Part shown: piece by piece, positions 1-64,000 of the stretch | Position numbering within the stretch: the first letter of the stretch is position 1 | Layout of the letters: every line of letters starts with the position of its first letter | DNA from: an uncultured virus (IMG/VR IMGVR_UViG_3300012005_000005) | Taxonomy: Duplodnaviria > Heunggongvirae > Uroviricota > Caudoviricetes | IMG/VR virus record: IMGVR_UViG_3300012005_000005 | Length of the DNA stretch: 64,000 bases | Reading direction: 5' to 3' (one strand) | Notes under the pieces: generated by a model | The model's input: only the letters and a program-made list of their open reading frames with translations | Told to the model about the DNA's origin: nothing | Databases searched by the model: none | Made by a program: the position numbers and the translations under genes

Positions 1-2
1 CC

Positions 3-3000
3 TCTCCAATTTCCTTCAGCATCTACCACTTTATAATCTAAACCAAATTTATTTTTTAATCTTTCAAGTACAGTGTGAAGTCCTACATAAGTAAATCTAC
101 TATCATCTACTTCAGGGCTGTCTTCTGAAATTAATTGATCGTAATATGGTGTACCATCCTCATTAGTGTTAAATACATTTTTAGCAGCAGCATCATCAAT
201 TGCTTGATTATAGGTTTCTAATAAATCACTATCTTTTTCAGGAAGAGTTACATCTTCAGGTTTTACAAAATGATCTCCTATTAAATAATAGGTGTTATCT
301 CCAACTTTTTCTACATCATCTACCACCACTTCTTGACCATTATAAATAACAGTACTTCCTTTTTCTACTGTATCAATAGCATCAGGTAATGATTTTACAT
401 CTATAGGTTCTTTTCTTTCTATATTATTACGTTTATCAAGAAGACCCTGCATTTTTTTGTATTCTTCAGGGAAATTATCTTTAATCCCTTGTTCATTCTT
501 TTCAAATAAAGAATCAATCTTATCTGCTGCTTTATATAGAGATAAATCTCCATCTTCATAATCAGGTATAAGCTTTTTAACAGACTCACTCATCTTTGCA
601 GAAATAGATTTCTTCTTAACTCCTTCAATAGGTGTTTCTTCTGTTTTTGCAACTTCTTGATTTACTTCAGGAGCAGGAAGTTTGGGTTCTTCTTTAATAA
701 CCTCTTCAAAAGGAATGTCTTCAACATTATTTCCTTCATTTTGTTTTTCATTTAAACTTTTTATTTTTTCAAGAATATTATCAAAATCTAATCTATTTTC
801 TTGTAGATCACCTATTAAATTCTCTATAGTTTTTACTTGATTTTTAAGGATTGGAATAGGATTTTTTAATATACTTTTATTTAAATCTATTTTATAGTCT
901 TTCAAGTCTTTTATTAAATCCTCTTTTGAATTGGGTATTGGATAATCTCCTCCTGCCTTTCTACCAAAAACATATTTTTCTACATACATTATATCAAGAG
1001 TTGTATCTACTTTATTATCACTGACTCTTGCTTCTTTTTTAGGCATCACTGTATCTATACCCTCAGATTTGATTTCTATAGGTTTAGCTACTTCTTGTTG
1101 AGGTTCTTCTTTTGCTGCTTGTTTTTCTGTAGTTTTTAATTCTTTCTTTTGAGAATTTAATTCTTTTAATTTATTCTCTATAAGAATACCTATTACTTTA
1201 GGATTCTTTGCTGTAGCATCAAGTATCTTTCTTGCATCTTCAGGAGATAACATACCTGACTCAATTGCTTTTAACATATCTCCACTCTTCACTGCTTCTG
1301 AAATTGTTCTTATGTAATCAGAAGGTAAATCTCCTTTAGCGTCTTTATTAGGAATTGTTTTCCAATATTCTACATCATCTAATAATTCAGGATGATTTAC
1401 TCTAAACATAACTTGATCAACCAAATCAGAGCTTAATCCTTTTTCTGAATCTGCCACTCTTCCTAATTCATCTGTAGTTATTCTTTTAGAAGAGGCGACT
1501 ATATCTCTAAGTTGTTGTTCAGTCATCTTACCTTCTGAAATTAACTTATCATAATCATGTGCTATGAAAGCTTTTTGAATATCTGATAAATGCCCATATA
1601 AAGAATATGAATCAGCAGGAATAGGTTTCATCCATCTGTCTTTTGCATTAAATTCTTCTAAAGCTTTTTTAGCTACCTCTAATGGATTAGAACCTGCCTT
1701 AGCAACTCTAATTTTATTAGCTTCTTTAAAATATTTAATCTTATCCTGAATTTCTTCCTCTGTTAAACCTCTTAGGTCAATAGTAATAGGGGTACGTTCT
1801 CTGTTTTCATAAGCAAAAGAGTGTAAATAATCGTAAGAATCAAACTCAGGAGGATTAGAAGAAATTCTTTTAGCCTCTGACTCAAAATCATAATTATTTT
1901 TAATATCATTATCTATTAATAAACTTACAGAAGCAAATCCTCCAGTTTGTTCATAGGTAATAGCTCCTTCAGGAATTTTAGCAGATTTTTCTATTTTTAA
2001 TGGTTCTTCTATTTTAGCTACCTCTGCTAATTTAGTTCTAAGAGTGTCGGGAAGTATTGATTTATTTTCTTCTATTTTTGGAACTTCTTTTTTAGCTATA
2101 TCAAAAGTAGTAGGATGTTCATTACCACTTGAACCGACTTCTCCTCTTGGATTAGTTAAAATTCCTTTTTCTACTAATTTTTCTAATACAATTCTTGAAT
2201 CCTCACTTTGATTAGATACTTTTAAAGTAGTGATACCATTGTTACTAAGTTCATCTATTGTTCTTTCATAAACTTTAGTTCCTTTTTGTCTTTCAAGTCC
2301 TTCACCCACTTTAGCAGCTTCTATTCCTGTTAAAGAGGCTACATTATTTTCTATAGTACCAAAAGCTCTTGCTTTGTCAGGAAAATTAATATTGAAATAA
2401 TTAACTTTCTTTTCACCTATTTTTTTATCAGTTACTTCATCTAATATATCTTTAGTTTTTTCTTCTGTTTTAAATATAGGTTCTTCTTTAGGCTGTAAAG
2501 CTTCATTAATTTCAATTAAATTACTTTTTCCTGCATTGCTCCAAGTACCTCTTGAGTCTTTAAATTGCCATGTAGGTTCTGCTTTTTCACCTTTCTTGCT
2601 AACTGTTTTACTACGTTGAAATATCCATTCTGTGCCATTAACTGTAACTTTATCTCCTTCTTTTGCTTGGGGAATTAGTTTTGTTTCTACTATTTTGGCT
2701 ACAGTACCTTGTGTTGTAGCAGGTTTATTATCTGCTGTAAGTCCTGCTTCCTGTTGTTGTAAATATTGAATAGTTCCTTTAGGATCTATATCAGCCATTG
2801 CTTTTATAGTGTCAGGAATGGTGTCAGATGATTCTATTTCATCTATAATCTCATGTTCCTTAGCTGTAAGCTGTGGACGTGGTTTACTCTTAAGAGTTTC
2901 CTGATCTTTTATATTTCCTAAAGCATCTGCTATTTTTACTGCTCCTGGAAGTGTAATTCTAAGAGTGTCTGCTAAGTATTTAGCGTCAAGTTTACCATTA

Positions 3001-5312
3001 ACATCAAAAATGGGGTTACTTGCCTGTAANNNNNNNNNNGGTTGTTCTGTAAGCGCTTCTCCATTATACTCTATCTTGAAAGGTTTTTTTAACTTGGCAA
3101 TCATCTTGTTTACGTTAAATTCCTTTTCAGTTTTAGGAATACCTGTTTCCTCATTAGATTGTCCTCCTTTAGGAAGAACCTTCACTGAGTAATTGTTATA
3201 AGGTTGTGGATTTGTAGCAACTGTTAGTTGTTCTCCAAGTGTAGATGGATTTAATCCCTCTTCATCATCAGCTAATATATTAGTCTTAAAATCATCCTTA
3301 GACAGTTTTATATTTAATTTAGAAAAACCACCAATTCCTTCTTTTCCTCTAATTTTTTGATTAAAAATATCTACAAGTCCTTGAATGTCCTTAGCTTGTG
3401 ATAATTCTTCTCTTGAAAATCTAAGAGCTTTACTTACTTCTTTTCCTTTATTGATTAAATTTAAAGATACTTGTCCATCCTCATTTACGGATAACTTAAT
3501 ATTAGTTTTAGTACCCTTATCATTATTTGAATCAGCTATATATACTTCATCTCTAAGGGTTTTATTTATTCCTTTTAAAGTTTCTTTATCTATTTTATCA
3601 GGAAGATGCGTTAAAGTGTTTACTATATTGTCTAATACTTCTTGTTTTACCTTAGCTGGTCTTGCTGCAAAAATACCTGCTTCATCATACTTACCATTAG
3701 GTAGTTGATTAATATAAATATAACGACTATTAAGTCCTTTTATTTTTTCTATAATATCATGAGTAAGGAAGTTTTGCAACTTAATAAAATTATCAGGAGA
3801 AAGATCTTTTACACCTAAAATAGAAGGTTTGTTAGTTCTTACATAAGATTTAGAATTAGCATCATATTCTGTAGGTACAGATAATACTACATCTCCTTCA
3901 TTTCTTGTTTTAATATTTTTTAAAGGTGTTGCAGAAGATATGTTATCTGTATAAACAGGTTTTCCATAATTAGGAATTAGGTCAAATAAATCTTTTACAT
4001 CTTCAGGTTTAAATTCCGTTTTTCCACCTTCATATTCTGCTCTTAATTTATCATAAATTGCCTTATATCCATTTAATTCTTTCATAAATGGGACATAAGT
4101 AGAAGCAGCATTTCCTGTAATTTTAGGATATTCTTCCTTAGTTACTTCAGATAGAGGTACTAATGCTCCATCTCTTTTAAAGAATAAAGAGTTTGCATCT
4201 GCTAATTTGCCTATAGGTTTGTCATTAATTGATATTTCTATATTAATAGGAGAAGTTTTTCTTACTACATTTTCTAATCCTGGAATATTAAGAGCTGATG
4301 CTTTTTCTGGAACATGATGATTATTTTTAGAAACTTTTAAAGAAGAGTTTTGTAAATCTTCAGGTTTTCCGTCAAAAAGAACACTTCTTAAATTATCATC
4401 ATAACGTGGAGTATCTTCATAAGTTCTTGAATTTACTTTGTTTAAAAAATTCTGTGGATTAAATGTGTCGTACACTTTAGAAGCAAGAGCCTTTGCTTTA
4501 TTTACCGCAGCCTGACTACTTGTCTTTACAGCTTCTTTAACCTTTTGTATTGTAGATTTAGGTTCTTTTTTTTCTGTAGTTCCTGTAGATAGTTCTACTC
4601 CTGAATTTTTAGCATCTTCTGCATCTTGAGCATCCTGAAGATCTTTTTGTTTGTTCTTAGCAGCTTCTTTAATAAGTTTTAAAGAATTTTTATCTGGTTC
4701 TGCTTTTAAAACCTTTCTTATATAGTCTACTGCATCAGGATTTAGATCTTTTTTAGATTTAACTTTAGCAATATGAGTTAAAATTCCTTTTTCTTTTTGT
4801 TGTGCAACTATATCTTCTACAGGTTGTGCAGCAGGTTGTTCAGGCTGTGCTTGTGGTTCTATAGGATTACCATTTTCATCTAAATCAGAAACATCTTCTA
4901 CAGCTCCATCAGGAACTACAGTGCGCTCATCTTTAATATTACCATCTTTATCTAATGTAAGATTATCTCCTGCTACATTAAATTTACTAATAATTTCATT
5001 TATAAATGATTCATATCCATTTTTAGATGTAAGAATTTCATAATGCTTATCTGCTCTTTTAGAATTTTCTCCTAATTTATAAATATCCTGTGCCTTCTGT
5101 AGAACAGAAGGTAAGTCTATAGGACTAATTAAATTCTCTTTAGGTTGAGCAGTTACATCTTCTGCTCCTGATAAATAACCTATTGTATCATGCAAAATTC
5201 TCATGTATCTTGCAGGTTGGAAATCTTTTAAATCTGATTGTAAAGATTCTATTTTACTTTCTAAGAAGTTAGACTCTCTTTTAGATGGAATACCTAATTC
5301 CTTGGTCTTTAT
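3..5312 (-). CDS. Giant virion cargo/ejection protein, downstream part (runs off the window); apparent +1-frame continuation of 5281..7452
   Basis: The frame opens after TAA at 5313-5315 (KTKELGIPSKRESNFLESK...). It stays in frame across the 10-N gap (GEALTEQP|LQASNPIFD) and at the window start (FGLDYKVVDAEGNWR). Its absence from the ORF track is consistent with no stop codon in the window. Confidence 0.8.
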   Translation of the reverse strand, partial: MKTKELGIPSKRESNFLESKIESLQSDLKDFQPARYMRILHDTIGYLSGAEDVTAQPKENLISPIDLPSVLQKAQDIYKLGENSKRADKHYEILTSKNGYESFINEIISKFNVAGDNLTLDKDGNIKDERTVVPDGAVEDVSDLDENGNPIEPQAQPEQPAAQPVEDIVAQQKEKGILTHIAKVKSKKDLNPDAVDYIRKVLKAEPDKNSLKLIKEAAKNKQKDLQDAQDAEDAKNSGVELSTGTTEKKEPKSTIQKVKEAVKTSSQAAVNKAKALASKVYDTFNPQNFLNKVNSRTYEDTPRYDDNLRSVLFDGKPEDLQNSSLKVSKNNHHVPEKASALNIPGLENVVRKTSPINIEISINDKPIGKLADANSLFFKRDGALVPLSEVTKEEYPKITGNAASTYVPFMKELNGYKAIYDKLRAEYEGGKTEFKPEDVKDLFDLIPNYGKPVYTDNISSATPLKNIKTRNEGDVVLSVPTEYDANSKSYVRTNKPSILGVKDLSPDNFIKLQNFLTHDIIEKIKGLNSRYIYINQLPNGKYDEAGIFAARPAKVKQEVLDNIVNTLTHLPDKIDKETLKGINKTLRDEVYIADSNNDKGTKTNIKLSVNEDGQVSLNLINKGKEVSKALRFSREELSQAKDIQGLVDIFNQKIRGKEGIGGFSKLNIKLSKDDFKTNILADDEEGLNPSTLGEQLTVATNPQPYNNYSVKVLPKGGQSNEETGIPKTEKEFNVNKMIAKLKKPFKIEYNGEALTEQXXXXLQASNPIFDVNGKLDAKYLADTLRITLPGAVKIADALGNIKDQETLKSKPRPQLTAKEHEIIDEIESSDTIPDTIKAMADIDPKGTIQYLQQQEAGLTADNKPATTQGTVAKIVETKLIPQAKEGDKVTVNGTEWIFQRSKTVSKKGEKAEPTWQFKDSRGTWSNAGKSNLIEINEALQPKEEPIFKTEEKTKDILDEVTDKKIGEKKVNYFNINFPDKARAFGTIENNVASLTGIEAAKVGEGLERQKGTKVYERTIDELSNNGITTLKVSNQSEDSRIVLEKLVEKGILTNPRGEVGSSGNEHPTTFDIAKKEVPKIEENKSILPDTLRTKLAEVAKIEEPLKIEKSAKIPEGAITYEQTGGFASVSLLIDNDIKNNYDFESEAKRISSNPPEFDSYDYLHSFAYENRERTPITIDLRGLTEEEIQDKIKYFKEANKIRVAKAGSNPLEVAKKALEEFNAKDRWMKPIPADSYSLYGHLSDIQKAFIAHDYDKLISEGKMTEQQLRDIVASSKRITTDELGRVADSEKGLSSDLVDQVMFRVNHPELLDDVEYWKTIPNKDAKGDLPSDYIRTISEAVKSGDMLKAIESGMLSPEDARKILDATAKNPKVIGILIENKLKELNSQKKELKTTEKQAAKEEPQQEVAKPIEIKSEGIDTVMPKKEARVSDNKVDTTLDIMYVEKYVFGRKAGGDYPIPNSKEDLIKDLKDYKIDLNKSILKNPIPILKNQVKTIENLIGDLQENRLDFDNILEKIKSLNEKQNEGNNVEDIPFEEVIKEEPKLPAPEVNQEVAKTEETPIEGVKKKSISAKMSESVKKLIPDYEDGDLSLYKAADKIDSLFEKNEQGIKDNFPEEYKKMQGLLDKRNNIERKEPIDVKSLPDAIDTVEKGSTVIYNGQEVVVDDVEKVGDNTYYLIGDHFVKPEDVTLPEKDSDLLETYNQAIDDAAAKNVFNTNEDGTPYYDQLISEDSPEVDDSRFTYVGLHTVLERLKNKFGLDYKVVDAEGNWR

Positions 5313-7452
5313 TTAATTCCTTTACCCTACTTTGAAAGTCTTTAATAGTTTGATTAACACCTTCTTCTGAAGTTAGATTTACTAATTTATCTAAATTTAT
5401 TTCTGGCGCAACACTTCCTATTTCAAGTCCTAACTGAGCAATTCTTGCCTTATTATCATCTTTTTCAGATAAATCCATTCCAAGTTGCTCTTTGTAATAT
5501 TCAAAAGCTTTAAAATTATCCTGTTCTTTAGGATCTGTAGATTTAAAATCATAAGGATTTTCAAATACTCTATCTACTTTCTTTACTATGTCTCTTATCT
5601 TGTAAGCTTTGTCTATTAAAGCATCTACATAATCATTAGAAGTGGCTTTAGTACCATCATTGAAATCCATTTGGAATGTAGACTTAAAATCATCAGGAGA
5701 GAGTTCTTTTAATAATTTAAGTTGTTCTATACGAGACTCAAAACGATTAGCTTTAACACCTGAAGATACTAAATTATATAATTGCTGCTGTTGTAAATTT
5801 TTATATTCAAATAAATCACCTGACTCTAATGCAGACTTCATATCTTTTTGAATAGACACTGTTGTAGCAGCTTCATCATAATGATTTTCTAACGTTCCTG
5901 TGAGAGTGGTACTGTTTAATAAACTAAGAGTGGTATTTGTAATAGCATCTTTACTATTTGGAAGTCCCCTAAGTCTTTCAGCAGCAGTGCGTAATCCATG
6001 TATTGCTATACCAATTAATCCACCCATAAGAACTCCTTCCCTACCCTCACGGGTAAAGAATACTTTTTGTAATCCTGTAGCAGCAGATTTATTTAAATTA
6101 TCTAAATCACTTATTGAACTATCATCAAATTTTCTTTTATAGAAATCTTCAGCAGTTCTTCCAAAGAACATCAATCCTCCCATTTGAGCAGTTTGTGTTC
6201 CTATTGAAGTAACTAATCCTGTACTTGGCAAAACTTTAGATGCAAGTCCTTTAATTCCTTTTGCAGGATTTACTATAGCTTCATATATATCTCTTTGTCC
6301 TTCTTTTAATCCAATATTAACCCCATTATCTAAAGTAGCCATTACACCTCTTTTAGCAGCTTGGAAAGGTTTTAATAAACTTGGAAATTGAATAGCATCT
6401 GTTACTGTTAACAATGCCCCTGTCGCAAGCATTTGTGCGTTAGACCCATCTCTTGCGTAGTCTTCAATTTTTTGATTATCAAGTCCTATTGCATCATATC
6501 CGTGTTTATCATAATAATCTTGCTGAAGTTCTGTTCTAAGCATTTTATGTGTGCTGTTAGACATCATAGCAGCTTGACTCCATGCTGCGGTTTGTAGTGC
6601 TAAAGCATATTTTGTCCCGTCAGAAATTTTAGCTATTGTATAAGCTCTATTTAACGCTTTAGCTGTGTTATCACCTGCATTTAATGCTTCATTAAACGCC
6701 TCAAAAGCTTCTTTTCCTCCTGTAAACATTTTTCCTAACTTTGTTCCATACTCTCCAATTTGAGCAGCAATTAAAGGAGCATCTCCTGCACCGACTGTAA
6801 TAGCTCCTACAGCAGCATCCTGTAATACAGTTGCCAGTATTGCTCCTCCTACAAATGCTACATTCTGCATTACTGACCCCCAGCCATTTCCATAAAAAGG
6901 AATATAGTTTGCTATAGGATGGTTATTTGCAAAAGTATTTTGGAATTGCGGCATAGCTTTATCTAAGCTTGCCAATAAATCAGATGTTGTATTATTTACA
7001 GGATTATCTTCTAATTTAGAAAAGTCTCCTGAAATTACAGCGTTTACAGCGTTAGGAATAGTAGCAATAGTTTGAGCAAATCCTGCTATTACGTTAGCTC
7101 CTATTTTTACTGCATCTTTTCCCATTGTTTTAAACCATCCCTCTCTATCTCCATATTGAGTTTCTGTATTAACATTGTATGGGTTAAATCCATATTGAGG
7201 GTCTGCATAACGCTCTGTATCAGATAGTTTAGTATTTACAGGAGTGTTATATTGTTCGGATTTCATCCAGGGGTTCTGTGCTTTAACTAAAGCATCAGAA
7301 TTATTCATTATATTAAATATATTAGGCACAACAGGAGCAGAAGCTGCTACTTCTTCTTGAATAGGAGCAATAGAAGGACTCTGAGTATTTATTACTCCTG
7401 TATCTTGTAGTTCTTGATTGTAATTATATGGATTATTTTGAATATCTGGCAT
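5281..7452 (-). CDS. Large cargo/ejection protein, N-terminal part
   Basis: 723 aa with Ala/Gly-rich hydrophobic segments; position after other cargo genes as in crAss-like phages. Confidence 0.7.
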   Translation of the reverse strand: MPDIQNNPYNYNQELQDTGVINTQSPSIAPIQEEVAASAPVVPNIFNIMNNSDALVKAQNPWMKSEQYNTPVNTKLSDTERYADPQYGFNPYNVNTETQYGDREGWFKTMGKDAVKIGANVIAGFAQTIATIPNAVNAVISGDFSKLEDNPVNNTTSDLLASLDKAMPQFQNTFANNHPIANYIPFYGNGWGSVMQNVAFVGGAILATVLQDAAVGAITVGAGDAPLIAAQIGEYGTKLGKMFTGGKEAFEAFNEALNAGDNTAKALNRAYTIAKISDGTKYALALQTAAWSQAAMMSNSTHKMLRTELQQDYYDKHGYDAIGLDNQKIEDYARDGSNAQMLATGALLTVTDAIQFPSLLKPFQAAKRGVMATLDNGVNIGLKEGQRDIYEAIVNPAKGIKGLASKVLPSTGLVTSIGTQTAQMGGLMFFGRTAEDFYKRKFDDSSISDLDNLNKSAATGLQKVFFTREGREGVLMGGLIGIAIHGLRTAAERLRGLPNSKDAITNTTLSLLNSTTLTGTLENHYDEAATTVSIQKDMKSALESGDLFEYKNLQQQQLYNLVSSGVKANRFESRIEQLKLLKELSPDDFKSTFQMDFNDGTKATSNDYVDALIDKAYKIRDIVKKVDRVFENPYDFKSTDPKEQDNFKAFEYYKEQLGMDLSEKDDNKARIAQLGLEIGSVAPEINLDKLVNLTSEEGVNQTIKDFQSRVKELNKDQGIRYSI

Positions 7453-10121
7453 TAGCGTCCTGTCTTTAGTTGGTCTATTATTTGGTTAATTGTTAATCCT
7501 TGTTGAGCAAATTGAGCTATATAAGTCTTCATAGTTGCATAAGCGTCTGCTGTAGAAGGTAAAGTTAAGTTTGGAATGTTTATATATTTTATTCCATCTG
7601 CTGTTTCCATTGCTATCTGTGGATGAGCTGTTTGATCTGTTCTATCTTTTGGAAAATCTCTTACAATTCTAATTTTTGCTACTAACGCACTTCCATCACT
7701 TCTTGGAGCTGCTATTAATAATGGATCTGTACTTCCTTGTAAAGCAGCCACCTCATTTAAAGACTCATAAGGATTAGTATCAAATCCTACCTGTTTAGCT
7801 TGGGCTGGTTCCATGTTCACACTTATTGTTTCATAATAAGATTGTTTAGTTGTAGGGTCTACCCCCACTTTAACATCGGCAGTAATAGAATTAAGTTTTC
7901 CAGATTGATTTCTTCCTATAGTGCGCACATTAACATTTTTAGAATCTATAAATTGAAGAATTTTATCATCATTTGGTACGTATGTGTTATCATGATTGCT
8001 TCCATTAGTTTTTAAAATAGATGTAAATAAACCTTGTAAGTAGTCATAATTATCACTTTTATCTGTTATAATCTGACTCTCATAAGCAGGTCTATTAGAA
8101 ATATTATTATAATAATCATTTTTTAAATCTGCTTCATTTAAATTTGATTTTTCTAAATTTGTATTAATTTCATCCTGTATAGTTTTTATTCTTGGGTCAA
8201 GTTCTTGTGAAGAAGAAGATGTTACTGTTTGTCCAAAAGATCCTGATGATGTAATAGTGGATGGACTATTAATCATAAATGATTTTGGATTTTGTGTATA
8301 TTTATTATATAAATCAGTTTTTGCTGGAGTTAAATTTGCCTGTTTAGAAATAGCATCATTAATACCCTTTACCTTTGCATTGTTAGCTTTTTGTTCTGCA
8401 TCTATTAATTGATATTGTTCTACCATAGAAGAGAGCTTTGGATCTACTTTACTAACATCAAGATTAGGATTTTTATCTATATGACTTAGCTTATCATAAT
8501 TTGTCCATATTTGTTTAAGAGCTAATACTTGGGTTTTAGCTTGGTCAAAGTTCCATTTTACATCACTTGCTGCATTATGAGCTTTTTGAAACTCATTTGC
8601 CATTACATTTACTCCAGGTTGATTAGGATCAAAATTAAAATCCTCTATTTGTAAACCAGGTTGTCCATTAGTTTTTTCTAAAATAGATTGTCCAGGAAAT
8701 TTTAAAGATATTCCAGAACCACTCATAGTGGATTGTGCTATTTGTAATAAATCAGGATGATCATTTATATATCCTGTAAAATAAGCATCTCCTACGTCTG
8801 CTTTCTTTACATCTAATTCTTTATTTTTATCTATAAAGGATTGTTCCGTTTTCTTCCATAAATCAGGATCATTTTTATCAGGAATAGAAACAGGGGCTGC
8901 AAGAAATGGATCTTTGCCTTTTCCTTTTGGTGGGATAGTAGTTTTTGTTCCTGTAAGAGTTACTTTTCCTGATTTAGGATCTACTGCATATCCCAAACCC
9001 TCTTTAATTGCATTAAACATCATTCTTTGATTGAATTGATCGTCTTGTTGTTGCATTTTTAGTTGCAAAAGAGCTGCTGGATTACTGCTTACTTTAGCAT
9101 TCATTTCGGAATAGCCATATCTCTCTCCAAGTCCTCTATAGAATTGGTCTTTATATACTTGGGCTTTATAAGCGTCAGGATTTTGTGAATAAGTCTGTAA
9201 TCCTTGAGATTGTATAGTTTTACTTGCAGAGGTAAGCTGATTTATATTATTAGCTTCCTGACCCATTAAATCTAAATATTTCTGTTGTGCTGCTGGATCA
9301 TTTCCTGCTGCTAAAGCTTGTGTTTGATATTTACTATATACAGATTGTGCGTCTTGTAATTTTTGATTATTTAGATCTAAAGATTGTTGAACAAGTGCTA
9401 AGGGATTTGCATCTTTAAATGCATACATACCATCACGTTCCATCTGAGCTTTTTCTTCTGGAAGAAGTAAATCAGCGGCAGTGGCTATTATACGTTCAGG
9501 CGTTACTACTTTACCTTCTTGTGTAACATAAGATACACCATCAGATGTAATATTTGTAGTGACATTTGCTCTTATTCCACTTATTGCTTTAGTTAGGTTG
9601 TCCCTATAAGGAACATAATTAGTAGCTGTATTTGCTCCATAGTAACTATCTCCTACTTTGTTACTGCTTAAATAAGAATTCACTGCTTTATTATCATTCC
9701 ACTCGTTAGATTCACTGTAATATTTAGATAGCTTTGGATTAGTTTTTAAATTTTCATAAGATGCTTGTAAACTTCTAATTTGTCTTGTAGAAGCCACTGC
9801 ATTAACAATATTACTGTCTCCATAAATATCACTACCAAGTCCTTCTATTTTAGTTGCTACATTTTGATCTGCTAAATTTACTCCTCCTAAATCATTTAAT
9901 CCTGTAACTAAATTGTTAATTTTACCGTTAAGATATTGTTTATCAACTCCTTTTATGACATCTAAATTGCCAAACTGATCGATCTCATTCTGAACTTTTT
10001 TACCTTCTTCGTCAAACTTTCCTTGTTCTTGAGACAGCACTTTTGCCATAAGCCCCAAGTCTTCTGGTTGCACATATTGTTCTGGTTTGTAGGTTTGGGA
10101 TAAATATGATATACCTGGCAT
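7452..10121 (-). CDS. Virion cargo/ejection protein
   Basis: 889 aa; N-terminal YxPxQYVQP motif reminiscent of crAss-like cargo proteins; synteny. Confidence 0.65.
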   Translation of the reverse strand: MPGISYLSQTYKPEQYVQPEDLGLMAKVLSQEQGKFDEEGKKVQNEIDQFGNLDVIKGVDKQYLNGKINNLVTGLNDLGGVNLADQNVATKIEGLGSDIYGDSNIVNAVASTRQIRSLQASYENLKTNPKLSKYYSESNEWNDNKAVNSYLSSNKVGDSYYGANTATNYVPYRDNLTKAISGIRANVTTNITSDGVSYVTQEGKVVTPERIIATAADLLLPEEKAQMERDGMYAFKDANPLALVQQSLDLNNQKLQDAQSVYSKYQTQALAAGNDPAAQQKYLDLMGQEANNINQLTSASKTIQSQGLQTYSQNPDAYKAQVYKDQFYRGLGERYGYSEMNAKVSSNPAALLQLKMQQQDDQFNQRMMFNAIKEGLGYAVDPKSGKVTLTGTKTTIPPKGKGKDPFLAAPVSIPDKNDPDLWKKTEQSFIDKNKELDVKKADVGDAYFTGYINDHPDLLQIAQSTMSGSGISLKFPGQSILEKTNGQPGLQIEDFNFDPNQPGVNVMANEFQKAHNAASDVKWNFDQAKTQVLALKQIWTNYDKLSHIDKNPNLDVSKVDPKLSSMVEQYQLIDAEQKANNAKVKGINDAISKQANLTPAKTDLYNKYTQNPKSFMINSPSTITSSGSFGQTVTSSSSQELDPRIKTIQDEINTNLEKSNLNEADLKNDYYNNISNRPAYESQIITDKSDNYDYLQGLFTSILKTNGSNHDNTYVPNDDKILQFIDSKNVNVRTIGRNQSGKLNSITADVKVGVDPTTKQSYYETISVNMEPAQAKQVGFDTNPYESLNEVAALQGSTDPLLIAAPRSDGSALVAKIRIVRDFPKDRTDQTAHPQIAMETADGIKYINIPNLTLPSTADAYATMKTYIAQFAQQGLTINQIIDQLKTGR

Positions 10122-10124
10122 TTT

Positions 10125-10343
10125 TTAAAATTTAAAATTTAGATGAAACTCTTTTATAACTTCTATCAAGTCATCAAAATATTTACTGTTATACATCCCC
10201 CATATAGTCTCTTTTTTAGAATTACATATTCTAAATAAAGTAGTTTTACTTGGTATAGTAGAGGGTTCTGATTCTATAATTGGAAGTTCTTCTCCAAATT
10301 CTTTAATAAAATCTTTTCTAAGTATGTCTTTATTACTCATCAT
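10125..10343 (-). CDS. Hypothetical protein
   Basis: 72 aa ORF immediately after a promoter-like element. Confidence 0.6.
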   Translation of the reverse strand: MMSNKDILRKDFIKEFGEELPIIESEPSTIPSKTTLFRICNSKKETIWGMYNSKYFDDLIEVIKEFHLNFKF

Positions 10344-10344
10344 G

Positions 10345-10407
10345 TAAAATTAATGAATTTTAATGAATATTCCAAACTTTTGTCTTCTAATAATGACTTT
10401 GGATTAT
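10345..10407 (-). promoter_or_regulatory. Bacteroidota-type promoter (TTTG-N20-TAATTTTA) plus upstream TAAT-N8-ATTA box
   Basis: -7-like element 10345-10352 (one mismatch), -33 TTTG 10373-10376, box 10388-10407. Confidence 0.55.
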
Positions 10408-10419
10408 TTCAGTGATTTT

Positions 10420-13400
10420 TTATTTTTTATTAGCTTTATATTGGATGTACCTATTATACTTACCAAGTTGTACTAAGTATTTAGCCCTATCTCCAGGTTT
10501 TAAACTTGAAGGATCTACTCCATTAGATTCAAGTAAAGAATTCAAGTCTAAATTACCACTACTTGTTCCTGAACTTACAGGAGGTCTAAACATAAGTTGT
10601 TTACCATTATAATCCCCTCCTGGAGTATAGTTAGGGAATAGTTTCATTAGCAAGTTTCCTTCTAAGTTAAACTTCTTATTCTGAGCAATTCTTGTATATA
10701 GAGAGTCTGAAGCAGTAAGTTTCTGTTGTCTAACAGCTTCATCAGTTGCTAAGTTCTTTCTTTCAAAGTCAGCTCTTGCAGCTTGGTCTAATTGAGATTG
10801 TCTATCAGAAGCATTAGCGTTATATTCTGTTTCTGTATTTTTTATTCCTGCGTTAGTATTTTCTGCATTTCCTAATACTTGATTATTAAGGGCATATTTT
10901 CTTGCATATAGATTTCCTATATCAGCTGTCTGTGCACCCCCGCTTACTCCTGAAGAAACCAAAGCATTGAGCTCTGCATTAAAGTCAGATTGTCCTTGTT
11001 GAAGCGTAGGAAGCGGATTTACGCCTCTTAATTGAATTTGCTTAGCAGTGGCAGGATTATAGTTTATTGGGGCTTTAGTAGCCCCTAATAGAGCCTGAAG
11101 AGGCCCAGCTACATCATACCATTGCAAAGGCTTATTAAAAGCATTAGTTGACTTATTTGTGGTATATTGTGTATTAGTTAAATTTGTTACACCATTGCCA
11201 GGCTTCGCAGTACCTGTTACATTAGGATTATTTGTATAATCTTCGGCTGTACCATTGGTAGAAACAGTATTTGGCTGTGTTTTAGAATTCTGCCATTGTT
11301 CATAGGCAGAGTCCCACCTGTGTCCAAGTCTATTATCTACCCAATTTGCTACTGTATTAGTAGCAGGGGGTGTATTTGGATTGCCAAACTTATCATGTAA
11401 ATTAATTATTCCTGATTGTAAATCTTGTGTACCAGCATCCCCATTCTGATTAAGAAGAAATTGTTGGAACTCTCTTGTGCCACTCCCCTTAAATCCTAAA
11501 TCATTAGCCATAGCATCCCACTGAACTGTAGAATACTTAGAAGCATTTGCATTAGAATTTTTATCCCCTTTATAAGCATTTATCCCATACTGAGCTTTTA
11601 CAGGAATATTTTTATCATATCCATAAGAATGAATAGGATCTGCATCATTATTTAAAATAGGTTTTAATCCATATTGAGCTTTTTTACCATTATCCTGTAT
11701 TCCAAACAAAGATTTTACGCCTTCTTGGTGGTCAAATAGAGTATTGAACATATCATTCTCACTTGGTAATTGACTAAGTGTATTAACATTAAATTTCATA
11801 GAGTTAAGAGTATAAGGGTCATTTCCATTTTCATCTCTTGAATCTACATTATTTTTAATTTTATTGGTAATAGCATTGCTCTTCTTATTATAGAATTCAA
11901 TAGCCTTTTCATGAGCCTTAGAATGAGATAAAGAAGTTTTAGGTTTAAAGCCTAACATACTTTCTACTTGCTTAGGAGCAATTTTTAATAGTTTAGATGC
12001 TTTATCTTTTCTTTTATCTGATGTATCTTCTAAAACTTTTGCCGCATTAGGAACTTGTACACCACCTTCTTCATGAGTTCCAGCACCTTCAGGTACTTTA
12101 TTAATATCTCCTTGAGGTGTTTGATAATTCTCTCCTTCTTCTAACTCAGCCTGTTGTCCATCATTATCATCTTGTGGACTATCATCTCCACCTGCTTGAT
12201 TTGTAGGCTGCTGTTGAGGTTGTCCTTGTTGCTGTTGAGGCTGCTGCTGTTGCTGCAATTGTTGAACTACTTCTTGTACTATTTGAGTAGCTTTATCTTG
12301 AGGCACTCCTGACTGAATTAGTTTCTGTACAACATCTTGTGGAGAAGCTCCTTGTTGTAACATAGATGCTACTTCTTGGTCAAGTTTTTCATCTCCTTGA
12401 CTATCCTCTCCTCCTCCTGCTTGAAAAGCTGCTGTTGCTGCAAGTCCTAAGTCTTTAGTTTTGGTTTCTTGTGGTGTTTGAGTAGTCATATATGCTTCGG
12501 GAAATTTATAAGAAGAAGTTTTAGAACCTAACCAACCATCTACTTTAGATAATCCTGTCATAAAATTATCTTCTGTTACGCCTGAATCAAAGGCTCTTTT
12601 ATTTGCTTTTACCTCATTTATTGCTTGTTGGCGATAGTTTTGTAACTCTTGTTGAATTTTTGGAACCATTGAATAATTTAAAGTACTATTAGGATTTTGC
12701 TGTAAATATTCATTCAGTGTTTGTTGTCCTAAATTTTTACTTTTTACATCCAAATCAGGAGAACCTGCGATTCCTTTTTGTTTAGCAAAATCCACAAAAC
12801 TGTTCCACTCTTTCATTGTTTGAGGATTTACATATCCTCCTGTTTGATGAAATCCATGATGCTTTTTAAATGTCTTGGCAAGATTATATTGAGGTGAACC
12901 TACAGGGCATTCTGATGTTCCCATAGGGGTACATCTTCCTTTATGCAAATTTTTAGGAATCCATTTTCCACCATTTTTCATCATATCTCTATCCATATCC
13001 ATCATTGCATCTTTGTCCTTATCTGTATCTTTTACATGTCTGCGTTTTCCACCCATCTTATAAGTTATAGAACTCTTATCTAACCCATCTTGATTAGCTG
13101 TAGAATAATCAGGATTCTGGAAAGACTGTATATTTTGAAATCTTTCTCTTTTATCTATTCCTGCGTTTGTAACTGTATTAGCAATTCCTGTGGTGGCTTG
13201 TGCTAAAATATTAAATAATTTGAATAGAGGATGATAAGTTAAATCACCTGTATTTTCCATCTTATTAAAAGGTAATAAAGAGTTTGGGTCTTGTCCACCA
13301 AGAGTAGGTTTTTGTCCATAAAAAGGATTAAAATCTGTTGGAGTGGATTCATTAGGTGTTAGACCTTGTGCCTGCATAAATTGTTCAGGTGTAGGAATAC

Positions 13401-13488
13401 CTTCTAAAGGATTCTTCTTATTAAAAGTATTTCCTCCAATTTGATATTTTTTTGATTTACCACCGCTTTTATAGAGTTTCTTTTTCAT
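10420..13488 (-). CDS. Cargo protein 1-like (crAss001 gp45-like)
   Basis: AELEEGE...GAGTHEEGGVQV motif, repeated xQxGG motifs, Gln-rich linker; lies downstream of the muzzle gene. Confidence 0.7.
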   Translation of the reverse strand: MKKKLYKSGGKSKKYQIGGNTFNKKNPLEGIPTPEQFMQAQGLTPNESTPTDFNPFYGQKPTLGGQDPNSLLPFNKMENTGDLTYHPLFKLFNILAQATTGIANTVTNAGIDKRERFQNIQSFQNPDYSTANQDGLDKSSITYKMGGKRRHVKDTDKDKDAMMDMDRDMMKNGGKWIPKNLHKGRCTPMGTSECPVGSPQYNLAKTFKKHHGFHQTGGYVNPQTMKEWNSFVDFAKQKGIAGSPDLDVKSKNLGQQTLNEYLQQNPNSTLNYSMVPKIQQELQNYRQQAINEVKANKRAFDSGVTEDNFMTGLSKVDGWLGSKTSSYKFPEAYMTTQTPQETKTKDLGLAATAAFQAGGGEDSQGDEKLDQEVASMLQQGASPQDVVQKLIQSGVPQDKATQIVQEVVQQLQQQQQPQQQQGQPQQQPTNQAGGDDSPQDDNDGQQAELEEGENYQTPQGDINKVPEGAGTHEEGGVQVPNAAKVLEDTSDKRKDKASKLLKIAPKQVESMLGFKPKTSLSHSKAHEKAIEFYNKKSNAITNKIKNNVDSRDENGNDPYTLNSMKFNVNTLSQLPSENDMFNTLFDHQEGVKSLFGIQDNGKKAQYGLKPILNNDADPIHSYGYDKNIPVKAQYGINAYKGDKNSNANASKYSTVQWDAMANDLGFKGSGTREFQQFLLNQNGDAGTQDLQSGIINLHDKFGNPNTPPATNTVANWVDNRLGHRWDSAYEQWQNSKTQPNTVSTNGTAEDYTNNPNVTGTAKPGNGVTNLTNTQYTTNKSTNAFNKPLQWYDVAGPLQALLGATKAPINYNPATAKQIQLRGVNPLPTLQQGQSDFNAELNALVSSGVSGGAQTADIGNLYARKYALNNQVLGNAENTNAGIKNTETEYNANASDRQSQLDQAARADFERKNLATDEAVRQQKLTASDSLYTRIAQNKKFNLEGNLLMKLFPNYTPGGDYNGKQLMFRPPVSSGTSSGNLDLNSLLESNGVDPSSLKPGDRAKYLVQLGKYNRYIQYKANKK

Positions 13489-13490
13489 AA

Positions 13491-14585
13491 TTATTTTATT
13501 TTTAACTCATACACCTTTCCTTTTAAGCGGGTAGTGTCTTTGTTACCTTTTAATATTTTTTTATTCCCATAACTATCTTTAACCATGACTGGCTGCCCAC
13601 TGTCTAATCCTCTAATAGTATTATAAGTGTTAGGAAGATTTAATGTCATAGAATCATATGGACTATTATTCAATCCATTATATAATTCTTCAGGAGTATT
13701 AGCAATTGCTCCTCCTGTTTGTTTTATTGCATTCGTTGCATATTGTCCTGCTGTTAACTTGTTTCCTGCTTCAGGATGAGGTACTTGATTGTCAGGATAA
13801 TTTGGATTACCTGTATACCATCCTTTAGCTATCATGTATTCTCTTTGTTTTCCTGTTATATTAGCAGGAATATTTTTGTCTAAGTCTTCTCTATAAGCAT
13901 TATTTACCATAGATTCAAAATTAGGGTCTGTCCTAAATTTTTGCTCTGCTGCTGTAGTATCTGTAATTCCTAATTTCGTATACATTAACATTCTTGTTCC
14001 TTTTACCATTTGTCCCCTCCCAAGTGCGGAAGATGTTTTTGATTGTTGTCCTGTTGCAGCTCCTTCATTTTTATAAATACCTGAAAATCCATGAGGAATA
14101 TCAGTGTTATAATTAAAAGTTTGAGGAACACCACTTCCATCTGTAGATGGCATATCTCCAAATACTATAGGATCATTATTATCATCTTGTGAAAATAATA
14201 AATTTAGCATATCATCATTTTTATAGGACTCATCTACCATTGGATCATAATTTCCTCTTGATTGATTTCCTATTAAAGATCTTAGGTCTTCAATTTGTGA
14301 ACTTAAATCATCAAAACTACTACTGTAGTCCTTCTGAGGCGTAACATCAGTTTGAACAGGTTGTGTCTGCTGCTGATCTTCTTGCTCTTTTTGAGCTGCT
14401 GCTTGGTATAGAGTACTAAAAAAATTGTTATCATCCTGAGCAGATTGCTCATCATTTCCACCAAATTGATACTTTCTTACTTTCTTAGGCAAAGATTTCT
14501 GATCCGTCATCGCTGCCCATTTTTTTGCAAATTTTTGATGTGTGGAAAATGCCCAACGTTCTTGCTGTTTACTTTTAAAAGGCAA
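13491..14585 (-). CDS. Virion protein with putative lysozyme/transglycosylase-like domain
   Basis: NEG...SSALGRGQMV resembles the SLT-like E...SSAxGxxQ motif; TTG start. Confidence 0.5.
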   Translation of the reverse strand: MPFKSKQQERWAFSTHQKFAKKWAAMTDQKSLPKKVRKYQFGGNDEQSAQDDNNFFSTLYQAAAQKEQEDQQQTQPVQTDVTPQKDYSSSFDDLSSQIEDLRSLIGNQSRGNYDPMVDESYKNDDMLNLLFSQDDNNDPIVFGDMPSTDGSGVPQTFNYNTDIPHGFSGIYKNEGAATGQQSKTSSALGRGQMVKGTRMLMYTKLGITDTTAAEQKFRTDPNFESMVNNAYREDLDKNIPANITGKQREYMIAKGWYTGNPNYPDNQVPHPEAGNKLTAGQYATNAIKQTGGAIANTPEELYNGLNNSPYDSMTLNLPNTYNTIRGLDSGQPVMVKDSYGNKKILKGNKDTTRLKGKVYELKIK

Positions 14586-14723
14586 TTTGTTCTTTTTTAA
14601 TTTGTTGTTTAATAGCTCTTCTTCTGTTCCTTGCTCCTAATTTTTTACCAAATGATCTTGCATGTTGCACACACAGGCCATTATAAAATGAATTTTCTTT
14701 CTTATTTAAAACTCTTCTACTCA

Positions 14724-17700
14724 TTATCTTATACTTTGACTTTGATTATTTTTACCCTCTTTAAATATAAATTTAAATCTACTTTCTGCATCCTGAATGT
14801 ACCTAACAGCAACATATTGTCCTCTTATTTCTGCATTCATTTGCTCTCCTTTATAGAAATTGAAAGCTTTTGGATTTAGAGTTTGAGTGACATTAGCACA
14901 ATCTAATAACCAAATAGGTACATTCCTTGTCTGACTATCAACATTATCCCAAAATTGATTCAAATTCCAAACATTGTTAGAATTTGTCACCTCTACTTTC
15001 ATTGATTTATCTGTAGCAAGAGGATATACTCCTGTACTACTTAAATCCTCTTCATTCTTCACTACTAACTCAAGAAGTCCTGAACACTGTCTTTGATTAA
15101 ATACAATAGCTTTATTAAATGTAATGTCTCTTTTAAATGACCAATCATATTGGTTATGGTATCTTAAAACATCCACATCAAAAGTTATAAATGTAGAGAA
15201 GTTTTGTTGAGAAGCTTTCTCATTAGTCATATAACCAAGTCTGGGTCTTTCAGAAATAGTTTCTACTATAAATGGATATAGTTTTCCAAAATAAACTTGG
15301 TATGATTTATTAGTTACTCCTTGACTCCATACAGAAGATTGTGTTTTTCCGTTTATACCAGCTTGAAAATAGTCTATATGTTGTACATAATAATTAGGAA
15401 TAAAAGAGTGAAATGATTTCCATTCTTTTGTCATAAAATTATAACTTCTTGTCCAAGACTTATCACAAAAATATTTAGGGTCATCTAAAAATACTTCTGT
15501 TCTTAAAGGTGTAGTAGTGGGTGCTTTTGTTAATGTTATTATACAATCATAACTTCCGTCTAATTGCTGTTCAGGAGCTTGACAATCAGGACAAATATAA
15601 TTAAAATTAGAAATAGAATCTCCTACTAAAGAAGAAGAACTAAATATAACATTTAAATCTGCTAAAGAAGATGCTGCAAGTAGCTCTGCCCTTGTATTAT
15701 CATAAATTTCTGCTGCAAATACAGCAATTGAGTCTATATTAAGTCCATACAACTCTACATAATTCTTACCTGCTGTTAAAGTTACTGGGTAAACATGAAA
15801 GAATTTAAAAGTAACTTGAGTATCTGTACTATGATTTAATGCCATCGCATCAGGATCAAAGTCTACTATTAAATTACATCCTATTTTAATTCTTGCTTTA
15901 TTATCTCCTGCAACTCCTACATAATAGGTTTTTGTTGTAGGAACATCTATTTCTTTTGTTACTCCCACCCACTCATTTAGAGGATCATTTCCTAATGAAT
16001 TCCATATACCTAATCTATTAACTGGGCCAAGTAATCCTGTATAAGGAGCAGGGTTAGTCCACAATGTATTAGTTGAAGTTGGATCAAGTAAAGTGAATGT
16101 TCCAGTACCATTAACATTATAACCAGCATCATAAATAACACTTCCAAATTGTCCATACACTTCAGAAGTTCTTGATACTGGAATAAAATCAGGAAGATTG
16201 TTTATTTTTTCTGCTGCAACTTTTGTAGTGAGAACACACATATCTCCTACTAAAGTATATCCAGGATCACATGAAAAAGTGTTTCCACTTGCGTTTATAT
16301 AAAAATGACCACCATCTTCTATTATACTATTATATTTCTTCTTATAGTCTTTTTTAGTTAAAAATATTCTACTATATCTTTTATCAAAAGCCATAGTGAG
16401 ACCTATTCCTCTAAAGGTATTGTCTAAATATTTATCTTCTAATGTAGGAAATTGCTTTAACAAAGTGAAAGGCAAATTTTCTTTAAACCAATTTCTTACA
16501 TTCTCTTCACATAAATCCTGAACTCCCTTTGCATTAGGAGCTAAATTAAATACTTGTCCTCTTCTTGCATCAGGAAATATATGTCCAAATTCTGTATGTA
16601 AAATAGTTTTGTGCTGACTTCCCGCATATCCTAATGTAGTAGTAGCAAAATCTTGTGGTCTTGTTGCAAAAACTCCCCCCGAACCTATCTGAACATCAGC
16701 TCCTCCTGATTGTGTTTTAATAACATCATAAGCATTAAATATTTGCAAACCATTCTCAAATCTTACAAGTACTTTTTCATTCTCTATACCGTCTACAGAA
16801 ATTAGTTTTCCTAAAGATAGTGGAAAATCATAATAATTATTTGCTTTTGATATAATCCAGTTGTCACCAAATTTATTTGCACTCACTTCATCGTAATAGA
16901 TTACTCTGTTAGGATGGGTTATTTTACATTGTCTATTATCAAATGTAGCTTGATTTATACAAATTATGCTTTCATGGTTTTGCTTTGAATAAGTCTTATT
17001 ATAATCATAAAAATTATCATAAGTGATAGGAACATTATTCTCTTGTAACCAAAAATCTAAATTAGATTGATGTGGATAAAAATCATGTTCTTTGTTATTA
17101 GTACCATATCTCAGATCTACATTTATATCACTTTCTACTAAGAAATATGGAATTCCATAATTATATACATGTATGTATCCCTTCTGATAAAATCTTAATG
17201 CAAACTTAGTATCTCTTGCATCTAATCTTGATTTAGGAGCACCTACTAAAGCAGATAATTGCAATATAGTTCCAATTCCCCCATCTTCTATTTTTTCAAG
17301 AAGAGTTTCATTACTATTAAAATAATAATTGGGGTATCCTATATTACCAAGATCGCTGTAATTAACAGAACCTTCATCTTGTGTTTTAAATCTTGTTTGT
17401 AAATAAAAAGGCACTTTAATTTTTAATGCAAATCTATTTATAAATACATCTCCTCCAAAAACATGACTACAATTATCATAAGTATTAGATAAGTTAAATA
17501 CACAACTATTTGTCTCTAAATAATCTATTTTAAAAATATCACCATATTGATTTGGTACGAAATTTTTTAATGCTGCATAATAGGAAGATATATTTCTATA
17601 CACTCTATTGCCTAACTCATCATAACCTACACCAAAATCATTCATAGTACCTCTACTGTTATCTATAACAGATGGGTTATCTAATGGTATGGAATTATCT

Positions 17701-20540
17701 ATTTTTAAATACACAGATGACTCTCTCTCCCAATTATTAATTAATACACTTGAAAATACACCTAACTCATCTTCATTAATAACTTGATTTTCAGGTTCTA
17801 AATAAGCTCCTTTAAGTATTTGACGTATTTTTTTACCAGCGTCTTTTGCTACACATTTATAATTATTATACTTACCTACAGAATTATATTGTATTGCCAT
17901 ATTTTTTAAAGGTAATAAAGCAAGAATTAGATTCTTACTTATTTGCATTTCATTTAATCCTAATGTTATCCTATATATGCTTTGATTTAGTAAACTTCCT
18001 AATCCAAGAGAAAGAAATTCTAAGTGAAAAGGACTTAAGTTTTGATAAGTACTCCCTGTACAAGTAGTTTTAGTAACTTCATCTACCAAAACAGGAACCT
18101 GACCAACTTGTGATCCTGATTTTTTTCCATAAGGAATAAATGGTTTATAATCATAAGTTGTTGTTCCAGTACCAGCAGCAGTAAATGGGTTTGGAACAGG
18201 AACAGTTGATATGAGTCCTGTTCCTAAATATAATTCACCTGTTACTATACCCACAGGAGTTGTTCCTGTTACAGTTGCAGTAGATATACTCTTTGATTTA
18301 GTAGTGTATGTTACACATTCTTTCTCCCCTGTTGCGCTCCAAGCTGCTGCTAAACCTGCTGCAAATGTAAAAGATGCTGCCAATGTAGATAATAATCTAT
18401 ACTTAGCCTGTCCTCCTGCCAAATTAAAATACCCTTCAGATTGTCCAAATTCTTCTGTTTCTAAATGTAATTCTGTTCCTACTGTAGGATTTACAAAATG
18501 TGTGTCTGGAGAATGGAATGTATATCTGCTACTTTTTGTAAATACGTTTGGTGTTGGTGAAGATGTATTAGAACCATTATAAGTAGTTTTAGTATTGCTA
18601 ATAAAATTATCAGGCTGCAAATCATTATAAGGATAATTTGCATAATAATGCTTCTGATTAAACTTATCATAAGACCACATGTCAAATAACAATCCTTTAG
18701 CAATAACAGATTTATTACCAACTCTATTCCCTCTTACTATTCTGTAACCTACTATTCTATTTCTATCTCTTTGTGTTAAAATTCCATCATTTACAGCTTG
18801 TGCGAGAGTATTTAAAACACTACTGTGATCCACTCTAACACCAATAGGATAAACAATATTATTTTCTGTATAATCTTTAGTTGATCCACTGGGCTGATAT
18901 AATCCGTCATGTATATGACTTATACAACTGTCAGGAAACTTATGATGTCTAATAGGTTTACCACATAGCGCTCCCCAAGTTTGAGGATCATCAGGATAGG
19001 TTTCTGTAGATTCCCAATAAGACATTTGTCCTTCTTCCCAGCATTTAGTATCATCACAATCTAATGTAAGTTCATGTGGAGTAGAAGTTACAGTACCTGT
19101 ATTATATACTTGCCATCTTTTATTACGTGTTAATCCTCCGCATGTAGTGTCTACTAATACATCATCATTATTGATAATATCCAAATCAGTGGTAAAAGAT
19201 TCTCTTCCAGGAATATGTACTACACAAAAATCTTCTCCTGTATCATTAACAAATACTAATCCATAAGGATAAACCTCATCTCTCATACAGCTCTTAAATC
19301 TCCAGGAGTTTTGTGGATTACTGTATACAGATTCTGGTATAGCTACTGTCTGCCAGTATAAATGAATAGAACTTGCTACAGATTGTAAATTTGGCTTATC
19401 ATACTCTGCTACGTCAGCATAGAATAAAAAATTATTAGATTTAGTAATACTGTTAGCAGTTTGATAAAATACCCTTTTAAATAAAACATCGGTTGCTGTT
19501 AATATAGGTAATGTCTTATCATCTCCTGTATAAACATATTTATTTTTTGTTACAGGAAAAGTACCTGCTAATTTAAAGGAAGTAAAATTATCAATAGTTT
19601 CTGCAATTACTAAATTATAATAGCCAAATAAAGTATTTGTATCTAATCCATTTATGGTTATTGATAATGCTTTATCTGTTTGATAATTAGTATCTACAGT
19701 GATATATTTATTAAAAACTGGAATTGGTTGGGTTGCTGGATAATACTGAGATAATGCATTTCCTTGAGCATCTGCGTAAGATACAAGTACTTGATATACA
19801 CCAGCTAAATTTGAACCTCCTTGAACCTCTTCTATATCACTTATACAAGGAATAGAATGAGCTGGATTATACTTAATTTTATTACAATCTAAATCGGTTC
19901 CATAAATAGGAACTATACAATCAGGAGTAGTATATCCTGTAATTACCTTAAATCTGTCATCTAATAATAGTGCATCTCTTTGATTATTATTTGTGTAGGT
20001 AAAATACATAAACCTCATATCATTGAGGTCATCTGTGATATAAATATTTATTCCACAGTCTGTTATTCTGTATTCTATATTTACAGGATTATCTAAATTA
20101 AACCCAAGACATGTATTAGATGTTATAGTGTTATAAGTACAATATGGAATCTGTACAGTTTTTTCTAATGGAAGGGGTAATCTTTGTTCTACTTCTTCAC
20201 AATCTGTACATCCTGCATTCCCATAAGCGTCGTCTGAAGAATCATCAAAATTACATGTATAGACCTCTCCTATCTCACTTGCTCCTGTACTTGGATTTAC
20301 TAAAGCATATAACACCCTGTTTTGTTCATGTACTTCAGCTTTTCCTATTACTTGAAAACCAGTTGAAAATTTAACAGCCAGTATATTAGACTCCATATTT
20401 TGAACAGAATAACCTTCTCCTGTCTTATCTTCTATAGAAGCATTTAACAAGAATGGTGTAGACTGTCCTCCACTATTAAACAAAGAAAAATCAGAATTGA
20501 TTCCTGAATTTGGAGAACTTGTATTTGAAGTAATTGGCAT
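14724..20540 (-). CDS. Tail muzzle/stabilisation protein (crAss001 gp44-like)
   Basis: 1938 aa; PIRHHKFPD, IVGYRIVRGNR, FHSPDTHF, GGDVFINRF and WKSFHSFIP motifs typical of the crAss-like muzzle; synteny. Confidence 0.8.
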   Translation of the reverse strand: MPITSNTSSPNSGINSDFSLFNSGGQSTPFLLNASIEDKTGEGYSVQNMESNILAVKFSTGFQVIGKAEVHEQNRVLYALVNPSTGASEIGEVYTCNFDDSSDDAYGNAGCTDCEEVEQRLPLPLEKTVQIPYCTYNTITSNTCLGFNLDNPVNIEYRITDCGINIYITDDLNDMRFMYFTYTNNNQRDALLLDDRFKVITGYTTPDCIVPIYGTDLDCNKIKYNPAHSIPCISDIEEVQGGSNLAGVYQVLVSYADAQGNALSQYYPATQPIPVFNKYITVDTNYQTDKALSITINGLDTNTLFGYYNLVIAETIDNFTSFKLAGTFPVTKNKYVYTGDDKTLPILTATDVLFKRVFYQTANSITKSNNFLFYADVAEYDKPNLQSVASSIHLYWQTVAIPESVYSNPQNSWRFKSCMRDEVYPYGLVFVNDTGEDFCVVHIPGRESFTTDLDIINNDDVLVDTTCGGLTRNKRWQVYNTGTVTSTPHELTLDCDDTKCWEEGQMSYWESTETYPDDPQTWGALCGKPIRHHKFPDSCISHIHDGLYQPSGSTKDYTENNIVYPIGVRVDHSSVLNTLAQAVNDGILTQRDRNRIVGYRIVRGNRVGNKSVIAKGLLFDMWSYDKFNQKHYYANYPYNDLQPDNFISNTKTTYNGSNTSSPTPNVFTKSSRYTFHSPDTHFVNPTVGTELHLETEEFGQSEGYFNLAGGQAKYRLLSTLAASFTFAAGLAAAWSATGEKECVTYTTKSKSISTATVTGTTPVGIVTGELYLGTGLISTVPVPNPFTAAGTGTTTYDYKPFIPYGKKSGSQVGQVPVLVDEVTKTTCTGSTYQNLSPFHLEFLSLGLGSLLNQSIYRITLGLNEMQISKNLILALLPLKNMAIQYNSVGKYNNYKCVAKDAGKKIRQILKGAYLEPENQVINEDELGVFSSVLINNWERESSVYLKIDNSIPLDNPSVIDNSRGTMNDFGVGYDELGNRVYRNISSYYAALKNFVPNQYGDIFKIDYLETNSCVFNLSNTYDNCSHVFGGDVFINRFALKIKVPFYLQTRFKTQDEGSVNYSDLGNIGYPNYYFNSNETLLEKIEDGGIGTILQLSALVGAPKSRLDARDTKFALRFYQKGYIHVYNYGIPYFLVESDINVDLRYGTNNKEHDFYPHQSNLDFWLQENNVPITYDNFYDYNKTYSKQNHESIICINQATFDNRQCKITHPNRVIYYDEVSANKFGDNWIISKANNYYDFPLSLGKLISVDGIENEKVLVRFENGLQIFNAYDVIKTQSGGADVQIGSGGVFATRPQDFATTTLGYAGSQHKTILHTEFGHIFPDARRGQVFNLAPNAKGVQDLCEENVRNWFKENLPFTLLKQFPTLEDKYLDNTFRGIGLTMAFDKRYSRIFLTKKDYKKKYNSIIEDGGHFYINASGNTFSCDPGYTLVGDMCVLTTKVAAEKINNLPDFIPVSRTSEVYGQFGSVIYDAGYNVNGTGTFTLLDPTSTNTLWTNPAPYTGLLGPVNRLGIWNSLGNDPLNEWVGVTKEIDVPTTKTYYVGVAGDNKARIKIGCNLIVDFDPDAMALNHSTDTQVTFKFFHVYPVTLTAGKNYVELYGLNIDSIAVFAAEIYDNTRAELLAASSLADLNVIFSSSSLVGDSISNFNYICPDCQAPEQQLDGSYDCIITLTKAPTTTPLRTEVFLDDPKYFCDKSWTRSYNFMTKEWKSFHSFIPNYYVQHIDYFQAGINGKTQSSVWSQGVTNKSYQVYFGKLYPFIVETISERPRLGYMTNEKASQQNFSTFITFDVDVLRYHNQYDWSFKRDITFNKAIVFNQRQCSGLLELVVKNEEDLSSTGVYPLATDKSMKVEVTNSNNVWNLNQFWDNVDSQTRNVPIWLLDCANVTQTLNPKAFNFYKGEQMNAEIRGQYVAVRYIQDAESRFKFIFKEGKNNQSQSIR

Positions 20541-21445
20541 TAAGAGTGTCTATTTAAATTATTTGCTGTATCCATTTGATAAATTCTTAAATTTCCTCTA
20601 TTGAGCCTCATTTTTTCCACAAGAGCTTGGAAAGTAGGTAATTTTCGTTCATGAAGAGCTTCTGCAAACCAAAATTCATATTCTTGTTTTGCCTGTTGAA
20701 ATTTATTCTGTAAATCAGGTACTTCAGAGTTATACCATAATCCTAATAATGTCTGATATATTATATACCACTCAATCGCTTTTTCTACTGATTTAATATC
20801 AGGAATCATTGGAAGACTTGTAATCTTATCCATTGGAGTACCATAATATTTTATATATACAACATCATGATCAAAATTAGTGTACATATATCTCTCATCT
20901 ATAGTTATCTCATCTTTTCCTCCATGATTAAGAGAAGGGCTATCCTTTTCTATAAATATAGGTTTAACGTTAGGGCTTAGAGTAAGAAGAATTGGAGTTC
21001 CAAAATGCATATATCCTGAGTCAGTTACATAATTTTTAACTGTTATTCTTTCTACTATTTTAACATTATTTTCACAACACTCAATTTCACACCTATTAGC
21101 AGAGGCTATAAGTTCTTGAGTAACGTCCCTCGTCATAGAAAAACTATTACTCTGTAGACGGTCTATAGGTTCATGAGAGAAGAATGGTGTAGTTTTATAG
21201 GCTGCATATAAACTTTTAAAGTTGTCAGGAAGAAGTCCTTTAGAACCCTCTATATAAACTAAGGCATCATCCTCTTTTAATACACCTAATCCAAGCTGAG
21301 CAGTTATATCACTAATATAACGGTGGAACTCTTGTATATTTAATAAATCGAATGCGTTATAAGATTTTAAAAATCTTTTTACATTACTTATTACAATAGA
21401 AGAGTCTTTAAAAATTGTGTTATTTGATGAGGATATTACTGACAT
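20540..21445 (-). CDS. Tail ring/tubular protein
   Basis: YYGTPMD...LPMIPD...AIEWYI motif; directly upstream of the muzzle gene. Confidence 0.7.
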   Translation of the reverse strand: MSVISSSNNTIFKDSSIVISNVKRFLKSYNAFDLLNIQEFHRYISDITAQLGLGVLKEDDALVYIEGSKGLLPDNFKSLYAAYKTTPFFSHEPIDRLQSNSFSMTRDVTQELIASANRCEIECCENNVKIVERITVKNYVTDSGYMHFGTPILLTLSPNVKPIFIEKDSPSLNHGGKDEITIDERYMYTNFDHDVVYIKYYGTPMDKITSLPMIPDIKSVEKAIEWYIIYQTLLGLWYNSEVPDLQNKFQQAKQEYEFWFAEALHERKLPTFQALVEKMRLNRGNLRIYQMDTANNLNRHS

Positions 21446-21954
21446 TATGCTTCTTTATTTTTATATTTTCTATTATAGAGTCTATCTAATTTAGAAGTGT
21501 TCCAAAAATCACTATTTTGCCAATTAAAATATACCATTCCTGCTTTAGTATTAGCTCCTACTTTTCTTGATAGTGCTCTTGCTGATTCAAATTTATATAT
21601 CTCATTGTACTTAAAACGTGCTATAGAAAATTTACACCATTTTATATGACTTATATAGCCAAAAGAATGTAAATTAGTTAAATAAACAGCTTTTTTTAGT
21701 CTTACACTATTTATCCAATCTATAGGTTTTTTATTAGATTTATATTTTGTAACTACTAAATAACCCATTCCTTCAGGTAATTTAAATCCTGTAGGTTCAT
21801 TTGCAACTATATCAAATATAATAGTGTTTGATTCTAAAATTATTTTTTGGAATATTTTAAAGTCTATGTCTATATCAGTGGTTTTTTTAAACTCTTGGTA
21901 TAACTTCTTAGTTATTATATTGTTACGTTTTCGTTTATAGTTTAGGCACGGCAT
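21445..21954 (-). CDS. IHF/HU-like protein of the crAss-like tail module
   Basis: Basic protein with GFKLPEGMGYL motif; synteny. Confidence 0.55.
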   Translation of the reverse strand: MPCLNYKRKRNNIITKKLYQEFKKTTDIDIDFKIFQKIILESNTIIFDIVANEPTGFKLPEGMGYLVVTKYKSNKKPIDWINSVRLKKAVYLTNLHSFGYISHIKWCKFSIARFKYNEIYKFESARALSRKVGANTKAGMVYFNWQNSDFWNTSKLDRLYNRKYKNKEA

Positions 21955-21960
21955 TAATTA

Positions 21961-22611
21961 TTATTTTTCTGAGTCATTTAAATTTGGATTATCATCTTCC
22001 ACTATTCTCTTTTCTCCTGTTAGTTCAGATATAATATCTTTTTTTACAATGTCTATTAAGTATTGAGGAAATGGCAATGGAGTATCTAATGGTTTGCTGC
22101 AAGGTTCACAACTCAGTTCTTCAGGATTTTCAGGAAGTCCTATAGCTTTTACGTTTTCTACAGAGGAATCAGGAATAAATAAATATCCTCCCTCTATCCA
22201 TGCATATTTAATACGTCTATCTCTATATTCTAAGTTTAGAATATCTTTATAATCAGCATGCTTTATTAGTGTGTACTTACTATCACCACCTATATCAAAA
22301 ATAGAAAGTAAATTCCCATAATTAGTTGATAATGTAGATATTATAGGCTTCTTAGATTTTCTTAACGTTCTCTTATCTGGAATATCTACATCATAGTTTA
22401 TGTATGGAACCTCCTCCATTTCTATTATAGGAAAAGGTAGGAATACATCTACAAGTTTTGATATACGTCTATTATCAGCATCCTGCTTTATAAAGTTCTT
22501 TACCTTGTCTTTAATACGTGAAGATAAGAATCTATAACTATACCTATCATCTATATTATTAGCTCTTAGCTCAGTAGAAATATCACAACATAGTTGTCTC
22601 AGAGTATCCAT
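21961..22611 (-). CDS. Tail ring protein
   Basis: YAWIEGGYLFI...ENPEE...PFPQYLIDIV pattern typical of crAss-like ring proteins. Confidence 0.65.
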   Translation of the reverse strand: MDTLRQLCCDISTELRANNIDDRYSYRFLSSRIKDKVKNFIKQDADNRRISKLVDVFLPFPIIEMEEVPYINYDVDIPDKRTLRKSKKPIISTLSTNYGNLLSIFDIGGDSKYTLIKHADYKDILNLEYRDRRIKYAWIEGGYLFIPDSSVENVKAIGLPENPEELSCEPCSKPLDTPLPFPQYLIDIVKKDIISELTGEKRIVEDDNPNLNDSEK

Positions 22612-22625
22612 TAGTTACTTTTTTA

Positions 22626-22688
22626 CAAATATAATCAATTTTTATGAAATACCCAAAAGGAGAAATAATAATAATAGAATTTGATTAT
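22626..22688 (-). promoter_or_regulatory. Bacteroidota sigma-A promoter plus upstream TAAT-N8-ATTA box
   Basis: TTTG (22654-57)-N20-TATATTTG (22626-33); box 22669-22688. Confidence 0.7.
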
Positions 22689-22692
22689 AACT

Positions 22693-22718
22693 AAAAAACC
22701 AGTCTTTTGGACTGGTCT
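22693..22718 (-). terminator. Intrinsic terminator
   Basis: ACCAGTC/GACTGGT stem followed by a T run on the minus strand. Confidence 0.65.
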
Positions 22719-22780
22719 TAGTTTAGAAGTGAGAGATAGTTTCTTTATATTTATAATTTATATTTCCAAATGAATCCACT

Positions 22781-24061
22781 TTATAAAGTATGGTTAATTT
22801 CATCTAAAATTCCTACAATTCCTTCTTTAAATATTAATCCAGTAGCTTTTTTTGAATTGCCTACATATGTATTTTTATCATGCCAATTATCTGTTCCTGA
22901 AATTGAACTAAAATGCCTAACTACAACCCCGTTAAATTCATTTTCTGATTGGTAAATTCTCTTTTTAGAAGTGTGTAAATGCCCACATTGCATAATACGC
23001 CACAATGATTTTCCCCAATACTTAGGTTGCTCTGTTGCCATAGTTAATGGTAAATTATCCATTTTTGTATCTCCATGAGTCCAACCAAGCAAATTTTCTC
23101 CAACAAGTCTATACTTTCTATTTTTTGGTGTTGAGTCTATTGAAACCCTTAAATCATTTCTATAAAAAGCTTCTAAAGCTATTCCAAGGTGTTGTTCTGA
23201 TAGTTCACAGTGATTACCATTAATATTTATAAATTCTATCTCATCAGCATATTCTTTTAATATTTCTATTCCTTCTGTAATAATTTCTAAGGCTGTAGAA
23301 AATACTTTTGAAGCTCTTGTATCTGCTTCTACATAAGTACCTGATGTAGTGGTAGATTTTAGATTATCTATGTGCAAAGTATCTCCTAAAGTACTCAGTA
23401 TAAATTTTTTAATAGTATATATTTTGCTTGCTCTATCAGCAATATTGGCTATGCAAGTCAAAAATCTTTGTTTAGCTATTTTAATATTATACTTCTCTCC
23501 TATCTCTTCTTCATTTACAAGCTTCCCAATATGTAAATCGGCTATATTAAGCACTACCGTAACTCCATCAATAGATGGTTCTAAAATAATATTAACTTTG
23601 TCTTTTATATATATCCCCTCTACAAAATCTTTAAATTGTTTTTGATAATCAAGAGTTTGTATTCCTTGTTTTATTGGAGCAAAATGCACAGAAAGCAAAA
23701 ATCCATTGGAATTATCCTTAAACCAAACTGAGATTATTTTCCACTCCTTTTGATTTCTTCCATATCTTTCAAATAATTCTTTGTCAGTTAATTTTCTGTC
23801 TACTGTATCTTGTATTCTTACTGAACCATCTTCTTTTCTATCTTCTCTATATTCATTAATAGCTGCAATAAAGTCTTCCTTTTTTTTATTTAACTCTTGT
23901 TCACCATTTTCTGCCAATCCTTTTCTTCTTAACTTTCTCCATATTTGTCTTATTATTTCTTTATCAACTCCCAATTTTAAGGCAGTATTATCATAAGGAT
24001 TTTGCTGCATTCTATTAATAGGATTTTCTAATAAATACTTCTCAATTTCTGAATAATTCAT
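22781..24061 (-). CDS. Calcineurin-like metallophosphoesterase
   Basis: DLHIG, GDTLHID, GNH, THGD and GHLH motifs. Confidence 0.85.
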   Translation of the reverse strand: MNYSEIEKYLLENPINRMQQNPYDNTALKLGVDKEIIRQIWRKLRRKGLAENGEQELNKKKEDFIAAINEYREDRKEDGSVRIQDTVDRKLTDKELFERYGRNQKEWKIISVWFKDNSNGFLLSVHFAPIKQGIQTLDYQKQFKDFVEGIYIKDKVNIILEPSIDGVTVVLNIADLHIGKLVNEEEIGEKYNIKIAKQRFLTCIANIADRASKIYTIKKFILSTLGDTLHIDNLKSTTTSGTYVEADTRASKVFSTALEIITEGIEILKEYADEIEFININGNHCELSEQHLGIALEAFYRNDLRVSIDSTPKNRKYRLVGENLLGWTHGDTKMDNLPLTMATEQPKYWGKSLWRIMQCGHLHTSKKRIYQSENEFNGVVVRHFSSISGTDNWHDKNTYVGNSKKATGLIFKEGIVGILDEINHTL

Positions 24062-24084
24062 GTTTAAAATTTTTGTTAGAAAAG

Positions 24085-24116
24085 CAAAGATACTAAAAAT
24101 ATTTTAAATAACCAAA
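24085..24116 (-). promoter_or_regulatory. Bacteroidota sigma-A promoter
   Basis: TTTG-N20-TATCTTTG. Confidence 0.7.
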
Positions 24117-24239
24117 TAAATCTTTAAAATAAAAAAACACCTATAGAAATAGGTGCTGTATTTTTGAAGAAAACCAATAAACTTCAAAAACTGTATCTTT
24201 AAAATATTTTTACCAATAACTTAGTATTAAAAATTTATA

Positions 24240-25601
24240 TTAACCTTTAAAAACTTTAACTTTGAATGTACCACTTGCAGGATCGGTTGCACCGCCAGCA
24301 GTATTATGAAATCTTATTGTAACGGTATTATCTGCGCTTACAAATCCCCAAAATGTTCCTATTGCAGCACTTGCTGCTGGTACTCCTATTGCAACTACAT
24401 CTCCATCTGCTGCTCCTGGCACAGATATTGTTAAATCAGATGAAGCGTTTGAAGGGGTACTTAGAAAGTCTAAAACAGCACTTGCTGTTAATAACGGAGC
24501 TGAACAAACTTTTCCAACTGTGTTAGTATATAAAACATTTGATTGAGCATAAGTTGCTGTATCATCTACAGCATTAGTTACCTGAGTTATTAAAACGTCT
24601 TTTGCATATAATTCTATTAATCCCGTTCCACCTAAAACATTTTTAGATACTTTTGCATATGCAGTTAAACTTGCATCAATAAGAGGCAGTGGAATAGACA
24701 AATCATTAGATTGTGGATAATGAACTGCCATTATAACCTCTCCTATTCCTGTACTGGAAAATCCACTTGAATAAAAAGACAAAAGAGCCAAATCAGCTAA
24801 TGTAGCACATTGAACTGCGAATGTTCCTGCATTATGTACTTGTAAGCATTGATTGGATGTAGGATCAATACCATCCTGTATACCAGCTATGTAGTCTGAG
24901 GGATCAAAATTAAAATGACCTCCGTCTGTAAGTATATTAAAACTGTGATTTGTAGTAGCAATAGAAGTATCATGTAATAATACACCCCCAAGCTGTATAT
25001 TATTTAAAGTCTTTGTAAGACCATTATCTGCTGTAGTAGCTACAGTGTTTCCACTTGCATCTACTGCAAATAATCCATTACTCCTTATTTCTAAGGCATT
25101 TCCTGCGTCTGGGGATATTATAACATCTGCCTGAAGAGTATGATCAAGTGTTCCAAAAGCAGTGAGATTCACTGAATTAGAATCAATTGGTGTAATAGGA
25201 ACTTGAGAACCCGCTTGAGAAATGTATAATCCATCTCCTAAAGCTACTAATGTATTTCCACTTGCTGATGAGATTTTAACATCTGCTTGTAAAGTGTGTT
25301 TTAATACTCCCCAAGCAGTCAAATCTATAGTGGGTGAATCTATCGCCGTTAAAGGAGTTTGAACCGTATTTAATTGACAAATAAATCCATCAATAGTTTC
25401 TAAAATAGTCTCTATTGGTGTCTTATTAGGAATTCCCATGCATGTAAGCTTAGAAGGCTTATTATCATCTCTATGATAAATAACACATTCAGCATCTATT
25501 TTTTGAACACAGTTTGAATCACTCGAACAAGGTAAGCAATAAGGTTCAAGGTCACAACCACATTGAATATAGTCTGGTGAATTACATATTGGACAGCTCA
25601 T
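24240..25601 (-). CDS. Putative virion fibre/decoration protein
   Basis: Cys-rich N-terminus, duplicated DSxxxxLTAxGxLxHTLQADVxIS repeat, ADNGLTK motif. Confidence 0.55.
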   Translation of the reverse strand: MSCPICNSPDYIQCGCDLEPYCLPCSSDSNCVQKIDAECVIYHRDDNKPSKLTCMGIPNKTPIETILETIDGFICQLNTVQTPLTAIDSPTIDLTAWGVLKHTLQADVKISSASGNTLVALGDGLYISQAGSQVPITPIDSNSVNLTAFGTLDHTLQADVIISPDAGNALEIRSNGLFAVDASGNTVATTADNGLTKTLNNIQLGGVLLHDTSIATTNHSFNILTDGGHFNFDPSDYIAGIQDGIDPTSNQCLQVHNAGTFAVQCATLADLALLSFYSSGFSSTGIGEVIMAVHYPQSNDLSIPLPLIDASLTAYAKVSKNVLGGTGLIELYAKDVLITQVTNAVDDTATYAQSNVLYTNTVGKVCSAPLLTASAVLDFLSTPSNASSDLTISVPGAADGDVVAIGVPAASAAIGTFWGFVSADNTVTIRFHNTAGGATDPASGTFKVKVFKG

Positions 25602-26107
25602 TAATTATTATTTTTTAAATAGTTTATTGCTTTTTCTAATGTTTCTATAGAGTCATTTAACATGCCTATTCCTACATTACAATTATTACAAAGTAATCCT
25701 CTTACTTTGTTAGTTTTATGGTCGTGATCTACTGCAAGTTGTTTATCAGAAGGATATTCATTTTTACAAACTGCACATACAAAATTCTGTTTTTCCAGTA
25801 ATGTATTATACTCTTCTAAAGTTATTCCGTATTTTTTAACTTTTGCTCTGTTTTGATATACTATATGTTTTTCAGAATGTTTCTCCCTATTTTCTCTTGT
25901 TTGTATATCTCTACAAGCTTTACAATGTCTGTCTCCTCTTTTATTATAATACCAATTACCTTCTTCATGTAAATGTCCTTTTGGACAATGTGTAGGGATT
26001 TTTCTGCGGCATAATCTACATCGTTTTCTCCCATCTTTATATATAATAAGATTTTCTTCTATGCGTTCATGTCCATTAGCACAATGAGTTTTTAATAATT
26101 TTATCAC
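25601..26107 (-). CDS. Endonuclease VII-like HNH nuclease with two THCxxGH zinc-finger repeats
   Basis: CAVC...LAVDHDHKTNKVRGLLCNNCN. Confidence 0.85.
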   Translation of the reverse strand: MIKLLKTHCANGHERIEENLIIYKDGRKRCRLCRRKIPTHCPKGHLHEEGNWYYNKRGDRHCKACRDIQTRENREKHSEKHIVYQNRAKVKKYGITLEEYNTLLEKQNFVCAVCKNEYPSDKQLAVDHDHKTNKVRGLLCNNCNVGIGMLNDSIETLEKAINYLKNNN

Positions 26108-26119
26108 ATTTATTTAGTT

Positions 26120-26548
26120 TTAATAAGAAATCCAAGAAGTACCATTGTAGTACTCTCTTTGATGTAAAGTTAGATTATACCCATCTTCTCCTTCAATAGG
26201 AGTGGAGGGTCTTGTTACTGTAGTCCATTCCTGACCTGTTACCACTGTTGTGTTTAAAGAATCTAATTCCTGACTAACAGCTATTAAAAATTGCGTTAAA
26301 TTATTTATTGTATATTTAGTTCTTAAATAAGTAAGTGTTGTAGACAGAATAGAAGTAAGAGGAGCTATACTAACATCTATTGCTTCAAGAGCAAGTTCAA
26401 GGGTAGAACCATTAGATAATCCCAAGTTAGTTAAAGCAGATAGTTCTCCATTACTTTTGTGGTAAATTACATTAGAATCATCTATTTGTGTTGAAGAACA
26501 CCCACAACCATCAGAAGTTATAGTTTGATTACAAGAATTACAGTACAT
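26120..26548 (-). CDS. Putative structural protein
   Basis: Cys-rich N-terminus; C-terminal RPSTP..G..GYN....EYYNGTSW fibre-like motif. Confidence 0.55.
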   Translation of the reverse strand: MYCNSCNQTITSDGCGCSSTQIDDSNVIYHKSNGELSALTNLGLSNGSTLELALEAIDVSIAPLTSILSTTLTYLRTKYTINNLTQFLIAVSQELDSLNTTVVTGQEWTTVTRPSTPIEGEDGYNLTLHQREYYNGTSWISY

Positions 26549-26562
26549 TTTATATTTTTTAT

Positions 26563-27033
26563 TTATATTCCTAAAGTTGTTTTAATTAAATTCAATTCAT
26601 TTGCAAATGACTGTAACACATAAAACAATGTATATTGATTAACTGTAGCACTACAAGGATTTGTAATAGGAGTCATAGCACCTAAATCTACAGATACTAA
26701 TTCTGTTCCTATATCTAAAGCGGATAGTGTAGTTTGAAGAGCAGCCACGCTTGCATCTAAAGCACAAAGTTCATCAATTTGAACTTGTGTTAATCCTTTA
26801 ATGTCTATTGTAAGTGGATCAAATACAAGACATCTTTTATTTAAACCTGTTAAATCTTCTCCTGCTTTTATTTTATCTATTTCAGCAGTAGTTAAATCTA
26901 TTACATCTGTAACATTTACATCACATGGAAAATCTATATTTGCAATAAAAGCAGGTTGAGTTCCTGTAAAAGAAACGCAACTTGATGGAACTATTGTTCC
27001 ACAATTTTTTCTTGGGTCATTACAATTTATCAT
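26563..27033 (-). CDS. Putative structural protein
   Basis: 156 aa, Cys-rich, in the virion operon. Confidence 0.55.
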   Translation of the reverse strand: MINCNDPRKNCGTIVPSSCVSFTGTQPAFIANIDFPCDVNVTDVIDLTTAEIDKIKAGEDLTGLNKRCLVFDPLTIDIKGLTQVQIDELCALDASVAALQTTLSALDIGTELVSVDLGAMTPITNPCSATVNQYTLFYVLQSFANELNLIKTTLGI

Positions 27034-27205
27034 CTGCTGTTATTTGTCTATTTAAATTTTTATCAATTTTTTGTTTCAATAAAATATCTTTTTGATTTCT
27101 ATTTTTAAAAAAATCAAAATAGTCTATTTTAGTAGACAGGTCATATCTTATATTAGCTCTTAAATACTCTCCAATATCCTCAATTCTTTTTATTAATTTT
27201 AACAT
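27020..27205 (-). CDS. Hypothetical protein
   Basis: 61 aa, tightly packed in the operon. Confidence 0.45.
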   Translation of the reverse strand: MLKLIKRIEDIGEYLRANIRYDLSTKIDYFDFFKNRNQKDILLKQKIDKNLNRQITADDKL

Positions 27206-27510
27206 TTTCCACTATTTTGTATAACTAATTCAATTGGTTGAATCTCGTCAAGTTTTATTTTAAAATAACAAGGATTAGTAGAATAATTAATTGCCGATTT
27301 TATAGTTCCTATAATTGAATTTACTTTTGCTGAGGTTATGTTAAAAAATGAATATAAATTATTAGTTTTAACACATTGAAAATATATTAACCAACTACTT
27401 AGCATTTCTTGTGTATAATTACAAGGTTGTATAGGTTCTTCTTGAAGTCTAACAATCTTTCTTACTTGAGCACTTGATGCCGATACACCTCCGCATGAAC
27501 TACAGGCCAT
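27199..27510 (-). CDS. Hypothetical protein
   Basis: 103 aa, MACSSCGG start. Confidence 0.6.
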   Translation of the reverse strand: MACSSCGGVSASSAQVRKIVRLQEEPIQPCNYTQEMLSSWLIYFQCVKTNNLYSFFNITSAKVNSIIGTIKSAINYSTNPCYFKIKLDEIQPIELVIQNSGKC

Positions 27511-27511
27511 A

Positions 27512-28045
27512 TTATGTTAATTTATCTAATAAAAAATTTACTTTCTTATCTGCTAATTGATACTTGTTAGAAGCTCTATCTGTATTACCTAACTCTGCAC
27601 TTGCTTTTGCTGATTCTATTAAAATAAAAATATTTGAAATTTCTTGTTTAATATCTTCCTCATCACAATCTGCAAATTGTAAAGTATCTAAAACAGTTTT
27701 TAATCTGCTTAAAATATTTGTAACCCTTAGATAAGTTTTAACTCTATTAACATATTGATAAGGGCAAATTTTATACTTAAAAACATACACTCCATCAGGC
27801 AGATCTAATAAACTATAATCATTTAGAATTGTAGGAGTTAGATTAAGAGTATTAGAAGTAAAAGTATTTACTTTACGTGCTGCTATATTTACTAATATAT
27901 ATTTATTCATTCCTGGAAGTATTATTTCCAGGATGGGTTTTTCAGGATTTTCCATATATTGAGAGGAATCTATAAAAACTAAGGTTTTTAGATTTCCTGT
28001 TTCAATTATTTCAAAATCCAAAATATTTTCGTGTACTCCCTTCAT
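27512..28045 (-). CDS. Putative tail hub/structural protein
   Basis: LPDGVYxFKY motif seen in crAss-like structural proteins. Confidence 0.55.
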   Translation of the reverse strand: MKGVHENILDFEIIETGNLKTLVFIDSSQYMENPEKPILEIILPGMNKYILVNIAARKVNTFTSNTLNLTPTILNDYSLLDLPDGVYVFKYKICPYQYVNRVKTYLRVTNILSRLKTVLDTLQFADCDEEDIKQEISNIFILIESAKASAELGNTDRASNKYQLADKKVNFLLDKLT

Positions 28046-28055
28046 TTATTATGTT

Positions 28056-28994
28056 TTAACTATTCCATAAATTCCATTCCTTGTTACGTCTATCCACTAA
28101 ATCTGAATTTACATTACCTCCTGCAAATATATACCTTTTAAAATGGTGTTCAAGATTAGCTGAGTTTGAATTAATATCACTTATTAAATTCTCTGCATTT
28201 CCAACTCCTTCATTATAAGAAAATGAAAGAAGGGCAGCCCACTGACTTTCAGTTAGACTCTTTGTAATCTTAGGTAAAAGAGTAGTATAGTCACTTTTAG
28301 AATGCTCTAAAGCATCTGCAAGTGCTTTTTTTTTGGTTATACTTCCTGAAGGTTTTTTATTTTTATCAAAACCAGCAGCAGTTCCATATCCCCAACTCCA
28401 TTGTTTATAATCCCATCTTGGGTAAGGAATAAATCCTTCTACCTCAGGAAGAAATACTGATAATATAGACCATTTATCTGACATAGTTTTTAAATTAATA
28501 TAATTAGTACTTGCTTCTATTATAAAATCTTTTTTGTTATACTTTACTAACAGATCTTGCCAAGTGTACCCTAATTTATTTTCTAAATGTGGTGTATCTT
28601 TAAAACCACTCCAATCTCCTCCCCATGTAAATCCATGTTTTTTAAAACAATTTACAACTATCATCCAATTTTTGTCTACATCCCATTCTTCAACTCCATT
28701 AATTTCTATATCAAAATCTAAAGCAAGTCCATAGTTGTGGTAAGATTGTCCTGCTTTGGCATCTGTAATAGTATTTCCAAGTGGTTTAGCAGCAGATTTT
28801 CTTCCATTAGGATTTACTACTGTTCTTCCTATTGCATACTTAGCAGACTGCTCTTCAAAAGTTCTAAAAGTATTAGTTATAAAAGGATGCACACCAATAG
28901 GTGTTGCTTTTACAGCTTCTACATAAGCATCTAAAGCAGCTTTCCTTAGTTTTGGATGAAGATGATTTATTCTATATATAGATAATTGTTCCAT
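28056..28994 (-). CDS. Endolysin: M15 peptidase fused to GH24 lysozyme
   Basis: N-terminal half RTFEEQ...SYHNYGLALD...WGGDW...DTPHLE; C-terminal half EGF...WSWGYG...QWAALLSFSYNEG...LVDRRNKE. Confidence 0.85.
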   Translation of the reverse strand: MEQLSIYRINHLHPKLRKAALDAYVEAVKATPIGVHPFITNTFRTFEEQSAKYAIGRTVVNPNGRKSAAKPLGNTITDAKAGQSYHNYGLALDFDIEINGVEEWDVDKNWMIVVNCFKKHGFTWGGDWSGFKDTPHLENKLGYTWQDLLVKYNKKDFIIEASTNYINLKTMSDKWSILSVFLPEVEGFIPYPRWDYKQWSWGYGTAAGFDKNKKPSGSITKKKALADALEHSKSDYTTLLPKITKSLTESQWAALLSFSYNEGVGNAENLISDINSNSANLEHHFKRYIFAGGNVNSDLVDRRNKEWNLWNS

Positions 28995-29010
28995 TCTCTT
29001 GCTTAATTTA

Positions 29011-29313
29011 TTAGATACAACAAGGTGGAGTTAAAAAATTAGTTAGTAGTTTATGTACCCTATTTAATGCTTGAACATTTCCTTTTTTAGGTAAGGATAC
29101 TAACATCATTCTTACTGTATTAGTAAGATCATTGTCAAATCTTGTAAATAAATTTATAGTAGCGGATGGATTTGCACAACATGGAACTCCTAACTTTTCA
29201 TCTACTAAAGCTAATGCTTTTTGTATAAACTTTTTATTTATTAATTTTCTTGAAGTTCCTCTAAGATAAGATTCCACATATAATTCTAAAGGAGATGTAT
29301 TTTTATTTGCCAT
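29011..29313 (-). CDS. Hypothetical protein
   Basis: 100 aa ORF in the operon. Confidence 0.6.
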   Translation of the reverse strand: MANKNTSPLELYVESYLRGTSRKLINKKFIQKALALVDEKLGVPCCANPSATINLFTRFDNDLTNTVRMMLVSLPKKGNVQALNRVHKLLTNFLTPPCCI

Positions 29314-29331
29314 TTTTTTTATTTTAAACTT

Positions 29332-29369
29332 AAAAAGGAGAAAAGGATATAATTTCCTCCTCTCCTTTT
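29332..29369 (-). terminator. Intrinsic terminator after the capsid operon
   Basis: AAAAGGAGA...TCTCCTTTT inverted repeat. Confidence 0.6.
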
Positions 29370-29395
29370 ATAAATTAACTTGGTATTTATACTTA

Positions 29396-31285
29396 TTAAA
29401 GTACTACTGGGTCAATATCAATTCCTACACTTGAGATGTAAGAGTTAACAGCATTTTCTACAGAAGTACCTTGTCCTTCTGGAACAAAGATACTAATACT
29501 ATAGCTATCTGTATATTTTTCTGACCATCCACCTACTTTGTATTCAAATTCAAAATCTAATACATACTCATCATAATAAGCATTAGGAATAGCTTGGAAA
29601 GAATATCCTTCTATTTCTCTAACTACAGGGTCGAAAGAGCGTTCTCTTAAGTCATAAGACTTAGATTTTTCTTCCATTTTTCTGATGTGAGCACCAAATC
29701 CTGCTGGGTGTTGGAAAGATTGAATTTCCTTCACTGGCCAGTAAGTAGTACAAGCTTCAGGTGAATTATTGTAATTAGGATCATAGTTAGATGCCTGTAT
29801 GTGAATAGTGTCTGATTCATAAGGGAAGTAGTCATAAGTACATTCTCCTGTTATTCTATTAACAAAAGCAACTTCTATTTTAACCCCTACTAAACAAACA
29901 GTTCCAGTTGGAAGTGCAGCTTCAGCTTGCTTAACCCACTCAGAACCTTCAAAAGGCTGTGGAGCAGAGAAAACCAAGGTATCTAAAGAACATCCTGTAG
30001 ACACACATTGAGAATAAACAGTTGTTTCATATGTATGAACACATGAACCTGCTGCATTTACCAATGTAACAACTAATGCTGGGAAAGCAGCTTGAATATC
30101 AGTAAGTCTATCAGTACCGCAAATACTATCAGCGATAGTAATACGATAAGTCTGAGTATACTTAACTTGAGTTTCAGCTAATCCCCATGCTACAGTTGAT
30201 GGAGCTGCTATTACACAACTATTACGAGTTTGTCCTGCAAATACAAAACCATCTGAACCTTGTACAGTTTGGGCAGTATCTGAAACCAATACATAAATTG
30301 ATTGGCCAAACTGATAACTAATCCTTGCTCCACTTTCGGTTGAAGAAGAAATTCCATAAGTAGCCTTAACAGAATTTAATGCACCTGCATCACCAGCGTC
30401 TTGTCTGGTTACAGTGTAAACATATCCTGAAGTCACTTCTGTATATCCTGATGGACATGTAGGACAATCAGGAATTAATATAAATCCTGCATTTGAAACA
30501 TCAGCAGGAAGAGTATTTGTATCTCTTACTACTTGATAAACTGACAAACTTCCTTCTTTACCAATACGTGTAACCTTATCATCAGCATATTGTCCTTGAA
30601 CAATTCCTAATGAAATGTCATCTTGCGTATCACACACTCTAACTTCAAATCTGTAACAATTTACTGTTGTTGCAGCTCCTAATGCTGGAGTACATTGTGT
30701 AATAACAGAAGCCTTTACAAACTTATTTACGTAAGGATCTGTGTTAATTTGCAAAGCCAAGCTTTCTGCAAGCGGACGAGGATCAGCAAGTACAGCACAA
30801 GTGTCTGTACAATCATCAACGCATCCACCGTTAACTTCATATTGACGAGTAATACCCTGATTAGAGTATAACTTATCTATAGCTGGGCCAGTTAGTTTTA
30901 AATAGAAGAATTTTTGATCTCCTGATTTTGCAGATATGGTATCAGTATCTGATACGTCTCCACTATTACCAACGGTAATAATTTGGTTACGGCCTCTTTT
31001 AGCGGCTTTTCCTCTGAAATTTTTAATCAATTTACCTTTAATAAGGTGTGAATAAACATTTTCATTAGGAACACCTGCCATAAGTGGCAAGTAACTTAAA
31101 TCAGGAGTACCTTGTACTATCTGAAGAGCTTTATTTTTCGCATATGTGGGAGAAGTCACACCTTTGTAGGTCTTGGCATCTACGAAACCAACTTGACCAA
31201 CACCGATATTCTCTACGGTTGCTCCATCTGCGAGTAAGGCAGGACTGTTTGTAACAAATACCTGTCTAAACGATTGATTCAACAT
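29396..31285 (-). CDS. Structural protein, likely auxiliary capsid protein
   Basis: 629 aa, downstream of MCP and a ring gene as in crAss-like capsid modules. Confidence 0.6.
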   Translation of the reverse strand: MLNQSFRQVFVTNSPALLADGATVENIGVGQVGFVDAKTYKGVTSPTYAKNKALQIVQGTPDLSYLPLMAGVPNENVYSHLIKGKLIKNFRGKAAKRGRNQIITVGNSGDVSDTDTISAKSGDQKFFYLKLTGPAIDKLYSNQGITRQYEVNGGCVDDCTDTCAVLADPRPLAESLALQINTDPYVNKFVKASVITQCTPALGAATTVNCYRFEVRVCDTQDDISLGIVQGQYADDKVTRIGKEGSLSVYQVVRDTNTLPADVSNAGFILIPDCPTCPSGYTEVTSGYVYTVTRQDAGDAGALNSVKATYGISSSTESGARISYQFGQSIYVLVSDTAQTVQGSDGFVFAGQTRNSCVIAAPSTVAWGLAETQVKYTQTYRITIADSICGTDRLTDIQAAFPALVVTLVNAAGSCVHTYETTVYSQCVSTGCSLDTLVFSAPQPFEGSEWVKQAEAALPTGTVCLVGVKIEVAFVNRITGECTYDYFPYESDTIHIQASNYDPNYNNSPEACTTYWPVKEIQSFQHPAGFGAHIRKMEEKSKSYDLRERSFDPVVREIEGYSFQAIPNAYYDEYVLDFEFEYKVGGWSEKYTDSYSISIFVPEGQGTSVENAVNSYISSVGIDIDPVVL

Positions 31286-32091
31286 TCAATATAAATTTTA
31301 ATTTTATTTAATATCTCCTCCATTTCTTTTTTCTTTCTACTCAATGCGAAGGAGTTATAATTGAGTAATTTTATTATTTTTTCTTTACTATCCTTAAGTA
31401 TTCTTAATTCATGTAAATCTTTATTTTTAACTGCTCTTCTTACAGAAGAATTTATTTCTTTTTCTTTTAAATAACTTTGTAATTCTTTGCAAAATATTTC
31501 TGTTCCTAATAAAGTTATTAAATTTATCTTACTATCAACATGGCCATCTCCATCAATATAACCTCTGAGATAATCAAATTTGTAAATCTCAGGAATTAAA
31601 ACTCCATTGAATGTAAGAGTTAAACTTTTCCTTTCTGTCAATCCTAATCTCTCTAAATCTGAAACAATTTTTGAAGAGTGGACTCTAAATAATGTTCTGT
31701 GATATTTTTCGCTTACTAAAGAATCTACTACATCAGAATTACTTTGCAATTCTTTTTTAATAAATTCTAAAACTTCTCTATCTTTTAGATGAAGTCCTAT
31801 AGAAAGGGTATGACAATTTCTATGTTTATAAAGACAACCATCTGCGGCGATAAATCCTAAAATATATGCTTTATTACCATTATCAATATTATTGAAGTAA
31901 TTTTCATCACAAATGTATTTATTATTGTGTTTCCTTACTTCTTCATTTCTTTTTTTAAAACTTTTGTAAATAGTAGCTTTTGACATTTTAAAATCAGTAG
32001 CCAGCTCTCCAAAAGATTTTCCATTATTATAATGAACTTTTATTTTTTCAAATAAAATATCATCTATTTTATATATTTGGTTATTTGCCAT
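31279..32091 (-). CDS. Free-standing LAGLIDADG homing endonuclease
   Basis: AYILGFIAADG and YLRGYIDGDG motifs. Confidence 0.9.
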   Translation of the reverse strand: MANNQIYKIDDILFEKIKVHYNNGKSFGELATDFKMSKATIYKSFKKRNEEVRKHNNKYICDENYFNNIDNGNKAYILGFIAADGCLYKHRNCHTLSIGLHLKDREVLEFIKKELQSNSDVVDSLVSEKYHRTLFRVHSSKIVSDLERLGLTERKSLTLTFNGVLIPEIYKFDYLRGYIDGDGHVDSKINLITLLGTEIFCKELQSYLKEKEINSSVRRAVKNKDLHELRILKDSKEKIIKLLNYNSFALSRKKKEMEEILNKIKIYIEC

Positions 32092-32096
32092 TCTTT

Positions 32097-32792
32097 TTAA
32101 GTCCCATTATTACCACTGCTTCTTGGTTCACTCGCTATTCTATCTTTTGCGAATTGAAAACCTTCAGTATTTTGGGAATTTCTTACTATTGCTAAAGCAG
32201 TTTGTGAAATTATCTGATCTAATAAATCATCTGAGTATTTTAAATCTACGTCTTCTGATTTTGTTCCATCAAATCTTGTATATCCTGATATATCTAATAT
32301 AGGTGGAAGTTTGTAATAATCTAAGAACACCTTATCAACTGAAAAATCTGATTTATATACCTTTAATTTAAAGTTTGCTAATTTTACAGGAGATTCCTCA
32401 TATTCAAAGGAAGGGGATTCATTAGAGTTTGTCAATATAGTATTGATATTCTTATTTTTAATATCCCAATTAACGATTACCCTATTTTTACATTCCCCCT
32501 TAGAAGCTAAAGAATATGATCGTGAGTACCTAAAATAATCATTAGGAATAGCAAAATCAGAACTATCTTTTAAATCTTCTACTTTTTTCAATTCTACGTC
32601 AGAAATAAGAAACTCATGTAACTCATCCTTTTCGTCAGAATTATTAGAATTTTCTAATCTTGAATTTAACCACTTTCTTGATTCTTCATTAAAAATTAAT
32701 ACAGCATTTGACTTTGGAGCACGAATATTCCCATTAGTGTCATTTAGATTTACTTTTAGTAAAATCTTTTTGTATATTTCTATTGACTTCAT
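32097..32792 (-). CDS. Tail ring/adaptor protein
   Basis: P.DYFRY and YYKLP motifs; second gene after MCP. Confidence 0.6.
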   Translation of the reverse strand: MKSIEIYKKILLKVNLNDTNGNIRAPKSNAVLIFNEESRKWLNSRLENSNNSDEKDELHEFLISDVELKKVEDLKDSSDFAIPNDYFRYSRSYSLASKGECKNRVIVNWDIKNKNINTILTNSNESPSFEYEESPVKLANFKLKVYKSDFSVDKVFLDYYKLPPILDISGYTRFDGTKSEDVDLKYSDDLLDQIISQTALAIVRNSQNTEGFQFAKDRIASEPRSSGNNGT

Positions 32793-32794
32793 TT

Positions 32795-33670
32795 TTAGCT
32801 AACTTCTTCATGTATTGCAATAAATTCGTTTGCGTATTCTGGTGATTTTAAGTTTTCTAATACTTCGGAGATGTCTTTACCTAAGTTTACACCACCTCTA
32901 AAAAACTGACCATCTTTAAACTTAATTTTTTTGCTTTTAATAGCCTTATCTACAGTAATTTTATATTGCAAGTCTTCTACTGAAATGTTTGAAGCTTTAA
33001 TAAAATTAGTTACATTATCAGAATTTGCTACATCATTTATATAGTTTGATAACATTGTGTACAAAGTATCAGGCTTCATTCCTTTTTTATACTTAAATCC
33101 TTCAAGATATTGACCCATTATAATCATCTTGTCATCATTCTGTGACATATCAAGTAATGCTGCTCTTGCCTTATCTTTAAGTTTCTGACTTGAAACATTC
33201 TGTTGTTCAAATCTTTCTTCAGTAAAGCAATAATATTTAGCATTTCTATACTGTGGCATCCCTGATGATTCAAAATTAGGAGCTGCGAGACCATTTGCTA
33301 CTAAAACTCTGTGTTTTATAACATCATAAGGATTTGACATATTTAAAGTCAAATCATCATCTGTTGAAATATTCACAAAGAAAGTTTCCCAAAAATCACT
33401 TGTTCCTGATAAATCTTTGCCTACTAATTTTTCTAACTTTAAACGAAGAGATTTAACTTCTTCTTTTTTAGCAATTTGTGCTGCTTCATCCCTCATGGAA
33501 TTAATTTCAGCGGAGTCTTCATCTATTCCTGTCTGATACCTTAAATCATAGCCTTGAGCAGCTTGGTACATATCCCTACAATGAGGCATTCTACTTTTAC
33601 CATACTTATCAAGTCCTGTAGAAATTGCAAACGAGTCAGGAACCTGTTTTACTTTAATAATTGCGTCCAT
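32795..33670 (-). CDS. Conserved protein following MCP
   Basis: SDFWETF...LNMSNPYD motif; crAss-like synteny. Confidence 0.6.
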   Translation of the reverse strand: MDAIIKVKQVPDSFAISTGLDKYGKSRMPHCRDMYQAAQGYDLRYQTGIDEDSAEINSMRDEAAQIAKKEEVKSLRLKLEKLVGKDLSGTSDFWETFFVNISTDDDLTLNMSNPYDVIKHRVLVANGLAAPNFESSGMPQYRNAKYYCFTEERFEQQNVSSQKLKDKARAALLDMSQNDDKMIIMGQYLEGFKYKKGMKPDTLYTMLSNYINDVANSDNVTNFIKASNISVEDLQYKITVDKAIKSKKIKFKDGQFFRGGVNLGKDISEVLENLKSPEYANEFIAIHEEVS

Positions 33671-33735
33671 AATTGTTGTTGGTTTTAAAAAAATTGAAAG
33701 TTCTTATATTAAATATACTTACAACCAAATTTAAT

Positions 33736-35397
33736 TTATGCTAATTGACCAATAGAAGTAGGACGAGCCTTTTCTATAATCATAGTACGTGTTACGTCCT
33801 TGATCCATACGTTAGCAAATGATTTCATCCAAATCTGCCATCCGTCAAAACTATTTGCTGAATACATACCTTGCATTGAGCTTGGCCCAAATGGAGACTG
33901 AGTACCTTGAATGTAACCCCAATACAACTCACCATAATCTTGTGGTTTAACAAGAACAATATTTGCATTTGAGTTAAAACCATCTTCTACACGATATTTA
34001 ACATTAGCAACACGAGCAGCAGCATTTGAAGTTTTGCTGTCAGTGATGTCCATAATCATGTAAGTGTATGATTCAATTGGATATTCACCAATTAAACCAT
34101 CTTGCTTTCTTAATCCTGAAACACTGTCAAGAGCTGGATTCAATTCCCATTCAAGTAAACCTGCAACAGGTGAAATGAATGAAGTAAATCTGTGACCAAA
34201 TCCAAGATGCATAGCGTCGTTACCGAACAATGCATTTCCTGGAACATCTCCTGTGTTAGTAAGGAATATATTTGTTTGTTTGTATCTTTCTTCTAATTCT
34301 TTAGAAATCTGTATTAAACCTCCTGTTCCTGTTTGAATCTTAGTTCTACGTTGTTCAACTGGAATACCTGATTTACTATAAAGATTAGCAATAGCGTTTT
34401 CAATTAATGTAAGAGTAATCTTATTATATACATATCTGTTACCATTACGCAACTGTTCGTATAAACCTGCTCCCACTCTAATTGCTCTACGGCCTGATCC
34501 TTTAACGAAACCACCTTTACCCCACATCAAATCTTTCTCTGTCATTGTTTCCATTTCAACACGTAACAACATTTCAATTGTTGGTTGCCATCTAATAGAA
34601 TCTTTAATAACATTACCATTAGCATCTTTATTCATATAGAGCATTGCTCCACCCATGTTTTCAAGACGTTGGTTGATAAAAGCTAATTGAGGATTTTTCT
34701 GTTCGTTGATACGAGCCATATCTCCGTAACCTGTACACCAGTGTGTAGCTGAACGGTGTCCACCACCCAACTCCATTTGTAGTTGCATAAAGCCACTACC
34801 TGTTGTTATAGAAGATTTCTGAGTATCATACTCACCATTGATGTTAGATATTTTCATATACTGCACACCTGGCTGTAAGAATTCTTTAGGATAGAAAGTA
34901 CCTTTACGGTCTTTATTTACAATTTCAACTGTATAAATCCACCCATCAGTTTCTTCTACAATTTCATCTTCTGCGATGTATAATTCTATTCCATCACGTA
35001 AATCAGCGATAATACGGTCAGTGTTAGTGAATACATTTTCATTTATCTTAACCTGAAACTTCTGACCATCAAGACCTGGCTTATCCAAATCTATAGTTAA
35101 GTCTTCCACAATAAATGGGAAACTCATTTCATAAGGTACATCATAACGAAAACGTCCTTCTACGTTTGGTATATACATAACGTTGTTTTTCAACTCTGTC
35201 ATGTTTAACAAAGGAGTGTTGATTAAACTTCTTTGATTCCAAAGAGCTAATAATCCTTTATATACTGTGAAGGAATCCTTTTTGTAATTTGCATACAAAG
35301 AGTTTAGGTCAGTAAATTTACTTGGCTCAAACTTACTTTGAGCAACAATTACTGCACCGTTAAGGGAGTTTAAACTTGGTAATGGAAAATCAGCCAT
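33736..35397 (-). CDS. Major capsid protein
   Basis: 553 aa, GAGLYEQL and TGTGG motifs; follows portal and scaffold. Confidence 0.85.
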   Translation of the reverse strand: MADFPLPSLNSLNGAVIVAQSKFEPSKFTDLNSLYANYKKDSFTVYKGLLALWNQRSLINTPLLNMTELKNNVMYIPNVEGRFRYDVPYEMSFPFIVEDLTIDLDKPGLDGQKFQVKINENVFTNTDRIIADLRDGIELYIAEDEIVEETDGWIYTVEIVNKDRKGTFYPKEFLQPGVQYMKISNINGEYDTQKSSITTGSGFMQLQMELGGGHRSATHWCTGYGDMARINEQKNPQLAFINQRLENMGGAMLYMNKDANGNVIKDSIRWQPTIEMLLRVEMETMTEKDLMWGKGGFVKGSGRRAIRVGAGLYEQLRNGNRYVYNKITLTLIENAIANLYSKSGIPVEQRRTKIQTGTGGLIQISKELEERYKQTNIFLTNTGDVPGNALFGNDAMHLGFGHRFTSFISPVAGLLEWELNPALDSVSGLRKQDGLIGEYPIESYTYMIMDITDSKTSNAAARVANVKYRVEDGFNSNANIVLVKPQDYGELYWGYIQGTQSPFGPSSMQGMYSANSFDGWQIWMKSFANVWIKDVTRTMIIEKARPTSIGQLA

Positions 35398-35414
35398 TTT
35401 TCTTTATTTTTATT

Positions 35415-36647
35415 TTATTTGTTCAAAATGCTACTAAAATCCAGATTGGACTTAGTTGTTTTATCGTCATCTTCAAAAGAACCACCCTTTGTTTTATCAA
35501 CAGCAGAGTTACTCTTAATCCAACTCCATTTCTTTTCTACTTTTTTATTGTCTTCCTTAATTTTTACTTTATCATTATAAGCTTGTTTATTCATTACAAA
35601 GCTTACTAAATCTAAATAATCATCAGGATTTTTTTGCATTTCTGCAAACTTTAAGTAAAATTTATTTACTTTAGTCCCGTCAGGGAGGGCAGAATCATAC
35701 TTAAATATTGAATCTACTATTAATTTCCTTTCTTTGTCTGTAAAGTCTTTCCTTTCGGTCAGTTTAGAGTTTATAGTTTGGGCAAATATCTTCTGCTTTT
35801 CTCTGTTCTGTTGTTCTACAGCTTTTTGCTGTAATTGTAAAGTAGCTACTTCTTCTTCAAAGAATTTTTTATACTTTGTATCTACTTCCTGCGCTTCACT
35901 TTCTAACTCATCATTAGAAATTAATGTGTTAATATATTTTTTAGCCTTTTCTAAAGACCAGTCATATACTTCTGTATAGAATTTTTGAATTAAGTCTTTT
36001 TGACCATCTTCTGTATCAATAGGAATTGCTTCTACAACTTTTTGTTCTTTAAATAAGTCTATAACCTCATCAGGATTTCCTCCGTTTTCTATGTATTCTA
36101 AGATAGCTTTTCCGTAATCTCCTGTTTTATCAATTTTTTCTTTATAACCATCTTCTAAAATAGCTTCCTGTTGTTTCAAGGCTAACTCTTCATAACCAGC
36201 CTCATCCAAAGTTGATAAAATTTCTTCACTATTTTCAAAATCTCTCCATTGACCTTTTTCAATAAGAAATCTTGCAGTATTCCTAAGAGTTTCTAAAACT
36301 CCTGATGGAGTTGTATCTACTTTAGTTTCTTCTTTTTTAGAGGGGATCTTTTTTTCTGCTTTTTTAGCTTCCACAGAAAGTTCTTCTTCAGTTTTCTCTA
36401 CTACTTTAGTTTCTTCTTTCTTTTTTTCAGATAAATCCTCTAAATTATCTAAATCTACAAATGGGATGTCATTATGTGTATTCTTAACTGAAAAAACATC
36501 ATCTTGCGCAGAGTTACCTACTTTTACAGCAGGACTTTTTCCAAGAGCTATGTCATTTTCATTAACATTTTTAGTCGTTTCATCTCCAAAAAGAGCGTTT
36601 AATTGCTCTTCAGATATTGTAGAAATGCTTGTTTGTAAATCAGCCAT
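35415..36647 (-). CDS. Putative scaffolding protein
   Basis: Acidic coiled coil with YIENGG motif, between portal and MCP. Confidence 0.7.
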   Translation of the reverse strand: MADLQTSISTISEEQLNALFGDETTKNVNENDIALGKSPAVKVGNSAQDDVFSVKNTHNDIPFVDLDNLEDLSEKKKEETKVVEKTEEELSVEAKKAEKKIPSKKEETKVDTTPSGVLETLRNTARFLIEKGQWRDFENSEEILSTLDEAGYEELALKQQEAILEDGYKEKIDKTGDYGKAILEYIENGGNPDEVIDLFKEQKVVEAIPIDTEDGQKDLIQKFYTEVYDWSLEKAKKYINTLISNDELESEAQEVDTKYKKFFEEEVATLQLQQKAVEQQNREKQKIFAQTINSKLTERKDFTDKERKLIVDSIFKYDSALPDGTKVNKFYLKFAEMQKNPDDYLDLVSFVMNKQAYNDKVKIKEDNKKVEKKWSWIKSNSAVDKTKGGSFEDDDKTTKSNLDFSSILNK

Positions 36648-36672
36648 TTAAATGTTTTTTGGTTTTGTAATG

Positions 36673-36680
36673 CAAACTTA
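36673..36680 (-). promoter_or_regulatory. -7 promoter element
   Basis: TAAGTTTG 25 nt upstream of the scaffold ATG; no clear -33. Confidence 0.5.
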
Positions 36681-36733
36681 AATAATTATTCTCAATTATA
36701 AAAAAAGAGGCAGATTAACAGGCTATTATAGCA

Positions 36734-39418
36734 TTATTTTTTAGCTGTTACATTCTGTCCTTTTAACGCCTTCACAACAGCCAATTTTTTATTCTCTATT
36801 TTTTCATTGCTTGCAAGTCTTTGTTGGTCTAATTTTAATTTTTTAACATTAAACTCTTTGTCAGCAATCATTTTATTTCTTGCCAAGTTATTTTTTTCTT
36901 GCTGCACTTGTACTTTTGAAGTGTCTGATGATGTTTTAGCACTTAGTTTATCGTATTCTAATAAATCAGGAACTTGGTCTGCATTTGTATCTTTTAGATT
37001 ATCAGCTTGTTTAGCAAAAGTCAGTATATAAGCAACATCTTGTCTTCCCTGAATTTGTTTTTCTATATTAGAATCTTCTCTGTTAAGTTCTTCAATCTTA
37101 AGTTCTTTCTCTTGTTCTATTTGCTGTTGTTGTATTTGATACTGCTGTTGTTCTAATGCCGTCTTAGCTTTGTAAGATTCTTCAAGTTGTAACTTGATCT
37201 CAGCAGGAGAATTCATTGTAATAATATTAGCTAAGTCAACTATAGTAGCTCCTGAGGTGTTATTTTCAAGTCCAAGTTGTCTAAGCATTTCGAGTTGTCT
37301 TAACTGTTCTTGGGAATTTGACACGTAGACATGTAAATCAGATAATAATAAATCAGTACCATTTAATTTTATAAATGCCCTTGACATGTCTGATTTAGTA
37401 TAAGATACAGTGATGTCTTTTTCTTTTGATTGTACATACTGAGCTATATCTAAGTCCATTTTTAAGCATCTCCTAATATAATTAGAGAAGTTTGTAAAAT
37501 AAGATTCTGTCTGAGAATATGAAGCTTGTTGTCCTACTTCTACACCTTTAGCAGTAGAAGAGGCAGCTTGTTGTCCAAGTCTATATTCATTAAATCCTAC
37601 TTGTTTCAAAGCAAACTGTTCAAACTCTGCTGCAATTTTAATTCTTGATAACATACGAGCAGACTCATCTAAATCAATCATTTTTGGGTACTGCCCACCA
37701 GCGGCAGCCGCTGAACCTTTTGTATTTTGTGGGGAAGTATCAGCAGGAAACATTCCCAAACTCTTAGCTACTAACATAGCTTTCTCCCAACCTTTTTCCC
37801 CTCCCCAATCTTTTAATGCTGGAAACATATTCACATCCATCACTATAAATCTCCCAACCTCACGCTCCATTATTTGATATAACTGATTCATTGCTACATT
37901 GTGTCCTATTTGGAAAGGCTTCATCATGTCAACTAAAGACATTGATTCTGAGTTTCTTGGGCTAAATCTTCCACCACAAACGGGAAGTTTTGCCTTATAA
38001 GGATTTATATCTCCTTTAAATTGAAACTCTAAAGGTTTAATATCAAAATATATATCATCTGTATTTGAAGTAGCAGACACTCCTCTTCTACTTATTTTCT
38101 TACCTTTCCACACCTCATTAATCCAAGTCCATATAACAGTGAAAGGTTCTTCTCTATCGTCAAAAGAGGAATCTTTTTGTTTAAAATCGGGAGGAATAAT
38201 AATATTCTCATCAACAAGCATTTTAACCATCATTCCTGTTTCTGGATCTGGGTAAATTACTTTTCCTATTTTTTTCTGCGATTTCCAATAAGCTTCTGTA
38301 ACTAAATGATAGCCTCTTGCTGCACTAAATAATGTCCCATTATAAATTCCACTAAGAGTTCCACTATCTAAGAAAGGAATTCCTTGTGATTCTATATTCT
38401 TAAATCCTAAGGTTTGCTGCATTAAAGTGTACTCTTTAGCTCCTTTAAAAGGTTCTAAATATTCTTTATATACATAATCCGTTCCAGTGGCTTCATTCCA
38501 CTTAGTCTTATCTTTACTTAAATCTTCTTGTAAAGAATCTATTTGGCTTTTTGTCATTAAAAAACCATAACGATCTATAACTGCTGGAGTTGTAATATAA
38601 AAAACTCTTCCTGCATAATCCCCATCTTCTGTATATTGTACTTCTGGAGATCTATGAAAAAAAGTATTTATAGGATTCCATGTTTCTTGTTCATATCCGT
38701 TTGAAGTAATATAATAATGTCTAAAGCATCTATCTGCAACAAGCATATCTTCAAATTCTACCTTTTCTTTTTCAGAAAATTTAAATCTTTCTTTATCTAA
38801 TTCTAATTGATGTTGTCCCCATATTTCTGCTGTGTCCATCCAACTCATATCCATATACTTCTGAATCTCAGGAGGAGTGAGAGCTTGTTTTTGTTGCTGT
38901 ATCTGTTGTTGGTACTGTTGTTGTTCTTGAGGAGAATTAAAATCTGTTTTATTAGGATCTAAACCCATTTGAGAGAGTTTAGCATTTATTTCTGCATCTA
39001 TTTTTGCTTGAACATAATTAATAAGCATAGATGTTTTTTGCCTGATATATTCATTAGTAGTTCCTTCATCATTTCCTCTCACTCTAAAATTATCAGGTCT
39101 TTTTTGGTATTCTCCTGACATTGTGTTTATTACCTGAGAGATAATATCATAATGTCGTAGATATGTAGGAATTTCAAATTCTCTGGTTAACTGACCTAAC
39201 ATATCCCCATGAGCTTCTGATTCAAAGTAATGTTTAAATATAAACTTTCCTTTGATCATTTCATAATTCTCTATAAGTTTTATGTTTTCCTGGTATTGTA
39301 TCCTTCCTATTCTTTCGAGAGCATCCATTGTGCTGTGTCTCCATTCCTCATCTTTTTGAGATGATGAAAGCATCTGCGGAGGAAGCATAGCTGCTAATGA
39401 GTTGTTATAATTAAACAT
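36734..39418 (-). CDS. Portal protein
   Basis: 894 aa; LRHYDII...GE..KRP, WINEVWKG and SLVDMMKPFQ motifs; downstream of terminase. Confidence 0.9.
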   Translation of the reverse strand: MFNYNNSLAAMLPPQMLSSSQKDEEWRHSTMDALERIGRIQYQENIKLIENYEMIKGKFIFKHYFESEAHGDMLGQLTREFEIPTYLRHYDIISQVINTMSGEYQKRPDNFRVRGNDEGTTNEYIRQKTSMLINYVQAKIDAEINAKLSQMGLDPNKTDFNSPQEQQQYQQQIQQQKQALTPPEIQKYMDMSWMDTAEIWGQHQLELDKERFKFSEKEKVEFEDMLVADRCFRHYYITSNGYEQETWNPINTFFHRSPEVQYTEDGDYAGRVFYITTPAVIDRYGFLMTKSQIDSLQEDLSKDKTKWNEATGTDYVYKEYLEPFKGAKEYTLMQQTLGFKNIESQGIPFLDSGTLSGIYNGTLFSAARGYHLVTEAYWKSQKKIGKVIYPDPETGMMVKMLVDENIIIPPDFKQKDSSFDDREEPFTVIWTWINEVWKGKKISRRGVSATSNTDDIYFDIKPLEFQFKGDINPYKAKLPVCGGRFSPRNSESMSLVDMMKPFQIGHNVAMNQLYQIMEREVGRFIVMDVNMFPALKDWGGEKGWEKAMLVAKSLGMFPADTSPQNTKGSAAAAGGQYPKMIDLDESARMLSRIKIAAEFEQFALKQVGFNEYRLGQQAASSTAKGVEVGQQASYSQTESYFTNFSNYIRRCLKMDLDIAQYVQSKEKDITVSYTKSDMSRAFIKLNGTDLLLSDLHVYVSNSQEQLRQLEMLRQLGLENNTSGATIVDLANIITMNSPAEIKLQLEESYKAKTALEQQQYQIQQQQIEQEKELKIEELNREDSNIEKQIQGRQDVAYILTFAKQADNLKDTNADQVPDLLEYDKLSAKTSSDTSKVQVQQEKNNLARNKMIADKEFNVKKLKLDQQRLASNEKIENKKLAVVKALKGQNVTAKK

Positions 39419-39423
39419 ATTAG

Positions 39424-39486
39424 CAAATATACTAAAAATTTTGCAGACAGAAAAATCAGAAACAATTATTAATGAAAAACGATTAT
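39424..39486 (-). promoter_or_regulatory. -7 promoter element plus upstream TAAT-N8-ATTA box
   Basis: TATATTTG 39424-31, 5 nt before the portal ATG; box 39467-39486. Confidence 0.6.
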
Positions 39487-39497
39487 TTCTCTATAAA

Positions 39498-41525
39498 TTA
39501 AAAGGGGCTTGACCTCCTGCCTGCAAGAAAAGGAGATTTAACATATGGTTTTTTGAAATCAATTTTTTCTCCAACTTCAGGAATATTTACAACGGGGTTA
39601 TATTTTTGTAAATAAGCATCGTAAGCTAATATATGACCAAAAGCTACAATTCTATCAAAGTTACCACCTTTAGAAAAAGCTAACATTTCTCTGAGTAACA
39701 TTATATCGGGAATTCTAAATACTCCTAATTTAGTAATAGGTTCATTTGTAATTGGATTAGTTCCTATAAGTAGTTTTTCTTTTGTATATTGATATTCTAA
39801 GTTCATATAGTGAGCTTGAACTTTTACTGTTGCTGGTAGTCCCTTTACTCTTCCTGTTACAGAAGTAGTTGGTGAGATTTCCTTTAAAGCATCATAACCA
39901 TCCGCTAACATATGAGCTTTATTACGTTGGTCAAACCAGTTTGTAAAAGTCATATTTGTAGCTTCAAACATATTGACAGCATTATAATAATCCATTAACA
40001 TCTCCACTGTTTCATTCCATGTTTTCATTTCTTCTGGACGAGCAGCATAAGATGCTACAATCATATCCTGAAATGTTCCACCAATAGGGTCATACATTCT
40101 TTTATATATGTATACTACTCCAAGAGAACTTGAGTTTGCTGACTTATTTGTATCATAAGTATCTCCTCCTGCTATATACAATCCAGGCGTGGGATTTTCA
40201 GAGATCCTATCTTCATATATTACTACTGGAGCATCTTTAAATGTATTTTTATTAACAGGGAATTCTGTTATAGGAAGGAGCGGTGTGTTAAAACTTTTTT
40301 TAACTTTCCCATCTACATCAAGATAAAATTTTACATATTGTAATCCTTTTCCATCTGAATATCTTTCCTGTAAATAAATAATTTGTTGTTCTATAGCCTC
40401 TGTAGGAAAGTTATTAACCTCTTCATTTAAGAAGCAGTCTTCTACTGTTAGAGGATAATACATTCTTGCCTTTAATGCAGTTTTTGCATCATTATCTAAT
40501 TTTGCTTGTTCGATTTCGTCAGCTATAACTTTTTTAGCTTTCTCTTCATCAGAAACGTAAAAAGGAAAATCAAACAATTCAGAAGTTTCAGGAAGTAAGA
40601 TACCACTTTTATTTTCTATAAAAGTTCCAAAGGTTGTCTTAACTTTACCCTCCATTCTATAAGTTCCAGGAACGAATAATCCATACTTCTTTTTCCTATT
40701 AGGAATGTCTAAGGCTAAGAAGTTTTGTGATTCAGGATTTTCAAAGAATTTCTGAGCATCTGAATTAGGTAGGAATGATCCTCCGGTTCCAGTCAAGATT
40801 GGAGTACATCTCCATCCAAAAGGAGAAGTAAATCCTGGTTTTGCTGCTGCAAAGGCTTCAAGGAAGTTTGCTTTACCTATTTCATCTATAACAAGAGTTT
40901 TGGGTGTAGTACCTGCTATTGCTTCTGTATTTCTACCTTCATCCAGGTTTCTAATTAAAATGTCAGACCATATATGTCTTTTACCTTTTTTATCTTTAAA
41001 ACCAAGTGTTACTTTCTTTTTAAAGTCGTTTGATATTCTTTCAAATTGAAAGTAAGGATGTAGAGCATTTACTCCTTTTTCTAATGCTGAGGAAAGAAGG
41101 GCAATATCATCAGAATTAGTGCTTGATAATACATTCTCTGACCCCTCATAAATAGTAGCTCCACGAGCTATCCAAGAAGATTCAAAGATTGTTTTTGAAA
41201 ATCTTCGGGTTCCAAATATTAATAATCCTTTCTTTGCTTTTTCCGCTTTCTCTATATGTTCAGCTACAAGCCATTCATTATCTCTAAAATCAGGATGAGA
41301 AAATTTTCTAACAATATCATTGTTAGCTTCATCTAATTCATCAAGATAAATGTGCCAATGATTTAGATGCCAATACAACCAACCATGAATATATACCCCA
41401 TTGATAGTGACTCCATATCTAATCTTCTTTAACTCATTCTCAAAAAAGGGTACATACTCTTCACTATCCTCGTCGGGGATAGATTTTATATTTAAAAATA
41501 ATTCGGGGGAAGTGCTTAGTGACAT
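39498..41525 (-). CDS. terL: Terminase large subunit
   Basis: Walker A-like GTRRFSKT, Walker B VIDEIGK, TGTGG coupling motif, nuclease YIAGGD...GNFDRI. Confidence 0.9.
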   Translation of the reverse strand: MSLSTSPELFLNIKSIPDEDSEEYVPFFENELKKIRYGVTINGVYIHGWLYWHLNHWHIYLDELDEANNDIVRKFSHPDFRDNEWLVAEHIEKAEKAKKGLLIFGTRRFSKTIFESSWIARGATIYEGSENVLSSTNSDDIALLSSALEKGVNALHPYFQFERISNDFKKKVTLGFKDKKGKRHIWSDILIRNLDEGRNTEAIAGTTPKTLVIDEIGKANFLEAFAAAKPGFTSPFGWRCTPILTGTGGSFLPNSDAQKFFENPESQNFLALDIPNRKKKYGLFVPGTYRMEGKVKTTFGTFIENKSGILLPETSELFDFPFYVSDEEKAKKVIADEIEQAKLDNDAKTALKARMYYPLTVEDCFLNEEVNNFPTEAIEQQIIYLQERYSDGKGLQYVKFYLDVDGKVKKSFNTPLLPITEFPVNKNTFKDAPVVIYEDRISENPTPGLYIAGGDTYDTNKSANSSSLGVVYIYKRMYDPIGGTFQDMIVASYAARPEEMKTWNETVEMLMDYYNAVNMFEATNMTFTNWFDQRNKAHMLADGYDALKEISPTTSVTGRVKGLPATVKVQAHYMNLEYQYTKEKLLIGTNPITNEPITKLGVFRIPDIMLLREMLAFSKGGNFDRIVAFGHILAYDAYLQKYNPVVNIPEVGEKIDFKKPYVKSPFLAGRRSSPF

Positions 41526-41527
41526 AG

Positions 41528-41842
41528 TTAAGTTCTCATCATGTGCGGGATTTTTCCTGTTCCACGTACACTGATGTCTTTTTGTTCATTTTTTTCACGT
41601 AAGGTAGAAATTGCTGCAAGGAGTTCTGGCATTTCTTTAATGGTATCTCTCACAGATTTTATCTGTTGTTCTATTGTAGCGGCTACTTTATCCACTATAG
41701 ATTTTCCTGCTTGAAGTTGTACTATTCTATCTTGCATATCGGATATGGGATTAGAATCTACATAATCCTGTAGGCTTTTCCATTGTGCGTCAAGCCATTC
41801 TAATTCTTTTCCTATATATTTATTTGTATTTTTAGTTGCCAT
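41528..41842 (-). CDS. Hypothetical protein (possible terminase small subunit)
   Basis: Helical 104 aa protein immediately upstream of terL. Confidence 0.45.
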   Translation of the reverse strand: MATKNTNKYIGKELEWLDAQWKSLQDYVDSNPISDMQDRIVQLQAGKSIVDKVAATIEQQIKSVRDTIKEMPELLAAISTLREKNEQKDISVRGTGKIPHMMRT

Positions 41843-41844
41843 TA

Positions 41845-42375
41845 CTACTCATTTTTTATAATCTCATTTTCATTAAACAATCTAATAGATCGTATTATAC
41901 CAATATTAGTTAAAGTCACTTTCTCTATAAGAACGCCAAATTTCTTCACTTCGTTTTTCACTTTTCTTGTTATTAAAGTATCTATTTCTATATTTATGCA
42001 GTCTTCCCAAGAAGAAGAAATCATTATATCTTTTATTATTCCTTGTGCAACATCTGAAAGTGCGTCTTTTGCATCATAGACTTCTAATAAAAAAATCTTT
42101 ACATCATATATCTTATATTTAACAATAGCTTTAATAACAATATTTTTCCCATCCTTTGTTACTAAAGACTGAGAAGGTAAGTCTAAGGTAGTTATAACTA
42201 CATGTTGTGCTATTATTTCATCATAAAAAGGTATTTTTAGATAAAATCCTTTTTTAAAACTTTTACTATATTTTCCTCCTCTTAGGCGCACAGCTTCTTC
42301 ATATTCTTTTATTATAAAAAAAGGTTTTATTTCATTTACTAATGAAACCAACCAATCAATTAATTTGTCAAACAT
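41845..42375 (-). CDS. SPFH/Band 7 domain protein
   Basis: IKEYEEAVRLRGGK...GFYLKIPF...QSLVTKDG; start moved to MFDKL. Confidence 0.85.
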   Translation of the reverse strand: MFDKLIDWLVSLVNEIKPFFIIKEYEEAVRLRGGKYSKSFKKGFYLKIPFYDEIIAQHVVITTLDLPSQSLVTKDGKNIVIKAIVKYKIYDVKIFLLEVYDAKDALSDVAQGIIKDIMISSSWEDCINIEIDTLITRKVKNEVKKFGVLIEKVTLTNIGIIRSIRLFNENEIIKNE

Positions 42376-43129
42376 ATTTATACTTCCATTTAAATCCCCC
42401 ACTACTTTTTCTTTTTCCCAAGCAAACTTCAGAAATATGCCTATTATTTATACTAAGTTTCCTGAAAACATCCGTTATAGATGACCACTCTTTGATAAAG
42501 TTTTCTTTTAAATCATACTGTAAAACTTCTTTTTTGTGAGAATCTAATGCCTCTAATCTTTTTTTAGAATGAATATTTCTTCTTTCTTCTAAACTAAAAG
42601 GTTCTAATTGCTTTTTATTTAATTTTATTGTATTTAAACGCTTCCTCTCAGTATCTAAATTAAAAGGCAATATTTTTGTTTTTCCATACAAAGACATTTT
42701 ATTTTTTGTTTCTTTAGATAACTTTCTTCCTTTATTAGACTCACTAATTTTTCTTCTTGTTTCATCAGAATTTATTGTGCCTATTTTATTTAATCTTATC
42801 TTTTCTTTCGTTTCTTCTGAATGTTTTCCTCCTTTTCCTGGCTCTTTTATATTCAAAAGATTATATCCTGCTTCTTTATATTGTCTCCAATAAAATATTT
42901 CATAGTTATCTAATATTTCTTGAGAGATTTCTTTTGGTAATATTTGAACTACTTCAAATATATGATTTTCCCACCTATATTTAAGTAATGAGTAATATAA
43001 TCTTTTCTGTCCCTTGCAATTAAGGTTTTTATAAGCAGACTTTCTCTTAGTTAGATACCATGATTGTCCTATATAAACAGCTCCTGCGGGATTAGTTATT
43101 TTATAAATTGTAGGAGTATTAATATTCAT
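42368..43129 (-). CDS. GIY-YIG homing endonuclease with NUMOD3 and NUMOD1 domains
   Basis: IYKITNP..VYIGQS, HSEETKEKI repeats, VLQYDL..FIKEW. Confidence 0.85.
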   Translation of the reverse strand: MNINTPTIYKITNPAGAVYIGQSWYLTKRKSAYKNLNCKGQKRLYYSLLKYRWENHIFEVVQILPKEISQEILDNYEIFYWRQYKEAGYNLLNIKEPGKGGKHSEETKEKIRLNKIGTINSDETRRKISESNKGRKLSKETKNKMSLYGKTKILPFNLDTERKRLNTIKLNKKQLEPFSLEERRNIHSKKRLEALDSHKKEVLQYDLKENFIKEWSSITDVFRKLSINNRHISEVCLGKRKSSGGFKWKYKYV

Positions 43130-43367
43130 CTTCTGTGGGAGTATTAGCTAACTCTGTTTCAAGTTCATCTTTATAATCTTCAAATTTCTTTAATACTTTT
43201 TTATCTGGCCAGTTATATATTTCTTCTTTATCTCCTTTGCGTCTTAGAATAAAATATAAGTGTTGTGCTACAGTGTATTGTGGAAACTGTTCCACAATTT
43301 GCATTAAATTATGAAAAATAAGTTGCTTAACCTGCATCTCTTCTTTATCTGTTATTGTTAGGCTCAT
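43119..43367 (-). CDS. Hypothetical protein
   Basis: 82 aa in the operon. Confidence 0.6.
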   Translation of the reverse strand: MSLTITDKEEMQVKQLIFHNLMQIVEQFPQYTVAQHLYFILRRKGDKEEIYNWPDKKVLKKFEDYKDELETELANTPTEDEY

Positions 43368-43368
43368 T

Positions 43369-43785
43369 TTATTTGGTTTTGTGTTTTTTAGGATGAATTG
43401 TTTTACGAGGTATTATTAATGAATCGGTAAATTGAGGGTGTAACAGATACTGTCGCAAACTTTCAGTAGTATCTATACTTTGGTTTAGTAACATACTCTG
43501 ATTGGCATAATACTGAACTCCGTTAATTTTAGTTGTGCCACTATCCCAACCCAAAGCCGATATTGCAGTCTCTGCCTTTACTTCTTCAATTGAAGTGACA
43601 AGTTTATAAACTTTATCACCTAATTTAATGAATTTCGCCGACCCTGCTGGCACATAAAGGGTATCATTTTTTAGTGTGACAGGATTTGAGAAGTTAATAT
43701 TGTCATTTGTCGGACGAAACTGTATTTGCGCCATCAGTACAGAGGCTAACAGCATGAAAGCTGCGGAGATTGTTATTTTTTTCAT
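43369..43785 (-). CDS. Secreted hypothetical protein
   Basis: Signal peptide MKKITISAAFMLLASVLMA-Q (Bacteroidota-like Gln after the cleavage site). Confidence 0.65.
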   Translation of the reverse strand: MKKITISAAFMLLASVLMAQIQFRPTNDNINFSNPVTLKNDTLYVPAGSAKFIKLGDKVYKLVTSIEEVKAETAISALGWDSGTTKINGVQYYANQSMLLNQSIDTTESLRQYLLHPQFTDSLIIPRKTIHPKKHKTK

Positions 43786-43790
43786 TTTAT

Positions 43791-44054
43791 TTAGGTATTT
43801 TTTATTTCTTCTATTCCAAAGTGTTCTCCTGTTTTCAGAAAATGTTTTTCATCCCCAAAACAAATTTCTCCTTCTGCTACTTTATCTGCATAATCCTGAG
43901 TGCAGCCAAGAATTGTAACTAATTCTTTTTTTATCTCACTTTTTTGCTCCTCTGTAATATAAATATCCAGCCTTCTTAAAAAAGAAGGAAAGTTACCAAC
44001 TGTTGTACAGTAAGTAGTTATAGCGTTGTTTATTTTTTTTAGTGTTTTATCCAT
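43791..44054 (-). CDS. Hypothetical protein
   Basis: 87 aa. Confidence 0.55.
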   Translation of the reverse strand: MDKTLKKINNAITTYCTTVGNFPSFLRRLDIYITEEQKSEIKKELVTILGCTQDYADKVAEGEICFGDEKHFLKTGEHFGIEEIKNT

Positions 44055-44055
44055 G

Positions 44056-44412
44056 TTATTTAGATTTATATATTTCCCACTTTAGCGGTAGTTTTTCATC
44101 AGGATTTTTTAAATTCCAAGTTTCTATTCCACAATTAGACATCAAACTTTCAGTTTTTAAATCAATATTGCATCCGCATAGTGTACAATGATCATCTAAT
44201 CTATTAGAGCTATAATCACTGATAAGTTTTGCATTTTTACTCATAAATTCGCAAGATTCACATATCAATCTTCTTCTAATTATTTCATCTTGTTTATCCT
44301 TTGGTAGTTTTCCAAGTTTATCTTTTACTTTATTTACTACTGCTTCCAATATCTTTTCTTTATTTTTTAAAGCTAAAGGAACTAAATCAGCGTATTCACT
44401 AAATAGTGACAT
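44056..44412 (-). CDS. Zn-binding conserved phage protein
   Basis: RRLICESC...CTLCGC...C. Confidence 0.65.
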   Translation of the reverse strand: MSLFSEYADLVPLALKNKEKILEAVVNKVKDKLGKLPKDKQDEIIRRRLICESCEFMSKNAKLISDYSSNRLDDHCTLCGCNIDLKTESLMSNCGIETWNLKNPDEKLPLKWEIYKSK

Positions 44413-44767
44413 TTTTATTTTGGTTTTGTTTATTATAAAATTCTAAAGCAAATTGATCTCTTTTTTTCCATAAGTTTGCAATTTGCTCTTTTATTCCTAT
44501 TACTATTCTTTCTTTTGTTAAATCTGTGTATTTAGGGCTGCTTTTTACTTTTTTTATTTTATTTAGTAAATATTTAATATAATTGTTTGTTTTATAAGGA
44601 CTTGCAACTATTGTACCTATTTTTTTGATGTGTATTGGCTCTTCTGCTAACGTAGTGAGGTTTCTCACTATTTCTTTCCAATAAAGTTTATTAACCTTCT
44701 CCACTATCTTTACATCTAAGTTTAGATTAGTTGCAACCATCTTATTTACTATATTTATAGTCTTCAT
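44399..44767 (-). CDS. HU/IHF-like protein
   Basis: VATNLNLD..IVEKV...IHIKKIGT pattern. Confidence 0.5.
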   Translation of the reverse strand: MKTINIVNKMVATNLNLDVKIVEKVNKLYWKEIVRNLTTLAEEPIHIKKIGTIVASPYKTNNYIKYLLNKIKKVKSSPKYTDLTKERIVIGIKEQIANLWKKRDQFALEFYNKQNQNKNVTI

Positions 44768-45102
44768 TTATTATCTATCTTAATTAGGAGTGCCACTATA
44801 CTGTCTAAATTAACATTTAGATTATCATTAACTACATATTCATTTATTGCTACTTTTTTAATAAGTCCTACACTTTTTAGTTTGCTCATAGTGTTTTTTA
44901 CTGAATCTACACTTTGTAATATTTTACTATTAAGTATTAAATCTTTTGTAGTTTGTGTAATCTTATACACCATAAAATAAGAAAGTACAGTAATGTCTGT
45001 ATCAGATAGTTTAATAGAAGACAATAAGCAATAAACTGAAATTAAAGACTTTGCTTGTTCTATCTTACTATTTGTTTTTTTATTAATTTTTATTAGTTGC
45101 AT
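44764..45102 (-). CDS. Winged-HTH-like protein
   Basis: SVKNTMSKLKSVGLIKK. Confidence 0.55.
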   Translation of the reverse strand: MQLIKINKKTNSKIEQAKSLISVYCLLSSIKLSDTDITVLSYFMVYKITQTTKDLILNSKILQSVDSVKNTMSKLKSVGLIKKVAINEYVVNDNLNVNLDSIVALLIKIDNK

Positions 45103-45515
45103 TATATTCCTAATAGTTTCATTATTTGTCTAAATTCATTTATAGAAGGGCAGTATCCTCTAAAATATTGATTAGGTAATAAAGGTCTTGTACCTTTATC
45201 TATAGATAAAACATTCCCACCTGATGTATACCAACAATGCCAGTACTTATCTTTGGTAAATGATAATATTTCAGGATTGCTGCACTTTGCTTGTTTCCAC
45301 CCTTCTTCTTCTATTTGTTCTTTTGTTAGGTATTGAGTTCTGATTTCAGCATCATTATCCTTTTTATTATATTTACAGAAGTTTTCTAAATCATATAAAT
45401 TTTCTATTATTTCTTTATCCCAAATACCTCTTACAGGATCATTTTCTATTTCATATTCATACCCTACTCTTATGTCTTCTATTTCGGGGGTGAAGTATTT
45501 TTTATCTTTTTCCAT
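45102..45515 (-). CDS. Hypothetical phage protein
   Basis: YFTPEIEDIRVGYEYE...LTKEQIEEEGW; start moved to MEKD, downstream of the promoter. Confidence 0.7.
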   Translation of the reverse strand: MEKDKKYFTPEIEDIRVGYEYEIENDPVRGIWDKEIIENLYDLENFCKYNKKDNDAEIRTQYLTKEQIEEEGWKQAKCSNPEILSFTKDKYWHCWYTSGGNVLSIDKGTRPLLPNQYFRGYCPSINEFRQIMKLLGI

Positions 45516-45536
45516 AACTATTTGGTTTATAAAGAG

Positions 45537-45568
45537 CAAATATAATCAATTTTTATGACTTTACCAAA
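45537..45568 (-). promoter_or_regulatory. Bacteroidota sigma-A promoter
   Basis: TTTG-N20-TATATTTG. Confidence 0.75.
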
Positions 45569-45600
45569 TTTATTTTTAATCTTTGTTGATTATTTTAATT

Positions 45601-45651
45601 AAAAAAAGCCATCAGCCGATAGGGGATACCCCTGTCCTATGCTGACAGCTT
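45601..45651 (-). terminator. Long hairpin plus U run
   Basis: AGCTGTCAGC...GCTGATGGCT followed by a T run. Confidence 0.65.
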
Positions 45652-45656
45652 AAATT

Positions 45657-45687
45657 AAAAAGTCCCAAGATGGAAATCTTAGGACTT
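45657..45687 (-). terminator. Terminator of attenuator 3
   Basis: AAGTCCTAAGA-TTTCCA-TCTTGGGACTT then TTT. Confidence 0.75.
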
Positions 45688-45725
45688 ATATATTTTCAAT
45701 ACCAAGTTTATTTTTTATGAGTCTT

Positions 45726-45830
45726 TTAAGCCCAATCTGTATCTCTCGTATTAACATAACCCTTCTTGTCGTATGTAAAACACGGCTGTGTAGTTTGTTG
45801 ATGCCAAAATCGAGATACTAAATTTTTCAT
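45726..45830 (-). CDS. Leader peptide 3 (34 aa, MKNLVSRFWHQQTTQPCFTYDKKGYVNTRDTDWA)
   Basis: ATG 4 nt after TAGTTTTG; followed by a terminator; block of R(CGA)/F/W/H/Q/T/P/C codons. Confidence 0.7.
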   Translation of the reverse strand: MKNLVSRFWHQQTTQPCFTYDKKGYVNTRDTDWA

Positions 45831-45834
45831 AAAG

Positions 45835-45866
45835 CAAAACTAAGTAATTTTCTTGAAACTACCAAA
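45835..45866 (-). promoter_or_regulatory. Bacteroidota sigma-A promoter
   Basis: TTTG-N20-TAGTTTTG. Confidence 0.75.
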
Positions 45867-45883
45867 ACTATTTTAAAAAATAA

Positions 45884-46501
45884 CTAAAAATAATTAAAAA
45901 TCCAGGAATTTTCCTCTATTTCTACTAATTCAATACTTAAATCTTTAATTATTGTCTCTTTTTCACACTCATATACTTCTAAAGGGAGTTCTACTTTTTC
46001 TTTAAAAGGTTTTTCATATTTTTCATAAGAAAATATAAATCCCTTAGTAGTAAATTGCCTTTTAGCTACACAATTTATAATGCCAGTATATCTAATTTTT
46101 AATTCCTTAGAAGCTTCTTTAGCACTTATAAATTCTTTTATAAACTCTCCAAATAAATCATATTGATAAACTTTTTTGGGTTCTACAGGAACATAAGTTT
46201 TCCATTTTTTTCTTACTTCATCCCCTTTTAAAATATTTAAAAGTTGAAAACCCTTATCTAAATAAAGATTTATATAATATTTTTCTTTGCTTAGAAGAAT
46301 TTGTTTATTTAAAAATAGTAATTCTTCTAAAATTTCAAATTTATGATTTATTACACCATATTTTTTAAAAGAATTTAATAGTTTATGTTGTTGCTTACAG
46401 TTTAAAGTTTTATAATGTGACCATCTTCTTTCTATATTTAAAGATTCTCCTATGTAAATTTTATTAGTAGGAGAAGTTATTTTGTATATTCCTGATGTCA
46501 T
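45884..46501 (-). CDS. GIY-YIG homing endonuclease with NUMOD1
   Basis: SGIYKITSP..IYIGES and VYQYDLFGEFIKEF; start moved to MTSG. Confidence 0.85.
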   Translation of the reverse strand: MTSGIYKITSPTNKIYIGESLNIERRWSHYKTLNCKQQHKLLNSFKKYGVINHKFEILEELLFLNKQILLSKEKYYINLYLDKGFQLLNILKGDEVRKKWKTYVPVEPKKVYQYDLFGEFIKEFISAKEASKELKIRYTGIINCVAKRQFTTKGFIFSYEKYEKPFKEKVELPLEVYECEKETIIKDLSIELVEIEENSWIFNYF

Positions 46502-46507
46502 TGCATA

Positions 46508-46539
46508 CAAAATTATAAAAACTTTTTGATATTACCAAA
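46508..46539 (-). promoter_or_regulatory. Bacteroidota sigma-A promoter
   Basis: TTTG-N20-TAATTTTG. Confidence 0.7.
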
Positions 46540-46552
46540 TTTATTTTTAAAA

Positions 46553-46626
46553 GTGGGATAGAGGAGTCACCATCTCCATGCAGTTCCGTTTTACAGACGG
46601 TCTGACTTGCGCTGAGCATTATCCCA
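46553..46626 (-). tRNA. tRNA-Tyr(GTA), atypical/degenerate
   Basis: Acceptor TGGGATA/TATCCCA; anticodon arm CCGT-CTGTAAA-ACGG; non-canonical D and T loops. Confidence 0.55.
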
Positions 46627-46703
46627 ATATACATATCCAATCAGTATTAGTTCCATTAAACTCTACTAACCAAAGAATATTATTTAAGTTAATTATAAAC
46701 ATG

Positions 46704-46792
46704 CGGAAAACAGTGTACTCGAAACACATACCTCACAGGGTACATACGCCTTAGCAGGGCGTTGCTATTGTCCTAATATAGCTTTATTTTCC
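46704..46792 (-). tRNA. tRNA-Ser(GCT)
   Basis: ACGCC-CTGCTAA-GGCGT, long variable arm, TTCGA loop. Confidence 0.85.
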
Positions 46793-46797
46793 TTTTG

Positions 46798-46883
46798 CAG
46801 TAGGTGGAGGATTCCAACCCCCGTCGGTGTTACCCGCCTTCAGTTTTCAGGACTGCGCCATTAGCAAACTCTGGCAACCTACT
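46798..46883 (-). tRNA. tRNA-Ser(TGA)
   Basis: Acceptor AGTAGGT/ACCTACT; CAGT-CCTGAAA-ACTG; long variable arm. Confidence 0.75.
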
Positions 46884-46888
46884 ATTTG

Positions 46889-46962
46889 TACCGACAGTCC
46901 GATTTGAACGGACAAACTACACTTTCTAAGAATGTAAGGCGTACCAATTACCTCATGTCGGC
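46889..46962 (-). tRNA. tRNA-Leu(TAG)
   Basis: TACATT-CTTAGAA-AGTGTA; GTCCG-TTCAAAT-CGGAC. Confidence 0.85.
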
Positions 46963-46967
46963 GTTTG

Positions 46968-47042
46968 TGTTCCTACTGAGATTCGAACTCAGCCTTGTAA
47001 GATTTTTAAGACCTTTGCGTCCACCTACTGCGCCATAGGAAC
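46968..47042 (-). tRNA. tRNA-Leu(TAA)
   Basis: GTTCCTA/TAGGAAC; AAGGT-CTTAAAA-ATCTT; CTGAG-TTCGAAT-CTCAG. Confidence 0.88.
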
Positions 47043-47047
47043 GTTTG

Positions 47048-47119
47048 TACCCTTAGTAGGTCACGAGCCTACACTGATTACCTTTTGAGGGTAACGCCTC
47101 TGCATTGGGCTATAAGGGC
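47048..47119 (-). tRNA. tRNA-Leu(CAA)
   Basis: GCCCTTA/TAAGGGT; TTACC-CTCAAAA-GGTAA. Confidence 0.8.
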
Positions 47120-47121
47120 AT

Positions 47122-47152
47122 AAAAAAACCTTGTCTCAATTAAGCAACAAGG
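47122..47152 (-). terminator. Terminator of attenuator 1
   Basis: CCTTGT...ACAAGG plus T7, 2 nt upstream of tRNA-Leu(CAA). Confidence 0.8.
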
Positions 47153-47180
47153 TGTATATGTGTTTGAATGATTATAGGTA

Positions 47181-47264
47181 TTATCCTAATTCTATATCAT
47201 ACATTCCCCTGTCGCTATTTTGTAGCGATAAACTATAGAGACTATATGATGTAAATTGTTTCAT
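47181..47264 (-). CDS. Leader peptide 1 (27 aa, MKQFTSYSLYSLSLQNSDRGMYDIELG)
   Basis: Between promoter and terminator; 9 consecutive Ser/Tyr/Leu codons. Confidence 0.8.
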   Translation of the reverse strand: MKQFTSYSLYSLSLQNSDRGMYDIELG

Positions 47265-47279
47265 TATTTATTTAAAATG

Positions 47280-47311
47280 CAAATATACGTAAAATTTTTG
47301 ACATTGCCAAA
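47280..47311 (-). promoter_or_regulatory. Bacteroidota sigma-A promoter
   Basis: TTTG-N20-TATATTTG. Confidence 0.8.
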
Positions 47312-47319
47312 TATTTATT

Positions 47320-48333
47320 TTAACAAGTAGTTATAAAGTCTTCCCAAGCTTCTAAAGCTTCTTCATTATACCTTTTTAGAGATTTTTTTTCTTTTCTTAC
47401 TAAGGAGTTTCCATTTTTTAGAGCGTGTAACATTTTTTTTACTACTGCTTCTATGTTTGTAGTGGATGTTTTGCTTTCTTCTGGCAACCACTCTATTGTG
47501 TTTCCTACTATTATAGGAATTCCTTGTGATACAAAATCAGCGGCTACAATATTAAAAGATTCATTAAATGATAATTGCATTCCTAAATCCATATTTGAAA
47601 TAAGTCCTAAAAACTCCTCATGTGGAAGCCAAGAATGCTCAACTAACTCATGCTTAGTATTCTTAAACAAAGCTCTTAAATTCTTAACTACAGATTCTCC
47701 GCCTTGTTCTTGTCTTGTACTATTTACATGAAAGCGTATTAATTTATTTTGGTAATTGCCTAAACTTATAGAGGCAAAAGCTTGAAATAGTTGATTTTTC
47801 ATTGGTCTTAAGGCTCCAAAACAACCTATATCAATTACCTTTTTATTTTTAAACTCTCCCAAAAAATTTCTATCATCACAACCACTATAAATATTTGGAA
47901 GATATGGAAAATTTGTATAAAGTGTAGCCATAAAGGAAGTTTGAGCTTCTTTAGAATTAAAAGCTACTGATACATTAGAAATCTTTTTGTATTCTTTTAT
48001 CCAATCTATTGCTACACCCTCATTAGCTAAAAATGGAACTTCTGAGTGAATCCTTATTACAAATAACAAATCTTTATATAGTTTCTGTAATTCTTGTATT
48101 TTTTTGGGTGTAACCCAAATAGCTTCTATTATACATACATCCGGTCTATATTCATTAAGTTCTTTGTCTATGCTATTTCCATCTATACAGATTTTTAGAT
48201 CAGCTTCTATGTCTAAGTGTTCTTCTAAGCTCTCTTCGGTCATCTTTGCAGAATTAAATAATCCTGATGACAAGCCTTTGAAAGAATAGTTTCCGTAATT
48301 ATTTTGTTTTTTTAAAAGAAAAAGTATTTTCAT
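47320..48333 (-). CDS. Glycosyltransferase (GT-B fold-like)
   Basis: IGCFGALRPMKNQ...MDLGMQLSFNESFNIVAAD. Confidence 0.8.
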   Translation of the reverse strand: MKILFLLKKQNNYGNYSFKGLSSGLFNSAKMTEESLEEHLDIEADLKICIDGNSIDKELNEYRPDVCIIEAIWVTPKKIQELQKLYKDLLFVIRIHSEVPFLANEGVAIDWIKEYKKISNVSVAFNSKEAQTSFMATLYTNFPYLPNIYSGCDDRNFLGEFKNKKVIDIGCFGALRPMKNQLFQAFASISLGNYQNKLIRFHVNSTRQEQGGESVVKNLRALFKNTKHELVEHSWLPHEEFLGLISNMDLGMQLSFNESFNIVAADFVSQGIPIIVGNTIEWLPEESKTSTTNIEAVVKKMLHALKNGNSLVRKEKKSLKRYNEEALEAWEDFITTC

Positions 48334-48560
48334 TATACTGCTGGGGCTGGGTTTATTGTTACATCAATTCTATCTGAAGCATCTGTTAGTGTGCTATTTA
48401 GTGAAGCTATTGCTCCTGCGGTCATTGTATTTCCACTTGGAGTTATTGCTGATTCATTATCTAATATAGTACTTATTAACACTAACAAATTAGATAATTG
48501 CGCAATATCATTTTGTTGATCTACAGTGAATGCTACAGGAGGAATTACATTTATTGGCAT
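48333..48560 (-). CDS. Hypothetical protein
   Basis: 75 aa, stop overlaps the next start. Confidence 0.55.
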   Translation of the reverse strand: MPINVIPPVAFTVDQQNDIAQLSNLLVLISTILDNESAITPSGNTMTAGAIASLNSTLTDASDRIDVTINPAPAV

Positions 48561-48570
48561 TATTTACATT

Positions 48571-48732
48571 TTAAAAACGAAAATTGGTAAACTCTTTTAA
48601 TAACCATAAAAGACCTATAATTATTATTAGTGCTGAAAATAATTTTCTTTTTGGCTGGGTTAGTGTTATTAAATCAAGTAACAGAAAAGCTATTACATAA
48701 AATATTAAAACTAAGATTACTGCTGTTAACAT
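48571..48732 (-). CDS. Small two-TM membrane protein (53 aa, possible holin)
   Basis: MLTAVILVLIFYVIAFLLLDLITLTQPKRKLFSALIIIIGLLWLLKEFTNFRF; below the track length cutoff. Confidence 0.55.
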   Translation of the reverse strand: MLTAVILVLIFYVIAFLLLDLITLTQPKRKLFSALIIIIGLLWLLKEFTNFRF

Positions 48733-48763
48733 TGTTTATTATTTATTTATTTAAAAAGATTAA

Positions 48764-49228
48764 TTAATGAATAATTTTACCTACTAAAAACTCTATTACC
48801 CCTAATAAAATTAATAATCCTGTTCCATAGGTTGTTATTTGTGTAACCTTCTTCTCAATAAATCTGACTCTCATATCAATATCTTGCAAAGATGCTTCAA
48901 AATTAGCTTTATATAAGGCATCATAAGAATCTGAAACATTTAGTTTTTCCTTCTCTAAACTCTCAATTCTTCTTTCTGTTCCATTTGCAAGATTTTTAAT
49001 ATCTTCCCTTACACCTTCTATTCTTACTTTTAGTTCTACAAGTAGGTCATGGTCATTTCCATTGGTATTGACCAATACTCTACTTGCATCAATAGCGTTA
49101 CTGGCAACTAATTTACTTGCGGATTGTGCGGCATTAGCAATTACTGTTGCTGCCTGTTCTGCTGCCTTATTAATTAGTTTAACTGCATCGGCTGCATTTT
49201 TTATTGCTACTTCTTCATTATCATCCAT
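48764..49228 (-). CDS. Coiled-coil protein with C-terminal TM helix
   Basis: Ala-rich helix, DHDLLVEL motif, C-terminal hydrophobic segment. Confidence 0.65.
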   Translation of the reverse strand: MDDNEEVAIKNAADAVKLINKAAEQAATVIANAAQSASKLVASNAIDASRVLVNTNGNDHDLLVELKVRIEGVREDIKNLANGTERRIESLEKEKLNVSDSYDALYKANFEASLQDIDMRVRFIEKKVTQITTYGTGLLILLGVIEFLVGKIIH

Positions 49229-49236
49229 AAGTTATA

Positions 49237-49268
49237 CAAATATACGTAAAATAATTGGAATTACCAAA
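49237..49268 (-). promoter_or_regulatory. Bacteroidota sigma-A promoter
   Basis: TTTG-N20-TATATTTG. Confidence 0.75.
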
Positions 49269-49323
49269 TCCCATTATTCTTAGTCAGTCATAAATATAAA
49301 ATATGTAGTTTTAGTAGTATAAA

Positions 49324-49397
49324 TGGTGGACAGATGTGGGAGTCGAACCCAAACAATCTCCTTGCAAAGGAGTTGACCTGCCGTTGGCATCACGCCC
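49324..49397 (-). tRNA. tRNA-Ala(TGC)
   Basis: CTCC-TTTGCAA-GGAG, G3:U70 pair, encoded CCA; bulged acceptor stem. Confidence 0.75.
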
Positions 49398-49460
49398 ATA
49401 AAATTCCAAGCTCAATCCATCACGCAAGGATGTGCTTCTATACTGTTGGCTTGGACTTAG

Positions 49461-49534
49461 TTGTCGAAGTAGGATTTGAACCTACGGCCTCTTTCTTATC
49501 AGGAAATTGCGCTACCAAGCTGCGCCATTCGACA
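49461..49534 (-). tRNA. tRNA-Ile(GAT)
   Basis: TGTCGAA/TTCGACA; TTTC-CTGATAA-GAAA. Confidence 0.88.
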
Positions 49535-49539
49535 ATATG

Positions 49540-49611
49540 TTGATGCAGATGGAATCGAACCAACAATCACGGAGATATAAGCTCCGCACTCTACCATTGA
49601 ATTATGCATCA
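49540..49611 (-). tRNA. tRNA-Ile(TAT)
   Basis: TGATGCA/TGCATCA; CGGAG-CTTATAT-CTCCG. Confidence 0.85.
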
Positions 49612-49763
49612 ATATAATGGAAATTAGGAAACGTATTATTTTCTTTTTTATCCTTCGAGATGGGAAGCGCATTTCCACTAAGGTGCTATTTTGAAAGTTC
49701 AATCCTTAATAAGAACTTCCTTTTATCTAATAAGGCTTAAATATAGTGAAAAATAGCAAAACC

Positions 49764-49839
49764 TGGCAGAACACACGGGAGTTGAACCCGTTCCGTGCAC
49801 CTTGACAGGGTGACATCTTATCCGTTTGACCTGTGCTCT
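49764..49839 (-). tRNA. tRNA-Asp(GTC)
   Basis: AGAGCAC/GTGTTCT; CACC-CTGTCAA-GGTG; encoded CCA. Confidence 0.85.
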
Positions 49840-50861
49840 ATTAATTCTCTAAGTATTTCTACTCTTTGTTTATTTGTTTCTATTATATTATAATGTCTTT
49901 TTCCATATTCATAATTCATTTCTCCATAATCTTCTACTGCATTTGGGTTATTTATAAAAAATTTAAAAGCTTTATACCAATCCTGACCTTTGTCACAAAA
50001 AACTATACCTTTATGGTCTTTATCTGCTGTAAATGGTAAAACATTGCTGCAAATAAAGGGTTTTTTTGTAGAGGATGCCTCTAAAAACTTTAGATTTGAC
50101 TTACAACTGTTAAAAAAAGTGTCTTCTAATGGTGCAACTGTTATATCTCCATAATTATAATGCTCCATATACTTATCTAAAGTAAGAGTGTCTCTTCTAA
50201 TATATGAATTAGACTTTTTACATATAGATTCCATACTATACCAAGCATTTTGTTTACTATTTGTAGGGTTGTTATATCCACAAAGAGTAAAATTAGCCTT
50301 TTTTTTGAAGTCTGTATCTGTTCCAAGCCTTTGAAACAAACCACTAATGGATTTTAAGTCATTATAATGTGTACTTCCTGATACATATAAGAATCTTAAT
50401 TTATCTGAATCAGTTTTTCTATTCTCTACATCAAAGGAAAGTGCATTTGGTATAACAAAAATATTTTTATTATATACTTTATAAACATCCCTTAGTAACT
50501 CATTGGTTACAAATACTAAATCTGCCTGTTTGCATGCTTCTATTAAACGTTCTCCCAACTTTACCCTATTCCAATCTGTGTAGTATAAGTGATTATAAGG
50601 AAGTATATAGTAGTCATCTATATCTAAAACTATTTTAAAACCATATTTCTTCCTTAAAATGTTCATTACTTCCCACTCTTCAAACATCATACGTTTTAGA
50701 AAAACTATATCACAATCAAATATGGTCTCGTCCTTATAACAATCTTTGTGTCTTACAATTTTAATACTATCATTTTTTTCTAAATCAAAATAGTTGGTGG
50801 GTAAAAGAAGTCGGTGATAATCACATCCATCATTTTCGCTGTATAGGATAGTTATTCTCAT
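49818..50861 (-). CDS. Glycosyltransferase (GT-B, family 4-like)
   Basis: GCDYHRLLLP, LDIDD, VIPNA, APLEDTFFNSCKSNLKFLE. Confidence 0.85.
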   Translation of the reverse strand: MRITILYSENDGCDYHRLLLPTNYFDLEKNDSIKIVRHKDCYKDETIFDCDIVFLKRMMFEEWEVMNILRKKYGFKIVLDIDDYYILPYNHLYYTDWNRVKLGERLIEACKQADLVFVTNELLRDVYKVYNKNIFVIPNALSFDVENRKTDSDKLRFLYVSGSTHYNDLKSISGLFQRLGTDTDFKKKANFTLCGYNNPTNSKQNAWYSMESICKKSNSYIRRDTLTLDKYMEHYNYGDITVAPLEDTFFNSCKSNLKFLEASSTKKPFICSNVLPFTADKDHKGIVFCDKGQDWYKAFKFFINNPNAVEDYGEMNYEYGKRHYNIIETNKQRVEILRELIEHRSNG

Positions 50862-52078
50862 TCTACTACTTCAAAATTTGGTATTGGAATTACAAACTTT
50901 CCTTTATATCCAGCAGCTTTACATTTAGCAATTATTTCCTCTTTAAAATTCCACGATAGTATGACTAAATAATCAGGAGGATTTCTCATAAAATCATGAA
51001 TTGAAATAATTGGAATAAAAGTACCTGGTGAATATTTTCCTATTTTCTCAGGTGTTTCATCCACTATATATTTTATCCTTCCCACTGTAATGCCTGCACT
51101 GTTTAGTAGTGTATTTCCCTTTGCACTTGCTGCAAATGCTGCTACTGTTCCTCTCAAATTTAGGGCACTTATACCATCAGAAAATTCATTTATAGTTTGT
51201 TTCACTTCTTTGGCAAACTTTTTATAAGGTTCAATCCTATAGTAAGCCTCTTCTATCTTCAAAAAATCATAAACAGACTTATCAGGAAGTCCATTGCCAA
51301 TGGTTACTCTTACTGTTCCCCCATGAATATTTTGCTTTTCAACTTGTAGTATATTTAATCCAAATTTTGAACAAAGGATACCAATTGGATTTATAGAAAA
51401 ATAACTAAGATGTTCAAAATAGACAGTATCGAATTCTTTGTTTTCTATAAAATCAATTAGATATGGGAATTCAAGTATTAATTTACCTTCCGGTTTCAAC
51501 ATTATTTTTGCACCCTCTATAAAATCTTTCACATTGTCTACATGTGCGAATACATTAGTAGCAGTTATTAAATCTGCTTTACCATAACCGCTTCTTAATA
51601 AACGATTTGCAGTTTCTACACTCCAAAATTCAGTTAAAATAGGTACACCCACTGCTTCAGAAATTGCTGCTAAATTTTCTGCTGGGTCTATATTTAAAAC
51701 TTTTTCTCCTATAACTTTTTTAAACTGTTCAAGTAATGCTCCATCATTCCCTGCTATATCAATATGAAAAGAGTTTTCATTTAAACCCATTTTTTCTTTA
51801 AGATCAATAGCCATTTTCCTACAATGTTCAACATAAGTATTACTTATAGAAGAACGATAAACATAGTTTGAAAACAAAGTATGAGGATCTATTACAACAG
51901 ACAATTGACTCAGTCCGCAATCTGCACATAGTAAAACTTTTAATGGATAGGTTTCAGAATGAATGGGGTCTGATGTAGAGTTTGCTAAGTTATTACTTAA
52001 AGGCATATTACCTAAATCGAGGTAAGGTACTAACTTAGTACTGTTACATATTCTGCAATTTGTTTGATTTTTGTTCAT
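50858..52078 (-). CDS. SAM-dependent NDP-sugar C-methyltransferase-like protein
   Basis: CRIC...LGNMPLSN...CADCGLSQL, DIAGNDG, TNVFAHV, YFEHLSYF, AASAKGNTLL. Confidence 0.88.
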   Translation of the reverse strand: MNKNQTNCRICNSTKLVPYLDLGNMPLSNNLANSTSDPIHSETYPLKVLLCADCGLSQLSVVIDPHTLFSNYVYRSSISNTYVEHCRKMAIDLKEKMGLNENSFHIDIAGNDGALLEQFKKVIGEKVLNIDPAENLAAISEAVGVPILTEFWSVETANRLLRSGYGKADLITATNVFAHVDNVKDFIEGAKIMLKPEGKLILEFPYLIDFIENKEFDTVYFEHLSYFSINPIGILCSKFGLNILQVEKQNIHGGTVRVTIGNGLPDKSVYDFLKIEEAYYRIEPYKKFAKEVKQTINEFSDGISALNLRGTVAAFAASAKGNTLLNSAGITVGRIKYIVDETPEKIGKYSPGTFIPIISIHDFMRNPPDYLVILSWNFKEEIIAKCKAAGYKGKFVIPIPNFEVVE

Positions 52079-52095
52079 TTTTTATTTACTTTGTG

Positions 52096-53409
52096 TTAAT
52101 TATGTATTAATAAACATCCTGATACCTTTATCCACTTACTTGCTCCATATTTTTTAATAATATCATCAAAATAAGTCCAATCTGAGCTGTGACTTTTTAT
52201 ATCTCTCCATCCTACGCTGCATGCTGCACTCTTCTTTATCATTACTCCTGCACAATCTATATACCCTAACTGTAATTTACAATCTATTACTCCATATTTA
52301 TAATTATCCCACTTTAGATTGTCTGCACTTACTTGTCCATAGTTTAAAACAGTGGTTTGTTGAGGAGCTAAATAACTATGAACCATTTTAGAACAGTATG
52401 TAGCTACAGCATTTGGATTTTCTTTAAATCCAGTTAATAGGGTTTCTATATATGTTGGAACATGGTGATTATCTGCATTTGTAATTACTACATAGTCAGT
52501 ATTGGGTGATATTATATCCATATTTTTCAGTCCCCACTGTCTATAAAAATGTCCCCAATATCCTTTTCTTTCTGCAAATTCAATATAAGTTATTCTCTCA
52601 TCTCCTATTGTGGAAATAATTTTCTTCAGTCCTGTCTCATTTTTTCCATCATGAATTAGCAGCAACTTCCAATTTTTGTGAGTTTGATTTATTAAAGATG
52701 ATACTATTTCTGGATAAGTATTATAAACAGGACAAATAAAAGTAACTTTTTCTGAAAGATCTTTCTTAAAAACTGAATTAAATTCTTCTGTTCTACCTAA
52801 ATAACTTCTTATTTCTGTGTCCCATAAAGGACTGTTTGCTAATATAGGTTCTACTATTATTGCCTCCATTCCAAGTTTTTGAATCTGCAATAAGAAGTTA
52901 TTTTCTTCTCCGTGTTCAAACGAATAGCATTCTAATTTAGTATAAATTCTTTCCACAGGAAAAAAAAGCTTTTTTGAAGCACTTTTTGAAATAAGAAAAC
53001 CTGTTGTTCTTATATGTGGTCTAATTTGATTAGATATTTCTGTGCAAATTACTGCATTTTCATTTTCCTGAGACTTTTGAAGAAATGTTTTAAGAAAGTC
53101 TTTAGTCATAGGAATAACATCATCAGTTATCCACAGTAATTTATCCCAATTATTATCAAAACCTGAAAGTCTTTCTTTGCATACATCTTGAAAAACACCT
53201 ATATCATAACCAATATTTTCTCTTTGGATATATTTTATATTCTCTGCATCACACACATTTTTAAATTCCCTAACACTTACTTCTCTATCTATATTATGTA
53301 TAACAATTAGTTCTGCGCCTTCTTGATTACTTTGTTTCCAACAATCAATCCAACGTTTTAAATTATTTAATCTGTTGTAAATTATAATTACTACCTTGAT
53401 TTTTTGCAT
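52096..53409 (-). CDS. Two-domain glycosyltransferase (GT2-like)
   Basis: RENIGYDIG...PHIRTTGF N-domain; VTFICPVYN...QTHKNWKLLLIHDG...TNADN C-domain. Confidence 0.8.
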   Translation of the reverse strand: MQKIKVVIIIYNRLNNLKRWIDCWKQSNQEGAELIVIHNIDREVSVREFKNVCDAENIKYIQRENIGYDIGVFQDVCKERLSGFDNNWDKLLWITDDVIPMTKDFLKTFLQKSQENENAVICTEISNQIRPHIRTTGFLISKSASKKLFFPVERIYTKLECYSFEHGEENNFLLQIQKLGMEAIIVEPILANSPLWDTEIRSYLGRTEEFNSVFKKDLSEKVTFICPVYNTYPEIVSSLINQTHKNWKLLLIHDGKNETGLKKIISTIGDERITYIEFAERKGYWGHFYRQWGLKNMDIISPNTDYVVITNADNHHVPTYIETLLTGFKENPNAVATYCSKMVHSYLAPQQTTVLNYGQVSADNLKWDNYKYGVIDCKLQLGYIDCAGVMIKKSAACSVGWRDIKSHSSDWTYFDDIIKKYGASKWIKVSGCLLIHN

Positions 53410-53417
53410 ATATAGTG

Positions 53418-53449
53418 CAAAGATAATATAAAAAAATCAAATTGCCAAA
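53418..53449 (-). promoter_or_regulatory. Bacteroidota sigma-A promoter
   Basis: TTTG-N20-TATCTTTG. Confidence 0.75.
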
Positions 53450-53467
53450 TTTATTTTGTATTCATTG

Positions 53468-53538
53468 AGCGAATGGTGTGAATCGAACACACATCAAAAC
53501 TTTGGAAGAGTCTTGTTTTACCATTAAACTACACTCGC
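53468..53538 (-). tRNA. tRNA-Gly(TCC)
   Basis: GCGAGTG/CATTCGC; AGACT-CTTCCAA-AGTTT. Confidence 0.88.
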
Positions 53539-53541
53539 ATG

Positions 53542-53615
53542 TTTCGGGTGCAAGATTCGAACTTGCGGTATCCTACTTATGAGGAAGGTGAGATAGACCT
53601 CTTCTCTAACCCGAA
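53542..53615 (-). tRNA. tRNA-Met(CAT) (Ile2 not excluded)
   Basis: TTCGGGT/ACCCGAA; loop CTCATAA; GCAAG-TTCGAAT-CTTGC. Confidence 0.8.
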
Positions 53616-53764
53616 ATGTGGGACGTTGTTTTTTTATAGAACTTCGCCCAAAAACTATATGTTTTGACATTTTGCTGCGATTGATGCAATACGCTATTAT
53701 AATTCACGTACCCGTCTTCATTCAAACGTCTATGTGTCTGTCAACAACACATTACGTACAGTCG

Positions 53765-53917
53765 CTGTAGAAATAGGGATCGAACCTATAAGTGGAGATT
53801 AAAGTAAATACAAAATAAGATGTACATTTTACTGGTCAACCGATTATATCTACTCCGTTTCTTTTATCCACGCCACCGAGACAAGGTGGTGCGTCTGCCA
53901 AATTCCGCCACTCTACA
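53765..53917 (-). ncRNA. tRNA-like RNA (GTC loop) with 83-nt structured variable arm
   Basis: TGTAGAG/TTCTACA acceptor, Leu-like D arm, CCACC-TTGTCTC-GGTGG, ATAGG-TTCGATC-CCTAT. Confidence 0.7.
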
Positions 53918-53977
53918 ATTTATTATTTTCTACATTTTCCTACATTAAGGCNNNNNNNNNNGATGTTGTATAGTCCA

Positions 53978-54061
53978 TTAGTATCTTCTTAAAAGTGCTA
54001 AAATACAAAGAGCAATTCCACCTATTATTACTGAACCTATAGCTTCTAAAAATGTTTCCAT
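53978..54061 (-). CDS. Putative 27-aa membrane peptide (METFLEAIGSVIIGGIALCILALLRRY)
   Basis: ATG 4 nt after the TAACTTTG promoter element. Confidence 0.4.
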   Translation of the reverse strand: METFLEAIGSVIIGGIALCILALLRRY

Positions 54062-54065
54062 AATG

Positions 54066-54097
54066 CAAAGTTATATAATTATTTTGAACTTTCCAAA
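54066..54097 (-). promoter_or_regulatory. Bacteroidota sigma-A promoter
   Basis: TTTG-N20-TAACTTTG. Confidence 0.7.
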
Positions 54098-54107
54098 TTT
54101 ATTTTTG

Positions 54108-54184
54108 CGTTCAAGGAAGGATTCGAACCCGTCTGTCTTCGCTTTAAAAGAGCGTAGCTTATACCTGACTTAAGTTTCGAGGGT
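54108..54184 (-). pseudogene. Chimeric tRNA-Lys(TTT)
   Basis: CGCT-CTTTTAA-AGCG anticodon arm and GTTCGAATCC are present, but 5' ACCCTCG does not pair with 3' CTTGAAC. Confidence 0.6.
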
Positions 54185-54186
54185 AT

Positions 54187-54218
54187 AAAAAAACCCAAAA
54201 GTTTTTGTGCTCTTGGGT
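54187..54218 (-). terminator. Terminator of attenuator 2
   Basis: ACCCAAGA...TTTTGGGT plus T run, just upstream of the tRNA. Confidence 0.8.
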
Positions 54219-54246
54219 CTCATTATGAATCTATGTTAATTTCTTT

Positions 54247-54351
54247 TTATATTCCTGTTCCAACATAAGGATTCTGTTTACCCACAGAGCGAGATTTCTC
54301 TCCGCCATCGGCATTCATTCTATTATCCACTATGTTTACGTTTAAATACAT
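54247..54351 (-). CDS. Leader peptide 2 (34 aa, MYLNVNIVDNRMNADGGEKSRSVGKQNPYVGTGI)
   Basis: Between promoter and terminator; 16 consecutive purine-start codons. Confidence 0.75.
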   Translation of the reverse strand: MYLNVNIVDNRMNADGGEKSRSVGKQNPYVGTGI

Positions 54352-54375
54352 TGAAATTTTTATAAGTTTAAAGTG

Positions 54376-54406
54376 CAAATATAGGAAAACTTTTTTATAT
54401 TGCAAA
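54376..54406 (-). promoter_or_regulatory. Bacteroidota sigma-A promoter
   Basis: TTTG-N19-TATATTTG. Confidence 0.75.
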
Positions 54407-54449
54407 ATTTATTTTTAAAAATAATTGATTTTAATTATTATATACTTCT

Positions 54450-54713
54450 TTAATCATTTTGATGTGTATTTAATAATTTTTCAAAATCTTTTGGGGAAAG
54501 ATCAATCAAACATGTATCACCTGATTTAAGTTGTATCTGTGTTACATGTAAAACAGGGTCTCCATCAGCATCTCTGTGTGTTGGTCTATATGATTCTAAC
54601 TGAGAAGGTAAAAACTTAAACCAACTGTCTTCATATTCTTCTTTACCCATTACCTCTGCCCTACTTACACTATAAATTCTTATGTGTACTCTTATAAATC
54701 TTTCTGTAAACAT
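54450..54713 (-). CDS. Hypothetical protein
   Basis: Start moved to MFTERF, coupled by TAATG to the upstream gene. Confidence 0.6.
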   Translation of the reverse strand: MFTERFIRVHIRIYSVSRAEVMGKEEYEDSWFKFLPSQLESYRPTHRDADGDPVLHVTQIQLKSGDTCLIDLSPKDFEKLLNTHQND

Positions 54714-55120
54714 TATTTTATTTTTATTGATGTTGGTTTGTCTACTATAAATATAGCTTCTCCTGAATGTTTTTCCCACAGAGACAGCCAATCATTCCAT
54801 GCTATTTTTACAGGAAGTAGTCCACCATACTCTGCTACTAATATTGTATGTTCTTCATCTAATGGGTAGAAGTCATGTATTTCATTTGTATTTATTCCAT
54901 ATGGTTTATAATAGAATTCTAAATTCTTAGTGTTAAACATCTTCTCAAACCTATCATCCATGCCAAACTCTGAATCCTCATCATCCTCATCATTATCAAG
55001 GCCAAGTTTTCTTCTTGTTTTTCTATCTAAACCTCTTTCATCTTCTACATCGTCTCTATTTTCAGAGAGATAATCTTTTTTTGGTTTTGCATATTTAACT
55101 AATACTATTATTCTACTCAT
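54713..55120 (-). CDS. Hypothetical protein
   Basis: 135 aa with an acidic patch. Confidence 0.65.
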   Translation of the reverse strand: MSRIIVLVKYAKPKKDYLSENRDDVEDERGLDRKTRRKLGLDNDEDDEDSEFGMDDRFEKMFNTKNLEFYYKPYGINTNEIHDFYPLDEEHTILVAEYGGLLPVKIAWNDWLSLWEKHSGEAIFIVDKPTSIKIK

Positions 55121-55325
55121 TGTCTATTAATTGATTTGGCTGAAGGGGTGAAAGTAAAGTTTCATTTAGTGATCCACGAAAAGAATTATTAATTTTTTTG
55201 TAAAATTTAACTATACCAGTTTCATCTGTAAGAAAAATATAATGCTTTGGGCAAGATGAAGTTTTTTTAATATCTCCTTCTTCATTTATTGTTACCCACT
55301 TCTTCTTTAAAAAGAAATCTAACAT
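55113..55325 (-). CDS. Hypothetical protein
   Basis: 70 aa. Confidence 0.5.
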   Translation of the reverse strand: MLDFFLKKKWVTINEEGDIKKTSSCPKHYIFLTDETGIVKFYKKINNSFRGSLNETLLSPLQPNQLIDNE

Positions 55326-55636
55326 TATATTAATTCACTTAAGTGTTCAAAAATTTTTTCAATTCGTGAATTTTGTTTATTCACCTCATCAATCTCACTA
55401 TTAAACATTTGTAGAAAGTCTCGTTTAACATCAGGCTCTTCATTAGAAGATTTTATGTCTATTGGAACTCTCCTATTTAGGATACAGTTAAGTTTTTCTT
55501 CTATGCTATATAAATATTCTCTTTGTTGAGAATTATATTTAGACAACATATCTAAATTTAGCATTAATAAAGTATTGTTTTTTTCATCTTTTGTGTTTTT
55601 TACTTCTTTATTGTCTTGATATGCGTATGCTGACAT
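55325..55636 (-). CDS. Hypothetical coiled-coil protein
   Basis: 103 aa after a promoter. Confidence 0.6.
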   Translation of the reverse strand: MSAYAYQDNKEVKNTKDEKNNTLLMLNLDMLSKYNSQQREYLYSIEEKLNCILNRRVPIDIKSSNEEPDVKRDFLQMFNSEIDEVNKQNSRIEKIFEHLSELI

Positions 55637-55655
55637 ATTATTTGGTTTTAGAAAG

Positions 55656-55687
55656 CAAAGATAAGTAAAATATTCTACTCTACCAAA
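55656..55687 (-). promoter_or_regulatory. Bacteroidota sigma-A promoter
   Basis: TTTG-N20-TATCTTTG. Confidence 0.7.
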
Positions 55688-55896
55688 TTTATTTTATCAT
55701 ACTCCTCTAACAATTTACATAATTTTGCTTCCATTTCCAGTGTCACTATCTTTTTAGTGGGTTCTATAATCCAATAAGAAACCTTTCCTTCCACATCAAT
55801 ATTTCCTGAATAAACTTTGTAGGTGTTAATCCACCACCCTTTCCTTACTATTATTGTTAACCATCTACCTGTTATTTTTTTATCTACTATGTTCAT
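55675..55896 (-). CDS. Hypothetical protein
   Basis: 73 aa. Confidence 0.55.
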   Translation of the reverse strand: MNIVDKKITGRWLTIIVRKGWWINTYKVYSGNIDVEGKVSYWIIEPTKKIVTLEMEAKLCKLLEEYDKINLVE

Positions 55897-56390
55897 TTTT
55901 TATTTATTTTAGCTTCTTCACTTGTCTCAGCTATAAATTTTTCACTTTTCATAGGAGTGTTCTTTATAATTAATTTTTTATTCTCGTCTACTTTCCAGGT
56001 TTCAAATCTTATTCTTCCTTCCTCTGCTGCCTTCTTAATTGCGTTTTGTATTTTTGATCTTTGCGCTGTATTTGTCTTAACGTCACTTAGAATTATTGTT
56101 ATTGGAACATCTTCACCATTACGAACTGCACTCATTCCATCAAAGACTAAATAATCAATAGGCATTCCTACAAATTTACAATCCCCCATAGAATATGGAA
56201 AGTCAGGAAATAAAGGAATGAACTCCTCCGCTATTTTGCCTCTTATTACAGCTTTAGAAGTCTTAATAGAACTTGCACGAGCTAATTCAATTTCTTTTTT
56301 CTGCTTATTTTTTAAATCTATAATGTATATGTACTGATATACAGATATTAAAATAACTATTGCTCCTATTATATCTTTTATTGTGTTCAT
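55893..56390 (-). CDS. Membrane-anchored Holliday junction resolvase-like endonuclease
   Basis: N-terminal TM; SKAVIRGKIAEEFIP...FVGMPIDYLVFDG...DVKT. Confidence 0.8.
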   Translation of the reverse strand: MNTIKDIIGAIVILISVYQYIYIIDLKNKQKKEIELARASSIKTSKAVIRGKIAEEFIPLFPDFPYSMGDCKFVGMPIDYLVFDGMSAVRNGEDVPITIILSDVKTNTAQRSKIQNAIKKAAEEGRIRFETWKVDENKKLIIKNTPMKSEKFIAETSEEAKINKK

Positions 56391-56396
56391 TTAGGT

Positions 56397-57599
56397 TTAT
56401 TTTATAATATTTTCTATAAGTTCTTTTTTTGCTGTTTCTGCACAATCAGAATTTTTTAAGCATATTTCTTGTACATCACTCATCTTTAAATTAAATGATC
56501 CTTTTATATCTAATGGCTGATTAAAAAATATTTCATAATATTCATTAATTTCTTTTTCAGAAGGTTTTGTAATTTCTACCTTTAAATCAATTCTTCCTGT
56601 TCTAAGAAGAGCATCATCCAGTTTTTCTATGTGATTAGTGGTAATAATAACTATCAATCCTTGTTTATAAAAAGCTCCATCTAAACAATTTAATAGAGAT
56701 GAAAATGTTATCTTGCTCATTTCTTTAACATTATCTCTACCTGAAAATACTTTATCTATGTCTTCTATTAGTAGAATAGAGTTTGATTTCATTGATTGAA
56801 AACAAAGAGGTAATCTACTATCATCTTCTATTGAATTTAGATTTAGGTAGTATATATCTTTACCTGTATAATTTGATATGGATAAAGCCAGGGTAGTTTT
56901 TCCTGTTCCTGGTTCTCCATAAAAACAATATCCTCTTTTATAAGGTATGCATACTTCTGTATACCAATTCTCATTTACTAAAAAACTATCCAAGTCTTTT
57001 ATTATCAGATCTTTCTTGCTTTTATTTATTATGGTTTTTTCTAATGGTTTTACTTTTATAGAAGTTGAAGGATACCACTCTCCATATCCATTATTAGAAA
57101 ATACTTTTATTGTATTCTTTACTTTTTTCTTTTCATTAAATTCTATTATTTCTCTAAGGAGGGAGTCCACTTGTTTTTTTGCTAATATTCCACTTATAAT
57201 GTATTTTCTAAAAAATATTTCTCTGATACTTTGTGCCTTTTCTATTTTTTCTTTATTTTTAGAAACTATTAACCTCTTTCCTTTATAATTGATTAGAAAG
57301 GTATTTTCTTCTTGCTTGTATATTAGAGTTTTTTTATTTCTTTCTTCTTCTATTGAAGGATAATCATTATTTCCTATAGAAGCCTCTACTTCTCTATATT
57401 GTTTATGATAAAATCGACCAAGCCACTCTTCAACCATTAGAAATAAATCATCATATTGATATATTTTTACAGTAAAAAGAATTTTCTGTTTTATTTTATT
57501 ATAAATAAATAGGGGGAAGGATTTTAATTGATATAAAATTGTTCCTGCTCCTCCTATTGTAATTCCTGTTATTAATAATTTGGTTATTTCAGAATTCAT
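56397..57599 (-). CDS. BCS1-like AAA+ ATPase with N-terminal TM
   Basis: PYKRGYCFYGEPGTGKT, LLIEDID, TFSSLLNCLDG, TTNHIEKLDDALLRTGRID. Confidence 0.85.
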   Translation of the reverse strand: MNSEITKLLITGITIGGAGTILYQLKSFPLFIYNKIKQKILFTVKIYQYDDLFLMVEEWLGRFYHKQYREVEASIGNNDYPSIEEERNKKTLIYKQEENTFLINYKGKRLIVSKNKEKIEKAQSIREIFFRKYIISGILAKKQVDSLLREIIEFNEKKKVKNTIKVFSNNGYGEWYPSTSIKVKPLEKTIINKSKKDLIIKDLDSFLVNENWYTEVCIPYKRGYCFYGEPGTGKTTLALSISNYTGKDIYYLNLNSIEDDSRLPLCFQSMKSNSILLIEDIDKVFSGRDNVKEMSKITFSSLLNCLDGAFYKQGLIVIITTNHIEKLDDALLRTGRIDLKVEITKPSEKEINEYYEIFFNQPLDIKGSFNLKMSDVQEICLKNSDCAETAKKELIENIIK

Positions 57600-57603
57600 A
57601 TTA

Positions 57604-57635
57604 CAAATATACTACTAATAATTGATTTTTCCAAA
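57604..57635 (-). promoter_or_regulatory. Bacteroidota sigma-A promoter
   Basis: TTTG-N20-TATATTTG, 4 nt before the ATG. Confidence 0.75.
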
Positions 57636-57649
57636 AAAATTTTTTAATT

Positions 57650-58063
57650 TTATAATGGGAAAGGGTTCATTATTATAAGCATAGAAGGAAAAGGTGCAGA
57701 GTTTTTGGATTGTCCAAATTTTAATCTGCCTTTTAAGAATCTTATTTCTACATCCTTCTTATTCTTATTATAAATGAATTCATGAAACCATTTGGTATCT
57801 GTTCTTGCAGGTACAAGGAACACTACCACCTTTGCGTTTCCTTTTTTCAACTCTTCTATTCCCTTTATAATAAAACTTTTTATATTAGAATAAGGAGGAT
57901 TTACAAAAATATTACCATTCCATTCAATATCAAGACCATCTACTTCACTTCTTATAGGGCACGGGTCAAAATCAAAATGAAACTCCTCATCTAACTTATT
58001 ATAGAAACCTGTAGGAGTAGACCAATCATCTGACTTGTGGGAAAACATTAGTTCTTTATTCAT
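57650..58063 (-). CDS. Phage Dam-type DNA N6-adenine methyltransferase
   Basis: DDWSTP, FDFDPC, FVNPPYS, LVPARTDTKWF, SAPFPS; start moved to MNKEL. Confidence 0.88.
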   Translation of the reverse strand: MNKELMFSHKSDDWSTPTGFYNKLDEEFHFDFDPCPIRSEVDGLDIEWNGNIFVNPPYSNIKSFIIKGIEELKKGNAKVVVFLVPARTDTKWFHEFIYNKNKKDVEIRFLKGRLKFGQSKNSAPFPSMLIIMNPFPL

Positions 58064-58067
58064 GTAG

Positions 58068-58075
58068 CAAAGGTA
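58068..58075 (-). promoter_or_regulatory. -7 promoter element
   Basis: TACCTTTG 4 nt before the methylase ATG. Confidence 0.6.
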
Positions 58076-58835
58076 AATAAAATTTCTGATAATAAAAAAT
58101 TTTTTAATTTTCCAAACGGGGAGAGATTTATATATCCGATTCCTTAAACCCAGTAGGACTGCTCCCCCCGCTCGTTCATGTAGTCGCTTCCCATCCCCGC
58201 CCTTCAAAAAAGAAATTTTTGTACATAACTTATTGAAAACCAATTCCTTAGACCACTATACACCCTTCCTTAACAAAACCTTAACAGATAAACTATTGCT
58301 TTGCCGCATTGGATTAGCTAACTTAGTTAAGTGGGATTGATACAGTGGGATGAAAAGATAACGAACGGTTACTCTACTTAATAGGTTATCTAATATAATA
58401 GGTTGTAAGTTTATGTAATTGATTATCAGCATATTAGCTTTTTAAGCAATAGACGCAAATAAAAAATTATATAGTTGATAATCAGGCAGTTAGTTTGATT
58501 TTTCCTAAGGGAAGTATAACCCTTGACAACCGTTAGTAATAAAATAGAAAGTTATTAGTCCAAAGGACTATAAAATAGGAATAGTCATACATATTTCATT
58601 AGTTAGTGTGTGCTAAGTTACTAAACAGCCTGAAAAGGTTTAAGCTAAGGAACGAATATAAGACCTTATTGAGTCTTTAATCACTGGTTCCGAAACAGGT
58701 AAGCTATTCCATAAATTAATTGGTTTGTATATTGAGTAGTACTAACCTACTACCTCTATACTTGAATTGAATGTGGATAAAATGTTAATAAAATAGTGTA
58801 TAATAGTGTACATTATAGCATATAAAAGCAATGTT

Positions 58836-58994
58836 ATGAATAAAAATCTAACATCTGCTTTGGATAAAATGAGTATTGCAAGAAAACAAGCCATTATCAG
58901 GGCCAAAGGTGGTAAAAGAATGGATTGGAAGCAATATAATGAAAAAGTAGGAATGTCCAAAGCGGAATTTCTTGCCTATCTTGACAAAAAATAG
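58836..58994 (+). CDS. Small basic hypothetical protein (52 aa)
   Basis: MNKNLTSALDKMSIARKQAIIRAKGG..., embedded in structured non-coding DNA. Confidence 0.5.
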   Translation: MNKNLTSALDKMSIARKQAIIRAKGGKRMDWKQYNEKVGMSKAEFLAYLDKK

Positions 58995-59004
58995 GTAAGT
59001 AAGA

Positions 59005-59800
59005 TAATGAAGGCTTTATGCCTTTCAGGGCAAGAGGAATGTAAATTAATATCCTTTGCCCTACTATATAGGTTTTCTGTTATAATTAGCAGCAGCCTTT
59101 ATAAAATACAGATAAAGCCATTTTTATGAGCTTTTGAACAGGTAAAGAATGTATTATGTACTTTGGCATACATTAACCCCGTAAGGTTAAATAATACATA
59201 TCTTTGGTAACTTGCTTAGCAATCCTGAATAGTGTAGTGTAGCGCACTCTAAAAATACTACTGTTCAACCCTAAGCAAACGTAGGGGTGCAAATGCGAAA
59301 GCCAATGCATTGAACGTGTAAATCGCTGAAATTACAGTAAGCGTTTCTTTCAATTCTATGTAATTGAAGAAAATCTCTTGAATAGTTTGTATGGGATATA
59401 TCTATATCCTTACATAATGTGCAGTGCTATGAATAGGCGGATATTGTATTATTCATAGGGCAGCTAATAACATCGGTTATTAGTAAAGTAAAGAGTCGGG
59501 CATTTCTTGAAACGGTTAATAGACTTTTAAATCTATCCGTCCCTCTAAAGTTATGTTTAGTTATAGCGAAAGTTTGCCATAAGTGAAAAGGTAAAGTATG
59601 TGAATACGTATATCCCTCAGTAACAGGCGCCAAAGAACGGGCAAAACAAGTTTTTAAGGCTGTTTTATCGGTTGGATAGACAGATTGATGGGTACTTCGT
59701 GCAATGTGTAGTGATATTGCAGCATTTTAAAGGATAAAATGTGGGCTTACTTAGGTCGGGTAGTATTATGTCATTCACTTAAATTTAAACCGTTCCCTTC
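59005..59800 (+). ncRNA. Candidate large structured non-coding RNA
   Basis: Dense hairpins with GNRA loops, higher GC than the flanks, no credible ORF; boundaries approximate. Confidence 0.5.
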
Positions 59801-60020
59801 CAAAGGAGAAAAAAGAGTTATTATTTTACTGTTTATAATTAAGGTTATAAATAGTGCGCTCAACTCCAATAAAACAAATAAAGTTTTTATTAGTTTTGTA
59901 TACTTTAACAAAATTAATGTTCATATATTAAAGAGAATTTTAATAGTCATGCCAAAAGTATGGTTGTTTGTGTATCGGTTTGCACATATATGAGCTTGTA
60001 TAATGGTTATTTAGAGGATA

Positions 60021-60054
60021 GGGCAATAGTATTAATTTATTATTGCCTTTTTTT
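60021..60054 (+). terminator. Intrinsic terminator
   Basis: GGCAATAGTA...TATTATTGCC plus T run. Confidence 0.7.
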
Positions 60055-60766
60055 ATGCCTTAAATTATAGCATTTATGATAGTATTATATGAAAATAAAT
60101 GGTGCAAAATATGTTCAAAGGGTACTATTTATGTACTGATTAGTAAAAGTAATAAATACAATGATCAATATTTTACAACATTTAGCGCTGCTAAAATATC
60201 AATTGGTATATTATGAAAAAGTTTAAAATGTGGCTTAAAACCTTTTTTAATATTGAAGGTTATTCAAACTTTCAATGGATGTATGAATAAAAATTTTTAT
60301 TCCCTTGCTACTATCTATTTAATAGATAAGAAAAAAGACAAGATTAAGAATAAAGAGGAAAATTCTATTATTGAAAGTGCAAAGTTACTGTCATCCATTA
60401 AAAAAGAAATACATAAAGTTTATGAAAATATGCTTAAGATGGGTATATAATGATAATACAACTATCATTAAAAATACATATGCTTTGTATGTAAATGTGC
60501 CGCCTAAAGTAAATTTGAAGTGGAAAATTGCATTAACAAAGCAAATAGAACCTTATTGTAGAAAAGATAGGAAATGTATTGCTTCATTTGGCGGTCAAAA
60601 CTATCAACTATCTTCACGCAGTCCTAAAAATTTAGTTACAAACATTGCTAAAATTATAATTGACAATAAACCAAATAAATTGAATATTGATAATATTACA
60701 CAAAACTATGTGAAGTATTAATCTATAAATAGGTATCTATATTTTATCACAATTTAATTTTTCATT

Positions 60767-61246
60767 ATGAAAAATGTAATTATGGCCGTATTTGCACAGC
60801 ATTTAACATCTGTTAATAAAGGTGGTAATGTTGTTACATTTGATGAAGAGCAAAAATTTGTTGGAGAAACTGAACAGGCAATGACTGCAAATGCAGTTTC
60901 ACTGTGGTTACTCGGACAAGTTAAACACTTTGTCAAATTGCAAAGGTTGCAAGGAAAAACAGGCTTTAAAATGAGCAAGCCTATTGACCTGACTTTAACA
61001 GTTAACAAAAAAACTGAGAAGTTTGGCTTTAAATTCTCCTTATCTTTGGAAAGGATTGAAAGACTTATTGAACGTACACCTGAATTGGTGCAGGAAGCCT
61101 TCACTCCGGCCCGTACACCTTCACAGGTTATTGCATCATTGGAAGGTGCGAAAAGTTACCTGCTTGAAAGAGGTAACAGTGTTATTTGCCCCGCTGTAAA
61201 AGCAAAAAAAGTGGTGGCTGTTATTGAGGAAGTTGCTGCAAATTAG
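60767..61246 (+). CDS. Hypothetical protein (early region)
   Basis: 159 aa, A-rich start context, followed by a terminator. Confidence 0.75.
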   Translation: MKNVIMAVFAQHLTSVNKGGNVVTFDEEQKFVGETEQAMTANAVSLWLLGQVKHFVKLQRLQGKTGFKMSKPIDLTLTVNKKTEKFGFKFSLSLERIERLIERTPELVQEAFTPARTPSQVIASLEGAKSYLLERGNSVICPAVKAKKVVAVIEEVAAN

Positions 61247-61266
61247 CCCACTTCGTTTTTTTATTA

Positions 61267-61301
61267 AAAAGCACATTCATTAATTTGGGCGTGCTTTTTT
61301 T
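61267..61301 (+). terminator. Intrinsic terminator
   Basis: AAAAGCAC...GTGCTTTTTT. Confidence 0.7.
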
Positions 61302-61561
61302 ATTCTCTCAATTATTCATCATGAATATTCATCTTACTTTATTTGGTTATCTAATAATCATTTATTTGCACTCTTATAAATTTTCTAAAAACTTATACCA
61401 TGCTAATCACAATGACAAACGGTGAAAAATACACTGTTAAAATTGCATCTTTTGCACAAGGTTTTTGCTATGCAGATAGTTTAAAACTACCTGTAAAAGA
61501 TATAATGGCTATCACACCCGTAAAATAATAATATTGATTTTTAACTATTAAATATAAAATA

Positions 61562-61798
61562 ATGAAAAATTCTCGCATTCCAGGCACACGGGAACAAATT
61601 AATGGTGTGCGCAAAACTCCTAATGGTGTAAGGATTGAGTCTGGCATTGCTAATTTTGATGCAGCATGGGAAAAAGCCAAAAAATTGGAACGCAATGCTA
61701 AAAATGGAGAAACCTTTAACGTTTCAGGCTTTGCGGGTAATTATTGCCTGTTAAAATATGGAGCAAAATTGGAAAATGATTACATTCACATGACTTAA
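61562..61798 (+). CDS. Hypothetical protein
   Basis: 78 aa. Confidence 0.6.
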   Translation: MKNSRIPGTREQINGVRKTPNGVRIESGIANFDAAWEKAKKLERNAKNGETFNVSGFAGNYCLLKYGAKLENDYIHMT

Positions 61799-62033
61799 TC
61801 TAAATGCAGTTCAAAAGCTGTAAATTTGTATTGTGTAGCCTGTCATTCACAATAGGCTATTCATATAAACGGCTATATGGTGAACAGGCGTTAAACCTGC
61901 AAAGAATAGCTATATAAAATCAATACAAGTTATTTTGATGACAATTAATAGTGTTCCCTTTGACTAATAGGGTGAGTCCCCACTCAAAGAGGATTAAAAG
62001 CTTGTCTGCCTATTATTTGTAAAAACTATTTAG

Positions 62034-62456
62034 ATGAATAACTTAGAAGAAATTTACGAAAATAATTATGTAAGTGTTGAAACATTTAATGCTGAAGATA
62101 AAAAACCTTTTAAATTTGCAATATGTGTTGAAATTCATGAGGTTGAGAATAATAAATTTTTAGTGATTGTAAACGCTGCAAAGTTACCCAAGTATTTAAC
62201 AAAAAGTAAATTAAAATCCATTGCATCTTCTATGTGTATAGAACCAAAAGAAGTTAGTGTGACTGATGTTTCTCAATATGGATTAAGTGCACCTTTAGAT
62301 AGTTATTTAATTAACGAAAATGAGATAGAAAGTAAATTAAATAAGATAGATAAACAAATACCTATTTATGATAAGCTTTGTGGATTTTATTTTGATAGGC
62401 AAGCAAATAGAGTAGGTAAAACAGGATGGGATTTTTTAAATGGCAATATAAATTGA
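62034..62456 (+). CDS. Hypothetical protein
   Basis: 140 aa. Confidence 0.65.
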   Translation: MNNLEEIYENNYVSVETFNAEDKKPFKFAICVEIHEVENNKFLVIVNAAKLPKYLTKSKLKSIASSMCIEPKEVSVTDVSQYGLSAPLDSYLINENEIESKLNKIDKQIPIYDKLCGFYFDRQANRVGKTGWDFLNGNIN

Positions 62457-62639
62457 TTAATTATCATTTATGAAAATTACTTTTATTAACTATTGGAAAA
62501 GAAAAGACCATTTTTCTTCTGTAAATAATTTGGTTCAAATTGAGCTGATTAGAATGGGTAATTGTAAAGGGTACAGAGATGTATTTTATTTTGTTATTTT
62601 TAATATTGGATTTGTAATATATTTTAAATCACATAAACT

Positions 62640-62975
62640 ATGAAACACACACAAAAAATTGTAAAGATTGCATTGCTATTGCAAAAAAAATTCGGGTGGG
62701 ATGAACTGCAAATTAACTGTTTTATTAATCGTGTTTCTCAATTCACAAGCAGTTTAAGAGAACTTAATGAACTGGTAATTGCTAACCCTAATGCAATTTT
62801 AAGTTTGTCTAAACAAAGAAATTTGCAAACTTATTACGCTAAATCCTTTATTATAGAAAAGGGAATAGAAGAAATAACTTTTTCTAAAGATCCATCTGAT
62901 TGTCCTATAAAAATGAATTTAGGAAAAGAGTTTGCTAATTATGCGGATGACAAGTCTTTTGTAGTAGACCTTTAA
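62640..62975 (+). CDS. Hypothetical protein
   Basis: 111 aa. Confidence 0.6.
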   Translation: MKHTQKIVKIALLLQKKFGWDELQINCFINRVSQFTSSLRELNELVIANPNAILSLSKQRNLQTYYAKSFIIEKGIEEITFSKDPSDCPIKMNLGKEFANYADDKSFVVDL

Positions 62976-63181
62976 ATTTTAAATTATTAAATTAATTATT
63001 ATGTTTTTACTTGGTTTACTTGCAGGCATATTTATATGTATTATCATTATAGGCATTTTAATAAAAAAAGCTTTAAACTCTTATTGGGATAAATTTTAAT
63101 TATTTGATTATGACTGAAATAATATTAGAAGGTAATACAATTAGTGTTCTTTATCTTGAACATGAAATTTAAATCTATAAT

Positions 63182-63406
63182 ATGTATGCTTCTCAAATTG
63201 TTGCTGTTTATAAGGGTATAATTATCACAAGAAGTGAGGGGTTATATTCCTGTTTATTAGACTTCACTTTAGAAAGTGAATGTTTTTCTGATATAGTTTA
63301 CTTTATAGATAATTATTTATATACACCAATGCCTGAACCTATAGTAGATAACTACATAATTGGTGAATATGTTTTTAGGTGCAATATGTCTAATCTTAAA
63401 AATTAA
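63182..63406 (+). CDS. Hypothetical protein
   Basis: 74 aa. Confidence 0.5.
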   Translation: MYASQIVAVYKGIIITRSEGLYSCLLDFTLESECFSDIVYFIDNYLYTPMPEPIVDNYIIGEYVFRCNMSNLKN

Positions 63407-63550
63407 TTTTTATGTACTCCCTTAAAAGAATCTTTGACAATAAATTTGAATTGTATCATAATGATAAATACAAAGGAACTTTGATTATGCTTGAAGCAGA
63501 GGCAAAGTTAATTGTACAATGTTTAAATACTCACCCTTTAATTGATTAAT

Positions 63551-64000
63551 ATGAGAAAAGATATAATTAATTCTTATATTATAAAAGTTAAAAACACTAA
63601 AGGTATAGAATTTGAAGTAGGTGAAACTGTAGAACTATCTTCTATGGGAGATAGAGGTACAATAGTAGGGTTTGGTACTTATAAGGGTATTACTTATGTG
63701 GTTTTTGATAATGAGGAATTTGGTGAGTGGAATATAAATGATAAAGAGATTTATAAAATAACAAAAAACATTACAGAGTTGCCCACAGCAAAAGAAATGG
63801 TTAAAAAGTGGGATGAAGTAGGTTTTTTAGAAGATAGATTTATAGAATTTGCAAAACTACATGTTAAAAAAGCTTTAGAAAAGGCTGCTAAAAATGCTTA
63901 TGTAGAGTATATAGATTTAACATCAGATGAAGTTTTCGATTATACTGATGTTATTACAGATGATAATGTTGGAGCAAATGTTAATAAAGAATCAATTCTT
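63551..64000 (+). CDS. Hypothetical phage protein, partial (runs off the window)
   Basis: MRKDIINS...IEFAKLHVKKALEKAAKNA...VNKESIL, open to the end. Confidence 0.65.
   Translation, partial: MRKDIINSYIIKVKNTKGIEFEVGETVELSSMGDRGTIVGFGTYKGITYVVFDNEEFGEWNINDKEIYKITKNITELPTAKEMVKKWDEVGFLEDRFIEFAKLHVKKALEKAAKNAYVEYIDLTSDEVFDYTDVITDDNVGANVNKESIL

Follow-up and report, generated by a model that had tools for sequence, protein, structure and literature searches.

Leader reading frames before tRNA gene arrays of Bacteroidota phages as probable ribosome-mediated transcription attenuators

Results

Leader units in the window

The window (the whole analysed stretch, 64,000 nucleotides of an uncultured soil virus, IMGVR_UViG_3300012005_000005) contains three short ORFs of 27, 34 and 34 codons, each with a Bacteroidota-type promoter on its 5′ side and a hairpin plus T-run on its 3′ side. 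These leaders (1, 2 and 3) and their associated features lie on the minus strand. A first-pass annotation, made from the sequence alone, had described three such units of promoter, 27-34-codon ORF and terminator, and all of them were located where it had placed them. The sequencing runs listed for the window were four DNA runs of one soil-metagenome study, with no RNA run among them. The features are as follows.

47280..47311, minus strand: leader 1 promoter, TTTG ... TAnnTTTG type
47181..47264, minus strand: leader 1 ORF, 27 codons; codons 6-14 restricted to Ser, Tyr and Leu
47199..47216, minus strand: leader 1 candidate antiterminator strand; duplex with the terminator 5′ arm −14.5 kcal/mol
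47122..47153, minus strand: leader 1 intrinsic terminator; T-run ends 2 nt 5′ of the first tRNA
46553..47119, minus strand: array 1, behind leader 1; tRNA-Leu (CAA, TAA, TAG), tRNA-Ser (TGA, GCT) and a low-scoring tRNA-Tyr (GTA; 46625..46553)
54376..54406, minus strand: leader 2 promoter, Bacteroidota-type, TTTG ... TAnnTTTG
54247..54351, minus strand: leader 2 ORF, 34 codons; codons 4-19 restricted to Asn, Val, Ile, Asp, Arg (AGA), Met, Ala, Gly, Glu and Lys
54279..54290, minus strand: leader 2 candidate antiterminator strand, complementary to the terminator 5′ arm; duplex −11.3 kcal/mol, shuffle p 0.014
54187..54218, minus strand: leader 2 intrinsic terminator; 9-bp stem, 8-nt loop, T7
54107..54175, minus strand: low-scoring tRNA-Lys (TTT), first position behind leader 2; no Rfam match at E<=1
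53467..53615, minus strand: tRNA-Met (CAT) and tRNA-Gly (TCC), 3′ of an additional promoter at 54097..54066
49328..49848, minus strand: distal array 2, past inserted glycosyltransferase and methyltransferase genes; tRNA-Asp (GTC), tRNA-Ile (TAT), tRNA-Ile (GAT) and tRNA-Ala (TGC)
45835..45866, minus strand: leader 3 promoter, TTTG ... TAnnTTTG type
45726..45830, minus strand: leader 3 ORF, 34 codons; codons 7-19 restricted to Arg (CGA), Phe, Trp, His, Gln, Thr, Pro and Cys
45655..45687, minus strand: leader 3 intrinsic terminator; 12 pairs, loop of 4
45601..45650, minus strand: second long hairpin plus T-run, immediately 3′ of the leader 3 terminator

The promoter pattern TTTG-N17-23-TAnnTTTG was present 5′ of each window leader. 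It occurred 18 times in the window, where 5.86 sites were expected; no shuffle out of 100 gave as many. A sigma-70 promoter scan gave 44 sites versus 48.1 expected; this chance level is expected for a Bacteroidota host. The stock terminator scan returned 3 sites versus 3.7 expected, and the terminator of leader 3 was the only leader terminator recovered. The terminators of leaders 1 and 2 were identified by a purpose-written script. The distance from stop codon to stem was 27-39 nt in the window leaders. Between leader and first tRNA, leaders 1 and 2 had a terminator and no promoter; leader 3 had no gene behind it.

The block contents agreed with the first-pass annotation: the three blocks jointly cover 20 of 20 amino acids, and Arg alone is common to more than one. 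When block edges were chosen freely, 18 of 200 random peptide triples attained the same partition; it is not significant by itself and was dropped as stand-alone evidence. For leader 1, 8 of 19 codons fell in the set of its own tRNAs (2.8 expected, p 0.004); the same count for leader 2 was at chance level (6.6 expected, p 0.33). Taken alone, the window is weak evidence for matching between leaders and arrays.

Partial decay of the system in the window phage

All 13 typed tRNAs behind leaders 1 and 2 belonged to the set of their own leader, in agreement with the first-pass annotation. One further tRNA-like element, at 53917..53764, has a long insertion. The ARAGORN intron model gives it a Thr identity, which would lie outside the leader 2 set, but with a poor anticodon stem; the element was therefore left untyped.

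Behind leader 2 the order is Lys (TTT), then Met, Gly, Asp, Ile, Ile and Ala. The Lys tRNA holds the first place in the array, as in relatives L004, L011, L101 and L103. Cognate tRNAs for Asn, Val, Arg and Glu, which the leader 2 block names, were not found behind this leader. Array 2 is interrupted by inserted genes with their own promoters. Additional promoters start at 54097 and 53449, and only the Lys-like tRNA lies ahead of both; because these promoters intervene, gating of the Met, Gly, Asp, Ile, Ile and Ala tRNAs by leader 2 is doubtful. No tRNA was found behind the leader 3 terminator, where the second terminator and the next promoter follow. The position of this second hairpin is the site of a Pro/Thr/Phe/Gln/His/Arg/Trp array and its end terminator in relatives.

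The attenuation system is thus partly decayed in the window phage. Judged from gene order, leader 1 is the sole window leader that would still clearly gate an array (six tRNAs). Leader 2 would directly gate one weak Lys tRNA, its hold on the remaining six being doubtful, and leader 3 is an orphan remnant that gates nothing. The proposal that the leaders gate tRNA arrays accordingly stands for leader 1, is doubtful for leader 2 beyond Lys, and fails for leader 3.

Leader units in related phages

The region had no megablast match in the phage collection, and the AAA ATPase gene, used as a query for relatives, yielded none. The curated set comprised 30 leader units in 13 phages with terminase identities of 29-60%, including the cultured Cellulophaga phage phi4:1. 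The closest relatives by terminase (P0001-P0003; 69-92% identity) lie above this range. The curated units were chosen by eye from the output of an automatic pipeline, which takes codons 2-20 as a fixed block, applies a longest-ORF rule and includes spurious units; in L052, this rule selects an ORF other than the curated one. The first-pass annotation had proposed such a search of related genomes, with chance controls, for a short ORF and terminator before tRNA arrays, and had made its reading depend on conservation of leaders and blocks; across the 13 phages, leaders and arrays co-varied. Of 80 terminase-related viral loci, about 70 lacked a tRNA array on the upstream side of the terminase gene, so the design is limited to tRNA-bearing members.

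Several units were matched closely. In L003 (terminase identity 44%), a 19-codon leader with a block of His, Pro and Gln only is followed by a terminator and then by tRNAs for Pro, Gln and His. Phage Lbo-JY46 (51%) has three units, in one of which a block of seven amino acids precedes exactly those seven tRNAs. Among the rearranged phages, the amino-acid types shared by block and array were 13/13 in L029, 9/9 in L035, 8/8 in L101 and 4/4 in the fourth unit of L103. Some array tRNAs are not named by the block, for example a Glu tRNA in L029 and L035. In phi4:1 (30%), a leader at NC_021788.1 87065-87133, with its terminator, precedes and matches the tRNAs for Pro, Glu, Gln, His, Leu, Leu and Arg (6/6 types); gp075, annotated as a hypothetical protein, is one such leader ORF, and one phi4:1 unit has no in-frame ATG. 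No leader ORF was found before the four-tRNA array of phage csAssE-Sib, where the promoter and hairpin are present.

Where phages were rearranged, their leaders were rearranged too. Cys codons and the Cys tRNA shared a unit and relocated together. Codons for Cys, Asp/Asn and Met/Lys/Ile/Val each shifted or disappeared jointly with their cognate tRNAs.

Leader content tracks array content

In 29 curated units, precision was 0.70 for the own array and 0.12 for the remaining arrays of that phage; the corresponding recall values were 0.95 and 0.44. The observed leader-array score was reached in 0 of 20000 within-phage permutations. The automatic pipeline gave 306 own-set codons among 638 (160 expected), and 233 codons readable by the own anticodons (115.8 expected). 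The Jaccard score of the five large-set units was matched by 0 of 20000 random peptides. For the small Ser/Leu/Tyr sets this window statistic was uninformative, since up to 17717 of 20000 random peptides attained the score; run, precision and permutation measures were used instead.

The match was specific to the reading frame. The in-set codon fraction was 0.70 in frame 0, whereas the five remaining frames gave 0.19-0.30; in 27 of 29 units, frame 0 was the best frame. It extended to codon families. CGN codons for Arg accompanied ACG-only arrays ten times and AGR codons accompanied TCT-only arrays five times, with one mismatch, so that codon family agreed with Arg anticodon in 15 of 16 informative cases. 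A split of Arg by isoacceptor family in the window had been noted in the first-pass annotation. Across the sequences compared, the leader-array pattern goes far beyond chance only after the relatives are added.

Terminators and alternative folds

The hairpins between leader and tRNAs had energies of −9.6 to −21.2 kcal/mol and were followed by a T-run. In the curated units, hairpin and T-run lay 22-43 nt past every leader stop codon, and each of the 30 units opened with an ATG and closed with an in-frame stop whose spacing to the terminator was constrained. Between the end of the T-run and the first tRNA lay 0-9 nt, too short a stretch to hold a promoter.

The leader segment that can pair with the 5′ arm of its terminator co-varied with that arm. 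The duplex between them was −13.5 kcal/mol for own pairs versus −8.9 kcal/mol for cross pairs; for 21 units the own 5′ arm ranked third or better among 30, and the shuffle p was <=0.05 in 26 of 30 units (16 of 18 in a smaller 18-unit run). In a MAFFT alignment of nine Ser/Leu/Tyr-type units, the antiterminator strands stood in shifted registers, so own-versus-cross duplex energies were used in place of column-by-column counts of compensatory pairs. Within the window, the own arm of leader 1 ranked 1st of 18 and its duplex was matched by 0 of 500 shuffles; with nt 1-40 masked, the MFE structure of leader 1 was the antiterminator. When the leader 2 and leader 3 transcripts were cut before the 3′ arm, the antiterminator helix was seen in the stock fold. 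The leader 3 duplex was no better than shuffles (p 0.12; own arm 18th of 30). The complementary segment claimed for each window unit is thus upheld for leaders 1 and 2 and weak for leader 3.

Constrained folds of the curated units, along lines the first-pass annotation had suggested, agreed with the expected state in 29 of 30 units each time. With no ribosome, the terminator was in the MFE structure (29/30); with a ribosome placed at the stop codon, it formed (29/30); when nt 1-40 were masked and the transcript stopped short of the 3′ arm, upstream pairing of the 5′ arm was seen (29/30), the shuffle control here being that of the duplex test, not of this fold. At equilibrium with a stalled ribosome, the MFE structure was the antiterminator in just 12 of 30 units and the terminator in 18. 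Because the terminator still prevails in these 18 units, the putative switch must be kinetic.

A cmscan search (Rfam) of 45000-55000 at E<=1 gave tRNA matches and two weak plastid-UTR matches on the strand opposite tRNA genes. No described leader family (His, Trp, Thr, Leu or other leaders) and no T-box model matched this region at that threshold.

Discussion

Proposed mechanism

The anatomy of the units, the leader-array match with its frame and codon-family specificity, and the co-variation of antiterminator and terminator point to ribosome-mediated (leader-peptide) transcription attenuators controlling tRNA genes, and we consider this reading likely. The phage would probably make a tRNA set only when the matching codons are read slowly. 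The core idea of the first-pass annotation, that leaders are matched to the tRNA genes downstream, is strongly supported by the comparison across 13 phages.

We infer leader translation, stalling, a kinetic choice between folds and the biological trigger, as follows. A transcript would start at a host-type promoter, and its first 19-36 codons would be translated. Codons ~4-16 are spelled in amino acids, and largely in codon families, decoded by the adjacent downstream tRNAs. When a charged tRNA is scarce, slow decoding of any block codon would stall the ribosome inside the block and leave free a leader segment ~46-75 nt from the ATG; this segment would pair with the emerging terminator 5′ arm, and RNA polymerase would read into the tRNA array. 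Under fast decoding, the ribosome would cover or pass the segment, the terminator would form and the tRNAs would not be made. Without translation, the segment would be held by the block itself and the terminator would form too. The net outcome would be a matched tRNA set supplied on demand in a self-limiting way.

More tentatively, the 2-4 attenuators per phage might constitute a multiplexed read-out of the entire decoding capacity of the infected cell, in which the block with the replacement tRNA is switched on when codon-usage mismatch, decay of host RNA or cleavage of host tRNA by anticodon nucleases lowers the charged tRNA for any amino acid. If this were true, phage tRNA arrays would be inducible counter-measures and not constitutive supplements, and the orphan leader 3 of the window would be the fossil of a lost block.

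Alternative explanations

A codon-matched ORF could sense decoding and yet act through Rho-dependent polarity, transcript stability or processing of tRNA precursors. The persistence of the terminator as the equilibrium fold in 18 of 30 stalled units fits such a route; however, it requires neither a hairpin and T-run so placed after each stop and before the first tRNA, nor co-variation of the leader segment with the 5′ arm, and we regard it as unlikely. Rather less probable is an RNA that acts without translation, be it a direct sensor of tRNA in the manner of a T-box or a signal for processing, with the open frame present by coincidence. The leader ORFs are known from sequence alone, some begin a few nt from the −7 promoter box, and a phi4:1 unit lacks an in-frame ATG. 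Against this stand the superiority of the ATG frame over the other five, the ATG and constrained in-frame stop of all 30 curated units, and the lack of any T-box or other Rfam cis-regulatory match at E<=1 save the two chance-level plastid ones.

The leaders could also be small phage genes of the usual kind, each ending in a terminator of its own; the tRNAs would then come from constitutive leakage, and common descent would explain the match in composition. N-terminal residues are indeed shared among homologous leaders, and gp075 carries the annotation of a hypothetical protein; but in rearranged phages the leaders change along with their arrays (Cys, Asp/Asn, Met/Lys/Ile/Val), no within-phage permutation among the 20000 reaches the observed score, and the Arg codon family tracks the Arg anticodon. 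We give this view slightly less weight than the preceding one. Chance, through post hoc choice of block edges, would account for the partition reached by random triples and for leader 2 considered singly. All comparative tests oppose it, including the automatic pipeline, where the block is fixed at codons 2-20 of the longest ORF; it is refuted for the family, could stand for the partition claim by itself, and has next to no probability as an explanation of the pattern. Attenuation by leader translation is the reading that we retain.

Significance

If attenuation holds, a broad clade of large Bacteroidota phages adjusts tRNA supply to demand, through leaders more multivalent than any others known to us (up to 13 amino acids each). 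This bears on the open question of why phages carry tRNAs and when they are used. It would provide an annotation rule, namely that the make-up of a phage tRNA block should be readable from the short ORF that, with a terminator, precedes it, and would account for small "hypothetical proteins" in such regions, gp075 among them. The reading is directly testable in the cultured pair Cellulophaga baltica and phi4:1, and the leaders could serve as natural parts for decoding-capacity sensors.

Comparison with known systems

Leader-peptide attenuation is a textbook mechanism. Our literature search found it described for amino-acid biosynthesis, transport and a synthetase and found no account of it for tRNA genes, in line with the first-pass annotation. 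Enterobacterial multivalent attenuators include ilvGMEDA (Ile/Leu/Val) and thr (Thr/Ile). The phage units resemble these in having a short leader ORF whose putative regulatory codons stand for several amino acids, an intrinsic terminator, a putative mutually exclusive antiterminator that uses the terminator 5′ arm, and a predicted default of termination. They differ in being phage-borne with Bacteroidota-type promoters, in their predicted control of tRNAs instead of biosynthetic enzymes, and in leaders that name up to 13 amino-acid types, mostly one to three times each and not in runs.

In the pheST attenuator of E. coli, a Phe-codon leader peptide precedes phenylalanyl-tRNA synthetase. There, as is proposed for the phage units, charged-tRNA supply governs a component of the translation apparatus by leader-peptide attenuation; however, the pheST product is the synthetase for one amino acid, whereas the products of the phage units would be the sensed tRNAs themselves, so that a direct feedback loop would be closed. 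T-boxes bind uncharged tRNA directly and need no translation. Both systems would report the state of a specific tRNA through a choice between terminator and antiterminator, but the phage signal is a frame-specific ORF. Proposed roles of phage tRNA clusters are compensation for codon-usage mismatch, for decay of host tRNA or for anticodon nucleases. Like unregulated clusters, the arrays described here form a large tRNA complement near the late genes of a big phage; unlike them, each block has its own putative demand sensor.

Leader units in the window

The first-pass annotation had described three short ORFs, each with a Bacteroidota promoter upstream and an intrinsic terminator downstream. All three ORFs are present:

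47264..47181, minus strand, leader 1 ORF, 27 codons
54351..54247, minus strand, leader 2 ORF, 34 codons
45830..45726, minus strand, leader 3 ORF, 34 codons

Each codon range given for a block contains the stated amino acids only, Arg is divided by codon family (AGA in leader 2, CGA in leader 3), and 20 of 20 amino acids are named across the three blocks. A TTTG-N17-23-TAnnTTTG site lies upstream of each ORF, and a hairpin with a T-run lies 27-39 nt past it; a stock terminator scan detected only the leader 3 hairpin. The window has 18 such promoter sites (5.86 expected; 18 reached in 0 of 100 shuffles), and the same 32-nt promoter frame also occurs upstream of neighbouring protein genes.

ARAGORN and Rfam revealed Leu (CAA, TAA, TAG) and Ser (TGA, GCT) tRNAs behind leader 1, and Met, Gly, Asp, Ile (TAT), Ile (GAT), and Ala tRNAs behind leader 2; all tRNA and leader genes treated here are on the minus strand. 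A Tyr (GTA) candidate after Ser (GCT) and a Lys (TTT) candidate after the leader 2 terminator are low-scoring calls based on relaxed ARAGORN thresholds and synteny; relatives have well-scoring Tyr and Lys tRNAs at those very positions. The leader 2 block names ten amino acids, and the phage retains tRNAs for six. The three Leu-anticodon tRNAs (46888-47119, minus strand) are each 73-76 nt and lack the long variable arm usual in bacterial tRNA-Leu; the adjoining Ser tRNAs keep theirs (87-90 nt). In a tRNA-like element (53764-53917, minus strand), the acceptor stem and T arm are good, the D arm is of the class II (Leu-like) type, and an insertion of ~70-85 nt follows the anticodon stem. Its anticodon is uncertain and its type unassignable; it had no Rfam match, and the ARAGORN intron model fits it poorly.

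The three-way partition of the amino acids is no evidence on its own, because it also arises in 18 of 200 triples of random peptides when block edges are free and at most one amino acid is shared. Within the window, leader 1 has 8/19 own-set codons (2.8 expected, p = 0.004, Tyr left out), and leader 2 shows no enrichment (8/19, 6.6 expected, p = 0.33).

Leader content tracks array content in relatives

The window is AT-rich (28-33% GC). Its genes include those for a large terminase, a portal, a major head protein, and a virion protein of 1938 residues, whose PHROG families are known from crAss-like phages and Cellulophaga podophages. Two IMG/VR contigs represent the same phage (99.98% identity), and near-identical DNA was found in four soil-metagenome DNA runs, all from one study. 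Two runs of ten N occur, at 3030-3039 and 53952-53961. The closest named relative by terminase is Leptolyngbya phage Lbo-JY46 (51% identity); identity is 31% for gut phage csAssE-Sib and 30% for Cellulophaga phages phi4:1 and phi17:2. About one-tenth of the listed terminase homologues (P0035-P0042, P0087, P0091, P0094) have ~1030 residues with intein/LAGLIDADG or Hint domains, and are intein-bearing terminases of this phage clade. Judged by eye, the leaders of Lbo-JY46 (locus L004) are preceded by TTTG ... TAnnTTTG promoters resembling the Bacteroidota type:

L004 1780-1830, promoter-leader example, read by eye
L004 5350-5390, promoter-leader example, read by eye
L004 6075-6118, promoter-leader example, read by eye

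The recorded host of Lbo-JY46 is a cyanobacterium, an assignment that may deserve re-examination.

Relatives' loci were gathered via terminase alignment. The search for a short ORF and terminator before tRNA arrays, proposed in the first-pass annotation, was productive: in every locus with tRNA arrays upstream of the terminase, a leader unit stands directly before the first tRNA of the block. The unit consists of a short ATG ORF, a 22-43 nt spacer, and a hairpin with a T-run ending 0-9 nt from the tRNA. Comparison with relatives settles the matter at the level of predicted genes: leader content tracks array content. In Lbo-JY46 and three other relatives (L005, L011, L083), a Thr/Arg/Gln/His/Phe/Trp/Pro block precedes just those seven tRNA types, and a Ser/Leu/Tyr block precedes Leu, Ser, and Tyr tRNAs. 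A His/Pro/Gln block in L003 is followed by Pro, Gln, and His tRNAs. Gene order differs in L029 and L035, and the leaders differ accordingly (13/13 and 9/9 types matched). L035 is without Met, Lys, Ile, and Val tRNAs; Ile and Val are missing from its entire leader, and the sole Lys codon beyond codon 2 sits just outside the matching block. In L101, Asp and Asn tRNAs lie in the Pro-Trp array, and the leader there has Asp and Asn codons (8/8). L103 has a fourth unit, Cys/Asn/Thr/Gly (4/4), and L114, with 29% terminase identity, has a His/Gln/Phe/Pro/Arg block. In the cultured phage phi4:1 (L133), a leader matches Pro, Glu, Gln, His, Leu, Leu, and Arg (6/6 types). A second phi4:1 frame, gp075 (12990-13109 as annotated, with its start inside the promoter), has no in-frame ATG and is rich in the amino acids of the following tRNAs; it looks like a leader. 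The annotated gp076 (15118-15219) overlaps a Ser (TGA) tRNA called by ARAGORN at a relaxed threshold.

Matching of leader codons to anticodons exceeded that in controls, as the same annotation had suggested testing. An automatic pipeline (codons 2-20 fixed, longest-ORF rule, spurious units retained) gave 34 non-redundant units, in which 306 of 638 codons were own-set (160 expected) and 233 were readable by own anticodons (115.8 expected). Among 29 curated units, picked by eye out of the pipeline output, leaders scored a precision of 0.70 and a recall of 0.95 against their own arrays, versus 0.12 and 0.44 against the remaining arrays of that phage. When each of 11 phages had its arrays reassigned at random to its own leaders, 0 of 20000 permutations reached the observed score. 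The in-set fraction was 0.70 in the ATG frame versus 0.19-0.30 in the five other frames, and frame 0 scored best in 27/29 units. Arg CGN codons accompanied ACG-only arrays in 10 cases and AGR codons TCT-only arrays in 5; exceptions were one mismatch, one case with both, and four Arg codons without a detected Arg tRNA.

Predicted terminator and antiterminator folding

The 5' arm of a unit's terminator hairpin has its complement within the leader, in a segment 46-75 nt from the ATG. Terminators vary between phages, and the complementary segment varies along. Own pairs had a duplex energy of -13.5 kcal/mol, cross pairs one of -8.9 kcal/mol. Of the 30 arms, the own arm ranked first in 9 units and among the best three in 21, and own energy was lower than that of shuffled leaders at p ≤ 0.05 in 26/30. 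The terminator formed in 29/30 units in folds without a ribosome, and again in 29/30 when a ribosome was placed at the stop codon. When nt 1-40 were occluded and transcription had not yet reached the 3' arm, the 5' arm paired upstream in 29/30. However, when full-length leaders with a stalled ribosome were folded to equilibrium, the antiterminator won in only 12/30, so the choice would have to be kinetic, as in classical attenuators. In stock folds, leader 1 had a z of -3.4, and the antiterminator helix was visible in leaders 2 and 3 cut ahead of the 3' arm.

In csAssE-Sib (L134 7028-7172, minus strand), an array of Met, Gln, Arg, and Cys tRNAs is immediately preceded by a promoter-like site and a hairpin with a T-run, and no leader ORF was found there. 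This phage has the terminator ahead of the tRNAs with the sensing part absent.

State of the three units

The leader 1 unit is intact and is predicted to gate six tRNAs. Behind leader 2, the weak Lys tRNA stands alone before the next promoter (54097), which precedes a 27-codon hydrophobic ORF (53978-54061, minus strand). Downstream of this ORF are the Met and Gly tRNAs and, at 53449, another promoter, which heads a cassette of genes for a family-2 glycosyltransferase and a C-methyltransferase plus one gene that is glycosyltransferase-like by PHROG match. The Asp, Ile, Ile, and Ala tRNAs come only after this cassette. The homologous array is nearly contiguous in L011; therefore, array 2 of the window appears to have been split by inserted cassettes. 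The sugar-modification cassette (49818-53409, minus strand) has its own promoter, and its C-methyltransferase has a zinc-binding N-terminus; one more glycosyltransferase-like gene lies at 47320-48333 (minus strand). The N run at 53952-53961 masks part of the region past the hydrophobic ORF and breaks a short frame overlapping that ORF's stop codon. Small hydrophobic single-helix ORFs recur in tRNA regions (also L003 185-313 and L005 5540-5653). In L003 and L005 the stop overlaps the leader start, and leader translation may be coupled to this ORF.

Leader 3 retains promoter, ORF, and terminator. A few bases past the terminator is a second long hairpin with a T-run, then the next promoter; in relatives, this position is occupied by seven tRNAs with an end terminator. 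The leader 3 antiterminator is the weakest among all units (p = 0.12, rank 18/30). We read leader 3 as the remnant of a deleted tRNA array. A GIY-YIG/NUMOD homing endonuclease gene (45884-46510, minus strand) lies between array 1 and leader 3, and the Lbo-JY46 array likewise contains a homing endonuclease gene (L004 3562-4389). Such genes may drive array rearrangement and loss.

Comparison with known attenuators

Judging from sequence features, the mechanism is probably of the leader-peptide attenuator type. A cmscan of 45000-55000 at E ≤ 1 gave no match to Rfam leader families or T-box. Full-text literature searches, with subscription journals mostly outside their scope, returned no description of attenuators upstream of tRNA genes. 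Any tie between the units and anticodon nucleases of the host is speculative. Among known leader-peptide attenuators, those closest in logic to the phage units are the multivalent leaders of ilv and thr and that of pheST. The phage units differ from them in controlling the very tRNAs they would sense, in naming up to 13 amino-acid types with codons that mostly occur 1-3 times and not in runs, and in belonging to phages of Bacteroidota.

Follow-up and report, generated by a model that had tools for sequence, protein, structure and literature searches.

A leader unit without tRNA genes in a crAss-like phage, probably the leftover front end of a tRNA-array attenuator

The orphan unit and its surroundings

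Between positions 45866 and 45601, the minus strand of the window (the whole 64,000-nucleotide stretch of uncultured-virus DNA analyzed here) carries a host-type promoter, a 34-codon open reading frame (ORF), a strong terminator and, behind it, another terminator-like hairpin followed by a U run, flanked by two transcription units that have their own promoters (Table 1). The window has a G+C content of 31%, nearly all genes up to ~58 kb lie on its minus strand, and a contiguous tRNA region occupies ~46.5-54.2 kb. The ORF at 33736-35397 matches the major capsid protein of the crAss-virus family (4.4e-36), and by this sequence match the phage is crAss-like; no GenBank phage gave a DNA match to window positions 44000-48500. 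The phage's own 138-aa protein, encoded just downstream of the unit, is also recorded on a 121,587-base contig, so that roughly half of the genome lies outside the 64-kb window. A second GIY-YIG/NUMOD homing-endonuclease position is present at 42368-43129 (minus), and these genes lie beside or inside tRNA arrays.

Table 1. Coordinates of the orphan unit and of the transcription units on either side
Feature	Position	Strand	Remarks
GIY-YIG/NUMOD homing-endonuclease gene	45884..46510	minus	GIY-YIG 3.6e-7, NUMOD1 5.5e-10; own promoter 46539..46508; directly upstream of the orphan unit
Promoter, Bacteroidetes type (-33 TTTG, 20-nt spacer, -7 TAnnTTTG)	45835..45866	minus	strict match to TTTG-N20-TAnnTTTG; putatively active
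Leader ORF including stop (34 codons + stop)	45726..45830	minus	ATG 4 nt past the -7 box; aligns with leaders of eight related phages
Test block, 13 consecutive codons for Arg/Phe/Trp/His/Gln/Thr/Pro/Cys	45774..45812	minus	codons 7-19, all eight kinds present
Terminator 1 (attenuator terminator)	45655..45687	minus	12-pair stem, 4-nt loop, U run; hairpin 45687..45660
Second hairpin + 7 U	45601..45651	minus	hairpin 45651..45606, -22.9 kcal/mol, z -3.6; resembles an intrinsic terminator
Next transcription unit	45102..45568	minus	own promoter 45568..45537 and 138-aa gene; 142 homologues, no Pfam family

The promoter follows the pattern TTTG-N20-TAnnTTTG, which we take to be the two-box consensus of Bacteroidetes promoters. 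This pattern occurs 14 times in the window compared with 2.53 ± 1.59 expected occurrences (0 of 100 shuffles reached 14), and 13 of the 14 matches lie on the coding strand ahead of ORFs. We infer that the promoter is active and that the leader is translated, and the short distance between the -7 box and the ATG suggests that the mRNA is probably leaderless. The earlier note had described a leaderless 34-codon ORF with codons for Arg, Phe, Trp, His, Gln, Thr, Pro and Cys, and its account of the codon content was confirmed: all 13 codons of the test block belong to these eight amino acids (P = 1.9e-8 against a background of 0.254, their share of 15,405 residues in 43 minus-strand ORFs of at least 100 aa), and the orphan leader alone exceeds 10/13 among the 449 short ORFs of the window (13-70 aa, both strands). 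The ORF body itself folds unremarkably (z -1.3). Elsewhere, the tRNA region contains (54097-53978, minus) a further strict promoter match with a strongly hydrophobic ORF of 27 codons beginning 4 nt past it; a masked N run follows at 53952-53961.

Terminator 1 starts 41 nt past the ORF stop and has a predicted stability of -15.0 kcal/mol (z -4.6, with 0 of 200 shuffles as stable). It had been claimed that just a ~50-nt hairpin and a U run lie behind it, which holds, and the promoter of the next gene follows. This second hairpin has the predicted anatomy of an intrinsic (Rho-independent) terminator, namely a stable stem that includes G+C and, immediately behind it, a U run, and judging from its sequence is best read as a second one. 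Since a terminator hairpin stands directly after the last tRNA in the relative L072, the second hairpin possibly marks the old end of a lost tRNA operon. A contig of run X1/X3 leaves the window sequence inside this hairpin, at 45609, and its letters there resemble a shorter version of the hairpin, a hint that extends over 30 letters.

The tRNA genes of the window specify Leu (3), Ser (2), Ile (2), Asp, Ala, Met and Gly (ARAGORN at default and relaxed settings; Rfam tRNA model), and no tRNA of any kind was found within 2.6 kb downstream of the orphan leader. The earlier claim that the tRNAs named by the block are those absent from the window was borne out, as none for Arg, Phe, Trp, His, Gln, Thr, Pro or Cys was detected in the 64 kb by ARAGORN (default or relaxed) or by the Rfam tRNA model, which was run over the whole window at the gathering score and then up to E = 1. 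Under the laxest ARAGORN setting, Tyr, Lys and a questionable "Thr(TGT) plus intron" at 53917..53764 join the list. Several weak calls appear at relaxed thresholds only, all on the minus strand: Tyr(GTA) at 46553-46625, after the Leu/Ser array; Lys(TTT) at 54107-54175, past the terminator of the unit that begins at 54406; and Ser(TGA) at 46797-46883 and Ala(TGC) at 49328-49399. With these calls the tRNA list of the window becomes longer than the eight default calls. The tRNA-like gene at 53764-53935 (minus) has acceptor, D, anticodon and T arms, an insertion of ~85 nt after the anticodon arm and a non-canonical anticodon loop; it is conserved in the relative L080 (about 2620-2777) and is not called by Infernal.

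Similar leaders and their tRNA arrays in related phages

The 142 homologues of the 138-aa protein led to 57 further viral loci, four of which had tRNAs nearby. One of the loci, L032, carries a Pro-Thr-Cys-Phe-Trp-Gln-His-Arg(ACG) array, and directly ahead of it lie a promoter, an ORF of 40 codons that includes a block of those same amino acids, and a terminator. After the set had been enlarged by a tRNA search in the records of the loci, by their tRNA regions and by two pattern scans, a similar leader was found in nine related crAss-like records representing eight distinct sequences (L067, L080, L081, L082 and L079, which are identical here, L072, L075, L110 and L112). Behind the leader, all nine records carry a matching tRNA array, with the members Pro, Thr, Cys, Phe, (Trp), Gln, His, (Arg). 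The first tRNA begins 58-109 nt past the leader stop, with the exception of L082/L079, where the distance is 620 nt and an HNH endonuclease gene with its own promoter is inserted. A fragment behind the terminator of L082 was considered as a duplicated half of tRNA-Pro and rejected, for it gave no convincing alignment with the downstream tRNA-Pro.

The codon content of the leaders follows that of the arrays. The best 13-residue window contains 12-13 residues of the set in the nine relatives and 13 in the orphan, and a score of at least 12/13 was found in these leaders only across the 697,949 nt of window and loci scanned, some of which are redundant. Trp codons occur in seven leaders, all with tRNA-Trp in the array, while the two leaders lacking Trp precede arrays lacking tRNA-Trp (9/9 in agreement). 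In the four phages tested, each of which has several units, the residues of these leaders matched their own array at 0.49-0.64, whereas the value did not exceed 0.18 for any other array in that phage (4/4). Over nine leaders, consisting of the window's own and those of eight relatives (L079 was not separately tested), a strict promoter match precedes five and a one-mismatch version three, and none was found before L082. The orphan and the leaders of eight related phages align at 22-42% identity over very short sequences, and common descent of the leaders therefore rests mainly on composition, context and architecture. The orphan thus has the alignable ORF and the codon block of this family and lacks the matching array behind the terminator; the window and its near-identical copies L001 and L002 are the only members of the family without one. 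An earlier suggestion was to look in relatives for such tRNAs behind the leader, and their presence in 9/9 records runs against the possibility, raised at the same time, that they would never occur there. The set of tRNAs that had been predicted was right in its amino acids and wrong in Arg(TCG), as the Arg anticodon of the relatives is ACG. An Arg(ACG) tRNA reads CGA codons through inosine wobble, so that the relatives' Arg(ACG) would decode the CGA of the block.

The position of the array is also regular. In the four tRNA-rich relatives examined (L079-L082), it lies first in line within one contiguous tRNA region, whereas the orphan sits at the far end of its tRNA region and not at the head. 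This position therefore does not tell an in-place deletion apart from a leader that was moved or copied without its array.

Searches for further members yielded little. A search of GenBank phages with the array region of a relative returned only scattered single-tRNA matches in unrelated phages, and the tRNA sequences of the relatives' arrays were too diverged to retrieve further members. Back-translated patterns of the test block gave two matches in viral contigs, both near-identical to the window, 23 in metagenome contigs, none of them leader-like (no promoter, short ORF in context, or tRNAs), and none in genome contigs. A pattern for the leader family had five matches in genome contigs, none leader-like, and a 20-base pattern common to two relatives retrieved those two alone. 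A profile of nine leaders run against 1.84 billion proteins had two matches, of which one is credible (a 36-aa ORF like the L067 leader); the other is a spurious repeat protein.

We then compared the best upstream partner of the 5' arm of the terminator with those of 500 shuffled sequences. In five of the eight intact relatives, a segment of the ORF pairs with this arm far beyond chance (0, 0, 1, 4 and 4 of 500 shuffles as good); in the four of the five where its position was measured, the segment lies 22-27 nt upstream of the stop codon's last base. Because the paired letters vary between phages on both sides, conserved pairing is favored over conserved sequence. Among the remaining intact relatives, two have moderate partners (47 and 41 of 500) and L067 has none (379 of 500). 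In the window itself, the terminator arm of the Leu/Ser unit pairs strongly (-13.8 kcal/mol, 0 of 500). For the orphan, it had been described previously that the ORF can pair near its end with the terminator arm; this pairing exists and is the best available, but at -5.6 kcal/mol it stands at chance level (304 and 314 of 500 shuffles as good in two runs), and no partner stands out for the second hairpin either (144 of 500). Since L067 likewise lacks the pairing and two relatives have it only moderately, its absence from the orphan is weak evidence of decay.

Two other leader families were recognized in these phages. One stands ahead of Leu/Ser(/Tyr) arrays, includes the window unit 47311..47122 and matches its own arrays at 0.21-0.57. 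The other stands ahead of Lys/Val/Arg/Asn/Met arrays (L080, L081, L082 and L067), and the window unit starting at 54406 resembles it; its leaders match the immediate array poorly (0.06-0.26), and in one phage other arrays match at least as well. Codon matching therefore holds clearly in two of the three families and weakly in the remaining one, and is not a uniform rule. The Lys/Val/Arg/Asn/Met leaders are conserved between phages, their residues correspond largely to the amino acids of arrays further downstream, and what they sense may be a longer read-through transcript. Alternating Gly and Cys codons make up most of some very short ORFs or ORF tails (L110, ahead of its leader, L080 at about 790-870 and L082 at about 130-200, with tails of some leaders in L081 and L075), some with their own promoter just upstream of the leaders whose arrays begin with Pro, Thr and Cys. 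Moreover, tRNAs with the anticodon CTA (called "Pyl" by ARAGORN, that is, an amber suppressor) or, in one relative, with a four-letter anticodon are called at L080 4936-5008, L075 7699-7771 and L067 about 1775-1846. These calls hint at stop-codon recoding in some relatives; none such was seen in the window.

Origin of the orphan unit

The anatomy of the intact units and the covariation of leader and array suggest an attenuator that works by ribosome stalling. Promoter, short ORF translated from the start of the transcript, terminator and tRNA genes would follow one another; a ribosome short of the cognate tRNAs would stall in the test block and leave the downstream segment of the ORF free, the freed segment would pair with the 5' arm of the terminator, and transcription would continue into the tRNA genes, while smooth translation of the leader would allow the terminator to form. 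The orphan shares with such an attenuator the promoter directly upstream of a short ORF, the cluster of cognate codons and the intrinsic terminator, and it lacks the alternative antiterminator pairing and regulated genes downstream in the same transcript. We consider it probable that the orphan is a remnant, the front part of a leader-peptide transcription attenuator by which a tRNA array was formerly controlled. The proposal that an array is missing here is thereby supported, as a similar leader precedes a matching array in 9/9 related records and the window has none. Given the absent array, the pairing at chance level and the presence of only a terminator-like hairpin before a gene with its own promoter, the unit as sequenced most likely yields a transcript of ~175 nt that ends at the first terminator and no longer regulates anything in cis. 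The array was presumably lost by deletion, as opposed to the leader having been copied here without it. A plausible route is rearrangement driven by endonucleases, since a GIY-YIG gene adjoins the orphan and HNH genes interrupt the matching arrays of L075 and L082; no cleavage site or deletion scar was identified at the orphan. Homing-endonuclease genes, HNH-like in the relatives, were seen inside or beside the tRNA arrays of L075, L079/L082 and L067.

The earlier note had also raised the possibility that an array was collapsed in assembly at 45650-45660. The viral contigs L001 and L002 are gap-free and collinear with the window over 11.6 and 12.4 kb and identical to it through the orphan unit, and they differ from it by 2-3 SNPs only, all within 48517-48873. 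These SNPs of their own mark L001 and L002 as separate assemblies, which excludes a collapse. A 2710-nt Logan contig of run X1, possibly the window's own source, bridges the site with no differences (45062-47771), and an array of eight different tRNAs is not a collapsible repeat. An assembly artefact is thus extremely improbable. The stretch is contained in four DNA runs of one study, two of which are possibly the window's source, and no RNA run is among the sequencing runs listed for it. Related strains of ~85% identity are present in the same runs, as seen from contigs compared with the window, and one such contig (depth 9.5, ~85% identical) omits the 138-aa gene (window 45104-45522).

The array could instead lie in the half of the genome beyond the window, whether or not it has a leader of its own there, which would make the orphan a left-behind or duplicated front end. 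With 64 kb visible of a genome of probably ~121 kb, there is room for the eight tRNAs outside the window; the relative G002 has five tRNA genes scattered off its main tRNA region, and the homing-endonuclease genes in or beside the arrays of the window, L075 and L082 make a rearrangement plausible. On the other hand, L079-L082 keep this array first in line in one contiguous tRNA region, and the window holds this phage's whole contiguous tRNA region, which lacks it, so we regard this explanation as rather unlikely. That the orphan has been retained as a working stand-alone sensor of host tRNA supply, acting by read-through into the 138-aa and structural genes or through a trans-acting RNA or peptide, appears unlikely as well. 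In its favor, neither the promoter nor the ATG nor any of the 13 test codons is damaged, and the next operon starts right behind the unit. A precedent for a trans-acting attenuator RNA is the rnTrpL transcript of Sinorhizobium meliloti, described as leaderless (PMC6614838). Two strong predicted terminators in tandem stand against read-through, neither has a better-than-chance antiterminator (314 and 144 of 500), the downstream gene has its own promoter, and there are no diverged copies that would show conservation. The more specific form of this idea, in which the sensor was kept after the loss of the eight tRNA genes and times the structural-gene operon just downstream by read-through or by a trans-acting RNA or peptide, is in our view decidedly unlikely. 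A point against the preferred relic reading is that all copies of the orphan are near-identical, which permits no inference on selection; the intact promoter, start codon and 13-codon block could reflect a recent loss or equally a retained function.

It had further been proposed that the short hairpin RNA behind the terminator is itself the regulated product. Nothing else between the terminator and the next promoter is structured, and the hairpin folds with a stability well beyond that of shuffles (z -3.6), but a stem followed by 7 U has the look of an ordinary intrinsic terminator. No Rfam match was found up to E = 5 (44500-55500 searched), ARAGORN at its laxest setting called no tRNA in 45560-45700, and no similar sequence occurs in the locus of any relative; these results give no support to a tRNA remnant or a known RNA and make a role as the regulated product very unlikely. 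Lastly, the unit could be an ordinary small protein gene with tandem terminators and a coincidental codon block, small ORFs being abundant in phage genomes and the several Cys residues of the relatives' leaders being suggestive of a metal-binding mini-protein. A composition with P ~2e-8 that is unique among the 449 short ORFs, that recurs only ahead of matching tRNA arrays and whose profile finds a single credible match (of two) among 1.84 billion proteins renders this highly improbable.

Relation to known regulators and significance

Leader-peptide attenuators are known from the amino-acid operons trp, his, leu, thr, ilv and pheA, among which the thr and ilv leaders are multivalent. The units described here resemble them in having a promoter, a short ORF rich in codons linked to the product and an intrinsic terminator ahead of the genes under control, in that a segment of the ORF can pair with the 5' arm of the terminator in intact relatives, and, like the thr and ilv leaders, in that several amino acids would be sensed at once. 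They differ in that the regulated genes of the relatives are tRNA genes, so that the signal would be decoding capacity, in that eight amino acids are sampled, and in that the mRNA is probably leaderless; the orphan differs further in having nothing left to regulate and an alternative pairing at chance level. T-box riboswitches also sense tRNA status and choose between terminator and antiterminator, and to that extent are comparable; unlike these leaders, they bind tRNA directly and without an ORF, and their targets are aminoacyl-tRNA synthetase and amino-acid genes. At the orphan unit, neither a T-box nor any other Rfam family was matched. Homing endonucleases are known from phage tRNA regions, as exemplified by SegB in the T4 tRNA cluster, and the GIY-YIG gene abutting the orphan and the HNH genes in the arrays of L075 and L082 are alike in this respect.

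For any function that the orphan may have retained, the rnTrpL/peTrpL system of S. meliloti is a model, in which the short attenuator-terminated transcript and the leader peptide reportedly have roles of their own (PMC6614838, PMC7298713). In contrast to the orphan, the rnTrpL attenuator as portrayed there still controls trpE(G) in cis, and no trans target is known or predicted for the orphan.

A full-text literature search found attenuators of amino-acid, resistance and virulence operons and none for tRNA genes. We therefore describe the orphan as a degenerate member of a variant of leader-peptide attenuation, and this variant, acting on tRNA genes, was not found in print. The orphan amounts to a natural loss experiment, as the tRNA set specified by its leader is exactly the one found in relatives behind a similar element, and across the relatives leader content covaries with array content, as expected if the leader measures tRNA supply. 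It also shows an order of decay, in which the array and the switch pairing were lost first and the promoter, ORF and terminator remain. Its main value lies in this comparative evidence and in its use as a ready, natural negative control for work on intact units. If the proposed mechanism is true, these phages would regulate their own tRNA supply by sensing decoding speed, which would bear on how they cope with host codon bias and with host defenses that cut tRNAs.

What the first reader, a model, noticed from the sequence alone, without database searches (positions are those of the whole stretch)
46553..47311. Attenuator 1: Ser/Tyr/Leu leader in front of Leu-Leu-Leu-Ser-Ser-Tyr tRNAs
The leader has nine consecutive codons TCA TAT AGT CTC TAT AGT TTA TCG CTA. 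The downstream anticodons are CAA, TAA, TAG, TGA, GCT and GTA. GCGACAGGG (47207-47215) pairs over 9 bp with the terminator 5' arm CCTTGTTGC and is extended by TGTATG/TATACA. It is alternatively sequestered in the TCGCTA-CAAAA-TAGCGA hairpin. This is a classic 1:2 / 2:3 / 3:4 attenuator layout, and the terminator ends 2 nt before the first tRNA.
Basis: partly seen in the sequence, partly recalled or inferred. Interest (0 to 1): 0.85.

Follow-up and report, generated by a model that had tools for sequence, protein, structure and literature searches.

The report
Leader-peptide attenuator gating phage tRNA genes
A tiny translated "test" gene, spelled in the codons that the downstream phage tRNAs read, is wired to a switchable transcription stop, so the phage probably makes these tRNAs only when ribosomes read those codons slowly, a control long known for amino-acid synthesis genes.

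Summary
On the minus strand a Bacteroidota-type promoter (47311-47280) is followed by a 27-codon ORF (47264-47181) with nine consecutive Ser/Tyr/Leu codons. Next comes a hairpin plus U-run terminator (47153-47122). Two bases later the array Leu-Leu-Leu-Ser-Ser and a degenerate Tyr-like tRNA begins.

The codon run alone is not beyond chance in this window. Comparison makes the case. I compared 16 such units in 7 phages:
- the window (2 units);
- four uncultured relatives;
- Leptolyngbya phage Lbo-JY46;
- Cellulophaga phage phi4:1.

The shared features are:
- Each leader peptide is built from the amino acids of its own tRNA operon, even where the partition of tRNAs differs.
- In five of the six units with a run Arg codon and an operon tRNA-Arg, that codon matches the local isoacceptor.
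- The stop codon lies 55-69 nt before the first tRNA.
- A segment inside every ORF pairs with its own terminator's 5' arm (mean -14.0 against -9.2 kcal/mol for non-cognate pairs; 0 of 50,000 permutations reach this).

I read it as a ribosome-mediated, multivalent attenuator of a tRNA operon (about 0.8). Nothing is shown experimentally.

Eight literature searches found no description. This scan has noted the same kind of element before on other DNA.

The parts
47280..47311 (-). Promoter of Bacteroidota type (TTTG, 20 nt, TAnnTTTG)
   Evidence: 15 matches in the window against 4.18 expected, and 0 of 100 shuffles reach 15. Twelve lie in intergenic gaps on the gene strand (compared with the ORF list). 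The consensus itself is recalled, not taken from a call.
47181..47264 (-). Leader ORF, 27 codons plus TAA (MKQFTSYSLYSLSLQNSDRGMYDIELG). The ATG lies 15 nt after the promoter motif and there is no Shine-Dalgarno sequence.
   Evidence: The other two frames of the same span hold 3 and 4 stops. In a relative at about 85% identity the ORF and stop are kept, and all 10 indels lie after the stop.
47223..47249 (-). Regulatory run of nine Ser/Tyr/Leu codons (region 1). Two codons are for Ser-TGA, two for Ser-GCT, two for the Tyr-GTA-like tRNA and one for Leu-TAA. Of the two for Leu-TAG, CTC is read only with U34 four-box wobble. None is for Leu-CAA.
   Evidence: P of such a run in a random 26-residue peptide of phage composition is about 5e-6. 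There are no differences in the variant contigs.
47191..47255 (-). Hairpin 1 (regions 1:2). The run codons pair with the 3' part of the ORF, and the inner hairpin is TCGCTA-CAAAA-TAGCGA.
   Evidence: The ORF alone folds at -17.3 kcal/mol, z -2.89, reached by 1% of 300 shuffles.
47198..47217 (-). Region 2, the antiterminator 5' strand (UAGCGACAGGGG plus UGUAUG)
   Evidence: -16.0 kcal/mol with the terminator 5' arm, reached by 0 of 300 shuffles and 0 of 8 cross-type leaders.
47122..47162 (-). Region 3:4. CATATACA plus the terminator: 5' arm 47153-47144, loop 47143-47138, 3' arm 47137-47128, U-run to 47122.
   Evidence: hairpin -9.9 kcal/mol, seven U. The simple scan did not list it.
47047..47119 (-). 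tRNA-Leu (CAA), 73 nt, no long variable arm
   Evidence: 45.9 bits
46967..47042 (-). tRNA-Leu (TAA)
   Evidence: 51.9 bits
46888..46962 (-). tRNA-Leu (TAG)
   Evidence: 49.9 bits
46797..46883 (-). tRNA-Ser (TGA)
   Evidence: 33.9 bits; ARAGORN -ps90/-ps95 only
46703..46792 (-). tRNA-Ser (GCT)
   Evidence: ARAGORN. Not listed by Rfam.
46553..46625 (-). Degenerate tRNA-Tyr(GTA)-like gene, last of the operon, with a non-canonical T loop
   Evidence: found only at ARAGORN -ps70. The anticodon stem-loop aligns with tRNA-Tyr of L009 and L084. No Rfam hit.
46508..46539 (-). Next promoter of the same type (for the GIY-YIG endonuclease gene). It marks the end of the tRNA operon.
54187..54406 (-). Second unit of the same design in the window. 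It has a promoter (54406-54376), a 34-codon ORF (54351-54247, MYLNVNIVDNRMNADGGEKSRSVGKQNPYVGTGI), a terminator (54221-54190) with U-run to 54187, then a tRNA-Lys(TTT)-like sequence.
   Evidence: z -4.78; -16.0 kcal/mol antiterminator, 0 of 300 shuffles. It is homologous to the Lys/Cys/Val/Arg leaders of L006 and L009.

Best explanation
This is a ribosome-mediated (leader-peptide) transcription attenuator that gates a phage tRNA operon.

Proposed sequence of events:
- Host RNA polymerase starts at the Bacteroidota-type promoter.
- A ribosome translates the 27-codon leader.
- If the Ser, Tyr and Leu codons of the run (codons 6-14) are decoded slowly, the ribosome sits on region 1. Region 2 (UAGCGACAGGGG..UGUAUG) is then free to pair with CAUAUACA-CCUUGUUGC. 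This keeps the terminator's 5' arm from forming the terminator, so polymerase runs into the Leu-Leu-Leu-Ser-Ser-(Tyr) genes.
- If decoding is fast, the ribosome passes over region 2 and on to the stop codon, which lies 27 nt before the terminator stem. Region 1:2 re-forms behind it, the terminator forms, and transcription stops 2 nt before the first tRNA.

The result is negative feedback: the phage makes these tRNAs on demand.

Shown by sequence and comparison: the parts, their conserved spacing, the match of leader codons to operon tRNAs, and co-variation of the antiterminator with the terminator.

Inferred: translation of the ORF, termination at the hairpin, the stalling logic, and the physiological signal.
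For: 1. Anatomy in the window.

2. Sixteen units of promoter, ORF, terminator and tRNAs were found in 7 phages.
- The phages are the window, L005, L006 = Lbo-JY46, L007, L009, L084 and phi4:1.
- Their terminases are 30-60% identical to the window's.
- ORFs have 19-36 codons. Stop to first tRNA is 55-69 nt in 16 of 16. Stop to terminator stem is 17-29 nt in 15 of 16 and 9 nt in phi4:1 U3.
- Terminator hairpins fold at -9.9 to -23.9 kcal/mol, each followed by a U-run.

3. Leaders track their operons.
- Leu/Ser/Tyr operons have runs of 8-10 L/S/Y residues in 5 of 5 leaders (P 1e-5 or less each).
- Pro-Thr-Phe-Gln-His-Arg-Trp operons have runs of 11-13 of exactly those residues in 4 of 4 leaders.
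- L005, whose operon holds only Pro, Gln and His, has HPQPQH.
- phi4:1 partitions its tRNAs differently, and its leaders follow. QRLHLQELEQP precedes Pro Glu Gln His Leu Leu Arg. TKTGITVIDKTKGARA precedes Ala Lys Ile Gly Met Asp Thr Val Arg Met. NYCTYNNSNWSFSY precedes Tyr Ser Ser Asn Trp Phe.
- The cognate leader-operon assignment is the best of 6 permutations in 3 of 3 phages with three units.
- Every operon amino acid occurs in its leader in 13 of 15 units. Only Met is missing in the other 2.

4. Codon-level specificity. Run Arg codons are CGT/CGC where the operon has tRNA-Arg(ACG) and AGA where it has tRNA-Arg(TCT).

5. A segment in the 3' part of every ORF pairs with its own terminator's 5' arm.
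- Energies run from -10.1 to -18.4 kcal/mol.
- The cognate mean is -13.97 against -9.19 for non-cognate pairs, and 0 of 50,000 permutations reach it.
- The cognate terminator ranks 1-3 of 16 for 15 of 16 leaders.

6. With a ribosome mask on the run codons, the terminator 5' arm is predicted to be paired upstream. That pairing drops to 0.02-0.48 when the mask covers region 2, in 16 of 16 units.

7. A contig at about 85% identity (run X6).
- It shows no difference from the ATG through region 2 (47265-47207).
- It has 7 substitutions in the ORF's 3' part that change 4 residues but keep the frame and the stop.
- All 10 indels lie after the stop.
- A U-A to C-G change in the terminator stem is compensated on the other arm.
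- The new 5' arm is a perfect 7-bp complement of region 2.

8. No Rfam family other than tRNA matches the leaders.
Against: - No RNA data exist, so translation, termination and read-through are unobserved.
- The nine-codon run alone is within chance for this AT-rich window: 3 runs against 1.0 +/- 1.2.
- Only 12 of the 26 leader codons after the ATG are Ser/Tyr/Leu, and tRNA-Leu(CAA) has no TTG codon in the leader.
- Equilibrium folding of the transcript up to the terminator loop predicts the antiterminator even without any ribosome (0.97). It also predicts it with the ribosome at the stop codon (0.99). Termination under fast decoding therefore rests on kinetic trapping of hairpin 1:2 and on steric blocking by the terminating ribosome, neither of which I modelled.
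- The ORF hairpin is not more stable than shuffles in 8 of 16 units.
- Homologous leaders share ancestry, so the 16 units are perhaps 6-7 independent cases.
- The largest operon sets cover 59% of the proteome, so their enrichment is weak (P 0.001-0.006).
- The ORFs were picked by eye as the ATG/GTG frame that holds the run.
- phi4:1 U2 needs a GTG start.
Confidence: 0.8

Rival explanations
1. The terminator/antiterminator switch is real but is not read by a ribosome. A protein or an uncharged tRNA binds the leader RNA, in the manner of a T-box or TRAP, and the ORF is incidental.
For: The alternative pairings do not by themselves require translation. There is no Shine-Dalgarno sequence before the ATG. 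Equilibrium folding forms the antiterminator without a ribosome.
Against: - An open frame of 19-36 codons from a start near the 5' end holds the run in frame in 16 of 16 units, while the other frames carry 40 and 34 stops in 425 codons.
- The stop codon keeps a fixed distance to the terminator.
- Indels in a natural variant avoid the ORF.
- Up to 7-11 different amino acids, and isoacceptor-specific Arg codons, match the operon. No known single-ligand RNA sensor would explain this.
- No T-box or other Rfam family matches.
- Other genes of this phage also start 4-8 nt after the promoter motif without a Shine-Dalgarno sequence.
Confidence: 0.08
2. The small ORFs are ordinary small-protein genes, each with its own terminator. 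The tRNAs are made by constitutive leak-through or from unrecognised promoters, and the codon match is a by-product of composition.
For: Small ORFs are common between the tRNA clusters of these phages, for example the hydrophobic 27-46-residue ORFs in the window, L005 and L007. phi4:1 annotates one leader as hypothetical protein gp075.
Against: - Peptide order and C-terminal residues are not conserved, while the composition of the run is.
- Composition changes with the operon's tRNA content, including loss of Cys codons where the Cys tRNAs are absent and HPQPQH before Pro-Gln-His.
- The antiterminator strand inside the ORF co-varies with the terminator.
- No promoter motif lies between the terminator and the tRNAs, which are only 2 nt apart in the window.
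Confidence: 0.07
3. It is a chance arrangement. The hairpin merely ends upstream transcription and the codon run is an accident of an AT-rich sequence.
For: Runs of 9 or more L/S/Y codons occur by chance in this window. The simple terminator scan did not list the hairpin.
Against: A promoter lies between the upstream gene and the hairpin. The same design recurs in 16 units of 7 phages with matched content.
Confidence: 0.02

Closest known systems
Leader-peptide attenuators of enterobacterial amino-acid operons (trpL, hisL, leuL, pheL, and the multivalent thrL and ilvL). This rests on established knowledge and is recalled. For PMC1183508 I saw only the abstract in a search listing.
   Same: - A promoter-proximal short ORF with a run of regulatory codons.
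- Regions 1:2, 2:3 and 3:4, with an intrinsic terminator just before the regulated genes.
- A stalled ribosome frees the antiterminator strand.
- Several amino acids are sensed at once, as in thrL and ilvL.
   Different: - The regulated products are the tRNAs that read the regulatory codons, not biosynthetic enzymes.
- Up to 7-11 amino acids are sensed per leader, and three leaders together cover all 20.
- The element is encoded by phages.
- The promoter is of Bacteroidota type, there is no Shine-Dalgarno sequence and the 5' UTR is very short.
- No sequence similarity, and no Rfam leader family matches.
Leader-peptide attenuation of aminoacyl-tRNA synthetase genes: pheST of E. coli (recalled), and His-codon leaders before hisS paralogues and hisZ in bacilli (PMC2965389, passages seen)
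   Same: Ribosome-mediated attenuation applied to a component of the decoding machinery for the sensed amino acid.
   Different: The target is a protein gene for one amino acid. Here the target is an array of tRNA genes. That paper has 0 occurrences of 'tRNA gene' or 'tRNA operon'.
T-box riboswitches
   Same: They sense the supply of charged tRNA and choose between a terminator and an antiterminator ahead of translation-related genes.
   Different: A T-box binds one tRNA directly, has a specifier loop and a conserved T-box motif, and needs no ribosome. No T-box match here.
Earlier notes of this scan on other phage genomes (e1-2978539, e1-5943215, e1-5318471, e1-6043918, e1-5802700, e1-5886956, e1-5926040)
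   Same: The same reading: codon-matched leader ORF plus switchable terminator before phage tRNA arrays. The notes cover T4-like freshwater phages, jumbo phages and a marine Flavobacteria-type phage.
   Different: They concern other DNA and are AI notes. I did not examine those sequences. This lineage is crAss-related with Bacteroidota-type promoters.

Membership tests
Ribosome-mediated (leader-peptide) transcription attenuator | Short ORF starting close to the transcript's 5' end | tested here: met
   The ATG is 15 nt after the promoter motif, and the ORF has 27 codons. Among the 13 units, the distance from the promoter motif to the ATG is 4-24 nt in 9. In the other 4 the leader lies further downstream, behind a small ORF or a longer 5' region.
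Ribosome-mediated (leader-peptide) transcription attenuator | Run of regulatory codons cognate to what the operon supplies | tested here: met
   Nine S/Y/L codons lie before Leu x3, Ser x2 and a Tyr-like tRNA. The matching holds in 16 units, including phages with different partitions.
Ribosome-mediated (leader-peptide) transcription attenuator | Intrinsic terminator between the leader and the regulated genes | tested here: met
   A hairpin of -9.9 kcal/mol plus seven U ends 2 nt before the first tRNA. All 16 units have one. That it actually terminates is not shown.
Ribosome-mediated (leader-peptide) transcription attenuator | Antiterminator mutually exclusive with the terminator, using a strand that is otherwise sequestered by region 1 | tested here: met
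   -16.0 kcal/mol in the window. Cognate pairs beat non-cognate pairs in 0 of 50,000 permutations.
Ribosome-mediated (leader-peptide) transcription attenuator | A ribosome on the regulatory codons frees the antiterminator, and a ribosome further on prevents it | tested here: inconclusive
   The masked equilibrium folds agree for stalling on the run and for a ribosome over region 2. The no-ribosome and at-stop cases also predict the antiterminator in the window's unit. Kinetics were not modelled.
Ribosome-mediated (leader-peptide) transcription attenuator | Read-through rises when the cognate charged tRNA is limiting | not testable with these tools
   No RNA run holds the stretch. This needs experiment.
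T-box riboswitch | Match to the T-box covariance model (specifier loop, T-box motif) | tested here: not met
   Rfam search of 45400-55000 at E<=1 gave only tRNA and two weak spurious plastid-UTR hits.
Rfam amino-acid operon leaders (Leu, His, Thr, Trp leader families) | Sequence and structure match to a curated leader family | tested here: not met
   No such match. It works like these leaders but is not a member of those families.

The most novel reading that the evidence does not exclude
These phages carry a complete 20-amino-acid tRNA set split into three operons. Each operon sits behind its own multivalent leader-peptide attenuator, so the phage continuously measures the host's decoding capacity codon class by codon class. 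It switches on only the tRNA block that is short. This would let it adapt to hosts with different codon usage. It would also let it answer host tRNA depletion or cleavage (anticodon-nuclease defences, shut-off) on demand. The sensor would then act as a counter-defence rather than merely as housekeeping.
Probability: 0.3. Interest if true: 0.92.

Novelty: new variant of a known kind. Interest (0 to 1): 0.87.

Why it matters
Why phages carry tRNA genes, and when they use them, is a long-standing question. A codon-matched attenuator in front of each tRNA block gives a concrete and testable answer: the tRNAs are made when, and only when, ribosomes decode their codons slowly.

It would be the first case I know of (from recall and eight literature searches) in which leader-peptide attenuation controls tRNA genes. 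This closes a direct feedback loop between decoding speed and tRNA supply.

The design occurs in a cultured pair, Cellulophaga baltica with phage phi4:1, so it can be tested at the bench. The leaders could also serve as compact natural sensors of decoding capacity for chosen sets of codons.

It also corrects annotation. Some 'hypothetical proteins' between phage tRNAs are leader peptides or missed tRNAs.

Tried and rejected
- No whole genome is held for the window.
- A nucleotide search of the phage collection with 45500-49900 found only a tRNA-sized match to unrelated megaphage records.
- Loci found with the neighbouring glycosyltransferase or the terminase as single proteins were identical to the window over the leader, or cut short, and so uninformative.
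- Of the 80 loci from the terminase alignment, 75 had at most one tRNA upstream of the terminase and were not used.
- The metagenome scan gave 8 loci, of which only L084 was both new and long. In the regions printed, L085 is identical to L007.
- The tRNAs of the relatives are too divergent to give usable DNA patterns.
- Two leader-derived pattern scans returned, besides the known contigs, 5 and 1 stretches without tRNAs. I treat these as chance matches.
- A MAFFT alignment of the five Leu/Ser/Tyr leaders was too poor in the stem columns for column-wise covariation counts. I used cognate against non-cognate duplex energies instead.
- No RNA holder is listed among the sequencing runs.
- Equilibrium folding cannot reproduce the 'no translation gives termination' branch.
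- The simple promoter/terminator scan neither singled out the promoter among 55 sigma-70-like matches nor listed the terminator.
- The notebook of this scan holds no notes on this genome.
Full report
**What the window is.**
All long ORFs run on the minus strand. They include portal, large terminase, major head protein and a giant virion protein of the crAss-related kind. The nearest named relatives by terminase are Leptolyngbya phage Lbo-JY46 (51% identity) and Cellulophaga phages phi4:1 and phi17:2 (30%). A motif TTTG, 17-21 nt, TAnnTTTG occurs 15 times against 4.2 expected, and 0 of 100 shuffles reach 15. I recall this as the Bacteroidota housekeeping promoter consensus. Twelve of the matches sit in intergenic gaps on the gene strand, usually 4-8 nt before a start codon. 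The tRNA genes lie in blocks between these promoters.

**The observation.**
On the minus strand the order of parts is as follows.
- Promoter, 47311-47280.
- ATG at 47264 and a 27-codon ORF ending with TAA at 47183-47181.
- Within the ORF, the nine codons TCA TAT AGT CTC TAT AGT TTA TCG CTA (47249-47223).
- A long hairpin in which these codons pair with the 3' part of the ORF, with the inner hairpin TCGCTA-CAAAA-TAGCGA (47255-47191).
- A G+C-rich hairpin (47153-47128) with seven U ending at 47122.
- AT, then tRNA-Leu(CAA) at 47119.

The whole leader folds at -30.1 kcal/mol, z -3.35, matched by 0 of 200 shuffles. The pairing of GCGACAGGG with CCTTGTTGC is real: 9 bp, two of them G-U, extended by UGUAUG/CAUAUA. 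It scores -16.0 kcal/mol, reached by 0 of 300 shuffles of the leader.

The tRNA set is Leu CAA, Leu TAA, Leu TAG, Ser TGA, Ser GCT and a Tyr-like gene.
- Ser TGA needs relaxed settings.
- The 'Tyr GTA' is found only at a very permissive ARAGORN threshold and not by Rfam. It does sit where relatives have tRNA-Tyr and shares their anticodon stem-loop.
- A run of nine or more Leu/Ser/Tyr codons is not rare in this AT-rich window: 3 in six frames against 1.0 +/- 1.2 in 40 shuffles. The run alone proves nothing.

**Relatives.**
The window's near-identical copies in IMG/VR carry no information. An alignment of 37 terminases fetched 80 viral loci, and a second alignment of 34 fetched 8 metagenome loci. 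Only L005, L007 (matched by L085), L009 and L084 carry tRNA arrays upstream of the terminase. So does the named phage Lbo-JY46 (L006).

In these, and in the window's second unit (54406-54187), I found 13 units of the same build. Cellulophaga phage phi4:1 adds three more.
- In all 16 units the ORF has 19-36 codons.
- Its stop lies 55-69 nt before the first tRNA.
- The stop lies 17-29 nt before the terminator stem in 15 of 16 units (9 nt in phi4:1 U3).
- The terminator is a hairpin of -9.9 to -23.9 kcal/mol followed by a U-run.

**Leaders follow their operons.**
Leu/Ser/Tyr operons have these leaders:
- MKQFTSYSLYSLSLQ... (window);
- MKNFNTYYSLSLSLSQ... (Lbo-JY46);
- MKNFNTYYSLSLLSSL... (L009);
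- MKNCLSYSSLYYLSEL... (L007);
- MKTNNTYYSLSLSS... (L084).

The order and the choice between AGT and TCN serine codons vary, but the composition does not. In L009 each of the five tRNAs has exactly two codons in the ten-codon run (allowing U34 four-box wobble for two of them).

Pro-Thr-Phe-Gln-His-Arg-Trp operons have TRQHTQFWFPT and its variants. L005, whose operon holds only Pro, Gln and His, has HPQPQH.

The third operon type (Lys Cys Val Arg, then Asn Met Gly Glu Asp Ile Ile Ala in L009) has leaders rich in exactly these residues. The window's version has lost both the Cys codons and the Cys tRNAs.

The longest runs have P of 1e-5 to below 5e-6 for the two smaller sets and 0.001-0.006 for the large set, for random peptides of phage composition.

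phi4:1 splits its tRNAs differently, and its leaders change accordingly.
- QRLHLQELEQP precedes Pro Glu Gln His Leu Leu Arg.
- TKTGITVIDKTKGARA precedes Ala Lys Ile Gly Met Asp Thr Val Arg Met.
- NYCTYNNSNWSFSY precedes Tyr Ser Ser Asn Trp Phe and a probable Cys.

In each of the three phages with three units, the cognate assignment is the best of the six possible. Every operon amino acid appears in its leader in 13 of 15 units, and only Met is missing in the other two.

In five of the six units with a run Arg codon and a detected operon tRNA-Arg, that codon is CGT where the operon has anticodon ACG and AGA where it has TCT; in L084 it is CGC. Arg codons outside the runs do not always follow this.

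In L009, and in phi4:1 with its probable Cys, the three operon sets add up to all 20 amino acids.

**The switch.**
In every unit a segment in the 3' part of the ORF is complementary to its own terminator's 5' arm, although the terminators differ in sequence. Examples are UAGCGACAGGGG / CCUUGUUGC, GGGAGCU / AGCUCCC, AGCUGGA / UCCAGCU, UGCCAGGGU / ACCCUGGC and CGCUCUGUGGGU / ACCCAAGAGC.
- Cognate duplexes average -13.97 kcal/mol against -9.19 for non-cognate ones, and 0 of 50,000 permutations reach the cognate mean.
- The cognate terminator ranks first for 8 of 16 leaders and within the top three for 15 of 16.
- Against shuffled leaders, the cognate energy is reached by at most 3.3% of shuffles in 11 of the first 13 units, by 6% and 10% in the other two, and by 6-11% in phi4:1.
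- The ORF alone forms a hairpin with mean z -2.16. It is individually significant in 8 of 16 units.

I then masked a ribosome-sized stretch at each A-site position and folded the transcript up to the terminator loop. The 5' arm is paired upstream while the ribosome is on the run codons. This pairing drops to 0.02-0.48 when the mask covers the complementary segment.

Two branches are not reproduced at equilibrium. Without a ribosome, and with the ribosome at the stop codon, the window's unit still prefers the antiterminator (0.97 and 0.99). Termination under fast decoding must therefore rest on two things: hairpin 1:2 forming first or re-forming behind the ribosome, and a ribosome parked at the conserved distance before the terminator. 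This part is inference.

**A natural variant.**
Contigs of a coded run (X6) cover 47071-47320 at about 85% identity (31 substitutions, 10 gaps).
- From 47265 to 47207 (ATG, run, region 2) there is no difference.
- The ORF's last third has seven substitutions that change four residues but keep the frame and the stop.
- All ten indels lie between the stop and the tRNA.
- In the terminator stem a U-A pair becomes C-G by changes on both arms.
- The new 5' arm is a perfect 7-bp complement of GACAGGG in region 2.

This is the pattern expected of a translated regulatory leader whose C-terminal residues do not matter. It rests on one low-depth contig.

**What it is not.**
Rfam finds nothing but tRNAs here, so there is no T-box and no curated leader family. 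The peptide is unlikely to be a functional protein: its order and its tail are free to vary while the composition of its run is fixed by the neighbouring tRNAs.

**Known or new.**
The logic is that of the enterobacterial leader-peptide attenuators, including the multivalent thr and ilv leaders (recalled). It also resembles leader peptides before synthetase genes (PMC2965389, passages seen).

None turned up a paper that describes such control of tRNA genes. Only listings and abstracts were seen for the hits. Subscription journals are not covered, and no paper on Lbo-JY46 was found.

This scan has already noted the same kind of element in other phage genomes. Those are unchecked AI notes on other DNA. 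They agree with my reading, which I had reached before I looked them up.

**Verdict.**
It is a new variant of a known kind of regulator and has not been shown experimentally. My confidence that it works as a ribosome-mediated attenuator of the tRNA operon is about 0.8.

Noticed in passing
window 54406-54187 (-): A second attenuator of the same build: promoter, 34-codon ORF, terminator, then a tRNA-Lys(TTT)-like sequence that ARAGORN and Rfam do not call. It is homologous to the Lys/Cys/Val/Arg leaders of L006 and L009, but has no Cys codons and no Cys tRNAs follow it.
   Followed up: partly
window 47119-46888 (-); L006, L007, L009: The three tRNA-Leu genes are 73-76 nt long and lack the long variable arm usual for bacterial tRNA-Leu. 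In L084 both tRNA-Leu genes, and in phi4:1 tRNA-Leu(TAA), keep a longer arm. tRNA-Leu(CAA) also has an unusual T loop.
   Followed up: no
window 53917-53766 (-): A tRNA-like gene of about 150 nt. Its acceptor, D and anticodon arms (loop with GTC) are separated from a canonical T arm by roughly 100 nt of inserted sequence. It is not called by any tool.
   Followed up: no
window 53970-53961: A run of ten N (masked or unresolved bases) just upstream of the tRNA-like gene at 53917-53766.
   Followed up: no
window 54053-53970 (-); L007 5565-5653; L005 ~190-315: Small hydrophobic ORFs of 27-46 residues start right after promoters inside the tRNA region. In L007 and L005 they directly precede, and overlap by ATGA, the leader ORF. 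Their role is unknown.
   Followed up: no
window 45884-46510 (-): A GIY-YIG homing-endonuclease gene lies directly after the tRNA operon. HNH or homing-endonuclease-like genes also interrupt the arrays in L006, L007 and L084.
   Followed up: no
L006 (PP438436.1): Lbo-JY46 is recorded with a cyanobacterial host, yet its tRNA-operon promoters fit the TTTG..TAnnTTTG motif that I recall as typical of Bacteroidota. The record's host, or my reading of the motif, may need a second look.
   Followed up: no
L100 (NC_021788.1), record 90117-90218 and 87989-88108: In phi4:1 the CDS gp076 overlaps a tRNA-Ser(TGA) found by ARAGORN -ps90. gp075 is the leader ORF of the second unit, annotated with a TTG start that overlaps the promoter. 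Of the two 'tRNA-Pseudo' features, one is called tRNA-Asn (GTT) by ARAGORN -ps90; the other reads GCA (Cys) by my reading of its loop, and ARAGORN left it unassigned.
   Followed up: partly
window 49839-49767 (-): A tRNA-Asp(GTC), found by Rfam at 45.1 bits, overlaps the 3' end of the glycosyltransferase ORF 49818-50861. It shares 83% identity with megaphage records.
   Followed up: no

Follow-up and report, generated by a model that had tools for sequence, protein, structure and literature searches.

Leader-peptide attenuators that sense several amino acids at once precede the enterobacterial thr, ilvGMEDA and ilvBN operons, and attenuators of this class also precede the trp, his, leu and pheA operons. 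Those described so far control genes of amino-acid biosynthesis or transport. In the 64,000-nt stretch of phage DNA analyzed here (the window), the minus-strand segment 54412-54186 resembles them in its short leader ORF, presumably translated, with a run of candidate regulatory codons; in an intrinsic terminator ahead of the genes to be regulated; in an upstream segment (region 2) able to pair with the 5' arm of that terminator; and in a single leader that would sense several amino acids. It differs from the enterobacterial attenuators in being phage-borne, in having tRNA genes rather than biosynthetic enzymes downstream, in sensors that spell up to 10-12 amino acids with essentially one codon per downstream tRNA, in the absence of a Shine-Dalgarno sequence upstream of the leader ATG, where there are A-rich bases only, and in an ORF that runs ~10 codons past region 2. 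Judged from its sequence, the unit would work like a leader-peptide attenuator and may represent a new variant in which tRNAs are the regulated genes. We consider it probable that it belongs to a family of ribosome-mediated (trp-type) attenuators positioned before tRNA blocks in this crAss-like lineage. T-box riboswitches likewise read tRNA status and choose between a terminator and an antiterminator, but they bind uncharged tRNA directly, need no translation, and control aminoacyl-tRNA synthetase and amino-acid genes. A T-box was rejected here: searching 45500-55500 against Rfam with cmscan (E up to 1) gave nine tRNA matches and two weak ones to Plastid-ycf2, 11 altogether, and none to a T-box or other leader family.

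The unit is headed by a putative promoter (54374..54412, minus strand) consisting of an upstream AAAATAAATTTTGCAAT block and a TATATTTGCA (-7-type) box at 54383-54374. We take TTTG/TAnnTTTG to be the Bacteroidota promoter consensus, and further units, both in the window and in G004, G005 and G003, begin with this pair of elements. Behind the box, between the promoter and the tRNA genes, lies the leader ORF (MYLNVNIVDNRMNADGGEKSRSVGKQNPYVGTGI; 54247..54351, minus strand), with 34 codons and a stop (ATG at 54351, TAA at 54249-54247). Its candidate sensor codons 4-19 (54295..54342, minus strand) spell N V N I V D N R(AGA) M N A D G G E K, exactly as quoted in the first-pass annotation. Region 1 (54299..54313) supplies the 5' strand of a local hairpin by which, in the minimum-free-energy (MFE) fold, region 2 is sequestered; region 2, the predicted antiterminator strand GCTCTGTGGGT, spans codons 21-25 (54280..54290); region 3 (54209..54219) and region 4 (54186..54201), assigned from the fold, are the terminator 5' arm and the 3' arm with its T-run, all on the minus strand. 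Region 2 (54290-54280) is complementary to ACCCAAGAGC (54218-54209) over 5+5 bp with a single bulged G, which agrees with the 10-bp pairing GCTCT-G-TGGGT/terminator arm that had been claimed, and the proposed competitor, the hairpin GCGGAG...CTCTGT, is part of the leader MFE fold (188 nt, -44.3 kcal/mol; 1 of 200 shuffles equal). In nascent-RNA folds of the window unit and of the orthologous unit G005_A, region 2 is paired with region 3. The terminator hairpin (54219-54192, -12.2 kcal/mol) is followed by a T-run to 54186; it was not listed by a simple consensus terminator scan. The leader stop lies 27 nt before the terminator, and 11 nt with no promoter separate the terminator from a tRNA-Lys-like gene. 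A second frame (MPMAERNLALWVNRILMLEQEYKKKLT), which places three Lys codons just 5' of the terminator and the Lys-like gene, was rejected as the leader: it ends 11 nt short of the terminator, compared with 22-32 nt in the curated units, and the frame is absent from the orthologues.

This architecture recurs. In the eight other hand-curated units, the stop-to-terminator spacing is 27, 28, 28, 28, 22, 32, 28 and 27 nt. An automatic scan of all loci analyzed found a hairpin and T-run no more than 25 nt upstream of 19 of 157 tRNAs. Ahead of 18 of these 19 terminators, at a distance of 18-35 nt, stops an ORF of 15-60 codons that starts with ATG, a feature present in 12% of shuffled upstream DNA. 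Moreover, across the 19 units none of 10000 permutations of leaders and arms reached the observed mean complementarity, and the best duplex between a leader and its own arm starts at leader nt 46-62 in every unit. The own arm ranked first of 19 in nine units and fifth in the window unit, whose leader/arm duplex (-11.4 kcal/mol) was equalled by 20 of 500 and 11 of 300 shuffles. The tRNA blocks have no promoter between the terminator and the first tRNA (0-11 nt); the arrays therefore depend on read-through.

The array behind the window leader is eroded. The position held by tRNA-Lys in relatives is occupied by a decayed tRNA-Lys(UUU)-like gene (54107..54175, minus strand), missed by default ARAGORN and by Rfam; it and the "Ala" gene (49399-49328) were detected with relaxed ARAGORN thresholds only, and both have poor acceptor and T stems. 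A candidate internal promoter box (TAACTTTGCA, 54064..54073, minus strand) with the motif TAnnTTTGCA starts 34 nt past the Lys-like gene. It is followed by a small hydrophobic ORF of 27 codons (53978..54061, minus strand) whose stop shares bases with the ATG of another short ORF entering the N run (10 N, 53952..53961); G003 and G004 contain the same overlapping pair. Beyond the gap come an odd 151-nt tRNA-like RNA (53766..53916, minus strand), labeled "Asp-like" in the first-pass annotation, with GUC in its anticodon loop and a variable arm of ~80 nt, which is conserved in G004; tRNA-Met(CAT) and tRNA-Gly(TCC) (53467..53615, minus strand); a second candidate promoter box (TATCTTTGCA, 53416..53425, minus strand) preceding a glycosyltransferase/methyltransferase cassette (53409-49818); and tRNA-Asp(GTC), tRNA-Ile(TAT), tRNA-Ile(GAT) and a weak Ala(TGC)-like gene (49328..49839, minus strand). 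Met, Gly and both Ile tRNAs were detected by both ARAGORN and Rfam, and tRNA-Asp (49839-49767) by Rfam only (45.1 bits). The Ala-like gene and a Tyr-like gene of this phage also appear decayed. The window contains 21 copies of TAnnTTTGCA where 6.8 are expected, and none of 100 shuffles reached 21. The caution that internal promoters might bypass the attenuator thus proved apt, with boxes at 54073-54064 and 53425-53416; since the later tRNAs have these promoters of their own, read-through would only add to the expression of the remaining genes.

No tRNA for Cys, Val, Arg(TCT), Asn or Glu was found in the stretch behind the window leader. The suggestion that the missing Asn, Val, Arg(TCT) and Glu genes lie in the N gap or in a chimeric junction failed: the N run (53961-53952) is bridged by two contigs, from the separate runs X1 and X2, with 25 extra letters, so that the real gap of ~35 nt hides no tRNA. 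The same contigs, which show no other differing letters and may be source data and hence not independent of the window, led us to reject a chimera or assembly error between 53.9 and 54.2 kb. The tRNAs predicted from the leader are absent from the gap and present in the arrays of relatives. Orthologues of the leader, in the same frame, occur in G004, G005, L111 and the cultured Leptolyngbya phage Lbo-JY46. The G004 array reads Lys, Lys, Cys, Val, Arg(TCT), Asn, Met, Gly, Glu, Asp, Ile, Ile, Ala, and that of G005 Lys, Cys, Val, Arg(TCT), Asn, Met, Gly, Glu, Asp, Ile, Ile, Ala; Lbo-JY46 (locus L096), in which all three unit types are present with leader terminators at ~2004, ~5520 and ~6247 of that locus, has the same set, with an ARAGORN "Cys aca" at the place of Val(tac) in G005 and a CAT tRNA at that of Ile(TAT). 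Every relative with the leader keeps the ORF, and none has unrelated tRNAs behind it. The closest relative is L098 (terminase 60%), and G001 and G002, which end at 50700 and 53540, are the same phage as the window. The AAA ATPase gene as an anchor gave no close relatives among viral or metagenome contigs, an exact leader 25-mer had no match in viral contigs, and blastn against GenBank phages returned a tRNA-Gly resemblance only. No leader/terminator unit was found with the tRNAs of G007 or in Bacteroides phage crAss001.

The window unit is thus partly orphaned: its first gene is a decayed tRNA-Lys, and nothing remains of the Cys/Val/Arg(TCT)/Asn block or of Glu. Because the missing tRNAs are absent and not hidden, and tRNA-Lys has decayed, the leader now lists tRNAs that the phage no longer carries there. 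The unit might be a relic, descended from a working attenuator and now an undecayed leftover before a dead tRNA-Lys with no useful regulation. The degenerate Lys gene, the five absent species, the new promoter 34 nt downstream and the decayed look of the Ala-like and Tyr-like genes all speak for such a history. However, no damage is seen in the ORF, the 27-nt spacing, the terminator or the complementarity; shuffled DNA retains an ORF of this kind in ~12% of cases, and read-through would still feed the odd tRNA-like RNA, Met and Gly. We regard loss of function as unlikely.

For this leader, the relation between codons and tRNAs is seen against the arrays of relatives and not against the tRNAs visible in the window. 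Against the tRNAs visible in the window, the longest cognate run of the leader is 4, a chance-level result equalled by 4425 of 15699 random stretches; against the A-type arrays of G004 and G005, all 16 of codons 4-19 are cognate, and a run of 16 was reached by 84 of 15699. For this unit, the claim that leader codons predict tRNAs is supported against the arrays of relatives, and the match to the phage's own visible set is not significant. G004_A and G005_A each have a run of 14 (36 of 5277 and 41 of 4259 random stretches, respectively). For WIN_B, G004_B, G004_C, G005_B, G005_C and G003_C, the observed run was reached by no random stretch (4174-15972 tried). Run tests have little power for A-type arrays because more than half of all codons can be read by such arrays. 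Count tests for these arrays gave 0.04-0.07, and although 9 of the 12 tRNA species in the G005 array are represented in the window leader, 8850 of 15660 random stretches reach the same coverage. The cognate fraction of A leaders is 0.75 against A arrays and 0-0.12 against B and C arrays, and the Arg codons match the Arg tRNA of the block: A leaders use AGA, with Arg-TCT in the array, whereas C leaders use CGT, with Arg-ACG. The match is sharper among the sister units, where Leu/Ser/Tyr leaders precede Leu/Ser/Tyr tRNAs, and a leader reading T-R-T-H-T-Q-Q-F-W-F-P-T precedes Pro/Thr/Phe/Gln/His/Arg/Trp tRNAs; leaders of the B, C and D types track their own arrays in content. In an uncurated pass over 18 units, six did not fall below 0.05 (L098 unit 0, L110, L111 unit 0, L144, L096 unit 1 and G004 unit 1), in part because ARAGORN missed tRNAs. 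A correspondence between Cys codons and tRNA-Cys fits four of five A-type units and is not claimed, as L111 has Cys codons and no detected Cys tRNA.

Small ORFs are frequent among phage tRNA genes, and the codon statistics of the window unit are themselves weak, so that the ORF could be read as a micro-protein gene of the usual kind that has a terminator of its own; on this view, terminators do no more than insulate tRNA blocks, and the codon resemblance is incidental. This reading is very improbable. It leaves the 0-11 nt between terminator and first tRNA without a promoter, where the arrays need read-through; it does not account for B-, C- and D-type leaders whose content follows their arrays, or for a complementarity between leaders and arms above that of 10000 of 10000 permutations; and the leader peptides show little conservation beyond codon classes. 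Reading frame and stop-to-terminator spacing are kept across diverged orthologues despite sequence drift, which, together with the confinement of the Rfam matches to tRNAs and the two weak Plastid-ycf2 hits, makes it barely credible that the element acts without translation, as a structured small RNA or leader (one that is processed or binds a protein, for instance) of which the ORF is a by-product, even though the 188-nt leader folds well (z = -4.0).

Apart from the gap, the first-pass reading of this leader as an attenuator is supported by the orthologues and the arrays of relatives, and the sister units give strong support to the device in general. Based on these data, we propose a plausible mechanism, in which we infer translation, termination and read-through of the window unit alike. 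When an aminoacyl-tRNA named by the leader is scarce, the ribosome would stall within codons 4-19, leaving region 2 free to pair with region 3 as the latter emerges. This pairing would block the terminator, and RNA polymerase would continue into the tRNA genes. When supply is adequate, the codons would be read quickly and the ribosome would pass over region 2 to the stop codon; the local terminator hairpin would form instead and transcription would stop at ~54186. The outcome would be negative feedback on tRNA supply. Equilibrium folds, including those with a masked ribosome footprint, always favor the terminator, and the switch would therefore have to be kinetic. Region 2 sits ~30 nt upstream of the leader stop, so that a ribosome waiting at the stop would no longer cover it; the geometry proposed here is therefore tentative.

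We further speculate, with confidence evenly divided, that each leader genuinely senses tRNA supply and serves as a "table of contents" for its block, which would be transcribed only upon stalling for that block's tRNAs. In such a shortage-triggered resupply circuit, stalling could stem from host anticodon nucleases or other tRNA-degrading defenses, and a sensor could outlive the genes it lists and may have been re-used as a general switch by which translation stress acts on the genes left downstream. Why phages carry tRNA genes, and how these are controlled, has been debated for decades. As far as the literature accessible to us extends, no paper on attenuators before tRNA genes, or on Lbo-JY46, was found. 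According to recent proposals, phage tRNAs stand in for host tRNAs cut by defense nucleases (PMC10264068, PMC12409363). The locus described here offers a natural "before and after", with an intact sensor and an eroded array set against the full set in relatives, and the availability of Lbo-JY46 in culture, with all three unit types in one genome, makes experiments feasible. If the proposal is true, it would provide a direct, testable link in which the phage measures the decoding of given codons and makes the matching tRNAs on demand, and classic attenuation, so far a response to the supply of amino acids, would be extended to that of tRNAs.

On the minus strand of the window, a −7 box, TATATTTGCA (54383-54374), precedes a 34-codon leader ORF (54351-54247), which is followed by a terminator hairpin (54219-54192, −12.2 kcal/mol) with a T-run to 54186. 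Codons 4-19, the sensor codons, are exactly as the first-pass annotation had given them, and the complementarity it had noted between GCTCTGTGGGT (54290-54280, region 2) and the terminator 5′ arm (54218-54209, region 3) is present. In the equilibrium fold, GCTCTGTGGGT (54290-54280) is paired with 54313-54299 in a local hairpin instead of with the terminator arm; folding of the entire leader gave z = −4.0. The hairpin at 54219-54192 was absent from the output of a consensus terminator scan.

Related contigs were gathered by terminase alignment, and included the cultured Leptolyngbya phage Lbo-JY46 (terminase identity 51%). The order leader, terminator, listed tRNAs recurs in four genomes (G004, G005, Lbo-JY46 and L111), with leaders that are orthologous and in the same frame. 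In G004, the leader MYLIVDNMICGNGRAKELAGAGIVLSSGDK precedes Lys, Lys, Cys, Val, Arg(TCT), Asn, Met, Gly, Glu, Asp, Ile, Ile, and Ala tRNAs; in G005, MNSRTVIDNIRNAEGCKKALVGNVCFYDGGCGCN precedes Lys, Cys, Val, Arg(TCT), Asn, Met, Gly, Glu, Asp, Ile, Ile, and Ala. The arrays of Lbo-JY46 and L111 are of the same kind. Asn, Val, Arg(TCT), and Glu tRNAs, as had been predicted from the window leader, exist in the arrays of these relatives.

The case for codon-matched leaders before tRNA arrays is made by sister units. The same genomes contain two further types, B and C, besides the one described so far (A). B leaders have many Leu, Ser, and Tyr codons and precede Leu, Ser, and Tyr tRNAs. The window unit at 47264-47128 (minus strand; ‘Attenuator 1’) is of this type, with leader MKQFTSYSLYSLSLQNSDRGMYDIELG, antiterminator, and terminator, and directly behind it lie Leu(CAA), Leu(TAA), Leu(TAG), Ser(TGA), Ser(GCT), and a Tyr-like gene. 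Its own-arm duplex measures −16.8 kcal/mol (1/500 shuffles), and none of 15972 random stretches had a cognate run this long. For the C type, codons 4-15 in G005 read T R(CGT) T H T Q Q F W F P T, ahead of Pro, Thr, Phe, Gln, His, Arg(ACG), and Trp tRNAs, while G003, with Pro, Gln, and His tRNAs only, has the leader ..HPQPQH... In L030, a more distant phage, a leader of different composition again mirrors its own array, as read by eye. The Pro...Trp block of relatives is missing from the window phage.

Across the six curated B and C units, the observed cognate run was reached by no random stretch (4174-15972 tried). For A units with curated arrays, it was reached by 36/5277 and 41/4259; count tests gave 0.04-0.07, and coverage tests 14/4247 for G005 and 122/5262 for G004. 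Against the A arrays of relatives, the window leader has a run of 16 (84/15699 random stretches); against the window’s own visible tRNAs the run is 4, matched by 4425/15699. It covers 9 of the 12 species of the G005 array, as do 8850/15660 random stretches. In an automatic pass, 12 of 18 units scored below 0.05 with their own arrays and six did not, and the own array gave the highest longest run in 12/14 units from genomes that have two or more.

The same pass placed a terminator ≤25 nt upstream of 19/157 tRNAs. A small ORF ends 18-35 nt before 18 of these 19 terminators (shuffles, 12%). In all 19 units, the part of the leader that complements the unit’s own terminator arm begins at leader nt 46-62, and this own-arm complementarity exceeded that of 10000/10000 permuted assignments.

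Default ARAGORN and Rfam both detected the Met, Gly, Ile(TAT), and Ile(GAT) tRNAs of the window, and Rfam only detected Asp; Lys and Ala appeared at relaxed thresholds only. The Ala-like gene (49399-49328) has a wobble-rich acceptor. The Lys-like gene (54175-54107) occupies the position of tRNA-Lys(TTT) in relatives, but its acceptor stem is unpaired and 3 pairs form in the T stem: the Lys gene is decayed in the window phage. The Tyr-like gene (46626-46553) is degenerate, with a non-canonical T loop. Given these three degenerate genes, the phage seems to be losing tRNAs. Behind the window leader, Cys, Val, Arg(TCT), Asn, and Glu tRNAs are missing, and their site is occupied by a promoter and two short ORFs, the first of them hydrophobic. 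The first-pass annotation had suggested that the Asn, Val, Arg(TCT), and Glu tRNAs might lie in a chimeric junction or in the N gap. In one study, contigs of two runs, possibly the source of this DNA, span 53400-54450 with no other letter differing; because these bridging contigs add only 25 letters at the N run, the gap is ~35 nt and holds no tRNA.

The stop of the small hydrophobic ORF (54061-53978, minus strand) overlaps the ATG of the short ORF after it (53978 onward), which the N run interrupts. Units in G003 and G004 are likewise headed by a small membrane-like ORF with an overlapping leader; through translational coupling, this pairing may load ribosomes onto the leader. The ‘Asp-like’ gene (53916-53766, minus strand) is an odd tRNA-like RNA of 151 nt, with a Leu-like D arm, a variable arm of ~80 nt, and TTGTCTC (GUC) as its anticodon loop. 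In G004 a full-length homologue (75.5% over 139 nt) is present, and two stems show apparent compensatory changes, judged by eye; the 5′ part also matches L111 and L110. Bacterial tRNA-Leu usually has a long variable arm. The three Leu tRNAs of the window (46888-47119) are 73-76 nt and therefore have none; short Leu tRNAs are shared by G004, G005, and Lbo-JY46, and those of L098 are 85-87 nt. A glycosyltransferase/C-methyltransferase/glycosyltransferase cassette with its own promoter divides the tRNA region (53409-49818; also L011, ~100-2850), and G004 has another sugar-modifying cassette in the same place. Homing-endonuclease genes with their own promoters lie in or beside tRNA blocks in the window (46510-45884), L090, L098, and Lbo-JY46; they are GIY-YIG in the window and HNH-like in relatives.

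The window comes from a crAss-like phage and encodes a Crassvirus major capsid domain, a portal, a large terminase, and giant virion proteins; its GC content is ~30%, and almost all of its genes are on the minus strand. The same phage occurs in two IMG/VR records, with ends at 50700 and 53540. A two-part promoter motif ending in TAnnTTTGCA, which we take to be the Bacteroidota consensus, occurs 21 times (6.8 expected; 0/100 shuffles reach 21). The internal promoters proposed as a bypass of the attenuator do have boxes, at 54073-54064 and 53425-53416. The recorded host of the nearest cultured relative, Lbo-JY46 (PP438436.1), is the cyanobacterium Leptolyngbya boryana; despite this, it too carries a TTTGG...TAnnTTTG motif, presumably of Bacteroidota type.

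The whole switch is our inference, modelled on trp-type attenuation. Slow translation of codons 4-19 would keep region 2 available for pairing with region 3, allowing polymerase read-through, and a ribosome running on would let the terminator form. In nascent-RNA folds, regions 2 and 3 are paired; in full-length folds, the terminator is preferred. Literature searches found no description of attenuators ahead of tRNA genes. crAss001 has no such leader/terminator unit, and the device is therefore confined to particular lineages. We regard the window unit as a probable variant of leader-peptide attenuation.
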